NCBI RefSeq assembly: GCF_036971445.1
Contig: NC_091471.1
Span: forward strand, 295,554,001-295,618,000
Reading direction: 5' to 3'
Source of the DNA: Narcine bancroftii
Lineage: Eukaryota
DNA: 64,000 nt
The position numbers were made by a program, and so were the translations under genes. Each line of letters opens with the position of its first letter. The stretch's first letter is position 1. The notes beneath the pieces are model-generated. The model made no database searches, was not told where the DNA came from, and was given only the letters and a program-made list of their open reading frames with translations. Of this stretch, positions 1-64,000 are shown piece after piece.

Positions 1-1040
1 TCGTGGGATCAGGATGACAGTTTACTCACATAGGATACCCGCCATCCCTCATTCACAACTCCATTGAAGACCATCCCTCTAAATATCACACCCTGTTGTT
101 TCTTGACACAGAGTGAAATAAAGAAGACTGCAGATGTTGTGATTGTAGTCAATACACAAACACAAACTGGCTTCACAGAATTTCATTCCATCTCGCAGCT
201 GTATTTCATCTTCTTCCCCATTCTTTCAGGCCATCCCTTTCCACTATCAGCAACTTCAGGCCATGATGGGTACCAGACTGAGACACACCATAAAACACTG
301 GAGATAACATTATTGTCAAAGCCTCGTTGTGCAGGCTGTTTTTTGACCAATGTTAGGGTTGTGTGCCTTCCTTCGCTTTCACACTGAAGTTCATGCCATC
401 TGCTTTTTCTCAGAATTAGCAATCTGCTCATTCCAGCAACTTCCTCACTACTTCCTGAACCAGCACACATTTAAGACAATCAAATTACAACTGAGATAGT
501 CTTGGCCTTTCTCCCATTCCTTCCCAACCTTCCCTCTTTCTGGTCCTTATTATCCTTGTTTCATATTTCCCAGATCAGCTGTAATCTTTACATCTGACTT
601 GTGCCTGAAAACATTCCTTGACCTTTATCTTCACAAGCGGTGTCTGTACAGTGTATGCTCAGCAAGTAGAATGTCTTCAAACAGCACTATACAATTAAGT
701 CCGCAGTGAGATGAAAAAGACTTCCAATCCAACAGCTGTTGGCAATTACCCCAGCAGAGTCTGAATGGCTGCAGAAGGTAAATTCTGCATGTGAAATGAG
801 CCTCAGTTATTCCGGGAGGGTTGATCAACAATGACATCCCCCAACAAAGGCCCCACAAGACAATGACTTTCATTTACATTTCTCACTGGTGTAGTCAGGT
901 CACAAGTATTTTCTCACCCACACTGCCCCTCCCCAAACCAACATCTGACCATTTATTTCACCAAGGAGTTTTGGATCTGATGGAAGATAGAGGGAGGGAA
1001 TGGAGGACCATCAGCCATGTACATAGTCCACTCTGTAGAC

Positions 1041-1372
1041 CAGTGCTTTTCAACCATACCACTCACATACCACTTTAAGTAATCCCTATGCCGTAGGTGC
1101 TCTGTGATAAGTAAAGGCAAACAGTTGAAAACCACTGTTTTAATCATACCTAATTGACTCATTATGTGCATGGTTTCATAACTCCAAAGGAAATCAGCTA
1201 ATGACAATTTTTCTCAAGCAAAATATTTCAGTAACAATTGGGTCTAGAGCAGTGGTTTTCAATCTTTTTTTCCCCATTCACATACCACCTTAAGCAATCC
1301 CTTACTAGTCACAGAGCACTGATGGCATAGGAATACTTAAGTGAGTGGAAAGAAAAAGTTTGAAAACCACTG
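1041..1372. mobile_element. Composite hAT (Charlie/Buster-like) MITE, copy 1
   Basis: Two CAGTG(G/C)TTTTCAA...TTGAAAACCACTG units (1041-1137, 1250-1372) flank a 112-bp spacer; reverse-complement homologue at 49842-50199; no matching TSD at this copy. Confidence 0.75.
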
Positions 1373-1526
1373 ACCTATATCACCCACCTTCTAGGAAGGA
1401 CAGCCAACATACTAAACACATCAAACTCCATATACACTCTCTTCTCCTACCTCCCAAAAGGGAGAAGGCTCAAGTGCTTTAAAGGCTTAAAGACAGTTTG
1501 ACACCACAACCATCATAATGTAATCA

Positions 1527-1709
1527 TGTATGTGTATATGTGTGTGTTTGTCTGTTAGTGTGCCTATATGTATGTGTATGTTTCCATGTTTGTGTGTGTG
1601 TGTGTGTGTGTGCGTTTGTGCATCTGTTAGCATGCCTGAATGTATGTGTATGTTGCCATGTTTGTGTGTGTGTGTATGTGCGTTTGTGCATCTGTTAGCA
1701 TGCCTGAAT
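1527..1709. repeat. (TG)-rich microsatellite with a longer tandem unit, running into an assembly gap
   Basis: TGTG runs; the block tgcgtttgtgcatctgttagcatgcctgaat occurs twice. Confidence 0.9.
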
Positions 1710-1963
1710 NNNNNNNNNNNNNNNNNNNNNNNNNNNNNNNNNNNNNNNNNNNNNNNNNNNNNNNNNNNNNNNNNNNNNNNNNNNNNNNNNNNNNNNNNNN
1801 NNNNNNNNNNNNNNNNNNNNNNNNNNNNNNNNNNNNNNNNNNNNNNNNNNNNNNNNNNNNNNNNNNNNNNNNNNNNNNNNNNNNNNNNNNNNNNNNNNNN
1901 NNNNNNNNNNNNNNNNNNNNNNNNNNNNNNNNNNNNNNNNNNNNNNNNNNNNNNNNNNNNNNN
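1710..1963. other. Assembly gap (254 N)
   Basis: Run of n. Confidence 1.
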
Positions 1964-3112
1964 ACATGAGGAAGATTATTCGTTCAACAAAAACAATGAT
2001 AAACTATAACCTGGTCAGTAAAATTCCCTTTCACCAAAACGTTTCTTCTACCGTTCGAGGTGTTTCCAGACTGCAGGCTGTGGGCAGGGAGAGGATGAAG
2101 CCTTTTCCATACCGTCTGTTCCCCGTACTCCGTAGTATCTCGCCTGCCGTGCCTGCAGCATGCATCTACCACTTCCTGCTCTGCTTGATGAGAAATAGAT
2201 TGCTGAGCAGTTTCCTGCTTTGTACCTCCTCTCCCACCTACTTCATCCATATCACCCGTTAATACTGAGTAACACCCAACATCCTTTTCTTTCGGAAACT
2301 TCCCGATGCTTACCAAATTTCAAATGCAGAGAATAGTCCCTTCGGCCAAACATCATGCTGTCCTCAGCTTCTTTCATTGGCTTATGTTTGGCCCTGTCAC
2401 ACTAAGCCTTCCCCACCCTGTCAGCCTATCTTAAACATTGTAATTGTATCTACCTCTGTCACTTCCTTTCTAGCAGGTCATTCCATATAGCCGTCACCCT
2501 CCGAGTGAAGGCCTCTCAGCTTCAAACTTTATGCTTTACTTTTACCTCCCCTACCCCAGAAAAAAAAAGCTATGAACCTATCCACGTCTCTAGAGATAAA
2601 CAAGAAAGTCTGAAAGCCTGCTGACACTGTGATTGTAGTTTAAGATACAAAAATGCTGGAGGAACTCAGCAGGCCACGTGGCGTTCTTCATTGTAAAGAT
2701 AAATAACCAACATTTCGAGCCTGAGCCCTTTGTCAAGGTATGAGCAAAAAGCAGGCTGGTGCCTGGATAAAACAGTAGGGGGTGTACAGGTGCCCAGGCA
2801 AGAGGTCGTAGATGTATATGGGTGGGAGGGCAGAGAGAAAAGAGCAGAGAACTGCCTGTTCAGAAAATAGCCCATGCCTTTATTATTTCCACCAAAGTAC
2901 TTCAACATATACTTCTCTACACTGCACTCCATTGCCTTGCCCAATCTCATAACTTGTCTATGTCCTTCTGCAGACCCAGAGCTTTCTCATCACTACCTGT
3001 CCCTCCTCCTATCTTTATATTATCCACAAACGTGATCACAAATTCCATCATATAAATCAGTGACATATAATGTGAAAAGAAGAAGACCCAGCATTGAGTG
3101 CAGTGGAACACT

Positions 3113-6100
3113 ACTGATTCAGATTTCTTGTCAGAGTACATACATGACATCACATACAATCTGGAGATTCCTTTTTCCTGCAAGCATGGCAGAATTACCA
3201 CTAATTAGTAGCGCAAAAATTTAACTGTACGTAGCATATACATGTAAACAAATAAAAGAACTGTAAACAGATAATGAATGTAACCAATGCAGAGAGAACA
3301 AAAGAAATCAATAAAGTGCACAAATAAGAGTGCTTAAATGATTCTCTGATTGAGTTTGTCGTTGAGGAGTCTGATGGTGGAGGGATAGCAGTTGTTCCTG
3401 AACCTGGTGGTGCGAGTCTTGTGGCACCTATGCCTTTTTTCTGATGGCAGCAGTGAAAACAGAGTGTGTGCTGGGTATTGAGGGTCTTTGACGATTGCTG
3501 CTGCCCTCCAACTGCACTGTTCCCTGTAGAGGTACTCAATAATGGGGAGAGTTTTGCCTGTGATGTCCTGGGCTGTGTCCACTACCTTTTGGAGGGCTTT
3601 ATGCTAAGAGGTATTGGTGTTCCCATACAAGACTGTGATGCAGCCAGTCAACACACTTTCCCACCAAACCTCTGTAGAAATTTGCCAGGTTTCTGGTGTC
3701 ATATCAAAGCTGCACACACTCCTGAGGAAGTAAAGGTGCTCATGTGCTTTCTTCATGATACCATTAGTGCATTGGGTCCAGTAAATATCCTCTGAGAGAG
3801 TGACTCACAAGAACTTAAATTTTTTCACCCTCTCCACCTCTGATCCCCCAATGATCACTGGATTGTGAACCTCTGGGTTTCCTTTCCTTAAGTCAACAAT
3901 CAGCTCCTTAATTTAGGTGGCATTGAGTGCAAGGTTGTTGTTGGCGCACCATTGAGCCAATATTTATATCTCCATCCTATATGTTGACTTATTATCTCCT
4001 TTACCACTACCGTAGTACCATCTGCAAATTTGTAGATGATGTTATTGTCATACTGAGCCACACAATCACAGGGGTAAAGTGAGTAGAGCAGGGGGCGAAG
4101 AACACAGCCCTGTGATGCTCCAATACTGATAGAGATTGTGGAGGAGACATTCTTACCAATCCTCACTGATTGTGGTCTGGAGGTAAGGAAATCCATGATC
4201 TAATTACACAGTGGGGTGTTAACTCCCAGGACTTGGAAATTTCTGATCAGTTTTGAGGGGATGATGGTGTTAAATGCTGAACTGTAGTTGATAAAGAGCA
4301 TCCTGATGTATGCATATTTGGTGTACAGTTGTTCCAGGGCTTTGTGTAGGGCCAGTGAGATGATATCCGCCGTAGCCCTGTACTATTATAGGCGAAGTGG
4401 AACGTGTCCATGTTACTGCTCAGACAGCAGCTGATATGCTTCAAAACCAGGCTTTCAAAACACTTCATCACTGTTGATGTAAGTGCAACTCGTCAATAAT
4501 CATTTAAGCAGGTTACTACACACTTAGTTTTTCAAGCTCTGCTGGGACCAAGGAAAGCTGCCTCAGGACCTTCGTGATGCCATCATCATCACCCTGTACA
4601 AAAACAAAGGCAAGAAATCAGACTGCTCAAACTACAGGGGAATCACGCTGCTCTCCATTGCAGGCAAAATCTTCGCAAGGATTCTCCTGAATAGAATAAT
4701 ACCTAGTGTCGCCGAGAATATTCTCCCAGAATCACAGTGCGGCTTTCGCGCAAACAGAGGAACTACTGACATGGTCTTTGCCCTCAGACAGCTCCAAGAA
4801 AAGTGCAGAGAACAAAACAAAGGACTCAACATCACCTTTGTTGACCTCACCAAAGCCTTCGACACCGTGAGTAGGAAACGGCTTTGGCAAATACTAGAGC
4901 GCCACGGATGCCCCCCAAAGTTCCTCAACATGGTTATCCAACTGCACGAAAACCAACAAGGTCGGGTCAGATACAGCAATGAGCTCTCTGAACCCTTCTC
5001 CATTAACAATGGCGTGAAGCAAGGCTGTGTTCTCGCACCAACCCTCTTTTTGATCTTCTTCAGCATGGTGCTGAAACAAGTCACGAAAGACCTCAACAAT
5101 GAAGATGCTGTTTACATCCGGTACCGCACGGATGCCAGTCTCTTCAATCTGAGGCGCCTGCAAGCTCACACCAAGACACAAGAGCAACTTGTCCGTGAAC
5201 TATTCTTTGCAGACAATGCCGCTTTAGTTGCCCATTCAGAGCCAGCTCTTCAGCGCTTGACGTCCTGTTTTGCGGAAACTGCCAAAATGTTTGGCCTGGA
5301 AGTCAGCCTGAAGAAAACTGAGGTCCTCCATCAGCCAGCTCCCCACCATGACTACCAGCCCCCCCACATCTCCATCGGGCACACTGAACTCAAAACGGTC
5401 AACCAGTTTACCTATCTCGGCTGCACCATTTCATCGGATGCAAGGATCGACAACAAGATAGACAACAGACTCGCCAAGGCAAATAGCGCCTTTGGAAGAC
5501 TACACAAAAAAGTCTGGAAAAGCAACCAAATGAAAAACCTCACAAAGATTAGCGTATACAGAGCCGTTGTCATACCCACACTCCTGTTCGGCTCCGAATC
5601 ATGGGTCCTCTACCGGCATCACCTACGGCTCCTAGAACGCTTCCACCAGCGTTGTCTCCGCTCCATCTTCAACATTCATTGGAGCGACTTCATCTCCAAC
5701 ATCAAAGTACTCGAGGTGGCAGAGGCCGACAGCATCGAATCCATGCTGCTGAAGATCAAACTGCGCTGGGTAGGTCACGTCTCCAGAATGGAGGCCCATC
5801 GCCTTCCCAAGTTCGTGTTATATGGCGAGCTCTCCACTGGCCACTAAGACAGAGGTGCACCAAAGAAGAGGTACAAGGACTGCCTAAAGAAATCTCTTGG
5901 TGCCTGCCCCATTGACCACCGCCAGTGGGCTGATCTCGCCTCACAGAAGACCGCAGAGCCCACCTCACTGACAGAAGACAAAGGAGGAAAAACCCAACAC
6001 CCAACTCCAACCCACCAATTTTCCCCTGCAACCGCTGCAACCGTGTCTGCCTGTCCCGCATCGGACTTGTCAGCCGCAAACGAGCCTGCAGCTGATGTGG

Positions 6101-6600
6101 ACATTACCCCCCTCCATAAATCTTCGTCCGCGAAGCCAAGCCAAAGAAGAAAGACACTCTTCTTGGGCACCAGTATGATTGACACCCGTTTGAAACAGAT
6201 GGGTACCAAGCCCTGCTGAAGTGAGATGAAGATATCCGTGAATTCCTTGATAGGTTGGTCAGCACAGATTTTTAATACCCAACCAGGAACTCCATCTAGG
6301 CCGGATGATTTCCTCGGATTCACTCTCCTGAAGACAGCATGGATGTCATCGTCAGGTACAGACAGGGTGGGATCATTAGAGGATGTGGGGGTGCAGAGGG
6401 GTGAGTCTTCGCTTTTACTGTCATCAAATCAGGCGTAGAAGGCATTGTTCATTTGGGAGAGAAGCTTTGCTGTCTGCTACTTTAACAGGTGATGGCATTT
6501 AGGCCCTGCCACATCTGTCAGGTGACCCTTGTTTCCATTTTCATCCAGAATCTCCTCTTCACCCGGTGACCGGCAGCCAAATGGAAAAGGCCCCTTTTAT
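3113..6600 (-). mobile_element. Degenerate Rex1/Babar-type LINE split by an RTE insertion (pieces ~3113-4524 and ~6153-6600)
   Basis: RT fragments [38 protein letters not shown] and KFADGTTVV, plus NPRKSSGLDGVPG...VPKKS continuing across the RTE; GAATCA-type tail near 3113. Confidence 0.8.
4526..6152 (+). mobile_element. RTE-clade LINE, 5'-truncated (RT ORF 4771-5847)
   Basis: NYRGITLLSIAGK, LPESQCGFR, VDLTKAFD, GVKQGCVLAP, LFFADN, YLGC, LRWVGHV; C-terminal CxxC finger; 3' end GCGAAGCCAAGCCAAAGAAGAA. Confidence 0.92.
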
Positions 6601-6879
6601 CCCCACTCTCTGACTCCTGCCAGCCAGACAATCTTCTATCCACATGGTCTCTTAACGTCATGTCCAGCTCCTTGTCAAAGGCCTCTGAAAACCTAAGCCA
6701 ACCACAAAAGAAGAGCAGGAAACACTCTTTGCATTCACCAAGACAACATGAGGCACTTCCTCTCACTGGCCACCCCAGCCTAGCTCATGGCAACATTCCC
6801 TGGTATTGATGAGCAGGTACTGGAAGGCAGAAAGGGAGCAGGGGAATGGAACCAACTATAGATAACATTTTCCAAGTTC

Positions 6880-8650
6880 TAGTAATTTTCCATTTTAAAA
6901 CAGGTCATCTTCCAGGCAACATAAGCTTCAATATTCCAAATTACAATCCTATCACTCCAATAAACCAAACTTCTTAGTTGCAGCTTTAATATAGCTTTAA
7001 TTCATTGATATAATGTATAAACATTTTGCATAACTTCACATCTAGACTTCATAATGATGGATAAATAAAGCATTCCATTATATTTAAAGACATAATGATA
7101 TAAGAAATTATTAAAACTAATTAAGATGATAAGATGACAATAATATGAATTCAAAGAAGAGTACTTTGAGAGCTTATGTCTCTTCCATGGTTCTCCGAAG
7201 AATGAAGTAAGCTCTGTACCCCTGGATATTACGACATATGACATCATAGTAATTATGGTAACTACAAACAACAATCTTATCCTTAAAGGGATGGTCATAA
7301 TATTAATTAAAGAACACAGGGTTTTAGCCTTTACACAGTCACATTGATGGGCTCTGAGATCAAATCTTTTGGGAGTAAAAGGAACATGGAGCAATAGAAA
7401 TGCAGTTACCCTTTACACACTTTGGGCTCTTGGCACAGTAACATTTGTTATCAGAGATACCTTGCAACTCTGAAAGGTGCTTAGATATGGTCTTTATTTG
7501 TTTTTTATTTCTTCTCTTGTCCCTTGATAAATCTTGGTTGTTTCTTCCCTCATCTCCCAAACCATTTGTTGATTTCTTTCAGAGGTCCATTTTGTGGGTT
7601 ACCTTTCATAAGAACTTCAGCTAAGGTTTCTTATCATTGTATGGTCACAAGCTGCTATTGTCTCGCACATGTATCCCTTTGCTCAGGCAGTTTTTGTCCT
7701 TGAGTCCACACTTTAATGACTCAGGCTTCTCTCCCTGGCCATGCAGTATTATTTCGAAAATTTTAATGGACCAATCTATACCTGGCATTGATAGTAGCCA
7801 ACAAACTTCCCTGACACAGATCTGACCAGAGTTGTTCTTCAATTGTGTCTCAGTCTGACTCCCATCTCACTCTAGACTTATGCAAACCTGGCTTTGGGCT
7901 CTCACTCATCAATTAAAAGAGTACATTCTAGAAAGAAACTTGTATACATTTCCTTCATGGAGTAGTTTCTCCAGTGAGTCCCGATAGAGTCATTTTAGGC
8001 CCAAATTGGCCCGAAGGAAGGATCACAACTGAAGGTAACAAAAAAGGTCTTAATGGACAAGTCATATTTCTTCTTCAGCTGTTCAAAGGACATGAAAAGT
8101 CCTTTTACATAACAACCCCCTTATGATACCAGCCTTCCAAAATGTTATTGTTCAAATTCATGGGTTTAAGTTCATTTTGTCTTAAAGTTGTCTTCAATGA
8201 CAATCCTCTTTTCAGTCTAGAGACTCCACAGATTTCACCTCATATTTTAACCAAGGCTTTTAAAATGTTCTGCTGGCTATAATTCTGGAATTCTATTTAT
8301 ACATGAAATCATTATACACCTTCTCTTTCAGAGAGTGCAATCAAATTTGTGCCCAGGAGGGGGATATCGTCCCTCTCAAAAAAATGAAGAAATGAATCTC
8401 ATTTGGGCCGCCAAATAATACTTTTGGAAACTAAGGCAACTGGATGCCTCTTAACCAGTAATTCCATTTTAACCTTTCCATGGATATTCTGGGTACCTTA
8501 CAGTTCCAAATAAATTGCCCAACATGTTTATTAAGGGTTTTAAGAAAAAGTTTGAGGTAGTGGAATTGCCAAGGATTGGAATGTATTTATCTTTGACGGC
8601 AGGCGCATACATGCCAGAAAGCAACCTTGCCCAATCCACACATATTTGGG
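6880..8650 (-). mobile_element. Old, heavily mutated L1 ORF2 3' fragment
   Basis: Frameshifted minus-strand remnants such as FQSLAIPLPQ, GQFIWNCKVPRISM and RGIQLP, typical of the L1 RT C-terminal region. Confidence 0.6.
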
Positions 8651-8828
8651 TTGGTTAGTTCCTTTTAAGTTTTGGTTTCGTTACATGGAGTGCAGAGAGA
8701 CAGCAGAGAAAAAGGCCCTTCAGTCCATCCAGTCTGCACTGGCAACAAACACACATCCTCTCTCATCCAAAAAAAATCCTATTTTTATTTTTCCCATATT
8801 TGCAACATAAACTATTTTTATTAAATAT

Positions 8829-9272
8829 GAGCACATTTAGCGTAGCGGTTTGCTATTTCAATGTCAATCGGCGCTATCTGTTTGTTCACTCTCCTCGTGT
8901 TGTAGTGGGTTTTCCCCAGGTGCTCCGGTTTCCTCCCACTCTTCAAAACGTATGGGGCTGTTGGTTAATTTGGGTATAATTGAGCGCCGCAGGTTTTAAA
9001 TAGCCAGAATCTGCTTCTACATGCAGTAAAGTTTTTTTTTAATTTAAAAATGTAGCTATTTAAATACAATACAGTGACAGGCCCTCCCAGCCCACAAGCC
9101 AGTGCCACCAAAATACATCCATGTGAGCAATTAACCTGTTCATTCCATGCGACTTTGCACCTGGAGGAAACTCGCGCGCATGTGAAGAGAATGTACAATC
9201 TGCTTACAGACAGCGGTGGGTCGCTGGTGCTGAATGAGTGCTGCGCTAACTGCTATGCTAACTGTATTGCCC
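8829..9272. mobile_element. Two HE1-like V-SINEs arranged tail to tail
   Basis: V-domain-like gtgggttttccccaggtgctccggtttcctccca on + at ~8905-8940; second copy on - ending ~9272. Confidence 0.65.
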
Positions 9273-9596
9273 AAACTGGAACAAAAACACCTCATACTCT
9301 GCCTGGACAGTCTATAGTCCAATGGATGAATATCGAATTCTCCAGTCCCCTCACTATTTTTCCTTTATATTTATGTTCCTCTGCCTCCCCGACCTATTTT
9401 TGTCCCCTTTCCCAAACACCCCTGCCCAACTCCCAACCTTCACACCTCCCTATTGTTTTTAACCTTCCTTCATCTCCATTTCACTCACAGGATTTCCACA
9501 TCCTTTTCAGTTCCATCTGGCCTAATTTTACCCTTGCCTCTCCCTAATATCTTCCATTATCACCCTCTCTAATTATCAGTTTCCTGCACTAATAAC

Positions 9597-10176
9597 CAGT
9601 AGCGCCTTTTATATTGCAGACCAATGGCATTCCTGTAGGCATAACCGTCTCAGGGAGTCGGCTTGCAAGTTCACACAGAGCCGATAAAAGCTGGCTCCAT
9701 GAGTCCTTTCACACTGCAAGCTGGCTTCCCAAAGCAAAAGAGGAGGGACGTATATTGCAGCAGCTTCGGCGACAACTGTAAGGTAAAACATACATGCCCG
9801 GAAGTGACATGGCCTGCACTCAAATTGGCAGTGGTACAGCATATGCGTTTGATAGTCTTGTACATTCTGCACAGTCTTAGAACTCAATCAAAGCTTCTGA
9901 GTGTTGTAATCGAAATTATTAAGGAAGTCGTTGGTACTGATAAAGTTGTATAATTTGAATTTCCTGCACTTATGTTGCATGCTAAAGATGTCATCACGAT
10001 GTCATCAACCCTTTCCATTTTAGATAGGTCCAGCAGTGCTACGCACCACCACTGAGAGTACCTCCTCTTAGAGGATTGAAGACGGGTAAGACTGGACCAC
10101 CCAATCCGCCTTTGAATTTTTTTTACGCACAGAGCTCGAAAGCTGGCTTTACAGCTCTGTGTAAAAGGGACTACTG
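9597..10176. mobile_element. Putative non-autonomous DNA transposon with imperfect TIRs
   Basis: Left end CAGTAGCGCCTTTTATA versus reverse complement of right end CAGTAGTCCCTTTTACA (14/17); subterminal hairpin at 10121-10166; no coding signal. Confidence 0.4.
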
Positions 10177-11221
10177 TCTCCACTGATCACCCCCTCCAGC
10201 AGTCTCCTACTTCACCCTATAGGCTTCATCTTCCTCCACCTGACCTCTTGCCTCTCTGTCTGGCATCTGTAAATCATCTGCCTTTCCTTCACCCTCCCTG
10301 GTTCGACAATCCCCTACTGGTCCATGTCCAACCTCTCCCAACCGTTCTCTATAATGCCTATCTCCCCTCTGCATTGTCAGTCTCGGTTCAGACCTGAAAT
10401 GTCGACCACTGTTAACCAAACCAATCTCATGTCTCCAAATACATCTTACCACATCACATTCCTTTATGCCTTACGGTCTGCAGGCTTCAAGGCCTGACAG
10501 ACCCCTGAACCAGGACCTTATCTTTCTGGTCTCTCTAGTTAACATGCCTGCTCATTGCGAGATCTTTGAGTGGCAACTCCATTTTGTTTACCCTCTCATT
10601 ACAGACCATCCCCGTCTGTCCCTAATTGCCTCCCAATAGCCCCAGTAGACACTGTGCCTGTGAGCTGTGGCAGAGTCCAGGCCCTCACACCCCGCCAGTA
10701 TTCCTGGGCAGCAGAGAATCTCCTTTGGCCTCCTACTCATTCCAAGTTGGCCATTTGCATTCAGTCTTCCTCCTTTCATCAGTTGCAAAATAACCATGCA
10801 AGCAAGGCCTAGAAACTGACATCACTTGCCCAGGCACATCATTTTTTAAAATTTAAAAACATACAGCAGAAGTATAAATCATTAATCAAATACTCAGATA
10901 AATTAAAATGACCAAAGTGCCCCAGGAACACATTTCTATATCTCCTGGACAGGTTTAAAACTTAAGGTATGAACAATGAGTTTTCTAATTTTATGAAATC
11001 CTCCATCTGAGTCACTGTTTTCACTTCTTCTTTATCTACTCCTGTACTTATTTTTTTAAATCTCTTTAACTTTTCTTTCACTCCTCCCCACCCCACAACC
11101 TTAATGGTTTCTTCTTCTACCTGCCTCCACATCTCACACCTTCTGTCCTATCACCTCTAGACCCCTTCCCCAGTTATCCCCTTTTATTCATATAATTTTA
11201 CCTATTTTATTTTAACTGAGA

Positions 11222-12000
11222 AAGATGGCAACGCTGTTATTGGTGTGGACCCATGGCGAGCAGAGATGCAGAGCTCCTGCAGGGTCCAGCTGCCCTGGCT
11301 TTGAGCAGCCCACTGGGGGAGCTGACGGTGGTGTTTATTTGAAATCCCGTTACCACGGATCTGCTCCCAAAATGGTGGCGCCTATTAATCTGCAGCATCC
11401 ACGAGGGGCTGCAGTCTCCAAGAAAGCAGAGGACTGGAGCAGGGCACCAAAGGACAGGAAGATCACCCACCACCATCCCCACCCCCACGTCTGAGAAGGA
11501 GAAGCAGAGGAGAGAACCTGCGATGATAGTGACCAAGGCGACAGATCAGTGAGGGGGCTCTGCGGCTGAGGGACCAATGCGCGAGGCGGGCTGCTGGCGA
11601 CGAGGCGAGGAACCCACGGAAGCTGTGGGCTGCCGGAGACTGATGTCAGGAGACCCGGGCTGTGGACTGCTGGAGACTGGCTCGAACTGGCTGGATGGGG
11701 GAGGGGGGTTATCGGAACTGGGATACAAGAAGGTGCTGAGAGCACTGGAGGGTCCCTGACTGTGTCGGAGGTACGGATCTGGAGCTTGGGTTGCCCGTGA
11801 TTTGGACTGGACTCTGTGTGGCTGTGGAGGCTGCGGGAGTGCTGGAGGTGAATCCACGGGCACTCATTGACTCTAGGGGATTAAGCTCTGGGAGGCGCTT
11901 AGGCAATTCCTGCTGATAGCAAATTTGTCTGCCTTGCAGAGGGCAAAAAGAAATTTCATGTAATAGTACATTGTTTTATTACTATGATAATAAATTGAAT
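11222..12000 (+). mobile_element. GC-rich unclassified retroposon (non-autonomous LINE derivative?)
   Basis: Starts AAGATGGC, GC-rich body, AT-rich tail AATAAATTGAAT; flanked by related ttaactgagaaag / ttaactttgataaag. Confidence 0.4.
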
Positions 12001-13293
12001 CTTAACTTTGATAAAGGGGCCACTGACTGACCATTTCTACCTGCTACCTAACCCTTTGAGATCCTCTAGCAATATACTTTGTCTGCTCTGTCCACGAAGT
12101 ATGTGTACAGAATGGCGCTTCGGGATACTAATCCTGTGTATGCATATTCTGTTCTGTACTGTCAGAGAATCGATGCCTCTTTCCTGAGCTCCAGACTCCT
12201 TTCACCCCAAGCATGTCAATCCTAAAGTGAAATAAGATGTAATGCTGTAAAAGTTCATGCAGTTACATATCATTGAATGGGCATTGTTGTTGCTCGTTTT
12301 CCTCAGAGGCAGCGGGTTTGTAGGGTTTAGGGGATTTCCTGTGTCACTGTTTTGCCCATCAGCAAACTATCTTGGTTGTTCTCTACATTCTGTGGTTGCA
12401 GACAAGTGCACACAGAGGGCTGAGAAATAAATAAACTTCCAAATGATGACACTCAGACTCTCTCTTTTTGCATGTTAAGATCCATCGCGCTGACGACAGG
12501 GAAAGTTGTTCCCCAAGTCAGATGGGTCAGTGAGGAAAAACTCATCACAGCCCAACTCTTCTACTGATCAATGAACCTCTATTACCACCCTGTTCATCAG
12601 CAAACGGTGGTCTGGTAACCCTAAAGTCTCTCTGTTCTCCGGCCGTTTAAATCTTGCCATGTTTTAATTTATTTTTAATGTCCATCATCCACAATTAATA
12701 TATTGTCACACTGGAAAGTTTGCCTAATGCTATTTTATTATTGAACAGTAGGGAATGTCAAAATATAAAGATAAAATCTTATCAAAGGATAGATTCGTAA
12801 GATTATTTTCAAGGATGTGCAAGCTGTCAATGCACATCCTAACAGCACTGCTAATCAGGTGAAGAGAAAGTCACCAGTTGATTATCCTGTCACTAAAGGC
12901 CTGGTGTTGTGGGGCCAGATCATAAGAAAGCAGGTGCACCAGAACATTTGGCTTTTCAGTCCAGAGCATTAACCTCATGTCTCAGAAAGAATTGCCGGTT
13001 GTGGAAATGTAGTGACTACTATCCATGAAAAGGCTACTCGAAGGCTAAGTCGGCTTTTAACTGTGATACATTGGAACAAATTCATAGTGAAGTCCAGATG
13101 TATTTTAAACTGTTTATTAATGAACACAAAAGGACTCAAAACGTGATCTGGTTGTTGTACAAAACATGATAATGACAGTGGCAATGTAGTAACGGTCAAC
13201 AACATAAAATATCAGAACCCTACTCACCCTCCCCATCAACATGGGCTAACTACCTCCAACCCCGCAAAACCCTCTCCCATCCACCAACAAGAA

Positions 13294-13545
13294 GGGCAGC
13301 ACGGTTGACACAATTCCTTTACAGAACCAGTGATCGGGACCAGACGGGGTTTGAAGCCCGCGCTGTCTGTGAGGAGTTTGTACACTCTCCTCTTTTCTGC
13401 GTGGGTTTTCCCCAAGGGCTCTGGTTTTCTCCCACCATTCAAAACGTACCAGGGGGGTGAAGATTAATTGGGAGTAAATTGGGTGGCAAGAACTCGTGGC
13501 TTGAAATGGCCCGTTACTGTGCTGTATGTCTAAATTAAATTAAAT
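13294..13545 (+). mobile_element. HE1-like V-SINE inserted in the BEL 3' LTR
   Basis: tRNA-like head, ctgtctgtgaggagtttgtac...gcgtgggttttccc V-domain, (TAAAT)n tail; absent from the other LTR. Confidence 0.8.
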
Positions 13546-16500
13546 AACAACCAAAGTGAATAGCACTTGCACACGGGAAGAGACAGAATGCGTGGAGCTT
13601 CCGGACCCCGGGACGCTGTCGACACTCATAGACAAACCAACAACAATAAACACACCTTTGGCTTCTACAATATCGGGCCCTAATTATTAGGGCTCAAATA
13701 ATAATAATAATAATTATAAATAACAATCAAATACAGTATATTCCAATATTATGTAGATTTTCTTTCTTCATTCTTCATAAGGCCGGAGCCTTGAAAAAGA
13801 ATGATCTTTACCACCACTCTGGACCAGTAAAGTTTGTAGTTTGTGCAATGGGCAAGGGGCAAGGTCCAAAAAACAACAAAATAAAGTCAGTTTTGGGCTT
13901 GTCAAAGTTCTTCTGCCTCCTGTAGAAGATAGTCTTTATTGATGGGTCTGCTCAGAAAACTGGTTTTGTCCAGAACGGTCTCAGTTTTTTTTCCAGTTAG
14001 CCGGGAGTTTCAAGGCACTGAATCATCCATGATCATCATAATGTCTCCTAGTGTGAAACTGCGCCTGATATTAGGTGATTTCTGTCGTTCCTGCTGTTGA
14101 GGAAGATATTATTTAATCCATCTTTTCCAGAACATGTCCAACATATACTAAACATCTCCACCTGCTCCAAGCATATATGTCTTCCTTCTGAAACTGCCCT
14201 GGTGGCATCAATGGCATAGTCGTAAGGAGCAGAAGATGGTTCAGGGCAAGTGCTTCAAGGTCATTTGAAACTGTAGAAGCTTTGGTGATTTGGACGACTG
14301 TTGAGGATAGCCTCAGCTTCACATCAAACTGTGTGGAGATCCTCCTCATCAAGACTTGCACATTTAGGGTGGAATTAAGAACCTTTTGCACTGATCTAAT
14401 TAATCTTTCCCATACATCACCAGGATGTGAGCCAAGCAGTATCCAATTGGTTTCTTTCTGGGACTGTGTATTATGGATTTGACCCTGATTTCAGCTTCCA
14501 ATTGCCTCCCTCAATTCACGTTGAGTTCCCACAGGATTGGTGCCATTGTCAGATCATAGATCTTTCACTTGACCACGTCTGGCTGTAAAATGCTGAAGGG
14601 CATTGATTAAAGAGTCTATGTCAAGTGATGATGCCACTTCGATGTGAAAGTAACACTACAACGCTTCACAATACTCCTTCCATGCCTCACTTCAAAGGGT
14701 CCAAAAAAATCGACTCCAACATACCGATATGTGAAGGGAGGTTCATCAGGATAGACTCTGTCCGGGGCAAATCTGCCATCTGCTTGCTGTTGCCAAGGAG
14801 TAGCATTTATATACCAACAAGCAACACATTTCAACACAATTTTTTTGTGATTGACACAGGGGCACCAGGAATCCAATACTTTTGGCGCAGTCTGGATAAG
14901 ATATGATTGCTCTGCTAAGTTGCCCACCAACTCTTAATACATCATTTTACAGAATGGGGTTGAGTTTGCGAATGTGGCAAGTCCTTTTAACATTCATTCC
15001 TTTTCTCAAACTTAAGATTTCATCTGCAAATCTCTTCTTCTGGCAAAAGCAGATTATCTCCATTTCAGCATTAGCCAGTTCTGCAACTATGAACCCACTG
15101 TTTTTCTGAATCTCAAGATTTCCTGTCTCTTTTTATGGCAGATCTCTCTGGTGGATGTTATCTGCATGAAGCTGAGCAAGAATACTGCTTGCTTGTTTCC
15201 TCTTTCTGCCATGAAACAGAACAGAAGCAGTCCTTTAAGTCAGAGCATCCATGTTACTGCCCTTTTCAAAAGAGTCCTGAATGTGAAGTAATGGATTAAG
15301 CAAGTTACTTGGTCCATTTCTTCAGATGTTAGCTGAGCAGCATCAGAATTCTAAGGTGAGATTACTTCCAATTTATCAGGATATTGGGCCTATCTTCCTG
15401 AGGCCAAAGAAAAAACTGAGGCCTGGACACCTATATTTCTTTCTTTCGCTGAGTATTATTATTTTTTTCCTCCTAAAGGTCAATTAATCGTCCAACCAAG
15501 CATGATTTTGACAGCATAAGGTCCACCTCCCACACTCCATTTTACATCTACTGGTTCCAGAGCCTTTGGTACATCTGAGCCAATCAGCAACTTTATCTCA
15601 GAGCCAATTTCAGATAGATGAGACCACTGATTGATATTATTTTGATGTGAGATGTTTCCTTTGGGCCCAGGCATAGTCATCTGAGTGTATATACCCAGGA
15701 GATCACAAAATTTGCTGCTGTCCAGTCCAGCGACCACTAAGCTTGAAACAATGCTGGTTTCAATGACCTTCCCTTCATCCATAGTTCTCAATAGAATCCT
15801 TGACCATCTTTTCTGAAGATTAAGCTTATTCATTAGCCCTGCTCTAAAGAATGATGCAGTGCTACCTGGGTCAAGAAATATATGTATGCACTGTTTCATT
15901 CCCCTTTCTAGCCTTGACTTGTACAGGCACTATGGAGAGTTGGCAGTTATCTTCACTGGCCCCAGAAATACCATTTGTCTGTACAGAGGCTACAGCACTC
16001 TTTCCAGCTGCTTCCTTTCTTTCTGTTTGCTCCTTTTCCATTTCCTTCTTTCTCTGGTGAACGTGCAGCATCTGGGATGCTTTAAACCGCACATATTGCA
16101 GCTGAGTCACTTCCTGCAGTTTTTGCTGATGTGTCCTTTACATTGACAGCCAAAACATAGACCATTTTCTTTTAGGAAAGAGATTCTCTCACTACTTGCC
16201 CTCTTCTCCAACAATAGACACATCCCCAAAGCATGTCCACCTCCAGCCCTTCACAGCAGGCAAACTCTTCCTTTTCCATAGTTCCTTTATTATTATCCTT
16301 AAATGTAAATATCACAGTGGTGGCAAAGATACTTCCTTTTATTCTTGGAATAGGCTGTGTCTTGGACCTTCCTACACCTTTGCTCACTGTTTGAGTATCT
16401 TTGATATCTCCAAATACTCAATCTGTTGCAATCTTCACTTGCCTTTCAAGGAAATCCATCGTATCTTTAATGGTACCTCTTTGATCGTGTTTTTCCTGGA

Positions 16501-16690
16501 AATCACAAGCCACAGTTCTCCGTATACTGTAACCTTCAGCCAGTAGGCATCTTCCTTATGATATCTAGCATATTAGCAGACAGTCAAGCTCGTGCACGTA
16601 ATTGATACCTTCCATGGCATTACAACATCCTCTTAGAAAGAGGGTGTATGCTTGTAGAGTTTTTGTGTCATCCAGTTTTATTGATGACTA

Positions 16691-17535
16691 TATTGGGAAG
16701 GTTCATGACAGCACTGCCCCTACCTAATCGGAGGACACACCACCTGCCAATTGAGGTTTGGCCCTGCCCCATCTATTAGTGCACACCTTGCCTTAGGTCA
16801 TTGGCCTTTGTAATCATCTTAACTTTACTGGCATTGAGCCATTGGTCCCCCCCCCCCCCGCCCCAGTAAATTACCTGAGCTGGGCTCCACAGCCTGCCTG
16901 TGCTTGGCCTCGAGCTATTTAGCTGTTGTAATTGGATTAACTTTCCTGGCACCAAACTATTGGTATCCTGCTAATGACCTGGGCTGCACCCCCCCAGCTT
17001 TCCAGCACTATAAAGGTGCCATGTGGGCTTTGTTCTCCCTCTTTTGCCAGCTTGGGATCACCCTGTATGGCTAGAACCATAGAAAGATTGTTGATAAGAT
17101 GTATACTGCTAAAAGAGTTGGGTGCAATTTAATTAATGTCCCTGGTCACATAGAATTGTGCATCACATTGATTTTTTCCTTGATTATTGTATGTATCCGG
17201 TTTGTTGTGTGTGTACTTTGTTCCCACGTGATTTTCCCACATTTGTAATTAATTATACACGTTTGTACAATATGTTGCTATTACTTTTCCCATCCTCTCT
17301 TTTAAACTGTGCGCATTTCTTATTACCATCCTGACTTTTCCCACAATCATTAATAAATTGTTTCATTGCTGTAACTCTTTTTCTCGCCTGCTGTTGTAAA
17401 TTGTGCATGTGTGTATTGCATCTGTTGCCATTTTCCCACGGTTGCTTTCTGTAAATAAAATCCTTTACTACCAAAACTGTGTGTCCAAACTCCTTGCCTT
17501 CGAGACCAACCAAATCTGTTTCCTCACTTACAACA
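16691..17535 (+). mobile_element. Solo-LTR-like insert nested in BEL gag
   Basis: Interrupts the gag frame (…YMEKVLS | SSIKLDDT…); internal TATAAA ~17009 and AATAAA ~17454; ends CAACA; 5' end degenerate. Confidence 0.55.
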
Positions 17536-20439
17536 GCCATCATGAAAGAACTTTCTCCATATAAGGTGCAGCAATTTGATGCCAAAATGTTCCTGTAGTA
17601 AAGACTGAATCCTCTGTTCAAAATCATATGCAAGCAACTCTTTACAAGTTCCCTTGGCTGAACTCTTGTGTACTGTTCCAGATAATGGAGACAATCTCTG
17701 GGGTTTTTATTCTTGCTTTCAATACTGTATCTAAAAAATTTAATGAACGCATGGTACTTAAGTGGGTCACCATCAAAAACTTTAATCTCCTTCTTGATCA
17801 TGGAAGAGAGAGAGTGTAGCTGAATTAATAATGCAGTGATTTCATTCTGCCTCTCCATGACTAAGAATTGGTTCTGTTTATTGTTGCTTGTAGCAGGTAA
17901 TGTAGCTGGAGATGTCACATGTGGATGCTCACCTGGATTTCTGATGCTTGACTGGAGTGTGAAGGGAGCTGTGGTGAGAGATTGGATTTGAGCTACAGCT
18001 CTGTCAACGGTTGTTATTATTGGTGTTTGTGGATTGGTAGCGCCATGCTTTGGGAGGTTCTGTCCATGTGTGCGCGTAACTGCAAACAAAAGGATTTGCC
18101 TTAACATTAATTGTTTTCTTTTCCTCTAATCCTTTCGCAAAATATGATTCCATACCATCAAACACTTCAGATAAGTTACTTTGAACACTGGTCTCCTTTG
18201 AGGCTCCTAATACCTTCACTTTGGCCATAGTAGCACCAATGTTTGCTTCCAGCTCCAGCTGCCCTTCCAAGGTGCAATTATCCTAAAGCAATTTTTGTTG
18301 TACAAGAGCAGACACTTCAGTCTCAGCCTTTATACGTGCAGATGTAACACTGGAAACTCTAGAACTTGATCCAGAAGAACTTTGTTTCCTTTTCCTGCTT
18401 TCAGCATTTGAAACACTGTTACCTGCATGTCAGATGTTGCCTTAATATTTGACTCTTTCTCCAGTTTGAATTGAAATCCTTTGCATTTTCATCCTCGTCA
18501 CCACCATTTTGTGACACACCTTCAGCCATTTCCAAGTAGCTGATTATGCCTTCTGCATTGGTTTTACAGGTCTTCATTCCCATCAACCAAAGCCAACTCT
18601 TCTTCTACTGCCTGTTTCAGCCTCGCAATGAGAATGCTTTCGGCATCACTTATGTCTAGGTTTCGCCACCTCAAATTTGACATCTACGACCCGCAAGACT
18701 GTGATATATTGCACCTCAATTGCGATGCCAGCAGCAGCGGCGGTGGTGGACAATTAACACGTCTCCCTCCAACCAATCCACCAAGCTCGAGCACCAAGCA
18801 CACAGAACACACGCCCAAAACCAACAGTCCCCGATGGACAAGCAGCAGCACATCCAAATTGTTCAAAGTTGCAACAAATAGACGGAAGGAATCCGCTTCT
18901 GAAGGCTGTGATGCACTGCTGTCAATAATATTGCTGTGGTTCTCAGCAAATAATTCTGCCAGCGAGTACATAGGACATTCTGCTCTTGGGTGAGAAGCTC
19001 TGGGCCCCTCTGTGGACGATAGAGGTGGATTGCTGTCAGCAGCCTGCGCTCGGCATTCCCAACATATTGTTTCAGTATCGCTTCAAACCAAAGAGGGGAA
19101 ACAGTCCAAATGTTCCATCAATATCCATTCAATCCAAAACTCCAAGGCGTCCATGCAGTTTTATCATAGATGTGGCTATTTTCTGTTGACTAAAATGTGT
19201 GACTACTATCCATGAAAAGGCTGCTCGTAGGCTAAGTAGGCTCTTAACTGTGACACATTGGAACAAATTCATAGTAAATTCCAGATACGTGAACACAAAA
19301 GGACTCGTAACATGACATGGTTGTTGTATGAAACATGATAAACGTGGTAATGTCATGGTTACAGTCAACAGAAAATACTCACCTTCCCCATCTCTATCCC
19401 GCCATACCAGTCAATACAGGCAAACCACTCCTAACCCCACTAAACCTTCACCCACACACCAACAACCGAAGTGAATGGCGTGTGCGCACCAGAAGAAACA
19501 GAACGCATGCAGCTTCTGGACCCCAGAACTCAGCTAACACCCACAGCCAAACCAACAACAATAAACAACACGCTTTTGGCTCTTACAATCATTCTTCTTT
19601 CAGTGGCCATGAGCTAAGGGTTCTTTCACAGACAGACATAATGGTGTAGCTTATTTATGAATGGTAATGTCAAGACTTTCAACAAGAAAGGTTTCAAGAC
19701 CATGATCTAAATCCTTGTGCTTGGACGTGAGCTCATCCAATCGTTAGATTGTACTGGGTGAGTGCTCAGGGCCTGCAGGTCATTCATGATGAATGCAGAC
19801 CAGATCCTTTTCAGCTCTCAGAATCAGAATTTATTGTCAAGAACATGTTTCACAAAGTTCATTGTTTTGTGGCAGCGTTACTGTGCAACACAGCTGCAAA
19901 ATTTGATATAAATTACATTCCCGCAAATGCACGATGTAAAAAAAATTACTGCAAAAGAAAAGAGAAAGTGAGTGGTTCATTGTCCATTCAGAAACCTGAT
20001 GGAGGAGAGAAAGAAGCTTTTTTGTGCCATTGGGTGTTTGTCTTCAAGCTCCTGTACCTCCATCTATAATGGTAACAGTGAAAAGAGGACATAACCTTGT
20101 CTACCAGATCTCAATGCACCAGTCATCTCTCGAAAATGCCCGTTGCAAAGGAAGGAGAAAAAAAAATTGACAAAAATGGAACTGTCCAAAATGTGTCCAG
20201 AGAAAAAGACAACAATTGTAGATCTGGAACCTTGAGAAACCAAAGAGAAACTGGAGGAACTCAACGGACAGTAAACATTTCAAATTGGACCCTTTTCCAA
20301 GACAAAAATGTTGACAATTCCATCTATAATGTACAAGTGAAAATCAGTCACAAAGTAATGCCCATTGATCTTTGGATAAGGATAACTCTCTTTTTTAAAA
20401 AAAAAATCACACAAACGAGGACATGCCATTAGATTTAAC

Positions 20440-20760
20440 AAGGAATTTCAAGTGTTGTTCTTCACCCAGGCCATGAATGAGGCAAAGGCCGGACATGTCG
20501 CTGTAGGAATGATTGATGGAGAAGAAATGGTTGGCTACGAGAAGCTCATGTTTTAGCCCACAGAGTGTAGGTGTTCAGCAGAGCAGCCACCCAAAATGCG
20601 TTTGTCCTCATTGATGTAGAGGAGGCCAAAGTGGGCCCAACAAATGCAGTAGATTAGGTTGAATGTAAAGCTGTGCCTCACCTGAAGGTGCGTTTGTGAC
20701 CCTGGATGAAGGTGAGGGGGAAGATGTTGGGACGAGGTTTGCACTTTCTGCGATGGATGA
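20440..20760 (-). mobile_element. Penelope-like element fragment (GIY-YIG region)
   Basis: NLIYCICWAHFGLLYINEDKRILGGCSAEHLHSV resembles the Penelope IYCxxC..LYIGET.R.L..RF.EH motif. Confidence 0.65.
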
Positions 20761-22048
20761 TAATGTGGGAGGCAATTCTCCCACCAGGAGTGATGGTATC
20801 CAAATCACACTATTCACAGTAATGTCACTGCAGACTCTTTAAGTCCTAGCCTGGTCCCATACTGCGATGTGATATGGTCAAGGATATAGCTTGCTCTAAC
20901 AGCATAAAACATGAGCTGGGATATTTAAAAAGTAATTTCCTTGTTTGAAATGTATTCTCTTTGTCATTCTCAACACAGCTAAATGTACTGAGTCTGGTAC
21001 CAAGAGAACGGGAGTCCTAATTGCACAGTTGAGGGGGAGTCTTGACCGTGATTAGTTCTAGCACTGAGATTTGGCCTTAAACGTCAGCCATTCCGCACTG
21101 AGTTACTGCAGGCAGGACATTCAGGATGGGGTTTACATCAATGAAAGGGAATTTATCACAACCCAAAAGAAGGTGGCACATGGACCCTGGGGCAGGGTCC
21201 GCGCTGGGACAGGGTCTCCACCCCATCACCAGACTCCACCACATCACCAGGTTCCACCCAATCACAGGTATTTATATGGACTCTCCAGCCCTTCCAGTCT
21301 GCCACTGAACATACTGGTCTTAACGCTTTCCCAGTTCTGATGAGGTATCACCAAACTGTTTCTTCCCCTGCAGATGCTGCTGAACCCGCTGAAAACACCA
21401 AGTAATTTCTCATTTCATCTTGGATGTCTATTATATGCATTCTTGGTTTGCAGTGACAAATGGGCTGTTTCCCCCTCCTGTGAGAGAAGGAAGTGCCTAG
21501 TCTGAAAGGTAGCACCTCTGACAATGCTCATCTCCCTTAGCACTGCATTTGTGTCTGACAAAAGACTACGACTTGTAAGATCTCCCAATTTTATTTAATT
21601 CAGGATAATGTGGAGAAACCATGTCTCAGGAACCTCGAAAGGGTTAAATTTCACAAATTAAGTGTAGGTTGAGGCAAGGAACTGTGAATACAAGCATTAG
21701 GTGTAACAAGCACACCCTCTTCATATTACCAGAGTGCTTCTCCAACACTCCTGATGAAAAGGAAGCAGTGAGGATTGAGCCCTGCCTAAAACAAAGGTCA
21801 TCAAGACCTTTGTAAATTCAAGAACTTCTGGGAACAAGAGTCTCAAACTCTCTGAATTTTTCATTCTTTACAAACGTTGAACCTTCTCTTCCAAATATTT
21901 AGTTGGAAATGAAGAACCCTATTCCGTAATTTATTTTGAACTTTTAATTGCATATTTAATAACTTTCCTGAAATCCCTGACATCATTTCAATTTGTTTTT
22001 GACATTTGATTTATTTACAGTTAATGTGAGTCTTGCGCGAGGAAGCTC

Positions 22049-22402
22049 ATGACTGAAGCCACAACAGAATCACCGAGAATAACCTTCTCACTCTGGGATT
22101 ACGTCCTCTTGGCTGGGATGTTCACAGTCTCCATTGGGATTGGAGTATTTTTTGCTGTTCGCCATGGTGGGAGGAAGAAGGTGGATGAATTTTTCACAGG
22201 AGGAAGACAGATGTCAGCCCTACCTGTGGGTCTGTCTCTCGCTGCCAGTTACATGTCAGCCATTCAAGTGCTTGGAGTTCCTGTAGAGGTATACCCCTAT
22301 GGAGCCAAGCTTGTGCAGATGTGCCTGGGCCAAACACTGCCGATCACTGCCTATCTTTTCCTTCCCATCTTCTATCACTTGAGAATAACCAGCACCTATG
22401 AG
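22049..22402 (+). CDS. SLC5A5: Duplicated first coding exon, copy A (alternative exon or pseudo-exon), 118 codons
   Basis: [19 protein letters not shown]...ITSTYE then GTAAGC donor at 22403; acceptor-like TTTATTTACAG ends at 22020; ORF open with an in-frame 6-nt deletion relative to copy B. Confidence 0.7.
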
Positions 22403-24149
22403 GTAAGCAATTTCACCCCTTCTGCAATAAGCAATTGAATCTTTAAGTTTCTCTTGTAAATTAATTTCTGAAATGTCATTTCTACAAACCATATTCTTAA
22501 CTGACTGAAGACATTTAGACAATGCAAGAGCCTTACAGTCCAGAAAATAATTTAAATGTATTCATCCCACTGCTATTTTATATGTATACAGTAAGCTCCC
22601 ATGAAAGCAATGTGCTTATGAGCAGAGAATTCATTTTTAATGATGGGTCGGGTATTGGTCACCAGGACATTTGACAGTACTCTTAAACACCTCTGAGGTC
22701 CTCTAATACTGTATCTGCCCCTTGGTCATACCCAGATGCATCAGCTGTGCTGAAATCTATTGCATAGGACCCAATTCCCCAAGTTTCTGCCTTAGGAAGA
22801 AGTTACTTTGTATGGTCAGGATTCTGATGTGTGGCACCCTTTATCAATGGAATCATTTCCCACACATATGCCCTGTACATTGAGTTTTCTTGCTCTGAAG
22901 GGATGAATCAGTTAAGAGCTCCATGTTACTAACACTCAGATCTGCCTGTCTGACACCCTCTGCATCGGCTCCCTCTACTTTCCACTCTTCATATCTTTTT
23001 AAACAATTATTGAATTTGGTTCAGATATAATGAATTGTGTTTCATTATGTTTGTGGTGTAGAGGTCCATCTTTTGATCAGTCAATATCAACATCCTTAAA
23101 TCCCTTCCTCTGTCAGTCTGATAATAGGAATGGAATGCAAGTTTTTGAGGAGTTGGGTGATGAATGAAGTGGCTTGTAGAGCACAGAATCATTCTTTAGC
23201 CTCTTTGACCTATTCGAAAGCTTTTTTTCCCATCGTAACCTCATCTTTGACCTGTCCATCTTCCCCAACATTAACTCCTCTTTCTACCCCTTAACCCATT
23301 GATTCTCATGGCCTCATCACTGTCTGTCCTGGTGAAGTTCCTATTCTCTGATTGGAATTATTAGTGACTGGCTTGATTTGTGGCAGGATCTTGGGATTCA
23401 AGTCATGCTGCAACCATATAGAACATTGACTATGCTATAATTGGTGTGTTGTGTGCAATCCTGGTTGCTCTGTTAGAGGATGGATGAGGAGGCATTGGAA
23501 AGGGGACAGAAGAGATTTAAAAGGATGTTAGATGGTACAAGCCAAGGGAAGATGTACTGTATTTCCTATTGGGGATTGAGAGAGAGCTGGTGATGCAGTG
23601 TGTAAGGAAACATTGAATCTAGTAACTGTAATGCCATTCAGCATTACAGTGTCCATTGGAGGTGAATCAAAGTAAGACGTAGGGCTCTGAGGAGTGCAAT
23701 TGAGTCAAGTCAAGTTTATTGCCATCTGATTGCATAAGCACAACCCGACAAAACAGCGTTCTCCAGTCCTCAGTGCAAAACATGCAGACACACAACCAGA
23801 CATAACACACATATAGTCAAAACAGGATGAGTATTCATTCATACAAATGAATAAATAATGTTTTAGGATATGAAAGTCTTGGATGGTCAGTGTGAACAGT
23901 TCCTTTGGTCATTCAGCATTCTCACTGCCCGTGGGAAGAAGATGTTCCTCAGCCTGATGGTGCTAGCTCTGATCCTCCCGTACCTCTTCCCCGACAGGAG
24001 CAGCTGAAAGATACAGTGTGCAGGGTGGACAGGGTCCTCAGTGATTTTGTGTACTATCTTCAGACAATGATCCTGGTAGATCACATCTATGGGGAGAGGA
24101 GGGGTGAGGAGGTGGGGGGTGGGGGGGGTGAGAGCACAGGGATCCAAAA

Positions 24150-24810
24150 ATACAGATACATAATTTCCTGAAAGTGCGTCATTGATAAATAGGGTCAGAC
24201 AGAGAGTTGACACATTGGCCTTCATAAATCAAAGTATTGAGTGTAAGAGTTGGATGTTATGATGAAGTTGTATAAGACATTGTTGAGGCCAAATATGAAG
24301 CAGTGTGAGTAGTTTTGGTCACCTAACTACAGGGGGAAAAGAATCACGAAGATGAAAGAGTGCAGAGAAGATTTACTGGGATGTTTCCGGGACTTGAACT
24401 GAGTTACAGGGAAAGGTTATACCTTTATTCCCTGGAGCATCGGGGAATTAGGGAAGATTTTATAGAGGTATTTAAAATTGAGGGATGTTGATGGAGTAAA
24501 TGAAAGTAAGCTTTTTCCACTGAGGTTAGGTGAGAAACAAACTGGAGGACATGGGTTAAAGGTGAAAGGGGAAAAGTTTTGGGGTAACATTAGGGGAACC
24601 TTCTTTTCACAGAGAGTAGTGGAAGGGTTGAACAAGTTGCTTCAGCTGAATTTTGAGCTCAATTTTGACATTTAAGAAAAGTATGAACAGGTACATGGAT
24701 AGGAGGGATATGGAGGACTAGAAACTGGGTGTAGGTCAGATTAATAATTTGGCACTGACTAGAGGGCGGAAGGGTCTGTTTCTGTGCTGTAATGTTCTAT
24801 GGTTCTATGG
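24150..24810 (+). mobile_element. CR1 LINE 3' fragment
   Basis: SKLFPLRLGEKQTGGHGLKVKGEKF..RGTFFSQRVV; tail ttctatggttctatgg. Confidence 0.75.
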
Positions 24811-27800
24811 TTTCAGGCCTGAGACTTTCCTCAAGATATTATATCATCCAAGATGTCATTCTTCTTCAAAGAAAACGCGACTTCCCTCAACTACCATCCA
24901 ACTTGGTCCTAACCTACATGTATATACCATTACCTGCACATCTGCCTCCGTCCTCACAGTCAGCCATGACAGTATTCCCCTTGTCTTCACCTACCACTTC
25001 ACCAGTGTCATAGATGCTTCCATGCATGTGTCAGGGGTAGAGCCGGTCGCCGCTGGTGACGTATCCGGCACAATGTGCGAGAGTAGTAATACGCATGCAT
25101 GGGTCAGAATGGGGGTGCATACACCGTGATGGATCGCACACATGTGCAGGATTGCAGGAGGAGGAGATTGGAGCATCACGGTCACCCATGTGGCTGAGAG
25201 CCAATGAAAAGAGCAGGAGGGCTTTGCTGGGTGATGTTTGATGGGGAGAAAAAACTGCTGTAGTGTCTGAGAAAATTAAAGAAGGTCGACACCATTTTGT
25301 GCTGAAGAACGAGTGAGTTTTTTTAATTGTGTGCATATCGTATAACTTATAGACGCTACAAGTGGTGACCCTGAGGGTTCACAGCACTTTCTAAGTAAAA
25401 ATGGAATGCGATGAGTATAAACTAATTACAGGAACAATCACAGAGATTCAGATTGAGGTCCCCCCCCCCACCCTTTTATCAACAATGCACTGGCATGGTT
25501 CACAATCATCGAGGCATGTTTCTCCTCACTCATTGGATGTCGGAAAAAAAAGTTCGGCCTCCTTGTGGCGCCACTCCCAGAACAGATTGCCTGTGAAGTG
25601 GAAGATGTTCTTGTTAATCCAGTGAATAACTTCCCATACGGCATCCTAAAGGCTGATATTTTGGAGCAAACTCAGCTGTCCCAGGAGTCTCGTATTGCTG
25701 AACTGGTGGCCAACAGCATCCCAGGTGATAGGAAGCTGTCATAAATGCTGAGAAGTTGGCACTTGCTAGCTAGAGAAGAGCATATTGAAGGATGGAAGCA
25801 GAGATTCCTCCGATGTTTTCCTCCTCAAATTCAGGGACACCTAATAAGTGTCTTTCAGGCATCCACCCTTGAAGAATTAGCAAGATATGCCAACCTCATT
25901 ATGTCCACAACCTCTTCAGTGCAGCTAGAGGCATTGACCACTGCCCAGGAGAAAACCAAGCTAGAGCAACAAGCTACAGCATCCAGTCAGCAGAAGACAA
26001 GTGAGATGGAGCAGCAAATGGTAGCACTCACTGTGCAAGTCCAGGCTTTGACCACCCAACAGAATTACTCCCATTGGCCTAGTTGGAATCGCGCAGGTCA
26101 AAGATATGGGAGAGGCAACGGGTGGAGTATTTGTTGGAAGCACCAGAAATTTGGCGCTGCCATCTGGTCATGCCAGCCACCTTACAACTTCTACAAAACA
26201 GCAAGCAGGAAATGACCAGGCCCAGCAATAGAGGCAACTGCTGCTCATGGGCAACTCAGTCACCGCTTTTCCTCAAAGACCATCTCTCTTGTTTTCAATT
26301 TCATGTTGATTACAGTGCAGACATTTCTGTGGTCCTTCTGAAGAATGCAGACACCCTAATATGTCATCTGTTCTGTCCATCACAAATTATTCCCATTCAG
26401 ACAGAGCCAAAGGTTACTCATTCTGGATTTGTCTCAACAAACCATTCCAGTAGGTTTTTGCAATTGCTAATGTAGCGAATTCCATCACGGGGACGGATTT
26501 TCTGTCTCTTTTTTCACTGCTGGTGGATTTGAAGAATCACTGTGTATGAAAGTGAGCTGCATTTGTTGTCCCTCAAACATCATCTCCACCAGATGAGTCT
26601 CCAACCTAGCTCCTGCCCATTCCACGCATTACTCAACTTCTTCCTTTGCTTGGGGACCCCAGCATATCTCCATGGTGACATCAAACATGCGGTGACCCAC
26701 CACATAGAGACCAGTTGCAGATTGTCCCCAGATCATCTTAAAATTACAAAAGTGGAAATCGAGCACATGAAGAAGCTGGGAATAATTTGTAGATCTGGGC
26801 TTCACCACTACACATGGCCCTGAAGAAGTCTCCAAGGGATTGGCGGCTATGTGGGATTATCATGCTCTGCTCCATCATTCCTGACTATGACAACATTCTC
26901 ATTTTACTGGATTTCTCAGTAAACCTGCTCTGCAAACATGCATTTGCAAAGATAGACCTAGTGCGCCCCTACTACCAGATGGTTAAGGTTATGGCTTGCT
27001 CTAATAGCATAAAACATGAGCTGGGATTTTTAAAAAGTAATTTCCTTGTTTGAAATCCATTTTCCTCATCATCCTCAACACAGCTAAATGTACCAGGCTG
27101 GTACCAGGCAGGAAAGGGGAGAGAACTGAAGTCCTATTTGCACAGGTGAGGGGGAGTCTTGACCGCAATTAGTTCTGGCACTGAGATTTGGCCTTAAACG
27201 TCAGCCATTCAGCACTGAGTTACTGCAGGCAGGACAGTCTGCATTCAGGATGGGGTTTACATCAATGAAAGGGAATTTATCACAACCCAAAAGAAGGTGG
27301 CACATGGACCCTGAGGCAGGGTCCGTGCTGGGACAGGGTCTCCACCCCATCACCAGACTCCACCACATCACCAGGTTCCACCCAATCACAGGTATTTATA
27401 TGGACTCTCCAGCCCTTCCAGTCTGCCACTGAACATACTGGTCTTAACGCTTTCCCAGTTCTGATGAGGTATCACCAAACTGTTTCTTCCCCTGCAGATG
27501 CTGCTGAACCCGCTGAAAACACCAAGTAATTTCTCATTTTATCTTGGATGTCTATTATATGCATTCTTGGTTTGCAGTGACAAATGGGCTGTTTCCCCCT
27601 CCTGTGAGAGAAGGAAGTACCTAGTCTGAAAGGTAGCACCTCTGACAATGCTCATCTCCCTTAGCACTGCATTTGTGTCTGACAAAAGACTACGACTTGT
27701 AAGATCTCCCAATTTTATTTAATTCAGGATAATGTGGAGAAACCACATCTCGGGAGCCTCTAAAGGGTTAAACTTTCACAAACTACGTGTAGTTTGAGGC

Positions 27801-28169
27801 AAGGAACTGTGAATACAAACATTAGGTGTAACAAGCACGCCCTCTTCATATTACTGGAGTGCTTCTCCAATACTCCTGATGAAAAAGAAGCAGTGAGGAT
27901 TGAGCCCTGTCTGAAACAAAGGTCACCAAGACCTTTGTAAATTCAAGAACTTCTGGAAACAAGAAAGAGTCTCAAACTCTCTGAATTTTTCATTTTTTAC
28001 AAACGTTGAACCTTCTCTTACAAAGATTTAGATTAATGCTGTTCCGTAATTTAATTTGAACTTTTAATTGCATATTTAATTATTTTGCCTGAAGTCCCTG
28101 ACATAATTTCAATTTGTTTTTGACATTTGATTTATTTACAGTTAATGTGAGTCTTGCGCGAGGAAGCTC

Positions 28170-28529
28170 ATGGCTGAAGCCACGACAGATTCACCGAGAA
28201 TAACCTTCTCGCTCTGGGATTATGTCCTCTTTGCTGGGATGTTCACAGTCTCCATTGGGATTGGAGTATTTTTTGCTGTTCGCCATGGTGGGAGGAAGAA
28301 GGTGGATGAATTTTTCACAGGAGGAAGACAGATGTCAGCCCTACCTGTGGGTCTGTCTCTCGCTGCCAGCTTCATGTCAGCCATTCAAGTGCTTGGAGTT
28401 CCCGTAGAGGTATACACCTATGGAGTCAAGTTTGTGCAGATGTGCCTGGGCCAAACACTGAATGCAGTACTCACTGCCTATCTTTTCCTGCCCATCTTCT
28501 ATCGTTTGAGAATAACCAGCACCTATGAG
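28170..28529 (+). CDS. SLC5A5: First coding exon, copy B (closest to the NIS consensus), 120 codons
   Basis: [24 protein letters not shown]...[12 protein letters not shown]...[13 protein letters not shown]...ITSTYE then GTAAGT donor at 28530; acceptor-like AG at 28140-28141. Confidence 0.9.
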
Positions 28530-31500
28530 GTAAGTGATTTCACACCTTCTGCAATAAGCAATTAAATCTATAAGTTCCTCTTGTAAATTAATTTCTGAAA
28601 TGTCATTTCTACAAGACATATTCTTATCTGACTCGTACACAATACAAGAGCCTTACAGAAAATAATTTAAATGTATTCACCCTACTGTTGGTTTATGTGT
28701 GTACAGCAAACTTTCATGAAAGCAACATGCTAATGTGCAGAAAATTCATTTTTGATGATGGGTCATGTTCTTCTTTAGCTTGGCTTCGCGGACGAAGATT
28801 TATGGAGGGGTAATGTCCACATCAGCTGCAGACTCGTTTGTGGCTGACAAGTCCGATGCAGGACAGGCAGACATGGTTGCAGCAGTTGCAAGGGAAAATT
28901 GGTGGGTTCGGGTTGGGTGTTGGGTTTTTCCTCCTTTGTCTTTTGACAGTGAGGTGGGCTCTGCGGTCTTCTTCAAAGGAGGTTGCTGCCCGCCGAACGG
29001 TGAGGCGCCAAGATGCACGGTTTGAGGCGATATCAGCCCACTGGTGGTGGTCAATGTGGCAGGCACCAAGAGCTTTCTTTAGGCAGTCCTTGTATCTCTT
29101 CTTTGGTGCATCTCTGTCTCAGTGGCCAGTGGAGAGCTCACCATATAACATGATCTTGGGAAGGCGATGGTCCTCCATTCTGGAGATGTGACCTACCCAG
29201 CGCAGTTTGATCTTCAGCAGCGTGGATTCGATTCTGTCGGCCTCTGCCACCTCGAGTACTTCGATGTTGGAGATGAAATCGCTCCAATGAATGTTGAGGA
29301 TGGAGCGGAAACAACGCTGGTGGAAGCGTTCTAGGAGCCGTAGGTGATGCCGGTAAAGGACCCATGATTCGGAGCCGAACAAGAGTGTGGGTATGACAAC
29401 GGCTCTGTATACGCTAATCTTTGTGAGGTTTTTCAGTTGATTGTTTTTCCAGACTCTTTTGTGTAGTCTTCCAAAGGTGCTATTTGCCTTGGCGAGTCTG
29501 TTGTCTATCTCGTTGTCGATCCTTGCATCCGATGAAATGGTGCAGCCGAGATAGGTAAACTGGTTGACCGTTTTGAGTTTTGGGTGCCCGATGGAGATGT
29601 GGGGATGGGGATGGGGATGTGGGGATGGAGATGGGTCATGTATTGGTCTTTTAAACACCTCTGAGGTCCTCTAATCTTGGTCAAACCCAGATGCATCTGC
29701 TGTGCTAAAATCTATTGCGTAGGACCCAATTCCACAATTTTCTTTGTATGGTCAGTATTCTGATGTGTGGCACCCTTCATCAATGGAATCATTTCCTACA
29801 CATATACCCTGTTCATTGAGTTTTCTTGCTCTGAAAGGATGAATCAGTTAAGGGCACCATGGTTACTAACATTCAGATCTGCCTGACTGACACCCTTTGC
29901 ATTGGCTCCCTCTACTTTTCACTCTTCATATCTTTTTAAACAATTATTGAATTTGGTTCAGAAATAATGAATTGTGTTTCATTATGTTTGTGGTGTAGAG
30001 GTCCATCTTTTGATCAGTCAATATCAACATCCTTAAAACCCTTCCTCTGTCAGTCTGATAATAGGAATGGAATGCAAGTTTTTGAGGTGTTTCTGATGAA
30101 TGAAGAGGCTTGGAAAGCAGGGGCGTGGCATGATGGTGTAGGTGGGAGATGTGAGGAAGACACCTCTGCACCAGAATTATTTAAAACCCAATTTTAAAAA
30201 AATCTTTCATAAAACAACAGCATTAAAACTTTTTTGAAACAAGTGATAACAGGAATTAGGAGAAGAATTAAGGGACAGACAGTGAAAAAAAATGACTTCG
30301 AAGCAAGCAACAAGTACAGATGAATTTAGGCCTACCTTAGAAATGGATCCTGGAGACTTGCTTCCTCTTCCTCCATGATCGACTGAAAGTCCTGACAAAG
30401 ATCCAGGCAACACCAGCGCCACTTTCCTGGGTAACCAAGGAAGATGGCACTAGAAAATGACAACTTCATCTTCTTGAGTCATAGGATCAATCAAGGATGC
30501 GTGAATTTCTCTGCATGGACGCGACACAGGCTGCAACTCTGCCTGTGGGGGGGGTGCCGAACCTTGGCAGCCCAGTACTGCTGGACTGCCAGGGGAGAGG
30601 CCTAGACCCTGTACACGGGTCGAGCAAGCACCTACATCGACTGAAGAGGAAGAAGAAAATGTCAGGACCTTACCAGCAATAGAGGAGGAGGAGACATTGC
30701 TACATCAGGGTAGGCCTCTATCTTAATATGTGGCTGAAGGTAAAGTTGGAGCTTCTACAATTCCTTATTATGTGGATCCATCAAGCCAATTAGACACATT
30801 ATCAAAACATTAAAAATTGATTTAAACATTATCAACCCAAATGAGTCAGGGTTTTATATCTGTTAAAGATCAATTTGAAACAAGATTTAGTTTGACTGAA
30901 GAAATTATTACTATTAAGACTGATGTTTCAAAATGTGCAAAGATGGTGGATAAAATGCAGATTAAATTTCAGAAAATTGAAGAAGATTTTCAAGATTGTC
31001 AAGAAGGTAAAGATACGGTTGGCAAAATCAAAGATTCTTGGGAAGTTCAGAGTAATGACTTATTGAAAAAAATGATGTCTTGGAAAATCAAAGTCGCAGA
31101 AATAATGTGAAAATTGGTGGGTTTGCCTGAAGATTTTGAAGTTTCCAATCCAGTACAGTTTTTTCAGAAATGGATTCATGAGTTTTGGGAAAGGAATATT
31201 TTCCAAATGGTTTGGAGTTGGATGGAAATCATAGAGCTATTAGGAAGAAGCTTTTTCCAGGTCATCCATCACGCTCTATTCTAACTATGTGTTTATGTTA
31301 TCAAGATAAGGAAATGATTTTGAAAGTTGCAGTACAAAATGCAAGAAAACATTAGACCCCTTTGCTGGTCAGAAATAATAGCATATTTTTTAATGCAGAT
31401 CTGAGTCAAACTATTATTAAACGTCGCAACCCTGCCAAGAACGTGTTATGGAAAAAGGGTTATAAATTGGCTTTTAGAAACCTTGCTACACTCAAGGTCT

Positions 31501-34500
31501 TTTATGGAGAATTGCAATCGCAATTCTTTGCTGATGAAGACAATGCTCTTCTATTTGCTAATTCACATAATAAACACAAGGGGAGTCAAGATCAGTCTTT
31601 CCAACAAATGAAGTCGGCTCAAGAAAAGAAAATGGTTCACAGAAGGTGGAACGTCATGAACTAACTGAAATTGATATTGATGATCATCAAGTTAATAGAG
31701 ACTTGGAGGCAGCTTATCATACTGAAACGTTACTTATTACTCTTGGTTTTTTTTATTGTTCTGTTCAAGGGAGGTGATTTTGTTTATTCCTCCTTCCAAA
31801 GTTGTTGGCTACTTGGTGGCATTGGTCACTTCCCATAAAATAGAGGGGGGGGTGTGGGTAGTACTGCTTAAGTGGTGATGATTTTTTTCTTTTGGGGTTT
31901 TTTTCTCTCTTTTCTATTGAGGAGATGTATTTTATTTTGCAAACAGCCATGGATTGGAATCCCATCATTGCGGGTGGTGGGAATTTGATGTTTACAGTAT
32001 CAAATATGTTGACGATGAATTTGAATTTTGCGACATTTAATGTTAACGGACTCAACCATCCAATGAAGAGAAAGAGGGTTTTGGCTTGTATAAAGAAAAT
32101 GAAAGTAGATATTGCTTTTTTATAATAGGCTCATTTGACTGAGAAGGAACATCAAAAGTTAAAAAGAGATTGGGCTGGCCAAGTTATAGCTTCTTCTTTT
32201 AATTCGAAAGTGAGAGGTGTTGCTATTTTGGTTAATAAGTTGCCTTTTAAATTAGAATCAGTTATTAGTGATTCAGCTGGTAGACCTCTTGTTGTAAATT
32301 GTCATATCTATTGGACTTCTGGGCTCTTATGAATAGTTATGCTCCAAATGACAAGACATTTATTCAAGATTTCTTTTTTTAAATTTGGTGCAAGCATATG
32401 AAAATGTGAAGATTTTAATTGTTGCTTAGATCTATTATCAGGTAAATCTCTGAAAACAGTGACCTGAACTAAAATGGCAAAATGAATTTAATCATTAATG
32501 AAAGAAATGAATTTCGTTGATATTTAGAGAAGATTGAATCCTAAGAAGGGTTATTCATTTTACTCTTTCCGATATGATTCTTATTCTAGAATAGACTTTT
32601 TTTTAAATTATCGGCTCAATTGCAAGGACGTATAGTAACTGTTGAATATAAGAGTAGAATATTGTCAGATCATTCACTTTTAATAATACCATGTATAGTT
32701 TCTGAAAAAATAGATACTACTTATAGCCTGCTGGTGGATTTGAAGAGTCCACTGTGCTGTGGACTGTAGCATTTGTACGAAAGTGAGCTGCATTAGTTGT
32801 CCCTCAAACGTCATCACGCGCCTGACAAGTCTCCAACCTAGCTCCTGCCCATTCCGTGCATTGCTTCCTTTGTTTAGAAACCCCCATCAAATATGCAGTG
32901 ACCCACCACATAGAGAACCAAGGTCCTCCAGTTGTAGCACATGCACGTAGATTGTCCCCAGATCGACTTAAAATTGCAAAAGCAGAATTTGACCACATGA
33001 AGGAGTTGAGAATAATTTGTAGATCTGGGCTTCACCGCTGCATATGGCCCTGAAGAAGTCTCCCAGGGATTGGCGGCTATGTGGGGATTATCATACTCTG
33101 CTCCACCATTCCTGACTATTACAACATTCCCAATTTTTCAGGATTTCTCAGTGAGCCTGCTCTGAAAACGTATTTGCAAAAATAGACCTGGTGCACACCT
33201 ACTATCAGATTCCAGTGGAACCTTCTGATATTGCCAAGACAGCAGTAATTACTCCTTTCGGCACATTTGAATTTCTTCAGAAGCCATTTAGTTTTCAGAA
33301 TGCAGCTTAGACATTCCAGTGGTTTATGGACTGCATACGCTCCAGCCTCAATTTTGTGTATATTGATGATATTCTTGTGGCAAGCATGGATGAGGAAGAA
33401 CACAAGCACCATGTTACGACACTGTTTCAGAGATGCGATGAATTTAGCATTGTAATCAATCCAACTAAATGCGTTTTTGGTGGTGCTACTGAACTTATAT
33501 TTTTGGAACATAAAGATACCAGGCATGTACCTTACCAGATTAAATGAAGGTGCAAGGAATTCAAGATTTTCCTACTCCCAATTAAAGTGTTTTTTTAGGG
33601 ATGATGAAATTTCTTCCACTGTTTCCTGCCAAATGGAGCAGCATCTCTCTTACCCCCTAACTGACCAACTTAAGGGGATCCAATAAATCAGCTTCTCAAA
33701 AAACACTGAGTCTGGGCAACAATGCTGTTCATGCTTTCAACAATGCTTGTACACTAGAAGCCTGATGCCCTGTTCTCTCTTACCATGGATACCTCTGTCA
33801 GTGCCGTGGAAACAGTGTTAGAACAAAGAGTCAGTGGGAGGTTGGAACCTCTGGCTTTGTTTACAGCCAAGCTGTCACTGGTTCAGGCAAAATGCAGCAC
33901 ATTTAGGTGAGAAGTCATAACCATCCAGTGAAGCCTTTCTGTTACCATTTATACAAACCACCAGTCTCTTACACATACAATGTGAATGAGTGCACACCAC
34001 TACTCAGCACTTGGATTTCACTTTACAATTTTCCTTGGACGTGTGGCACATCCAAGGGAAGGCAAATGCGGTGGCTGACGCCCTGTCCAAGCGCGACATA
34101 GATGCCTTACATATGACAACTACCATCGATTTCACTGCCATGGCTCATGCCCAACACACCAAACCCGATCGCACTGTCAAATCAAAAGATCAACACAGGT
34201 CTCCATTTAAAAGACATATGCCTGGGTGACTCAGGTGAAATATTAACTTGTGACTTTTCACACAAGGAGGCCTCAGCTTTTTGTACTCACAACAATGCAG
34301 TGGGAGATTTTCAGTGCCATGCATAACCTATCTCACAAGGCAGGAGAGCATCGATCAAGCTGATTTCAGAACCGTTTACTTGGCCTTGTGTTAAGCAGGA
34401 TGTCTGATTATGGGCAAGTGCTGCTTGCCGTGTCAATGCTCTAAAGTCAACAGTCACACGAAATACAAATGGAGACTCTTCTATTACAGATTCTCATTTC

Positions 34501-37500
34501 GATCACGTACACCTGGACTTGGTCAGTCCGCTTCTGCCATCCAGAAGATATAGTTATCTACTCATGCATGAGGACTGAGCTACTAGGTTGCAAGATGCTA
34601 TTCCTGTCACCAACATCTCTGTGAAGACTGTCATTCAGGCATTTGTAGATCATTGGGTGCTAGCTTTTGATGTTCCAGTCACCATTACAACAGGCCAAAG
34701 GACTCAGTTCAAGTCAGCATTGTTTCAAGCTCTCACTGATCTTTTGGGCACCTCCCGAATTCGGACTAACTCTACCATCCGCAGGCCAACGTGGAGGTTT
34801 ACCACTGAAAAGTAGAGAAGTAATTGAAAGTAGCATTGACAGTGGGTGACGATGCATCTCAGTAGACCAAACGCTTCCTCATGGTCCTCCTCGGCATGCA
34901 TACTGCCGTAAAAGTAGACCTTGGTTGTTCAGCAACAGAAATAGTATATGACACCATGTTGACTCTGCCTGGTGAATTTCTTAATCCAAGTCTGGGAACA
35001 ACACTATATGATCCCTCGAATTATGTCATCCATCTACAGGAAAGCATAGTTGCTCAGACCAACATCCACATGAAATGCTTCACCTGCAATGTATGTGCCG
35101 AATTATTTACAACACTGCATGCATGTGTTCATTTGACATGACACTGTCCGCTGACCACTTCAGCCTGTTCACATCAGCCCTAACGAAGTCGCACAATGTA
35201 CCTGAAAACTTTTGTGTTCTGGAGAAATTCAAAACCTGGCACTGTCTCCATTGACCGCATGAAGCTGGTGTCTATCGATGGTCTGCTTTCTTCATTGCTG
35301 CCAAAGTCAAAAGATCAGCTACACCTCTGCCAGTTTGAACTTAACCGGACTAAGTCAGGCTAAAATATCTGCCCTCCAGACTGTTACATAGTAGTCAATC
35401 ACCTCCTCGCAGAGCTTTGGGGCTGAGCAGGGGAGCTATCATGGTCGCATACTTGCGTGAGTCGGGTGAGAGCCAGTCACCAGTGGTGACGTATCTGGAT
35501 CAATAAGCGAGAGTAGCAATGGTCTCTTGCACCAGCAAATTGGAGGAACAACACCTTATCATCCATAAAAAAGAGAAGCAGAACTAGGCCATTCAACTCA
35601 TCAAGTCTACTCCATGATTTAACCATGAGCTGATCTATTTTCCCCACTATCCAGCCTTCTCCTCATAACCTTTGATGTGCTGGCTAATCAAGAACCTATC
35701 AATCTCTGCCTTAAATACATCCAATGACTTGGCCTCCACAACCGCCTGTTGCAACCAATTCCACAGATTCACCACTCCTGGCTGAAGAAATTCCTCTGCA
35801 TCACTGTTCTGTGAATGCCCCTCAATCCCGTCTGTGCACCCTCCAACCATATGGCATTAACATCAACTTCTCTAGCTTCTGATAGCCACCCCACCCTTCC
35901 CTATATCTACCTTTCCCCTGCCCTAATTTATCTTTTCCTTTAGCTGTCTTTCTCTTTATTCCCTTTCCCTCTGACTCCTTTCCCCCAGCTCTGCATTCAC
36001 AGGGTCACCTCCTCCCCCAATCAACTCTCACCTTTCCTCTCCTGTCCTCCCATCTATATCCAATTATCGCCTTTTGTCTATTGGTCTCTGCTCCTCTTTC
36101 CTCCCTCTCCCCAACTTTTTTTTATTTCAAGGCCCACCTGCTTTTTGCTCATGCCTTGAAGAAGGACTTGGGCCCAAAGTGTCAGTTATACAGTATAGGT
36201 ACTCCCCAACTTGCGACCTATGCAACTTGCATCCATCCACACATTTGTTTAAAAATATAAAGAAAAAAATATAAAGTTTACACGGTTTATGTTGCATTTG
36301 ACAAACTATAACAGGAATACAGGGAACGTAAGAACCAAAATGTCCACACTTATCTTGTTAGTCAGTGTCCCTGGGTCCGTAGGCTGGGTGCAGCCATCTT
36401 GATTCCTGTGCTTATGCAGGATTCTTCGTTTGGTGCATGCATGGTGGATTCACGTATTAGAGTTCGGTTGCATGCACAAGAGTTAAGGGCACAAATTCAA
36501 TATCGTCAGGGCACTTAACTCTCATGCTGAATTCATCCAGCATTTCGGTATTTTTACTAAAATCCAGCTCTGCAGACTTTTGTATTTCACACTATTAGTT
36601 TCAAGGTAATTATGGAAAAGCATTGGACTGTAAGTCTGGTTGTGATGCTAAATAGGAGATAGTCCAACTTTGGAAATATAAGAAAGATCTGGCAAGAATA
36701 GATTGGGACGGGTGTTTACTGGGAAAGATCTGGTTGGTAAGTGGGTGTTCTTCAAAGAGGAAATTTTGAGAGCACAAAGTTTGACTGCTCCTGTCAGGAT
36801 TAAAAGCAAGACTCCAGGTAAAAGGGCCTTGTGTTTTGAAAGTTATTGCAGTCTTGATTAAGAAGGAGGAGGAGGTGCATAGCAGGTATAGGCAGGAAGG
36901 AACAAACAAGATACTTCAGAAGAAGAAATGCAAGAAAACAAGGAGGAAGAAAATGAAGAGGGCCAGAGGAAGGTTTGAAGTTGCTCTGCTAGATAAGGTG
37001 AAGGAAAATCCCAAAGGTTTTCTATAGATATACAAAGAGCAAAAGAATAGAAATGGACAAAATTGGTCCACTTCAATGCATGGAGCCAAAAGAAATGGAA
37101 GGGATCTGAAATAGATTTTTTGCATCTGTATTTACTCATGAGATGGACACAGTCTACAGAAATGAGGCAAAACAGCAGTGAGGTCATGGAATCTATACAG
37201 ATTACAGAAGAGGAGGTCCTTGCTGCCTGGAGGTAAATAGGAGTGGGTCAATCCACAGGGCCTGAAAAGATTCTCTCTGACCTTCAGGGAGGCTAGTGTA
37301 GAGGTTGTAGGGGCCCTAGCAGAAATATTTAAAATGTCCTTAGCCACAGCTGAGATACCAGAGGATTACATGATACCTAATGGCATTCTGTTATTTAGAA
37401 AGGCTCTAAAAAATAACCTGAATAATTATAGACCAATGAGCCTGATTGCAATGGGTAAGTTATTTATGGATACATAAATATTTGGATAGCCAGGGACTGA

Positions 37501-40500
37501 TTTGAGAGTCAGCATGGTTTTGTGCATGGTAGATCATGTCTAGCCAATCTTATAGAATCTTCCAAGGAGGTTACCAGGAAAGATGATGAAGGAAAGGCTG
37601 TGAATGTTGCTTACATGACTTTAGTAATGCCTTTAACAACATCCCTCATGGGAGGTTAGTCAGGAAGTTTCAGTCACTCAGTATTCAGGATAAGGTACTA
37701 AATTGGATGAGACATTGCCTCTGTAGAAGAACCCAGAGAGTGGAAGTGGATGATTGCTTCTCAGACTGGAGGCCTGTGACTAGTGGTGTGCCTCATGAAT
37801 CGGTGTTGGGTCCATTGTTGTTTGTCATCTATATCAATGATCTGGATGATAATATGGTGAATTGGATCAGCAAGTTTTCAGATGACACTAGGTTTGGAGG
37901 CGTATTCAACAGCAAGGAAGACTTTTACAGCTTGCAGCAGGATCTGAACCAGTTGGAAAAATGGCAGATGGACTGAGAATAAAAGATGCATGTGTTCTTT
38001 GTACCTTTGGTAGCCCCCCGCCACCTCCCCCCTCCCACATCCAGCGCCGAGATTTCATGCCCTGGGGGGTCAATGAGGAATTAAGTATTCCATGGGGGGG
38101 TCAAAGGTCTAAAATGTTTGGGGACCCCTGGATTCAATGGTCAGAAAGGCCTGTTTCTGTGCTATAGTGTTTTAATGATGTGGCCAGTTGATCAGAACAA
38201 TATTGGTGCCAGAATGAATGTTGGGGGGGGGGTGCATTTAACGTGTTAGAGGGGGACATGGTGCAAAGCTCAAACTCACTCAGCAGGTGGGGAAGGCTAG
38301 TGACGCTTGACGCATGCTAGTGACGCAGCCTGAGGCGGTTGGAGAGTCATTAGCGGGTGTCAAGCTAGATGCCAGCGATGGCGATGGGTGTGAACGAACG
38401 GGGGGGCAGAGTACATCGCTTGGAGGGGGGGCAATGCCCACGGATGCTCCCCTTGGCACCAAGCCTGTTAGCAGATGAGAAAAAATCCATAGATGCGGTG
38501 TATTTGCACAGTTTTTAATATCATGAGGGGTATAGATAATGTTGTGGTCTTTTCTAAAACTGGAAGGTATAGAAATAGGGTTTTTTTTCCAAGTGTGTTG
38601 TGTGTTTACTCAGAAAGAACCTCTTTTCTACAGACTTTGAAATTACTCTCAGAATGTAGTTTGTTTTTTGGGGGATTTTTAATATTTTTTTTCCCCATCG
38701 GAGTTGGATTTTTTTTTGTTTTATGCATTAACTCTATTTCCTTACTCAATGTAATCATCAATATATGGAAATGTTGAATTAATTTGAAAGTATTGCTTGT
38801 TATATTCAAGGAAAACGTATATTACTTTTTCACATTTTGTGTATATTATTCTATGGTTTTTTTTCTTTGTGGAAAATGAATTGAAAGATATTTTTTAAAT
38901 TTGTGAGAGGGGAAAAAATTTTCAAGAGATGTGAGGCCCCTTCATCACAGGCTGCCGGAGGAAGTGGTGGAAGTGGGTACAATAGAACATTTTTAAAAAT
39001 ATTTTATTTTCATTTTTCATTATTAAACAGCAGAGCACATCATTGGTTGTTACAGATCATGTCAATGTCATCCAGTAGTTTACTTGTATATGATGCCTCT
39101 CCCTCCCCTGTTTTTCCCCGGGAGAAAGGGAAAAATAGAAATGACAAAGAAAGGAAAGAGGAGGAGGAGAATGAGAGGCTGGATGTGGCGTCAGCACTTC
39201 CAGTGTGTATCCATGGAGACTGTGGGCCCACCCCCTTGTGTAGCCACTTTCCTTAATCCATCTGTTAGTGATTCTCTATAAAAACTTTTGACGGGACTGG
39301 CTACAGTTGTGCTGTTGTGTATTCCAGATATGGCTGCCATATTCCAACGAAGGTGCTGTGTCGGTTCCAAAGGTTATACATGATTTTTTTCCATGGAAAT
39401 ACAGATGTGCATCTCGGTAGTCCATTTGCTGGTGAGAAATGGGGAGTCGGACTTCCAGGTCATCCCTATGCATTTTTTTCTATAGCCAGAGATATAAATA
39501 TGAATTGAATTTGGATTTGGTTAATTTGTAGCCTATGTCCACAAGGTTTCCTAGTAGATATAATGTTGAGTCCGTCTGGAAGGCTACCTTTGTTATTTTG
39601 GTGCCAGAATGGGGCTACCTTTACACAGGACCAGGTTGCAGGTGCAATGGAACATTTAAAAGATGGTTAGATGGGAGATGGATAGGAAAGGTTTAGAGGG
39701 ATTTGGGCCTAATGTAGACATTTAGGGGGCATGGGCACATGGCTTGTGTTCCCCAGAGACCAGTGGTTCAGCCTCAGCGATTCACCACCTTGATCAATGA
39801 TTTGGCTGAAAGAATGTAAGACAAAAAAAAACAATTGCCAATAATATGAAACTGGGTAGTGTTGTGAATTGTTACTAAGAGGCCAAGTGGCTTGAAGGTA
39901 ACCGAAACAAGTATACAGCAGGTGCATGGAACATGGATAAATATGAAGTTGGGTATTGGTTAAATAGAGCTAAATTACTGGATAATATTGTAGCCACTCC
40001 CGTCAAAAGTTTTTATAGAGAATCACGAACAGATGGATTAAGGAAAGTGGCTACACAAGGGGGTGGGCCCACGGTCTCCATGGATACACACTGGAAGTGC
40101 TGACGCCACATCCAGCCTCTCATTCTCCTCCTCTTCCTTCCTTTCTTTGTCATTTCTATTTTTCCCTTTCTCCCGGGGAAAAACAGGGGAGGGAGAGGCA
40201 TCATATACAAGTAAACTACTGGATGACATTGACATGATCTGTTACAACCAATGACATACTGTCCCATTTAAAAATGAAAAATCAAAATAAAATATTTTTA
40301 GAAATGTTTCATTGTACCCACTTCTACCACTTCCTCTGGCAGCCTGCTCCCTCCATGTGATGAAGGGGCCTCACAGATCCCTTAAAAAAAATTTCCCCTC
40401 TCATCTATTTTAAAAAAATCTTTCTATTAATTTTCCACCAAGAAATCCTTACTCCTGTGAAAAATGTTTCCCTCAGTTCCCTTTTAAAACTTTTGCCTCT

Positions 40501-43500
40501 CACCTTAAATCTTTGCCCTCTAGTTCTGGATTCCCTGCTCCTGAGGGGAAAAAAACTGGAACCCTTCAACGTATCTATGCCTTTCTTGATATCTTTATCC
40601 TCTAGATTCCCCCTCAGCCTCTTGGGCTCTCGGGAGAAAAGTCCCAGACTACCTGACCTCTCGTCATAATACTTCAAGCCCAACAGTCTCAGTAACATTC
40701 TTTTTTTTTGCACCCTTCCCAGTTTAATGATATCTTTTCTACAGCGGGGCGACCAAAAATGCACAAAACACTCTAAGTTCAGTCTCATTAACTTGTACAG
40801 TTGTAACATGACATCCCTGCTCCTGCATTCAATGCCCTGACTGATGAAAGGAAGTGTGCTAGCCACCTTCTTCCACATCCTGTCTACCCCCATCAACACT
40901 TCCATGGAAATGAACAAGTCTCTTCACTGTCCACTGGACCATGAATTTTTGGTATCTTCCACAATTGTGCTTAATCGCTAACAATGCCCATCTATGGGCA
41001 TTTAATTGTTTATCATCACAGGTACCAAGAAACACTGACAAGTTTTGTTGTGCACGCTACCAAGGGAAGTCAACTCATTCAGTAAAGCCATGCAGAAATA
41101 AAATGTTTATGACTACAAACAAAACCAGTTTCCTGAAGTCCATAACTGGCTCCTTTGGGGGAGAGTTAACATCAGGACGGAAACACACCGTGAGAACATT
41201 CAAAAGCCACTTTTGTGTTGCAATACATTTACACCACAGCCTGTTAGCTCTTGGATGTGCAGGCTAAATGATGTGTTTTTTGAGTCTGTTTTAAACGTTT
41301 CTCCTGCATGTTACTGGATCATATTGTTTTCCTTTCACAGTATCTGGAGCTGCGCTTCACCAAGGCTCTCCGGCTATGTGGAACTTTACAATTCTTGGTT
41401 GCCACGGTAAGGGCTTCAGAACATCTATCCCTAAAACTAAGCTTCACTGAAGACATAGGAGTTGCAGTTATCACGCTTCACAAATGCAGCAGGAGACAAA
41501 AGGAGCTGTGAGCTCAAAGATAGTAATCTTTGGTTTCCCTGCACAGCAGAGCAACTGTGTGGTGGAACTGTTGCCCACAAAAAAACTGATCATATTTTAC
41601 CCAAAGATTACAAAGTACAGCTGACCTCCCACTATTTGGAAGTAGAGTGTTCCTATGGAACGTTTCGTAAGCCGAAATGGCGTAAAGCAAAGAATGATTA
41701 TCATTGATTTCTATGGGAAAATTCTTTGAGTGTTCCCAGACCCAAAAAGCAACCTACCAAATCATACCAAGTAACACATAAAACCTAAAATAACACTAAT
41801 AAATAGTAAAAATGATGAAATGATGAATACACAGCCTATATAAAGTAGAAATAATGTATATACAGTGTAGTTTCACTTGACAGAAGCGGGAAGACATTGA
41901 GCACGCTGGGAGGTGGTGGTGGTGGTGATGGTATGTTAGGCTGAGTCGTCGGAGGTTGAAATGGTGGGAGGTAAGAGTATAGGAAAGAGAGAGAGAGAGA
42001 GGAAGAGGGTCATCTCCTGTATTAACCTCATCATCGTCTGAATCCATCACGGCAGGCAGGTCACTAATGTCTACACCTTCTATGTCTGCCTGCCTTGATG
42101 TCGAAGGTCAAGGTTCATCGTCTGCTGTGGCTGATGTGTAGTTCCCGGGGAAGGAGCTTGGCGGCACCACTCTCGCTGCTCGGGGTGTGCACTGCCTCGA
42201 TAATGGCTAAACGTTTATTATTTGCAAAAACAAAAATCCTCCAAACTTCTTTTGGTTAGGTACTGATGTAGGTCTTTCGTAAAAGTGAAGTGGCGTAAAA
42301 CAAACTTTTGAAAAGTGGGGGAATACCTGTACATGGAAATTTCTTCTGCAGAGAGATGCCATTTTAGATATGTGTTGAGAAAATGTGGATAAACACACGA
42401 GAGAAAAAGAGATCAAAATGTAATGGTGACTGAAATGATGAGGTTCAGAAGGAGCAATACCTTGGTCCCATGATATTCCGTGACTTGTTTTAGAGTCATG
42501 GAGTCATACAGCATGAAAATGAGTCCTTCAACTAAACTTGCCCACGCTGACCAAAATACCCCACCCATACTTGCTCACAAGGCTCCAAACAACATCCTGT
42601 CTAAGGCTCTTGTAATTTTGTATACCTCAGAATGATCCATCCCTCAGAATGATCCACCCCTCAGCATCCTCCAACACTCTCCTTACAACTCAAACACTCC
42701 AGTTTTGGCAACATCTTTGTGAATTTTACTGCGCCATTTCTAGATTAATTTCTAAACTTGAGACTTCTAATCAATGCTTCATCTTATGAAGGTATACATC
42801 CTAAATGCTTTCTTCAATACATTATTCACCTGTCCCAATATATTCAGGTTCAAAGGTCTCTGGCATTTTCTCCCTTTGTCTAGAGTTTGACCTAGTGGAT
42901 TACTTCACATTGTTCTGCCTAAAATTCCATCTGCCACCACTCCATCCAGCTTTCCAGCTGATCTACGTCCAAGTTCATCTTTAGACTATCAATTTTCATG
43001 TCATGTCATGTTAACCAGATCCCCTGCGTTCCTTCCAACCCATTTTATCTATATTATATCAACATCAAAGGTCCCTACACCATTATCACAGCATCCCACT
43101 GATGACAGAGTTCTTGTCCACCACTATTCTCTGCCTCCTCACACCAAGTGAATTTTAGATTGAAGCTTAGCAGAGCTGAAGTGGTGCCACACATAGCTTC
43201 ATGCAGAGCTTCACAGGACCAGATCCTTTGATTCCAAGTTGCTATTCTCAACTGTGACAGAACAGTCTGGGTGGATAATGAAGTCAGAGGAGAGATGGGC
43301 TGATTGTAGAAGTTTATGAAGCAGATCGGTGAAGCCTTAATGGGAGATTGTACTTCAGCCTGTCAGCTCAGCAAGGTCAATGAAAAATGGCTTTAATTGA
43401 TCAAGTGGCCTCCTTATGATTAAGTATTCTGTCAGCAGGCCCAGTTTTTCAGTTTTGATCTCCTTTGACTATCCTTTATATTTTTAAACATTGCAGGTCC

Positions 43501-46500
43501 TGTACACAGGTGTTGTCATTTATGCTCCTGCACTGATATTAAACCAAGGTAAGTAGAGTATCCTTTGTTTCTCATTTACAAAACATAAATGAGTGGAGAT
43601 GAACATAAGAGCTTTCAGCTCTGACCTCAGTTTCTTTTTCCACTCTGTTTCTTTGAGCTCTCAACTCCCCACAGAGCCCTTCAGATGTGGTCATCCCTCC
43701 AGAGCAGAGATAACCAAACATTTGCAACTTTCAGACAGAGAAATTATTTGTCTGTGTCTTAAATGAGTGACTCTTTATTTTGAGATTGTAGCCTTCAACT
43801 TCTCAATACTACTTTTGGAAGAATCAACACCTTACAGCCTTAGATTAAGATCACCACTTATCCTTCTGCACTCTAATGTGAAAGGCTCCAGTTTTCTTGT
43901 TCAGCAGTTTATCTTCCCAAAACACAATGCACAAAGTACAGCAAAAAGCTGCTAATTAGTACTTAAAAAAACATTTTTATTTTTCACACAAACATTTTCC
44001 TCTTGAATATATAGTGTCATTTTCTCCCCTTTTCCCCCCTCCCTTCCCTCCCTCCTTCACCCCCCTCCCCACCCACTCAACGTTCAACATATATGATACA
44101 GAGAATGAGGAAACAAGCTGTAAACCCAAACAAAAATGGGAACAAGATCTAAACATAAAGATAAAGAATGAAACATGGGAAAAGCTATGCTCCGGAACTA
44201 TGAGAAATACAATAAACACGAGGTTACGCATGATACAATATAATTGGTTACACAGGCTATACACCACGCCCCAAAAGTTAAATAAATGGGACCCAACTGT
44301 ATCAGACAGATGTTTTTGCTGTAAGAAGGAAACGGGAACAACAGTACATGCAATCTGGGCATGTGAGAAAGTGGAAAAGTTTTGGGAAGATCTAAATCAG
44401 GTATTAAATAAAATCACAAAATGCAACATTCCAAAAAATCCAGAGATCTTTCTTCTAAGTAATATAAGAAGTAAAGAACTTGGCCTCGATTTGGATGGAG
44501 CACAAAAAAGATTTATGATGATAGCCTTAGCTGTAGCAAAAAAATGTATAATGTCAACCTGGAAATCAGAAAAGAACCTGAGAATACAGCAATGGTACAT
44601 AGAAATGAATAAATGTATTCCATTGGAAAAAATAATATATAATTTAAGAAATAACATCACAGTATTCGAACAAATTTGGGAACCGTACATGGAACACAAC
44701 AGAGAAGTCCTACCGCGGACCTCCACCCCCTAAAATGACAGGAGGAGAAGAAGACGAAATGAACTGACCCAGTGTGTAAAAGTAGATGACACAAATTTCT
44801 TGTTTATTTTCATTGTGTGCTAATTAAGTACTTGACACAGCAGCGTCTCCCTCAATGCAAACAGAGCTCTTCTTTATCCCCACATTGAACTTCGGCTCCC
44901 ACGTATCTCCCTCATAGTTTAATCTTTCAATAAACTTTTGTACTTTCTCCCAACTTACTTTTCCAACTTTCTTTGCTTCAGCAGCAAATTTGACTCAGCT
45001 GATCAAATCTTGATCTGACCCAATCTGAGCATTGTGGCCACCATTAAGCCTCTGCTCCTCGCCTTCCTACGGAATCCTCAAAATCCATCTCTTTTCATCA
45101 GTGAACCTAATTGCTCCTTGCCATGTGATTAAGTCTATCTAACCACACTCTCGACTCTACCTCGGGATATTCTGTGCATTAGAAAGGTTTTTTTGCAACA
45201 AACTTCCCAGCAAACCTACAACAATTCCATTGTCCAGTGTGCACTGGCATATGGCTGCCTTGAACTTGCATCCTTGCACTATTCCAAGTGCATCTTGACC
45301 AAAATTTTATATCACTGTAACATGACCTCCTTACTCAATTAAAGCAAATATGTGCAGCACCCCTTTTACCACCCTAAATCTACAGAGGCTGGTGCAACCA
45401 GGAAGAATGACATTGTTACTTGGAGACAAGACAATCATGGCAGTTTGAATAATGTCACAATTAACCTTTTACCTGTTGTTTGCTCACCATGTCATTTTCT
45501 GTGAGCTGTGAAATTCAAAATTGTACCAGAAAGTGGCACAAAACTAATTATTTTGTTGAATTTTGTTCCCTTGAAAATAAATTGAACTAAAGTAAATTTA
45601 CCTTCAAGGAATTAGGGACAACCATCAGATCCCTCGATACATCAGTCCTGTCAAGGGTATTGCCATGAATGTTATCTGTTCCCCTTGTATTTGACCTCCC
45701 CAAGCACAACACCTCACAATTGTCCTGGCTAAACTCCACCTGACGTTTTTATCCCTCATATCTGTAACTTGTCTACATCCTGCTTTAATGGGCCTCTATC
45801 CCCACATCTCCACCAATTTTTGCATCATTTCCAAACTGATTAACCCAACCACTTTCATCCTCATTCAATTCATGTACATTCTGCGCACTTCCAACATTTT
45901 CCTGCAGTGGTGTGCTGGTTTCCTGAGCTTCCGTCGTTGGTAAGGACATTCGCAGAATAAGAAAATAAACACTGCAATGAGATAAGTGCAGTTGATCTTT
46001 TGAAGGGAATTATACCACACAATTCCTTTCCAGTAAGCTAACATTTGCACTTTGTCCTCACACACAAGGTGAAACTCTCAGGTGCCAGCCAGTTTAATTC
46101 CCTTTCCCATCCCACATTGACCTACTGTTCATCCTTGGCTTCACCTGTTACCTAACTGAGATCAAACAAACTTGGAAGAACAGCTTATCATACTCAGCCT
46201 GAGTAGCTTACAAGCCCATAATATGAACATAAAATTTTCCAATTTTAAATAATCCCTGAGCCATGAACACCGTAAGATATAAGAGCTGAAATAGGTTATT
46301 CAGACCATTGAGTCAGCCCTACCATTCAGCCTTGAAATCCATTTTCCCACTCAGCCCCACTCCCCATAACCTTTGATAACCTGGGTAATCAAGGGCATAT
46401 CAATTTCTTCCTTAAATACACCCCATGACCTGACCTCCACAACCATAGATCCTCTGCCCTCTGGCTCTGTTCTAAGCAGATGCCCCTCAATCCTGAAGTT

Positions 46501-49500
46501 GTTCCCTCTTGTCCTAAACTCTCCCACCATGGGAAACAACTCTTCTACATCTACCCGATCCAGCTCCACTGCTTCCATCAATTATTCACCTGATCCCATG
46601 CTCCCAGCCCATTTCATTACTGCCTTTCACTCGCCCCCAAGTAGTACCACTCCTGCTTCACTGCCTCTCTTCCCTCTCCACTTCTCCCATCTTCAACTGT
46701 CCAGTCAAACACGAAAGTTTGCCAATGCTGAGACTGTAGTAAAAATAGATGCAGGAGGAACTCAGCAGGTCTTGAAGCGTCCATTGGAGGTAAAGTTATA
46801 TAACCAATGTTTCAGGCCTAAGCCCTTCCTCAAGGCATGAATTAAAAGAGTTTTACCTTGTGTGCTAGGACGTAGTGTCAGTGTTAGTTTACTGAAATGG
46901 ACTTGACTTCCTTCCAAGTATTTTAAAAAGTTTATTTCCTGGTGCTCCCACTCTTATTCTAGGAGTGCCCTCACCAACTGCAAAAGCTCAAGAAGGTGAG
47001 AACTGATAGGTGGGGGGAGGAGTTCCTCCAGCATTTCTGTGTTTTTACTTCATAGAACTATGGAATCATAGAACAATTACAGCACAGAAACAAGCCACCT
47101 CGGCCCCTTTAGTCCGTGCTGAACTATTTCCCACTGACCTGCACCCAGCCCATAGCCCTCCATACCTCTCCCATCCATGTACCAGTAAAATTGGTTAGGT
47201 CTCTTCTTCAGTAGTTAACCAGGTGATGGTCTCTGAGATCATTAAGTGTCTCTTCTTTGGGAGCCTTATTGCAATGCTGAGATGCTGGTCAGACCTGCCT
47301 TAAATTTTTGGAATCAGTGGACAACATTTATATTTTTCAAAAGTTTTGCTTCCTAAAATAAAATTGGAGATTATGATAGACAAGCTGAACACAAAGATTA
47401 ATTTCAGATTTGCTGTATCATGAAGGAAATTGTAGAAACATTAAATTAACTTTTTATTGAATTTAGCAAGTTTTAATGCTGAATTCCTCTGAGCCAAGCT
47501 CTCAGGTTGACTGCACATTTTGCACAACAAATATGAGGATCCCAGGGTTTGTCTTGGTCACCAATTTTACAGCTGAAGCAGAGCTCATAAGTTTTATTAA
47601 TAGGTGCAGTCATGTTGCATCTTTGAGCCTTAAGCATGCACTCACCACAGATATAATGGAATGTATCACAGCTGTTGCAACATTGATGAGACATTTCTGC
47701 TCTCTTGAATCTTCCTGAAGACAATAAATGCTATTAGTACACTCATTATGTAATTGCCTGAAGAACATGTGCATCAACAGGCATTCAATCTATAATCAAT
47801 GTAATGCACAGCATCTGTACATGTGAGCTGCTTTTACGGCCTGAATGCATGTCCAGGCATGCTTGGACTGACAAAAACAGCTTGCTTTGTGGGCAATATA
47901 CTAATAGTCTTAAAATATGACAAGAAAGCACAAAATAGGTTATATCTTTAAAAAAGTAGGTGATAGGAATATTTTAAGGAAGAAAGTGTTCAGCAGGCAA
48001 AATCACAGTGTAATCAGTCTCACCGCACCCTGATGTATTTTGCCTTTCAGTTACGGCGCTGAACATATGGGTATCCCTGATATCTAGTGGAACCATCTGC
48101 ACATTCTACACATCTGTGGTTAGTATAAAAGATATTCATAATCTAGCAGCACTGCATTGAAGATTAAGACCATGCTTCCCATAATTCAGGTCAAAGCTCT
48201 GGGCACCCTAGAGGATGATAATGTCTCCTCCTCAAACAAATGTCTGGCAAACTTTTCCTCTTCAAACGTAACTGATAAAAGAAAGTTGAATATGAATGTA
48301 AAGGCCTTTCAGACAGTGCAGTCCAGATCTCAACAACTCACTGCATGGTTGGAGCAAAAAGTTGCAGCAGCTAGAAATCCAAAATAGAAACCAAGATGCT
48401 GGAAGATTTTATCTGAATGGGTCAGGAGAGAAATGGATTCAACACTCCAGGACAAGGGTGCTTTGTCAGAACTGGAAAAGTGAGAAGTTGGAGATTTATT
48501 GCCAGAATACATACATAACATCATATACAACCCTGAGATTCCTTAGTGATAATGTGAAAAAAAACTGTACTCAATGAGAGCGGGAGAGGGTTAAGAGCAA
48601 GAATGGGTGCATCTGTGATAGGTGACAAAGCAATGCCTTCAAGGCGACATTAAAATTAAAAGAGGATCATTTCAGCCCTTTAAAAAACAGCTCTGCTGCA
48701 ATGTAATGTGCACAATCTATGATCTAACTCCATAAACTTGGCTCTTCCTCCTGTACTTTAGTGTCTGTGATTAATAAAAGTCTCTCAATATATTAGAATT
48801 AACATAGAACATAAACACTACAGCACAGTACAGGCTCTTCAGCCTTTGATGTTGTGCCAACCTACATATTCCTACCAAAATTTAAAAAGACGAAACCCTT
48901 CCTACCTTGTAACCCTCTATTTTTTTTCCATCCATGAGCCTGTTTAAAAGTTTATTAAATGCCCCTAATGTTTCAACCTCCACCATCATCCCTGGCAATG
49001 CATTTCAGGCACCCACAGCTCTCTGTGTATATAAAAAAGACTTACCCCTAATGTCTCCCTTAAATTTTCCTCCCTCACTTTGTACAGATGTCCTCTAGTG
49101 TTTGCTATTCTTGCCTTGGGAAAAAGATATTGACTGTCTACCTTATCTATGCCTCTCAGAATCTTGTAGATTGCTATGAAGTCACCTCTCATCCTTCTAT
49201 TTTCAAAGGAAAAACCCCTAGCTCTGTTAACCTTGCCTCACAAGATTTATTTTCCAATCCAGCCAACATCCTGGTAAATCTCCTCTGCATCCTCTCCACA
49301 GCTTCCACATCCTTCCCATAATCAGGTGACCAGACTGAACGTGTTATTCTTAAGTGTGGTCTCACCAGAGATTTGTAGAGTTGCACCATGACCTCTCAAC
49401 TCTTGAACTAAATCCCCTTTTAATGAAGCCCAGTATCACATAGTCCTTAACAATCTTATCAATCTGCATGGCAACCTTGAGAAATGTATGGATTTGTACC

Positions 49501-52500
49501 CCAAAGTCCCTCTGTTCTTTCATGTGTTAAGTATCCATCCATTAACCCTGTACTCAGCCTTCAGGTTTCAAAATGCATCACTTCACACTTATCCAGATTG
49601 AATGCCATCTGGCACTTTTCCTCCCAACTCTGCATCCTGTCTAAATCCTTTTGTAACCTACACCAACCTTCAGCACCATCCACAACTCTTCCAACCTACG
49701 ATTCATCCGCAAACTTACTCTCCCATCCTTCTGCTTCTTCATCAAGGTCACAAAGAGCAGGATCCCAGAACAGATCTCTGCAGAAATAACATGAACAATC
49801 AAGAGGATTGATGAGGGCTAGGCAGTTAATACTGCCTACATCAGTGGTTCTCAACCTTTTTCTTTCCACTCACATACCATTTTAAGTAATCCCTAGGCCA
49901 TAAGTGCTCTGTGATTAGTAAGGGATTGGGAACGAACGGAAGGTTGAGAACCACTGCTCTAGACCCATTTGTTATTGATATATTTTGCTTGAGAAAAATT
50001 GTCATTGGCCCATTTCCTTTGGAGTTCTGAAACCTTGTGCACATAACGAGTCAATTATGTATGATTAAAACAGTGGTTTTCAAACTTCTTCCCACCCATG
50101 TATCACCTTAAGCAATCCCTTACTAATCACAGAGCACCTATGGCCTAAGGATTCCTTAAAGTGGTATGTGAGTGGAAAGAAAAAGGTTGAGAACCACTGG
50201 CCTACATGGTCTTTACCAAGGCCTTTGACATGATCCCACATAGCAGGCAGCTTAGAAGATGAGAATTCAGGGCAAGGTGAGCAACTGAGTACAAGCTACC
50301 TCGATGTAGGAGTCTGAGGGTGTAGTGTGAGGTCGTTATTCAAATTGGAGGCCTGTGAAAAGTGATTTGCTGCACAGATTAGTACTGGGTTTAATTTTAT
50401 TTGTCATCTGTTTTAATGAATTGGATGAGAATGCTGATGACGTTATCAATAGGTTTGTAGGTGATGCCAAAATTGGTGGGTATAATGGGCAGTGAGGGTC
50501 ATCTAAAGTTAAAATAGGTTCTCAATAAACTGTAAAATTCAGACAAGTGTGAAGTACCAAAGGCATAAATCAGACAGATGTCCGGTGTCTGTTTCCCATT
50601 GTAGCAGGGTCTTAACAGGAGGACAAAAAGTCAAGGATAGAGGGAGGCTTCAAGGAGGCAGTGCAGAGGAGGTTCACCACGTTGATTCCAGAAATGAAGG
50701 GGTTAGCCTATGAGGAGAGATTGAGTCATCTGGGTCTGCACTTACTGGAATTTAGAAGAATGAGGGGGTGATCTTATAGAAACATAAAATTATGGAAGAA
50801 ATAGATAAGATAGAGGTACATAAGTTGTTTCCATTGGTGGGGGATTCTAGAACTAGAGGACATAGCCTCAAGATTCAGGGTAGTAGATTTAGGACAGAGA
50901 TGAGGAGGAGCTGCTTTTACCAGAGTGTGGTGAATCTGCAATTTGCTGCCCATTCAAGCAGTGGAGGTGATCTCAGTAAATATATTTAAGATAAGATTGG
51001 ATATATTTTTACATAGTAGGGGAATTAAGGGTTATGGGGGAAAGGCAGGTAGGTGGAGATGAGCCTGTAGAGCACGTCGAAAGAACCAAAGACTTGTTGA
51101 TCCAAATCAAGGCCTTGATTAACTAAAAGACTGGAGCATATTACAAGTCCAGAATGACCTGGTCTGGCTAGGAGCAATATTTTAAGACCTGCCAGTAGAT
51201 ATGGCTACGCTCTCAGCCAATCACAGTCATCCTACACTACCATCTGTACATATACACATTGGTGATAGAATCTGTACTATCACAGAGCCCATCAGATCAG
51301 CCATTATCTCATGAATGGCGGATCGAAGGGCCAGATGACCTTTTCCTGCTCCTATTTCTCATGTTCTTGTGTTCTCACAGGAGCTGTCCATGAAAGCAGC
51401 TGGATCTCAGCTTGTTACATATTGTGATGTGGCATCTGGAACTGCTCCGTTCTCCTCCATGTCCCATTGAATAGAAGGCCTGCTGCTCCTGTGGCCTTAA
51501 TTACTGTTTGCATTCAGTATGTTCCAGTGCTTTATGTACAAGAAACTTCAGCTTTCTCTTCCTCCTCCAGCTTTCCACACTTTCACAAATTCTTTGTGGT
51601 ATCCTTTGATCAAAATGACAATACATTTCCATTAATATGGCAGCATTTCGCAATAATGATTTCATTGCCAAGGTATGGATTGCTGTTATGCTGACCTACA
51701 TGCTATCGTTAACCTTCACTTTCGTCTCCAGGGTGGCCTGAAAGCTGTGGTCTGGACTGACATCTTCCAAGTGATCATCATGATGTCCGGCTTTGTAGCC
51801 GTCATTATCCGGGGCACCTATTTAGTGGGCGGAGCTGGCAAAGTCTTGGAGACTGCATACAATGGGTCCAGGATTAATTTCGGAGAGTAAGACTGGTTGT
51901 TGCTGTTGACGCTCTTTGCATGTTCAAGCAGCTTGCCCACTAACCCGAGTAGATAGTTACTGCTTCCTCACTGGTAAAACAATTCAAAACTGGATCATAC
52001 TGGCTGCAGCGCAGAGGGATATTTTCCCCAATTTTGTAACGATTTGTCCCACACAGGATTGCAATGGGATTGGCCCAGGACAGATAAACAAGCAATCTGA
52101 CATTTGGTCAAAGTGATCCGGACAATTGTGCGCTAGCCTGTGGTCAGGGATGGACAATCTAAGTCAATGTAATCACTGTTTCAATGCAGAGAACACAACA
52201 GTCAAATAAATGTCTCATCTCAATCACACTGCAGCAGTGTGACACCCTGGCATGGACCACCAGTGCAGTGACGGATACCTGGCATGGACCCCCAGCATAG
52301 ACCACTAGCACAGATGCCCCCTCCTGGCACAGAACACCAGCAGGGACACAGCAGGGCCACACTCCCCCAGTACAGAACCCCAGCAGGCCCAAACTCCATC
52401 CCCCCAACATAGACCCCCAGCAGGCCCACACTCCCCCAGCATAGACCCCCATGGTCCACACCCCCTCCCCCTGCACAGAACTCCGGCAAAGACCTCAACA

Positions 52501-54646
52501 GACTCACACTCCTCCGACACTACCTACATAGCATTGGAATGTGCTGCCTGAGCACCTGTTTGACTACCAAGGTCCCACAGCCATGATCCTGAGTACAGGG
52601 TAATGATACCCAAGGAGGTGCAGAACCAAACTTCAGTGAACAACTTCCTGTGAAACAGAAATTGTGGTGAGGAAGTCCCTCCAGCAAAATCAAGGAATGC
52701 TGGAAATCTTAAACAGAAAGATCTGCGAGGAGAGAACATAATAAGAGAATAAGAAATTGGAGCAGGAGTTAGCTATCTGGTCTATCGAGCCTGCCCCTCT
52801 ATTCAATGAAGCTGGCTGATGAATCCAGCTGCAACAACCCCTTTCCCCACAATCCTTAGTTCCCCTGATATGCAAAAATCTATCTAATTGTGCCTTCTGT
52901 TCATTGAGTGAGACAGTCTCTGCTGCTTCCTTGAGCAGAGAATTCCACAGATTCACTGCTTTCTGGTAGAAGCTGTTCCTCTTCATTGCCATTAAATCTC
53001 CCTCCCCCCACCCCACCCCATCCAACCCCCACAAGCCTTGAGGCTCTGTCCCTTAGTTCTAGTTGCCTTTCAAGACCAAATCATTTCAGCAGACGCTACC
53101 TGAACAGACTGGAAAGGAGAAAGTGCGTCACTATTTCAAGCCTTTCTTCCACTGTTAATCCACAGCTTTCCACACCTCAGATGGACAACATGTACCTTTA
53201 CTTTGTGTGTGTGGAAAGTCTTAATAGAGAGTAAGATTGGATGGAGTCAACCCCAATTCCTGCAGGTGGGGTCATTTTAAAATTAGTACCTGATCATTTC
53301 CCCCTTTTCTATTCACAAAGTCCAACCACACCCCCAAGCACCAAGCCACACTCCATCCTAGCTTGGCAATAAATTACTCTGGAATCTTCACAGAGAGGTG
53401 CAGAACCAAATATCAGAGATCCCATTAGGAAATATAGGTAGAGCCAATAAAGGAGCAATGCATTCTTGGTCACTGTGGGAATCTTTGAAAGAAATTGGTG
53501 CAGCCCTGACAAAAATATTTGCATCATGAGGAAAGGAGCCAGTAGGGTGGCTGATGTGTTGTCATTATTTTCAAAAGACGCTAGGGATCTACAGGGCAGT
53601 GATCTTAAAGTCATTCAGGGAGGGGAAGGATTACTGGAGGCCATGATAAGAGACTGAATTTACTTGTATTTGGAACACCACGGACTGAGTAGGGAATGTC
53701 AGCATCACTGTGTGTGTGGGAAATTGTATCTCACTCATTAGACTGAGTTTTCTTGAAGAGGTAACCAAGAGAACATGCCAGTATATGACTACGTGAATTT
53801 TAGCAGAGGCTTTGACAGAATCCCACATGATCTAGAATGTCAGAATCCCCTGGATCCAGCATGAACTGGTCAACTGGATGGAGAATTCACAATGTAGGAA
53901 GGTAGAATGTGGTAAACTGGCAGGATCAGATTGGAGGCGGGGTGGGGGGGGGGGGGCAAAGGCCCTGTTTCTGTGCTGTAAAGCTTCATGGCTTTCACCA
54001 GACCACACTTGTGATGCCCTTGTGGCAAGAATAAGTTGCAGGTTATGGTGAATTGTCAAAGAAGAAGGTTCACGACAACATATTGATCACATTGAATGGC
54101 AGGGGCTGAATGGTCTCCTTTGTTCCTGTGTGGTGGTGAAACCATATAGGGATGTTCTGTACAGATCATGACCAGACTCTTCCAGGAACAAATTGGAATG
54201 CAAACACTTTCTGCGATGTTTCCTGTGAGAGGCTTTGGAAGTGTGAGCAAGGAGAGCTAAGCTGACGTTGATGTGCTTGAAGGTATTCTGAGCCGATTGA
54301 CTGGTTTGAGTTGTCGCAGGTTCTCAAGCCTTGGGCATTGGGAGATTCAGGCTACAAGCGTCAGCCAAGAAAATAAAGGAGTCACAGCCACGATCTTTGT
54401 GAGTGGCATGACATACCTAAGGGTTGTCTCACATTTCTTTTCCTTTTGTTTCCCTCATTGTGTTGACTTAACCTGGAGTTGCATATTAATGGACCCTCTG
54501 CTTAGTTTTGATCCAGATCCCAGGAGACGCTATACATTTTGGACATTTGTTCTTGGAGGAACAGTGATGTGGCTGTCGATGTATGGGGTCAACCAGTCCC
54601 AAGTCCAGCGCTATATCGCCTGCAAAACAGAGGTTCAAGCTCGGCT
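28170..54646 (+). CDS. SLC5A5: Sodium/iodide symporter gene, 5' part (spliced coding exons 1B-6); gene continues past the window
   Basis: Joining 28170-28529, 41341-41406, 43497-43548, 48051-48118, 51732-51886 and 54506-54646 gives one open SLC5 frame. NIS-diagnostic motifs [36 protein letters not shown] and WLSMYG favour SLC5A5 over SLC5A8/12 (recalled alignments). Confidence 0.88.
28769..29629 (-). mobile_element. RTE LINE 3' fragment with 12-bp TSD, specific to duplicate unit B
   Basis: Same family as 4526-6152; TSD GATGGGTCATGT at 28757-28768 and 29630-29641; the matching site in unit A (~22642) is empty. Confidence 0.93.
30120..32726 (+). mobile_element. L1 5' half (5'UTR, broken ORF1, endonuclease); 3' half deleted
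   Basis: GC-rich start ggggcgtggcatgatgg; ORF1 remnants ([11 protein letters not shown]); [24 protein letters not shown] through SDH (~32665); then fused to Gypsy RT. Confidence 0.85.
36610..37975 (+). mobile_element. CR1 LINE ORF2 fragment
   Basis: KVKENPKGF; [27 protein letters not shown]...KFSDDT. Confidence 0.85.
38862..40445. repeat. Long inverted repeat: arms 38862-39305 and 39989-40445, spacer 683 bp
   Basis: Arms are reverse complements; mirror ORFs at 39040/40063 and 39084/40013 in the track confirm this. Confidence 0.92.
40450..40917 (-). mobile_element. CR1 LINE fragment
   Basis: [46 protein letters not shown]. Confidence 0.85.
41341..41406 (+). CDS. SLC5A5: Coding exon 2 (66 bp)
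   Basis: cctttcacAG|[22 protein letters not shown]|GTAAGG; phase 0/0. Confidence 0.92.
41618..42329. mobile_element. Tc1/mariner (Tigger-like) non-autonomous element
   Basis: TA|CAGCTGACCTCCCACT ... AAGTGGGGGAATACCTG|TA; imperfect TIRs with TA flanks. Confidence 0.6.
43497..43548 (+). CDS. SLC5A5: Coding exon 3 (52 bp)
   Basis: ttgcAG|[17 protein letters not shown]+G|GTAAGT; phase 0/1. Too short for the ORF track. Confidence 0.92.
43965..44817. mobile_element. 5'-truncated L1 with internal inversion (twin-priming structure)
   Basis: 3' terminus on - (~43972-44100); ORF2 C-terminus plus 3'UTR on + (44101-44817); TSD TGCTAATTA(A)GTACTT at 43950-43964 and 44818-44833. Confidence 0.85.
47185..48010 (-). 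mobile_element. DNA transposon 5' remnant with Cys-rich transposase N-terminus (tentatively TcMar-m44-like)
   Basis: ORF 47473-47724 has the FxYICG...GDQDKPW.PHICC..C motif; terminus CACTG next to TA at ~48010. Superfamily assignment is uncertain. Confidence 0.5.
48051..48118 (+). CDS. SLC5A5: Coding exon 4 (68 bp)
   Basis: gcctttcAG|(V)[22 protein letters not shown]|GTTAGT; phase 1/0. Confidence 0.9.
48820..49790 (-). mobile_element. CR1 LINE 3' fragment
   Basis: [33 protein letters not shown]; [18 protein letters not shown]. Confidence 0.85.
49842..50199. mobile_element. Composite hAT MITE, copy 2, with perfect 8-bp TSD
   Basis: TSD GCCTACAT at 49834-49841 and 50200-50207; units 49842-49956 and 50071-50199; spacer 114 bp; inserted in a CR1. 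Confidence 0.9.
51066..51284. mobile_element. Solo LTR (219 bp) with 5-bp TSD inside a CR1 3' end
   Basis: GAGCC|TGTAG...TCACA|GAGCC. Confidence 0.8.
51732..51886 (+). CDS. SLC5A5: Coding exon 5 (155 bp)
   Basis: tctccAG|[21 protein letters not shown]...[10 protein letters not shown]+GA|GTAAGA; contains the conserved extracellular N-glycosylation sequon (NGS); phase 0/2. Confidence 0.92.
52245..52520. repeat. Degenerate C-rich minisatellite in intron 5
   Basis: Recurring cccccagcatagaccccc / caggcccacactccc units. Confidence 0.7.
54506..54646 (+). CDS. SLC5A5: Coding exon 6 (141 bp)
   Basis: cttAG|(D)[46 protein letters not shown]+CT|GTAAGT; phase 2/2. Confidence 0.92.
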
Positions 54647-55311
54647 GTAAGTTTGGCAAAGAGGCCAATCTTGGCAATGTTGAGAACGTAACAGGAGAGG
54701 GCTGAGTGTCTGGGGAGGTTACACCCAAATTTCTTTCTCCAGACAGCTTCTTCTACTGATAACTGCAAACGCCATGCCAATCACTTCATCCAAGGCTCAA
54801 ACCTCCCAGTGGGCTGGTCCTTCATTCAGGAGGGGAGGGGTGGGTGTTAAAAATGCAGGATCAGCTGTACAAGTCAGAGTTCTGGAAAAATGTCTTTACT
54901 CAGAGGCCGGTGAACCTTTGGAATAATAAAATAGAAGATTGTTAAATTTATTGAGGAGTAATTGGAATGCCTGGAATGAATCAGAAAGAAGTTGTAGAGC
55001 CAGTCAGACAGCATCAAACTGGCCGTTTTGCCCAAGTCTACAATGCTGACCAATCCAACATTCTGGCTCATCCCATTTCCATGCAGTTGGTCGATATCCT
55101 TCCAAATCCTTCCTATCTGTATATCTCTCCAACTGTTAAAATTGTGGTCATTTCTACAGTTTCCTCTGGTAGCTCAATCTACATACATTGAGTGAAAAAG
55201 TACCTCTTAAATCTCTCCATGCCCCTCATCTATTTATCAACCTCTAATGTTAGCCCTCAGCTTCCTGTGCTTTATGGAATAAAGACTCAACCTATCCAAC
55301 CTCTCCCTAGA

Positions 55312-55560
55312 ATTTTTTTAAAATTTAGACATAAAGCACAGTAACACACCATTCAACCCACAAGTCCAGGGCCACTCAATTAACCGACACACCCTGGTAT
55401 GTTTTGAATGGTGGGAGGAAACCGGAGCCCCTGGGGAAAACCCACACAAACACAGGGAGAACATACAAACTCCTTACAGACAGCACGGGATTCGAACCCA
55501 GGTCCCAATCAAGGGCACTGTGAAGGCATTGCACTAATTGCTTCGCCAACCATGCCACCC
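55312..55560 (-). mobile_element. HE1-like V-SINE
   Basis: Minus strand has a tRNA head with B-box GGGTTCGAATCC and V-domain ctgtctgtaaggagtttgtatgttctccc. Confidence 0.8.
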
Positions 55561-55769
55561 AATTAAAGCCCTCAAGTCTGGTAACATCCTAGTGAATTTA
55601 TTGATGACCTCCCTTTGTAATGTTTAGTGAGCTAGGTCTTCTCAGAGTGACAGGAGTGGCTGGTGGGTGATGTAATAGAAGTGCATAGGATTATGAGAGG
55701 CATAAATATGGTGGACAGCCAGCACCTTTTCCCCAGGGTGCAATGCCCAATACCAGAGGACATCTGTTT

Positions 55770-58700
55770 TTTTTTATTTTTTTATTTTTCACACCATAAT
55801 CCACATTAACCATGATACATACTTTTTCCTTTTCAAATATATACAGTGCCATTTTCTCCCCCCCCCCTCCCTCCTCCCATCCCACCCTCCCTACCACCCC
55901 CCCATCCATTTAAAGTACAAAATCTAGGATACATTAAACCAGTCAAACAATGTTGTCATTCAATAAAAATAAACAAGAAATTCTACTGAGTCAATTCTTT
56001 TCATTTCCTTCTCCTTTCGTTAATTTAGGTAGTGAATGTCCCCAGTAGGTTTTCTCTATTGTGTTTCATGTAAGGCTCCCATATTTGTTCAAATATTTCA
56101 ATATTATTTCTTAAACTATGTGTTATTTTTTCTAATGGAATACATTTATTCATTTCTATATACCATTGTTGTATTTTCAAATTATCTTCCAATTTCCAGG
56201 TTGACATGATACATTTTTTTGCTACGGCTAGAGCTATCTTAACAAATCTTTTTTGTGCACCATCCAAATCAATTCCAAATTCATGGTTTTTTATGTTACT
56301 TAGGAGGTAGATCTCTGGATTCTTTGGTATATTGTTTTCCGTAATTTTATTTAATATTTGGTTTAGATCTTCCCAAAATTTTTCTACTTTCTCACATGTT
56401 CAGATTGCATGAATTGTTGTTCCCATTTCTTTTTTACATCGAAAACATCTATCAGATACTATTGGGTCCCATTTATTTAACTTTTGAGGTGTAATGTATA
56501 GCCTGTGTATCCAGTTATATTGTATCATACGTAACCTCGTATTTATTGTATTTCTCATCGTTCCAGGACATAACTTCTCCCATATTTCCTTTTTTATCTT
56601 TATATTTAAATGTTGTTCCCATTTTTGTTTAGTTTTACCATTTGTTTCCTCATTCTCCTTTTCTTGCAGTTTAATATACATATTTTTTATAAATCTTTTG
56701 ATTATCATTGTATCTGTCATCACATATTCAAAGTTACTTCCCTCTGGTAACCTCAGACTGCTTCCTAATTTGTCCTTCAAGTAGGATCTCAATTGGTAAT
56801 ATGCCAGCACTGTATCTTGAGTTATATTGTATTTATCTTTCATTTGTTCAAAGGATAATAATCTATTTCCTGAAAAACAATTTTCTATTCTTTTGATCCC
56901 TTTTTACTCCCATTCTCTAAAGGAAAGGTTATCTATTGTAAAAGGGAGTAACTTATTTTGCGTCAATATTAGTTTTGGTCATTGATAATTTGTTTTATTC
57001 CTTTCTACATGAATCTTTTTCCAAATATTGAGTAGATGATGTAATACTGGAGAACTTCTATGTTGTACCAATTTTTCATCCCATTTATATAATATGTGTT
57101 CAGGTATCTTTTCCCCTATTTTATCTAGTTCAAATCTAGTCCAATCTGGCTTTTCCCTTGTTTGATAAAAATCTGATAGGTATCTTAATTGTGCGGCTCT
57201 ATAATAATTTTTTAAGTTTGGCAGTTGTAAGCCTCCTTGTCTATACCATTCTGTTAATTTATCTAGTGCTATCCTCGGTTTCCCCCCTTTCCATAAGATT
57301 TTCCTTATTATTTTCTTTAACTCCTTGAAGAATTTCTCTGTTAAGTGTATTGGCAATGCCTGAAATAGGTATAATATCCTTGGGAAAATGTTCATTTTAA
57401 TACAGTTTATCCTTCCTATTAGTGTTAATGGTAAATCTTTCCAATGCTCTAAATCGTCCTGTAATTTTTTCATTAGTGGATAATAATTGAGTTTATATAG
57501 ATGGCTGAGATTTTTATTTATTTGTATACCTAGGTATCTTATTGCTTGCATTTGCCATCTGAATGGTGATTCCTTCTTAAATTTTGAGAAATCTGCATTA
57601 TTCATTGGCATTGCTTCACTTTTATTTACGTTAATCTTGTAACCCGACACTTCTCCATATTCCTTCAATTTCTTATATAATTCTTTTATTGATAGTTCTG
57701 GTTCTGTTAAGTATACTATAACATCATCCGCAAATAAACTGATTTTATATTCCTTGTCTTTTATTTTTATCCCTTTTATATTATTTTCTGTTCTTATCAA
57801 TTCTGCTAGTGGTTCTATAGCTAAAGCGAACAATAAGGGTGATAGTGGGCATCCCTGCCGTGTTGACCTGCTTAAGTTAAATTGCTTTGATATATATCCA
57901 TTTACTGTCACTTTTGCCAATGGCCCCTTATATAATGCTTTAATCCAATTAATATACTTCTCTGGTAAACTGAATTTTTGCAATACTTTGAATAAATAAT
58001 TCCATTCTACTCTGTCAAAGGCCTTCTCTGCGTCTAAAGCAACTGCTACTGTTGGCGCTTTACTCCCTTCTACTGCATGAATTAAGTTAATAAATTTACA
58101 AATATTGTCTGTTGTGCATCTTTTTTTAATAAATCCAGTTTGGTCTAGATTTACCATTTTAGGTACATACTCTGCTAATCTGTTTGCTAATAGTTTAGCT
58201 ATTACCTTATAATCTGTGTTAAGTAATGATATTGGTCAAAATGACGCTGGTGCAAGTGGATCTTTCCCTTGCTTTAGTATTACTGTAATTATTGCTGTTT
58301 TACATGAATCTGGTAAGCTTTGTGTTTTATCAATCTGGTTGATTACTTCCAGGAGGGGAGGAATTAATAAATCTTTAAATGTTTTATAGAATTCTCCTGG
58401 TGTTTTATTATTTGGTAATTTTTTTATTATCTCTTGTATTTCTACTATTTCAAATGGTTCTGTTAATTTATTTTGTTCCTCTATTTGTAATTTTGGTAGT
58501 TCAAATTTAGTTAGAAATTCATCTATTTTCCCTTCTTTCCCTTCGTTTTCAGTTTGGTATAATTGTTCATAGAATTCTCTAAAGTTTTCCTTGATCTCCT
58601 TTGGATTATATGTGATTTGTTTGTCTTTTTTCCTTGATGCCAATACCATTTTCTTAGCTTGTTCTGTCTTAAGCTGCCATGCTAGAATTTTGTGCGTTTT

Positions 58701-61662
58701 TTCCCCTAGTTCATAATATTTCTGTTTTGTCTTCATTATATTCTTCTCCACCTTATATGTTTGTAGTGTTTCATATTTTATTTTTTTATCTGCCAATTCT
58801 CTTCTTTTAGTTATATCTTCCTTCATTGCGAATTCTTTTTCTATATTTACTATTTCCCTTTCCAACTGCTCTGTTTCCTGATTATAGTCCTTCTTCATCT
58901 TGGTTACATAACTTATTATTTGCCCTCTAATGAACGCTTTCATTGCATCCCATAGTATAAACTTATCTTTCACTGATTCTGTATTTATTTCAAAATACAT
59001 TTTAATTTGTCTTTCAATGAATTCCCTAAAATCCTGCCTTTTGAGTAGCATGGAGTTTAATCTCCATCTATACATTATTGGAGGGATGTCCTCTAACTTT
59101 ATTGTCAATATTAAGGGTGAATGGTCCGATCATATTCTAGCTTTATATTCTGTTTTTCTTATTCTATCTTGCATACGAGCTGATAACAAAAATAGATCTA
59201 TTCTTGAGTATGTTTTATGTCTAGCCAAGTAATATGAATATTCCTTTTCATTTGGGTGTTGTTTCCTCCATATATCCAAAAGTTGCATTTCCTCCATCGA
59301 TTTAATTATAAATTTGGTTACTTTGTTCTTTCTGTTAATTTTTTTCCCAGTTTTGTCCATATTTGGATCCAAATTCAGGTTGAAATCCCCTCCTATTAAT
59401 ATGTTCCCTTGCGTATCTGCTATCTTCAAAAAAATATCTTGCATAAATTTTTGATCTTCTTCGTTAGGTGAATATACATTGAGTAGATTCCAAAACTCCG
59501 AATATATCTGACATTTTATCATTACATATCTCCCTGCTGGATCTATTATTTCCTCTTCTATTTTAATTTGCTCATTTTTACTAATTAATATAGCTACTCC
59601 TCTTGCTTTTGAATTATACGATGCTGCTGTTACGTGTCCTACCCAATCTCTCTTTAATTTCTTGTGCTCCAATTCAGTTAAATGTGTTTCTTGCACAAAT
59701 GCTATATCATTTTTTTCTTTTTTCAGTAAATTTAGCAGTTTCTTCCTTTTAATTTGGTTATGTATTCCATTAATATTTAAAGTCATATAGTTCAGCGTAG
59801 CCATTTTATACTTTGTTTATCTTCCCTTTCCGTTTCTCCATCATCACCTTTCCTTCTTATCCATTTCTGCTTTCTTGTTTTGAACACTTTATAAGACAAC
59901 ATTTCTAAAACATCAAACATTTTCCTTATTCTCCTATTTAAAACTTCTTTAACCCCATTCTCCCCTCCCCCTCCTGAGTTGCCCTTTATCCCTTGTCGGA
60001 CAACCACATCTCCCCTCTCCATTTGGATTTGCGAATTCACTCGCAAACGTCAGCTGATTTTGCAGTGACCGTAACTCCTCCCCACCCAGCCCCCCCAGAA
60101 AAGATTTCAATTTTCATATGTAACAAAGGTCATTCTTTTAATTCCCTCCTTATTCCCTCTATTCCATTTCTCTCCCTTATTAATTCTTGTCTATACTCTA
60201 TATATTTTCCTCTAAATACGGATACATTCATGTATGCACACTATATATATATATATATACACACATATACCCCTTTACACACATACATATAGATCGTGAT
60301 CATTTTTACTCTTATTATATGTCTTTATCTCTCTGCTTGTTTTGTAGTTGTTCTGCAAATTTCCTTGCTTCCTCTGGATCCAAGAATAGTCTGTTTTGTT
60401 GCCCTGGAATAACTATTTTAAGTACCACTGGGTACCTTAACATAAACTTATATCCTTTTTTCCATAAGATCGTTTTCGCTGTATTGAACTCCTTCCTCTT
60501 CTTCAGTTCAAAACTTATGTCTGGATAGAAAAAAAATTTTTTGACCTTTATATTCCAGTGGCTTTTTGTCCTCTCTTACTTTCTTCATTGCTTTCTCCAA
60601 TATATTTTCTCTTGTTGTATATCTTAAGAATTTTACTAAAATGGATCTTGGTTTTTGCTGTGGTTGTGGTTTCGGGGCTAAAGTTCTATGTGCCCTCTCT
60701 ATTTCCATTTCTTCCTGTAATTCTGGTCTTCACAGGACCCTGGGGATCCAATCTTTTATAAATTCTCTCATATTCTTGCCTTCTTCATCTTCCTTAAGGC
60801 CCACTATCTTTATATTATTTCTTCTATTATAGTTTTCTATTATATCTATCTTCTGAGCTAACAGCTCCTGTGTCTCTTTAACTTTTTTATTAGATTCTTC
60901 TAATTTCTCTTTTAAGTCTTCTACTTCCATTTCTACAATTGTTTCTTGTTTTTCCATATTTTCCACTTTTTTTCCTAACTCTGACATGGCCATTTCCATT
61001 TTATTCATTTTTTCTTCTGCATTCTTAATTCTTCTTTTTATCTCATTAAATTCTTGTAATTGCCATTCTTTCACTGATTCCATATATTCTTTAAAAAAAA
61101 ATACATCCATTGTCTTGCCTTTCTCTTCTTCTTCCACTTCTTTCTGTTCTTCTTCTTCTTCTTCCTCTGGGTTGACCATCTGTTGTTTCCTTGTTTTCTT
61201 TTTACCCTCTTCTTTCTTGTTGTCGTTATTGTCCGTGTTCTGCACCTGCTGCTGTGCTGCAGGTGTCTCTCTCAGCTGTGGAGATCGACTCCGCAGCTGT
61301 TCCCCCTCCCGTCAGTGTGTTTTTTTTCATGCGCGGTTGCGCACTTTTACTCGGCTCTGCGAGCCATTTTTGTAGTCCCGAGCCCGGGACATCCACTGAC
61401 CTGTGGGAGCGGGCCTCTCTCTCCGCGGCGGGCCTCTTCGGACAGGTAAGGCCTTCACCTTCTTCTTCCGACGTCTTTCCTTCTTCTTTTCTTCCCGTTG
61501 TTTTTGGTTTTTCTTTCTTCGCTGCCATTTTCTTCACACTTTTACTTTCACTTTGTTTTGGTTTTTAAGTTTGTGCCTTTGCTTTTTCTCTATCTTTTTT
61601 TAACTTTTCTGGAGAGGGCTGGAGTTCCCCTAGCGGCCACTACTCCATCACGTGACTCCTCC
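55770..61662 (-). mobile_element. Near full-length L1 (ORF1 ~61528-60316, ORF2 59804-56025), inactivated by stops and frameshifts, inserted in a CR1 fragment in intron 6
   Basis: ORF1 NYNRRNNIKIVG and IERAHR; EN VQETH and YSRID; RT ALDAEKAFD, RQGCPLSP and LFADD; CCHC-type C-terminus; A-rich tail; TSD CCAGAG(G/A)ACATCTGTTT at 55753-55769 and 61663-61679. Confidence 0.95.
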
Positions 61663-63540
61663 CCAGAGAACATCTGTTTAAGATGAGTGAAGGAATGTTT
61701 TAGGATAGGGTTTTTTTTTAAATCACGAATAGTGGGTGCCTGGAATACATTGTCGGGGTGGTGGTGGAGGCTGGCACAATAGAGAAATTTAAAAGACTTG
61801 CATCCTTTTTCATAAAAGTGTTTGGGAATAAACCAAGTAACTGCAGACTAACTGGAGAAAGTTCTAGAAAGAATTAGCATTAAGGGTGAAGGACATGGAA
61901 GAGAAGGGGCTGCAACAATGGTTGGGAAATTGGCTCAGAAACAAAAACAGAAAGTAGGTGAAAAGTTGTTTTCCAGACTAGAAGGAAATGCATTGTGAAG
62001 TTTTCAGGATCTGGGTGTCACCAAAGGTCAAGCTTTATTGTCCTAATTACATTTGAACTGGGTGGTTTGCTATTATATAGAACACTCGACTCAGCCTCAC
62101 TGTGAATATGTGCAAGCCCCAATGGCAGATTTCCTTCCCAAAGTACATTAGGAAGCTTGAAGAAAACAAAAAGTCTGCAAGTGCTGGAGTACGAATCCAG
62201 TGCTCAAATTCACTGGAGGAAGTCATCGATGAAAAGCAACAGGCAGCCGATTTTTCAGGCCTCAGCTCTTCCTGAAACATCAATTGCCTATATGTGAACT
62301 AGATCTGCTTTGACAATACTCACTGTCTTGTAACTCTATCTTGGCATTGCTCATTCTCTGTGCAAGCACCAAGAATCCCTCCAGAGCTACAAGCTGCTGT
62401 CATTATGTGACCATCACACTGGTTAGCTGTTGCTAAGCTCTTGTTGAGCACGGTAATTAACTCTGTCCATTGGAGAAGCTTTTAAAACGGGCAACCTTTA
62501 ACCTATGCATGAAGTGTTGGTCTAGGAGTAAACACTGAAGGCAGTGGAGGGAAGCGAGCTGTAAAAATCCCTGACGTATCTCATCACAAACTTCTCTTTC
62601 ATTCCCATCAGTATCCTTATTCCTTCTTCAAGCACCAGCTCAGGGCTTTAGTAGCCTTGCATGAGCAGGAAGTCAAACAGCTCTTTAGAAACCATAGCCC
62701 TTTGTTTCTATTTATCTTCTTCTGGCTTGAGAGAGACGAAAGAGCTTTTCTGATAGACTATTCCTTTCCTTCCATTTATTAGCAAAATACACTGAAAACT
62801 CATCCAATGTGGAGAACATAAGACAATAAGGAAGGTTTGCTAGAAATGGCAATGTGCAGAGGAAAGACAATGCTTTCAGAATGCAGTGCATTCGGGCAAC
62901 AAGACACATGGAAAATTATACCAGGCAATTTCTGGCAATGACCTTCTCTATGATTGGGAACCTTGTACCAGGTCACGATAGAGAGGACATTATTGGATAC
63001 TGACAGGTGGAAATGGTGGGGTTTTATCCATGGAGTGCACAACCTGGTTGGTGGCAGTTAAGTGAAATACCCAATCCTTTGGCTTCACCCAACATGACCA
63101 CCCATCTCCAGCGTATGGTCAGACTCCCTGATTCTCTGTCTCCCCCCCCCACCCCCCCACAATGGCCCTGATTCCCCCTCCCTTGCACCCAATTCTCCAG
63201 AAAACCCTGACCTTTTCCATTGCCCAAGCACTAATGGAGAGTCTCCCAATTCCAACCTCATTCCTCCTGCTGGCCTCTAAAGGCCCCTCAATCCAGGAAT
63301 GGGAAGGAGGAAGGAGCGAACAACCAACTGGTGGCCTGCAATGTGCCCATCTTGCACAGATCCCTGACACCGGAGATTGGGCAGTGAAGAGCAGTAGGTG
63401 GAATGAGGCTAAGAGCAGAAACCCTCCCAGACATTCACAAGACAAGGTGAACTCCTGCTCCTGTATCCTGAATCAGTTAGCTTTGAGAATATTAGTGAGG
63501 TGACAGTGTGCATGGGAAGGGTCTTTGTTCGTATTTGTCA

Positions 63541-64000
63541 TTCTTCTTCTTTGGCTTGGCTTCGCGGACGAAGATTTATGGATGGGGTAAAAGTCCACGT
63601 CAGCTGCAGGCTCGTTTGTGGCTGACAAGTCCGATGCAGGACAGGCAGACACGGTTGCAGCGGCTGCAGGGGAAAATTGGTTGGTTGGGGTTGGGTGTTG
63701 GGTTTTTCCTCCTTTGCCTTTTGTCAGTGAGGTGGGCTCTGCGGTCTTCTTCAAAGGAGGTTGCTGCCCGCCGAACTGTGAGGCGCCAAGATGCACGGTT
63801 TGAGGCGATATCAGCCCACTGGCGGTGGTCAATGTGGCAGGCACCAAGAGATTTCTTTAGGCAGTCCTTGTACCTTTTCTTTGGTGCACCTCTGTCACGG
63901 TGGCCAGTGGAGAGCTCGCCATATAACAGGATCTTGGGAAGGCGATGGTCCTCCATTCTGGAGACGTGACCCACCCAGCGCAGCTGGATCTTCAGCAGCG
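63541..64000 (-). mobile_element. RTE LINE 3' end, continuing out of the window
   Basis: [13 protein letters not shown]...[23 protein letters not shown]; (GAA)n tail; same family as the other two copies. Confidence 0.92.

What the first reader, a model, noticed from the sequence alone, without database searches (positions are those of the whole stretch)
22021..28529. Two versions of the NIS first coding exon that differ in the substrate-binding helices: candidate switchable iodide-transporter isoforms
Seen: copies A and B both have an acceptor-like AG 28 nt before the ATG, an open frame and a phase-0 GT donor, so either could splice in frame to exon 2 (41341). They differ at 8 amino acids (T/A, E/D, L/F, Y/F, P/T, A/V, L/F, H/R) plus an in-frame indel (QTL-PI-TA versus QTL-NAVL-TA). 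Established (numbering from my recalled human NIS): the SFMSAVQ segment (F67, Q72) and the MCLGQ segment (G93, Q94) form the Na+/anion site, and G93 influences selectivity. Copy A carries F67->Y and loses the Asn just after GQ. Inference: A is either a functionally altered N-terminal module (different anion preference or affinity in a marine fish) or a decaying duplicate. B keeps the consensus residue at these sites, which also fits relaxed selection on A.
Basis: partly seen in the sequence, partly recalled or inferred. Interest (0 to 1): 0.75.

Follow-up and report, generated by a model that had tools for sequence, protein, structure and literature searches.

The report
Decaying duplicate NIS exon, read antisense
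An electric ray's iodide-pump gene carries a second, damaged copy of its first coding exon that is likely a dead leftover of a 6-kb duplication, and the one RNA assembly that holds it likely reads it backwards as part of a non-coding transcript, so a switchable second transporter is unlikely.

Summary
The window holds the 5' part of slc5a5 (NIS) of Narcine bancroftii: exon B equals the RefSeq protein. Exons A and B lie in a 6.1-kb tandem duplication (flanks 9% diverged, with gene-conversion tracts), also present in a second DNA sample. A departs from the consensus at 6 of 57 near-invariant columns (F20L, F67Y, F87L, R111H, NAVL to PI in TM3) and adds T82P; B departs at none, and 151 of 152 homologs at three or fewer. 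An open frame survives neutral decay about 19% of the time, so it shows little. One RNA assembly holds exon A spliced, but its ends fit GT-AG on the minus strand, not the sense donor. They predict a 91-nt middle exon, found uniquely (1 of 201 lengths). A is therefore likely an exon of an antisense RNA that starts in or beyond a decayed retrotransposon in intron 1. The A-to-exon-2 junction was neither seen nor excluded, because the joints table was cut. Best reading: decaying duplicate with incidental antisense use (0.77). Functional altered transporter: about 0.06.

The parts
20874..26980 (+). tandem duplication unit A (upstream DNA, exon A, start of intron 1, 5' part of a decayed Gypsy-type retrotransposon)
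   Evidence: self-BLAST blocks 20874-22649, 22680-23183, 26543-26980 against unit B
26979..33210 (+). tandem duplication unit B
   Evidence: flanks 160 substitutions and 21 indels in 1772 aligned bases
22021..22402 (+). exon copy A (coding 22049-22402, 118 codons): damaged duplicate of NIS coding exon 1
   Evidence: 22068-22345 present with 0 differences in a second DNA sample (record 8)
28142..28529 (+). exon copy B (coding 28170-28529, 120 codons): the annotated NIS coding exon 1
   Evidence: 100% identical to residues 1-120 of XP_069784649.1
21140..21620 (.). near-identical tract, copy A (likely gene conversion; partner 27264-27744)
   Evidence: 4 substitutions in 481 bases against a 9% flank rate, P about 4e-15
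27264..27744 (.). near-identical tract, copy B
   Evidence: an A-type contig of the second DNA sample runs through part of it (record 11)
22112..22248 (.). 137-bp stretch identical in exons A and B (partner 28233-28369); possible conversion tract
   Evidence: such a run arises in 1.2% of simulations at 5% divergence
33536..33704 (-). antisense RNA, exon a (5'-most piece seen; the true start lies at or beyond 33704), inside the decayed retrotransposon pol
   Evidence: RNA contig X5 record 1, letters 1-170, 0 differences; minus-strand donor CTG|GTAAGG
30336..30426 (-). antisense RNA, exon b (91 nt; predicted from the contig's unlisted 92 letters, not seen directly)
   Evidence: only strong candidate at the required length; 1 of 201 lengths yields one as good
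22019..22395 (-). antisense RNA, exon c: 377 nt covering nearly all of exon A, start codon included
   Evidence: record 1 letters 263-637 = 22393..22019, 0 differences; minus acceptor at 22397-96 and donor at 22018-17 fit both ends
19877..19948 (-). candidate place of antisense exon d (72 further contig letters; not located, outside the stretch laid)
   Evidence: strongest fitting minus-strand acceptor among 5 listed in 12000-21421; inference only
41341..41406 (+). NIS coding exon 2 (66 nt)
43497..54646 (+). NIS coding exons 3-6 (43497-43548, 48051-48118, 51732-51886, 54506-54646); the rest of the gene lies beyond the window
   Evidence: tblastn of P0004; boundaries read
32728..35520 (+). decayed Gypsy-type LTR retrotransposon pol, broken by stops and frameshifts; the right end of the duplication falls inside it; gag-like piece in unit A at 25457-25741
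   Evidence: RVT_1 at 33311-33544 (E 2e-9) and weak RNase H at 33758-33907; DUF7041; 68-bp 78% LTR-like pair 25023-25090 / 35454-35520. 'Gypsy-type' rests on recalled motifs and domain order
28768..29604 (-). 3' fragment of a high-copy LINE-like element inserted in unit B only, about 240 bases behind B's donor
   Evidence: 89-94% like 5362-6151 and 63544-64000; RVT_1 frame at 4528-5844

Best explanation
Copy A is likely a decaying leftover of a 6.1-kb tandem duplication of the NIS 5' region, copy B is the exon in the annotated NIS protein, and A likely survives in RNA mainly as an exon of a spliced antisense transcript. Shown: the tandem unit, its breakpoint in a decayed retrotransposon, A's lesions at near-invariant residues, B's identity with the RefSeq protein, and an RNA contig that joins exon A to 33535-33704. 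Inferred steps: (1) the duplication copied upstream DNA and exon 1 but not exon 2, after the split from the more distant ray sampled; (2) the copy next to exon 2 (B) stayed under purifying selection, while sense transcripts from A would tend to splice onto B's AG and stop after two codons; (3) A then gathered changes without regard to function, while patchy gene conversion between the copies slowed its decay; (4) a promoter in or beyond the intronic retrotransposon drives minus-strand transcription, and the spliceosome uses sites that are the mirror image of the sense sites at both ends of exon A. A protein made from A would likely misfold or fail to couple transport, because two residues are missing and a proline is placed in TM3 three residues after Q94.
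For: Tandem unit and no exon 2 in unit A. Damage: Y67 in 0 of 155 NIS homologs, L20 0 of 151, P82 0 of 155, L87 0 of 155, H111 0 of 154; TM3 span is 11 residues in 154 of 154 and 9 in A. Departures at 57 near-invariant columns: A 6, B 0, homologs 0-1 in 146 of 152, 2-3 in 5, and 5 in one row with gaps. 71.5% of possible missense changes give a residue unseen in homologs; 5 of A's 6 are unseen (P 0.45 under neutrality), both of B's 2 are seen. Neutral survival of AG, ATG, GT, no stop and net frame: 0.19. F67 gates the exit and F87 roofs the cavity (10.1101/2022.04.07.487502, passages). Short in-frame deletions V287_G288del and A439_P443del, and T354P, are listed as loss-of-function NIS alleles (PMC6316985, passages). 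Antisense use: record 1 of X5 ends at 22393, 22019 and 33535, each explained to the base by minus-strand GT-AG sites; the sense donor needs 22402. The predicted 91-nt exon exists uniquely. Longest frame from a Met in the 637 joined bases: 30 aa. A's donor on B's AG reads TTA ATG TGA.
Against: A has no stop or frameshift, and keeps ATG, GT and the ion-site residues S69, Q72, V76, M90, G93, Q94. Pairwise pN/pS is 0.37 (8 missense, 7 silent; Fisher P 0.06). A's own ratio is 0.32-0.97 depending on how the silent changes are split, and at the extreme split neutrality is rejected at P 0.048. The exon (5.4%) is less diverged than the flanks (9.0%). Substitutions at position 67 are reported to lower iodide transport more than perrhenate transport, so Y67 alone could shift selectivity. 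Five differences cluster in TM2-TM3. Contigs give no strand and no single molecule; the strand is inferred from splice sites, exon b from a length. The joints table showed 15 rows and hid 905, so a sense A-to-exon-2 join is not excluded. Only 2 RNA samples were laid, tissues unknown.
Confidence: 0.77

Rival explanations
1. A is a working alternative first coding exon (own promoter, skipping B) that gives a NIS with a changed gate (Y67, L87, shortened TM3) and another anion preference.
For: Open frame, intact sites, all exon-1 ion-contact residues kept; upstream DNA duplicated with it and partly 99% identical; position 67 affects iodide more than perrhenate; pN/pS 0.37; lesions shared by a second DNA sample (record 8).
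Against: Six departures at near-invariant columns and a TM3 deletion seen in 0 of 154 homologs; no A-type full-length protein among the best 120 of 1254 hits or in the one-member cluster; the RNA contig on A fits antisense; B carries an AG that would catch A's donor and give a stop.
Confidence: 0.06
2. A is dead as protein but kept for regulation: the antisense RNA with its 377-nt A exon (about 95% complementary to NIS mRNA, start codon included) damps NIS by pairing or by transcription across B and its upstream DNA, or the doubled upstream DNA serves as a second promoter or enhancer kept alike by conversion.
For: Spliced antisense RNA over exon A; exon and upstream tract less diverged than flanks; protein-level signs of a doubled exon 1 in 3 of 20 other elasmobranch species fetched; precedent in antisense RNAs from pseudogenes (PMC2984423, abstract).
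Against: Low contig depth (14); the antisense sites are the mirror image of the sense sites and are present in B too, so they need no selection; two exons lie in intronic and retrotransposon DNA; conversion explains the high identity without function; no conservation test was possible.
Confidence: 0.12
3. A is transcribed in sense and acts as a decoy: A-to-B splicing gives a 120-codon upstream frame with an early stop, which lowers NIS output through nonsense-mediated decay.
For: Strong donor on A (GAG|GTAAGC), AG with a T-rich tract before B, join reads TTA ATG TGA.
Against: No A-to-B join among the rows shown; use of the AG as a sense acceptor is not shown; a regulatory role would need tissue control, untested.
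Confidence: 0.04
4. The two copies are an assembly artefact (two haplotypes placed in tandem).
For: A 481-bp tract is 99% identical; the 0.96-share DNA runs may be the assembly's own sample.
Against: Flanks differ by 9% with 21 indels and by different insertions; a second sample from another study holds A-type (22068-22345, 24948-25272) and B-type (27798-28042) contigs with 0 differences; RNA samples hold an A-type and a B-type contig.
Confidence: 0.01

Closest known systems
Sodium/iodide symporter NIS (SLC5A5), Pfam SSF PF00474; rat structures 7UUY, 7UUZ, 7UV0, 9ZFL
   Same: Both exons encode TM1-TM3 of NIS; best solved match 152 bits against 104 for SMCT1 and 88 for SMVT; B is the annotated exon.
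   Different: A has F20L, F67Y, T82P, F87L, R111H and NAVL to PI, none seen in 151-155 homologs; no transport shown.
[quoted passage not shown]
   Same: Homologous first coding exons in tandem, same phase, upstream DNA copied with each.
   Different: Those events are mostly ancient and conserved (PMC8373072 passages; PMC9741552 search listing); here the pair is lineage-young, one copy is damaged at invariant sites, and its splicing to the shared exon is not shown.
Antisense transcripts from pseudogenes and duplicates (PMC2984423, abstract) and cis natural antisense RNAs from retrotransposon promoters (recalled)
   Same: A spliced, apparently non-coding RNA reads a dead copy backwards and is complementary to the parent mRNA.
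   Different: The dead copy is one exon inside the same locus, so the RNA is cis by transcription and near-complementary, not fully complementary, by its exon; no effect on NIS is shown.
Doubled NIS exon 1 or gene in other elasmobranch annotations (Hemitrygon akajei XP_072924159/60; Chiloscyllium punctatum XP_072450427/28; C. plagiosum XP_043577362/63; white shark XP_041060856 and XP_041060860)
   Same: Two copies of exon 1 (seen in Hemitrygon, inferred in Chiloscyllium) or two whole proteins (white shark).
   Different: Those exon copies are identical or one residue apart in protein and may be recent or uncollapsed haplotypes; DNA not seen.

Membership tests
NIS / SLC5A5 | SSF domain, closer to NIS than to SMCT or SMVT | tested here: met
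   PF00474 for both exons; B scores NIS 152 bits, SMCT1 104, SMVT 88 (A not searched there)
NIS / SLC5A5 | ion-site residues in exon 1 (S69, Q72, V76, M90, G93, Q94) | tested here: met
   kept in A and B (residue list)
NIS / SLC5A5 | invariant gate and helix residues (F67, F87, N97, full-length TM3, R111), for copy A | tested here: not met
   met for B
NIS / SLC5A5 | Na+-dependent, perchlorate-sensitive iodide uptake | not testable with these tools
   needs expression assays
Functional tandem-duplicated alternative first exons | homologous exons in tandem, same phase, each with start and donor | tested here: met
Functional tandem-duplicated alternative first exons | each copy spliced in sense to the shared next exon | tested here: inconclusive
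   B by RefSeq model; for A the only contig fits antisense and 905 joints were hidden
Functional tandem-duplicated alternative first exons | both copies keep the conserved core | tested here: not met
   A 6 and B 0 departures at 57 near-invariant columns
Functional tandem-duplicated alternative first exons | pair conserved across species | tested here: inconclusive
   shared with organism B, which is nearly identical (2 differences in 1951 bases over 7 of its 8 listed contigs; the eighth is an A-type contig laid on B); organism C gave one B-length contig
Classical pseudo-exon (disabled) | stop, frameshift or lost splice site | tested here: not met
   frame and sites intact, so A is filed as decaying, not as disabled; chance of this under neutrality 0.19
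Classical pseudo-exon (disabled) | neutral ratio of missense to silent change | tested here: inconclusive
   0.32-0.97 for A by split of silent changes
Natural antisense transcript | spliced at GT-AG on the strand opposite the gene and overlapping a sense exon | tested here: met
   three contig ends fit minus-strand sites to the base; unique 91-nt exon; strand inferred, not read
Natural antisense transcript | non-coding | tested here: inconclusive
   longest frame from Met 30 aa in 637 of 709 contig letters; ends unknown
Natural antisense transcript | effect on the sense gene | not testable with these tools
   needs stranded expression data and knock-down

The most novel reading that the evidence does not exclude
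Electric rays hold a second, tissue-switched NIS N-terminus with a natural Tyr gate (Y67), an opened roof (L87) and a re-registered TM3 that moves a different anion, with antisense transcription across the locus choosing between the copies; doubled NIS first exons in stingray and bamboo sharks would be the same design kept alike by gene conversion.
Probability: 0.05. Interest if true: 0.72.

Novelty: new member of a known kind. Interest (0 to 1): 0.26.

Why it matters
As read here it is ordinary genome turnover: a partial tandem duplicate that decays, is patched by gene conversion and is picked up by antisense transcription. It matters as a caution: an open frame with intact splice sites, even with RNA words matching the whole exon, did not mean sense use, and only the junction ends showed the likely strand. 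Two leads remain. A spliced antisense RNA over the NIS start exon was not found in print, and NIS exon 1 seems doubled in several elasmobranch annotations. If A did make a working transporter, it would be a natural test of the F67 gate and of TM3 in anion selectivity.

Tried and rejected
No whole genome is held, so no search for further copies was possible. Run search: 11 runs listed, no RNA holder listed on record as RNA; X5, X7 and X8 are guessed RNA. 4 of the 11 were laid; X8 was not. X5's word share of 0.72 equals the 0.717 expected for a whole spliced exon A. I first took this for sense expression and dropped that after the junction ends. Sense readings of record 1 failed: no 83-90-nt GT exon fits with an AG acceptor, and the two 87-nt candidates between A and 33535 have GC donors and do not explain the end at 22393. 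Parts without cover, not used as evidence: X7 shows no depth on unit A's first three bins; X5 shows none at 28411-28505 and 28535-44. X5 has a contig of depth 9.3 at 28509, inside the 24 bases that A and B share at their ends. It may be a sense junction to exon 2 from either copy; its letters were not shown, so it is unresolved. Organism C gave about one exon's worth of cover over both copies, too weak to show a single copy. AlphaFold models were too poor to use: full B protein pLDDT 48, helix 79-112 unbroken; exon A peptide pLDDT 51, break at 96-98; no fold search was run. No model of a full A isoform was made. Search for other Narcine isoforms by the C-terminal region found only X1; exact exon peptides are not in the collection; 'near' search with A gave 20 hits, best 74%. 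Pfam on 112 frames of 1-20900 found only a LINE reverse transcriptase, so no minus-strand gene that the antisense RNA could lead into (short exons would be missed); 56 frames in the unit middles gave only DUF7041. Rfam 18000-42000: 0 matches. Earlier findings: none. Papers: F67Y + NIS 0; slc5a5 + elasmobranch + duplication 0; 17 listings for slc5a5 + antisense, 15 of 133 for shark or skate thyroid, 15 of 26 for the species name, none on this locus by title or abstract start. The preprint's supplement with the position-67 mutants could not be seen and may bear on F67Y. The donor scoring table uses recalled approximate frequencies, for ranking only.
Full report
1. Observation. A has AG at 22019-20, ATG at 22049, 118 open codons and GT at 22403; B has AG at 28140-41, ATG at 28170, 120 codons and GT at 28530. 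Exon 2 is 41341-41406 in phase 0. The 8 residue differences, 7 silent differences and the 6-nt indel are confirmed.

2. Identity. B is 100% identical to residues 1-120 of the Narcine bancroftii protein XP_069784649.1, sodium/iodide cotransporter isoform X1. Its best solved relative is rat NIS (152 bits; SMCT1 104; SMVT 88), and B position = rat position + 1. Coding exons 1-6 lie in the window, and only exon 1 is doubled.

3. Anatomy. The copies belong to a head-to-tail duplication: unit A 20874-26980, unit B 26979-33210. The right breakpoint falls in the pol region of a decayed LTR retrotransposon (RVT_1 and weak RNase H; gag-like DUF7041 in unit A). Flanks differ by 9.0% with 21 indels in 1772 bases, the coding exon by 5.4%, and a 481-bp upstream tract by only 4 bases (P about 4e-15). 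A 137-bp stretch of the exon is identical (1.2% of simulations). I read these as gene conversion (inference). A second DNA sample from another study holds A-type and B-type contigs, among them 22068-22345 with 0 differences, and an A-type contig with the 10 differences expected against B, so the pair is not an assembly error. A more distant organism gave one contig of B's length with 14 differences in 202 bases. Of the 10 listed, 4 are places where A and B agree against it, 4 where A agrees with it, and 2 lie in A's lesion. This fits a duplication after that split, or conversion since.

4. What A's changes do. Among 155 NIS homologs (156 fetched; one SMCT-like fusion left out) Y67 occurs 0 of 155 times, L20 0 of 151, P82 0 of 155, L87 0 of 155, H111 0 of 154, and the TM3 span is 11 residues in 154 of 154 against 9 in A. 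At 57 near-invariant columns A departs 6 times and B never; of 152 homologs covering the region 119 depart 0 times, 27 once, 4 twice, 1 three times and 1 (a gapped row) five times. A's missense changes hit unseen residues as often as random changes would (5 of 6, expected share 0.715); B's two are both seen elsewhere. In the NIS structure preprint (10.1101/2022.04.07.487502; passages and section 5) F67 closes the exit path, F87 roofs the cavity, and Q72, V76, M90, Q94 line the iodide site. A keeps those four, S69 and G93. The same text says changes at 67 lower iodide transport more than perrhenate transport; which changes were made is in a supplement I could not see. A review lists two short in-frame deletions and T354P among loss-of-function alleles (PMC6316985, passages). 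That A's protein would fail is inference from these points; the fold models were too weak to test it.

5. Is the open frame a sign of selection? A simulation with the flank rates gives 0.19 for keeping AG, ATG, GT, no stop and net frame on one lineage. Pairwise pN/pS is 0.37 (Fisher P 0.06). Six of the 8 missense changes fall on A by comparison with other rays and sharks; A's ratio is 0.32-0.97 by the unknown split of silent changes, with neutrality rejected (P 0.048) only if six of seven silent changes are on A. Some constraint cannot be excluded, and conversion from B would mimic it.

6. RNA. Run X5 (guessed RNA) holds 0.72 of the words of 21960-22480, the share expected for the whole exon without introns. 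Its record 1 (709 letters, depth 14) lies on 33704-33535 (letters 1-170) and 22393-22019 (letters 263-637) with no differences, and accounts for all depth in the bin over A's 3' part (6.42 expected, 6.41 seen). A sense exon should end at 22402, and no sense middle exon fits. On the minus strand all three ends fit GT-AG sites to the base once shared letters are allowed for: donor CTG|GTAAGG at 33536, acceptor at 22395, donor ACT|GTAAAT at 22019. The unlisted 92 letters then require a 91-nt exon with fixed flanking letters. Two places pass; one, 30426-30336, has a strong donor and acceptor, and of 201 lengths from 50 to 250 only 91 yields a candidate as good. The 637 joined bases hold no frame above 30 aa from a Met. 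So exon A is likely read backwards as part of a spliced non-coding RNA that begins in or beyond the retrotransposon. Limits: contigs carry no strand and need not be one molecule, exon b is predicted, and 905 joints were hidden, so neither sense junction to exon 2 could be read. Run X7 holds a B-type contig at 28224-28398.

7. Mechanism. B, next to exon 2, is the exon in the annotated protein (shown). Sense transcripts from A would meet B's AG, and that join reads TTA ATG TGA; read-through into the intron stops after 11 codons. So A would need B to be skipped to make a full protein (inferred). Freed from selection, A gathered damage, conversion patched parts of it, and minus-strand transcription found splice sites that mirror the sense sites at both ends of the exon; the same sites are present in B. 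I give this 0.77; a regulatory role for the antisense RNA or the doubled upstream DNA 0.12; a working altered transporter 0.06; a decay decoy 0.04; artefact 0.01.

8. Comparison. Functional N-terminal tandem exon substitutions use alternative promoters and are mostly old and conserved (PMC8373072, passages; PMC9741552, listing and one passage). A meets their anatomy but fails the conserved-core test, so I do not file it there. It is not a disabled pseudo-exon either, since no stop or frameshift exists. Antisense RNAs from dead copies are a described class (PMC2984423, abstract). I found no report on this locus, in a library that lacks most subscription papers.

9. Wider lead. Of 20 other elasmobranch species whose NIS proteins were fetched, 3 show protein-level signs of a doubled exon 1: Hemitrygon akajei chains two identical copies, Chiloscyllium punctatum has two 649-aa isoforms that differ at residue 34 only, and C. 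plagiosum has one sequence under two accessions named X1 and X2. The white shark has two whole proteins 31 residues apart. Narcine's own duplicate is invisible at protein level, so the count may be low; it may also include uncollapsed haplotypes.

10. Verdict. Real feature, mostly ordinary: new member of a known kind, interest 0.26. The boldest reading not excluded, a switched NIS with another anion preference, has about 0.05 and would deserve about 0.72.

Noticed in passing
window 33704-33536, 30426-30336, 22395-22019 (minus): A likely spliced antisense RNA across the NIS 5' region in one RNA sample; its last 72 contig letters were not located (candidate acceptor at 19948).
   Followed up: partly
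window 21140-21620 and 27264-27744: 481-bp tract 99% identical between otherwise 9%-diverged units; holds an 18-bp tandem repeat. Possible regulatory DNA kept alike by conversion.
   Followed up: partly
window 26757-27423: X5 mean contig depth 22 against 0.38 in X7 in this bin upstream of B (its A twin lay outside the stretch laid); source not resolved.
   Followed up: no
window 28506-28529: An X5 contig of depth 9.3 lies on the 24 bases shared by the ends of A and B; may be a sense junction from either copy.
   Followed up: partly
window 22024-22029 and 28145-28150: A start-stop (ATG TGA) sits 25 bases before the NIS start codon in both copies, out of frame.
   Followed up: no
proteins P0003, P0127, P0131, P0132, P0011: Signs of a doubled NIS exon 1 in Hemitrygon akajei and two Chiloscyllium species; both C. 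punctatum forms share five exon-1 differences from C. plagiosum, which would fit concerted evolution or separate duplications.
   Followed up: partly
proteins P0014, P0135: White shark has two whole NIS-like proteins 31 residues apart; the second has F87C and N97S, near the places damaged in Narcine copy A.
   Followed up: no
window 4528-5844, 28768-29604, 63544-64000: High-copy LINE-like family with a 439-codon open reverse-transcriptase frame; a 3' piece is inserted in unit B only.
   Followed up: no
window 38862-39305 and 39989-40445; 44101-44773 and 55985-56657: Inverted repeat pairs (90% and 83% identical) in NIS introns; likely transposon pieces.
   Followed up: no
window 1001-2000: 254 N bases (assembly gap) near a simple-repeat tract.
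   Followed up: no
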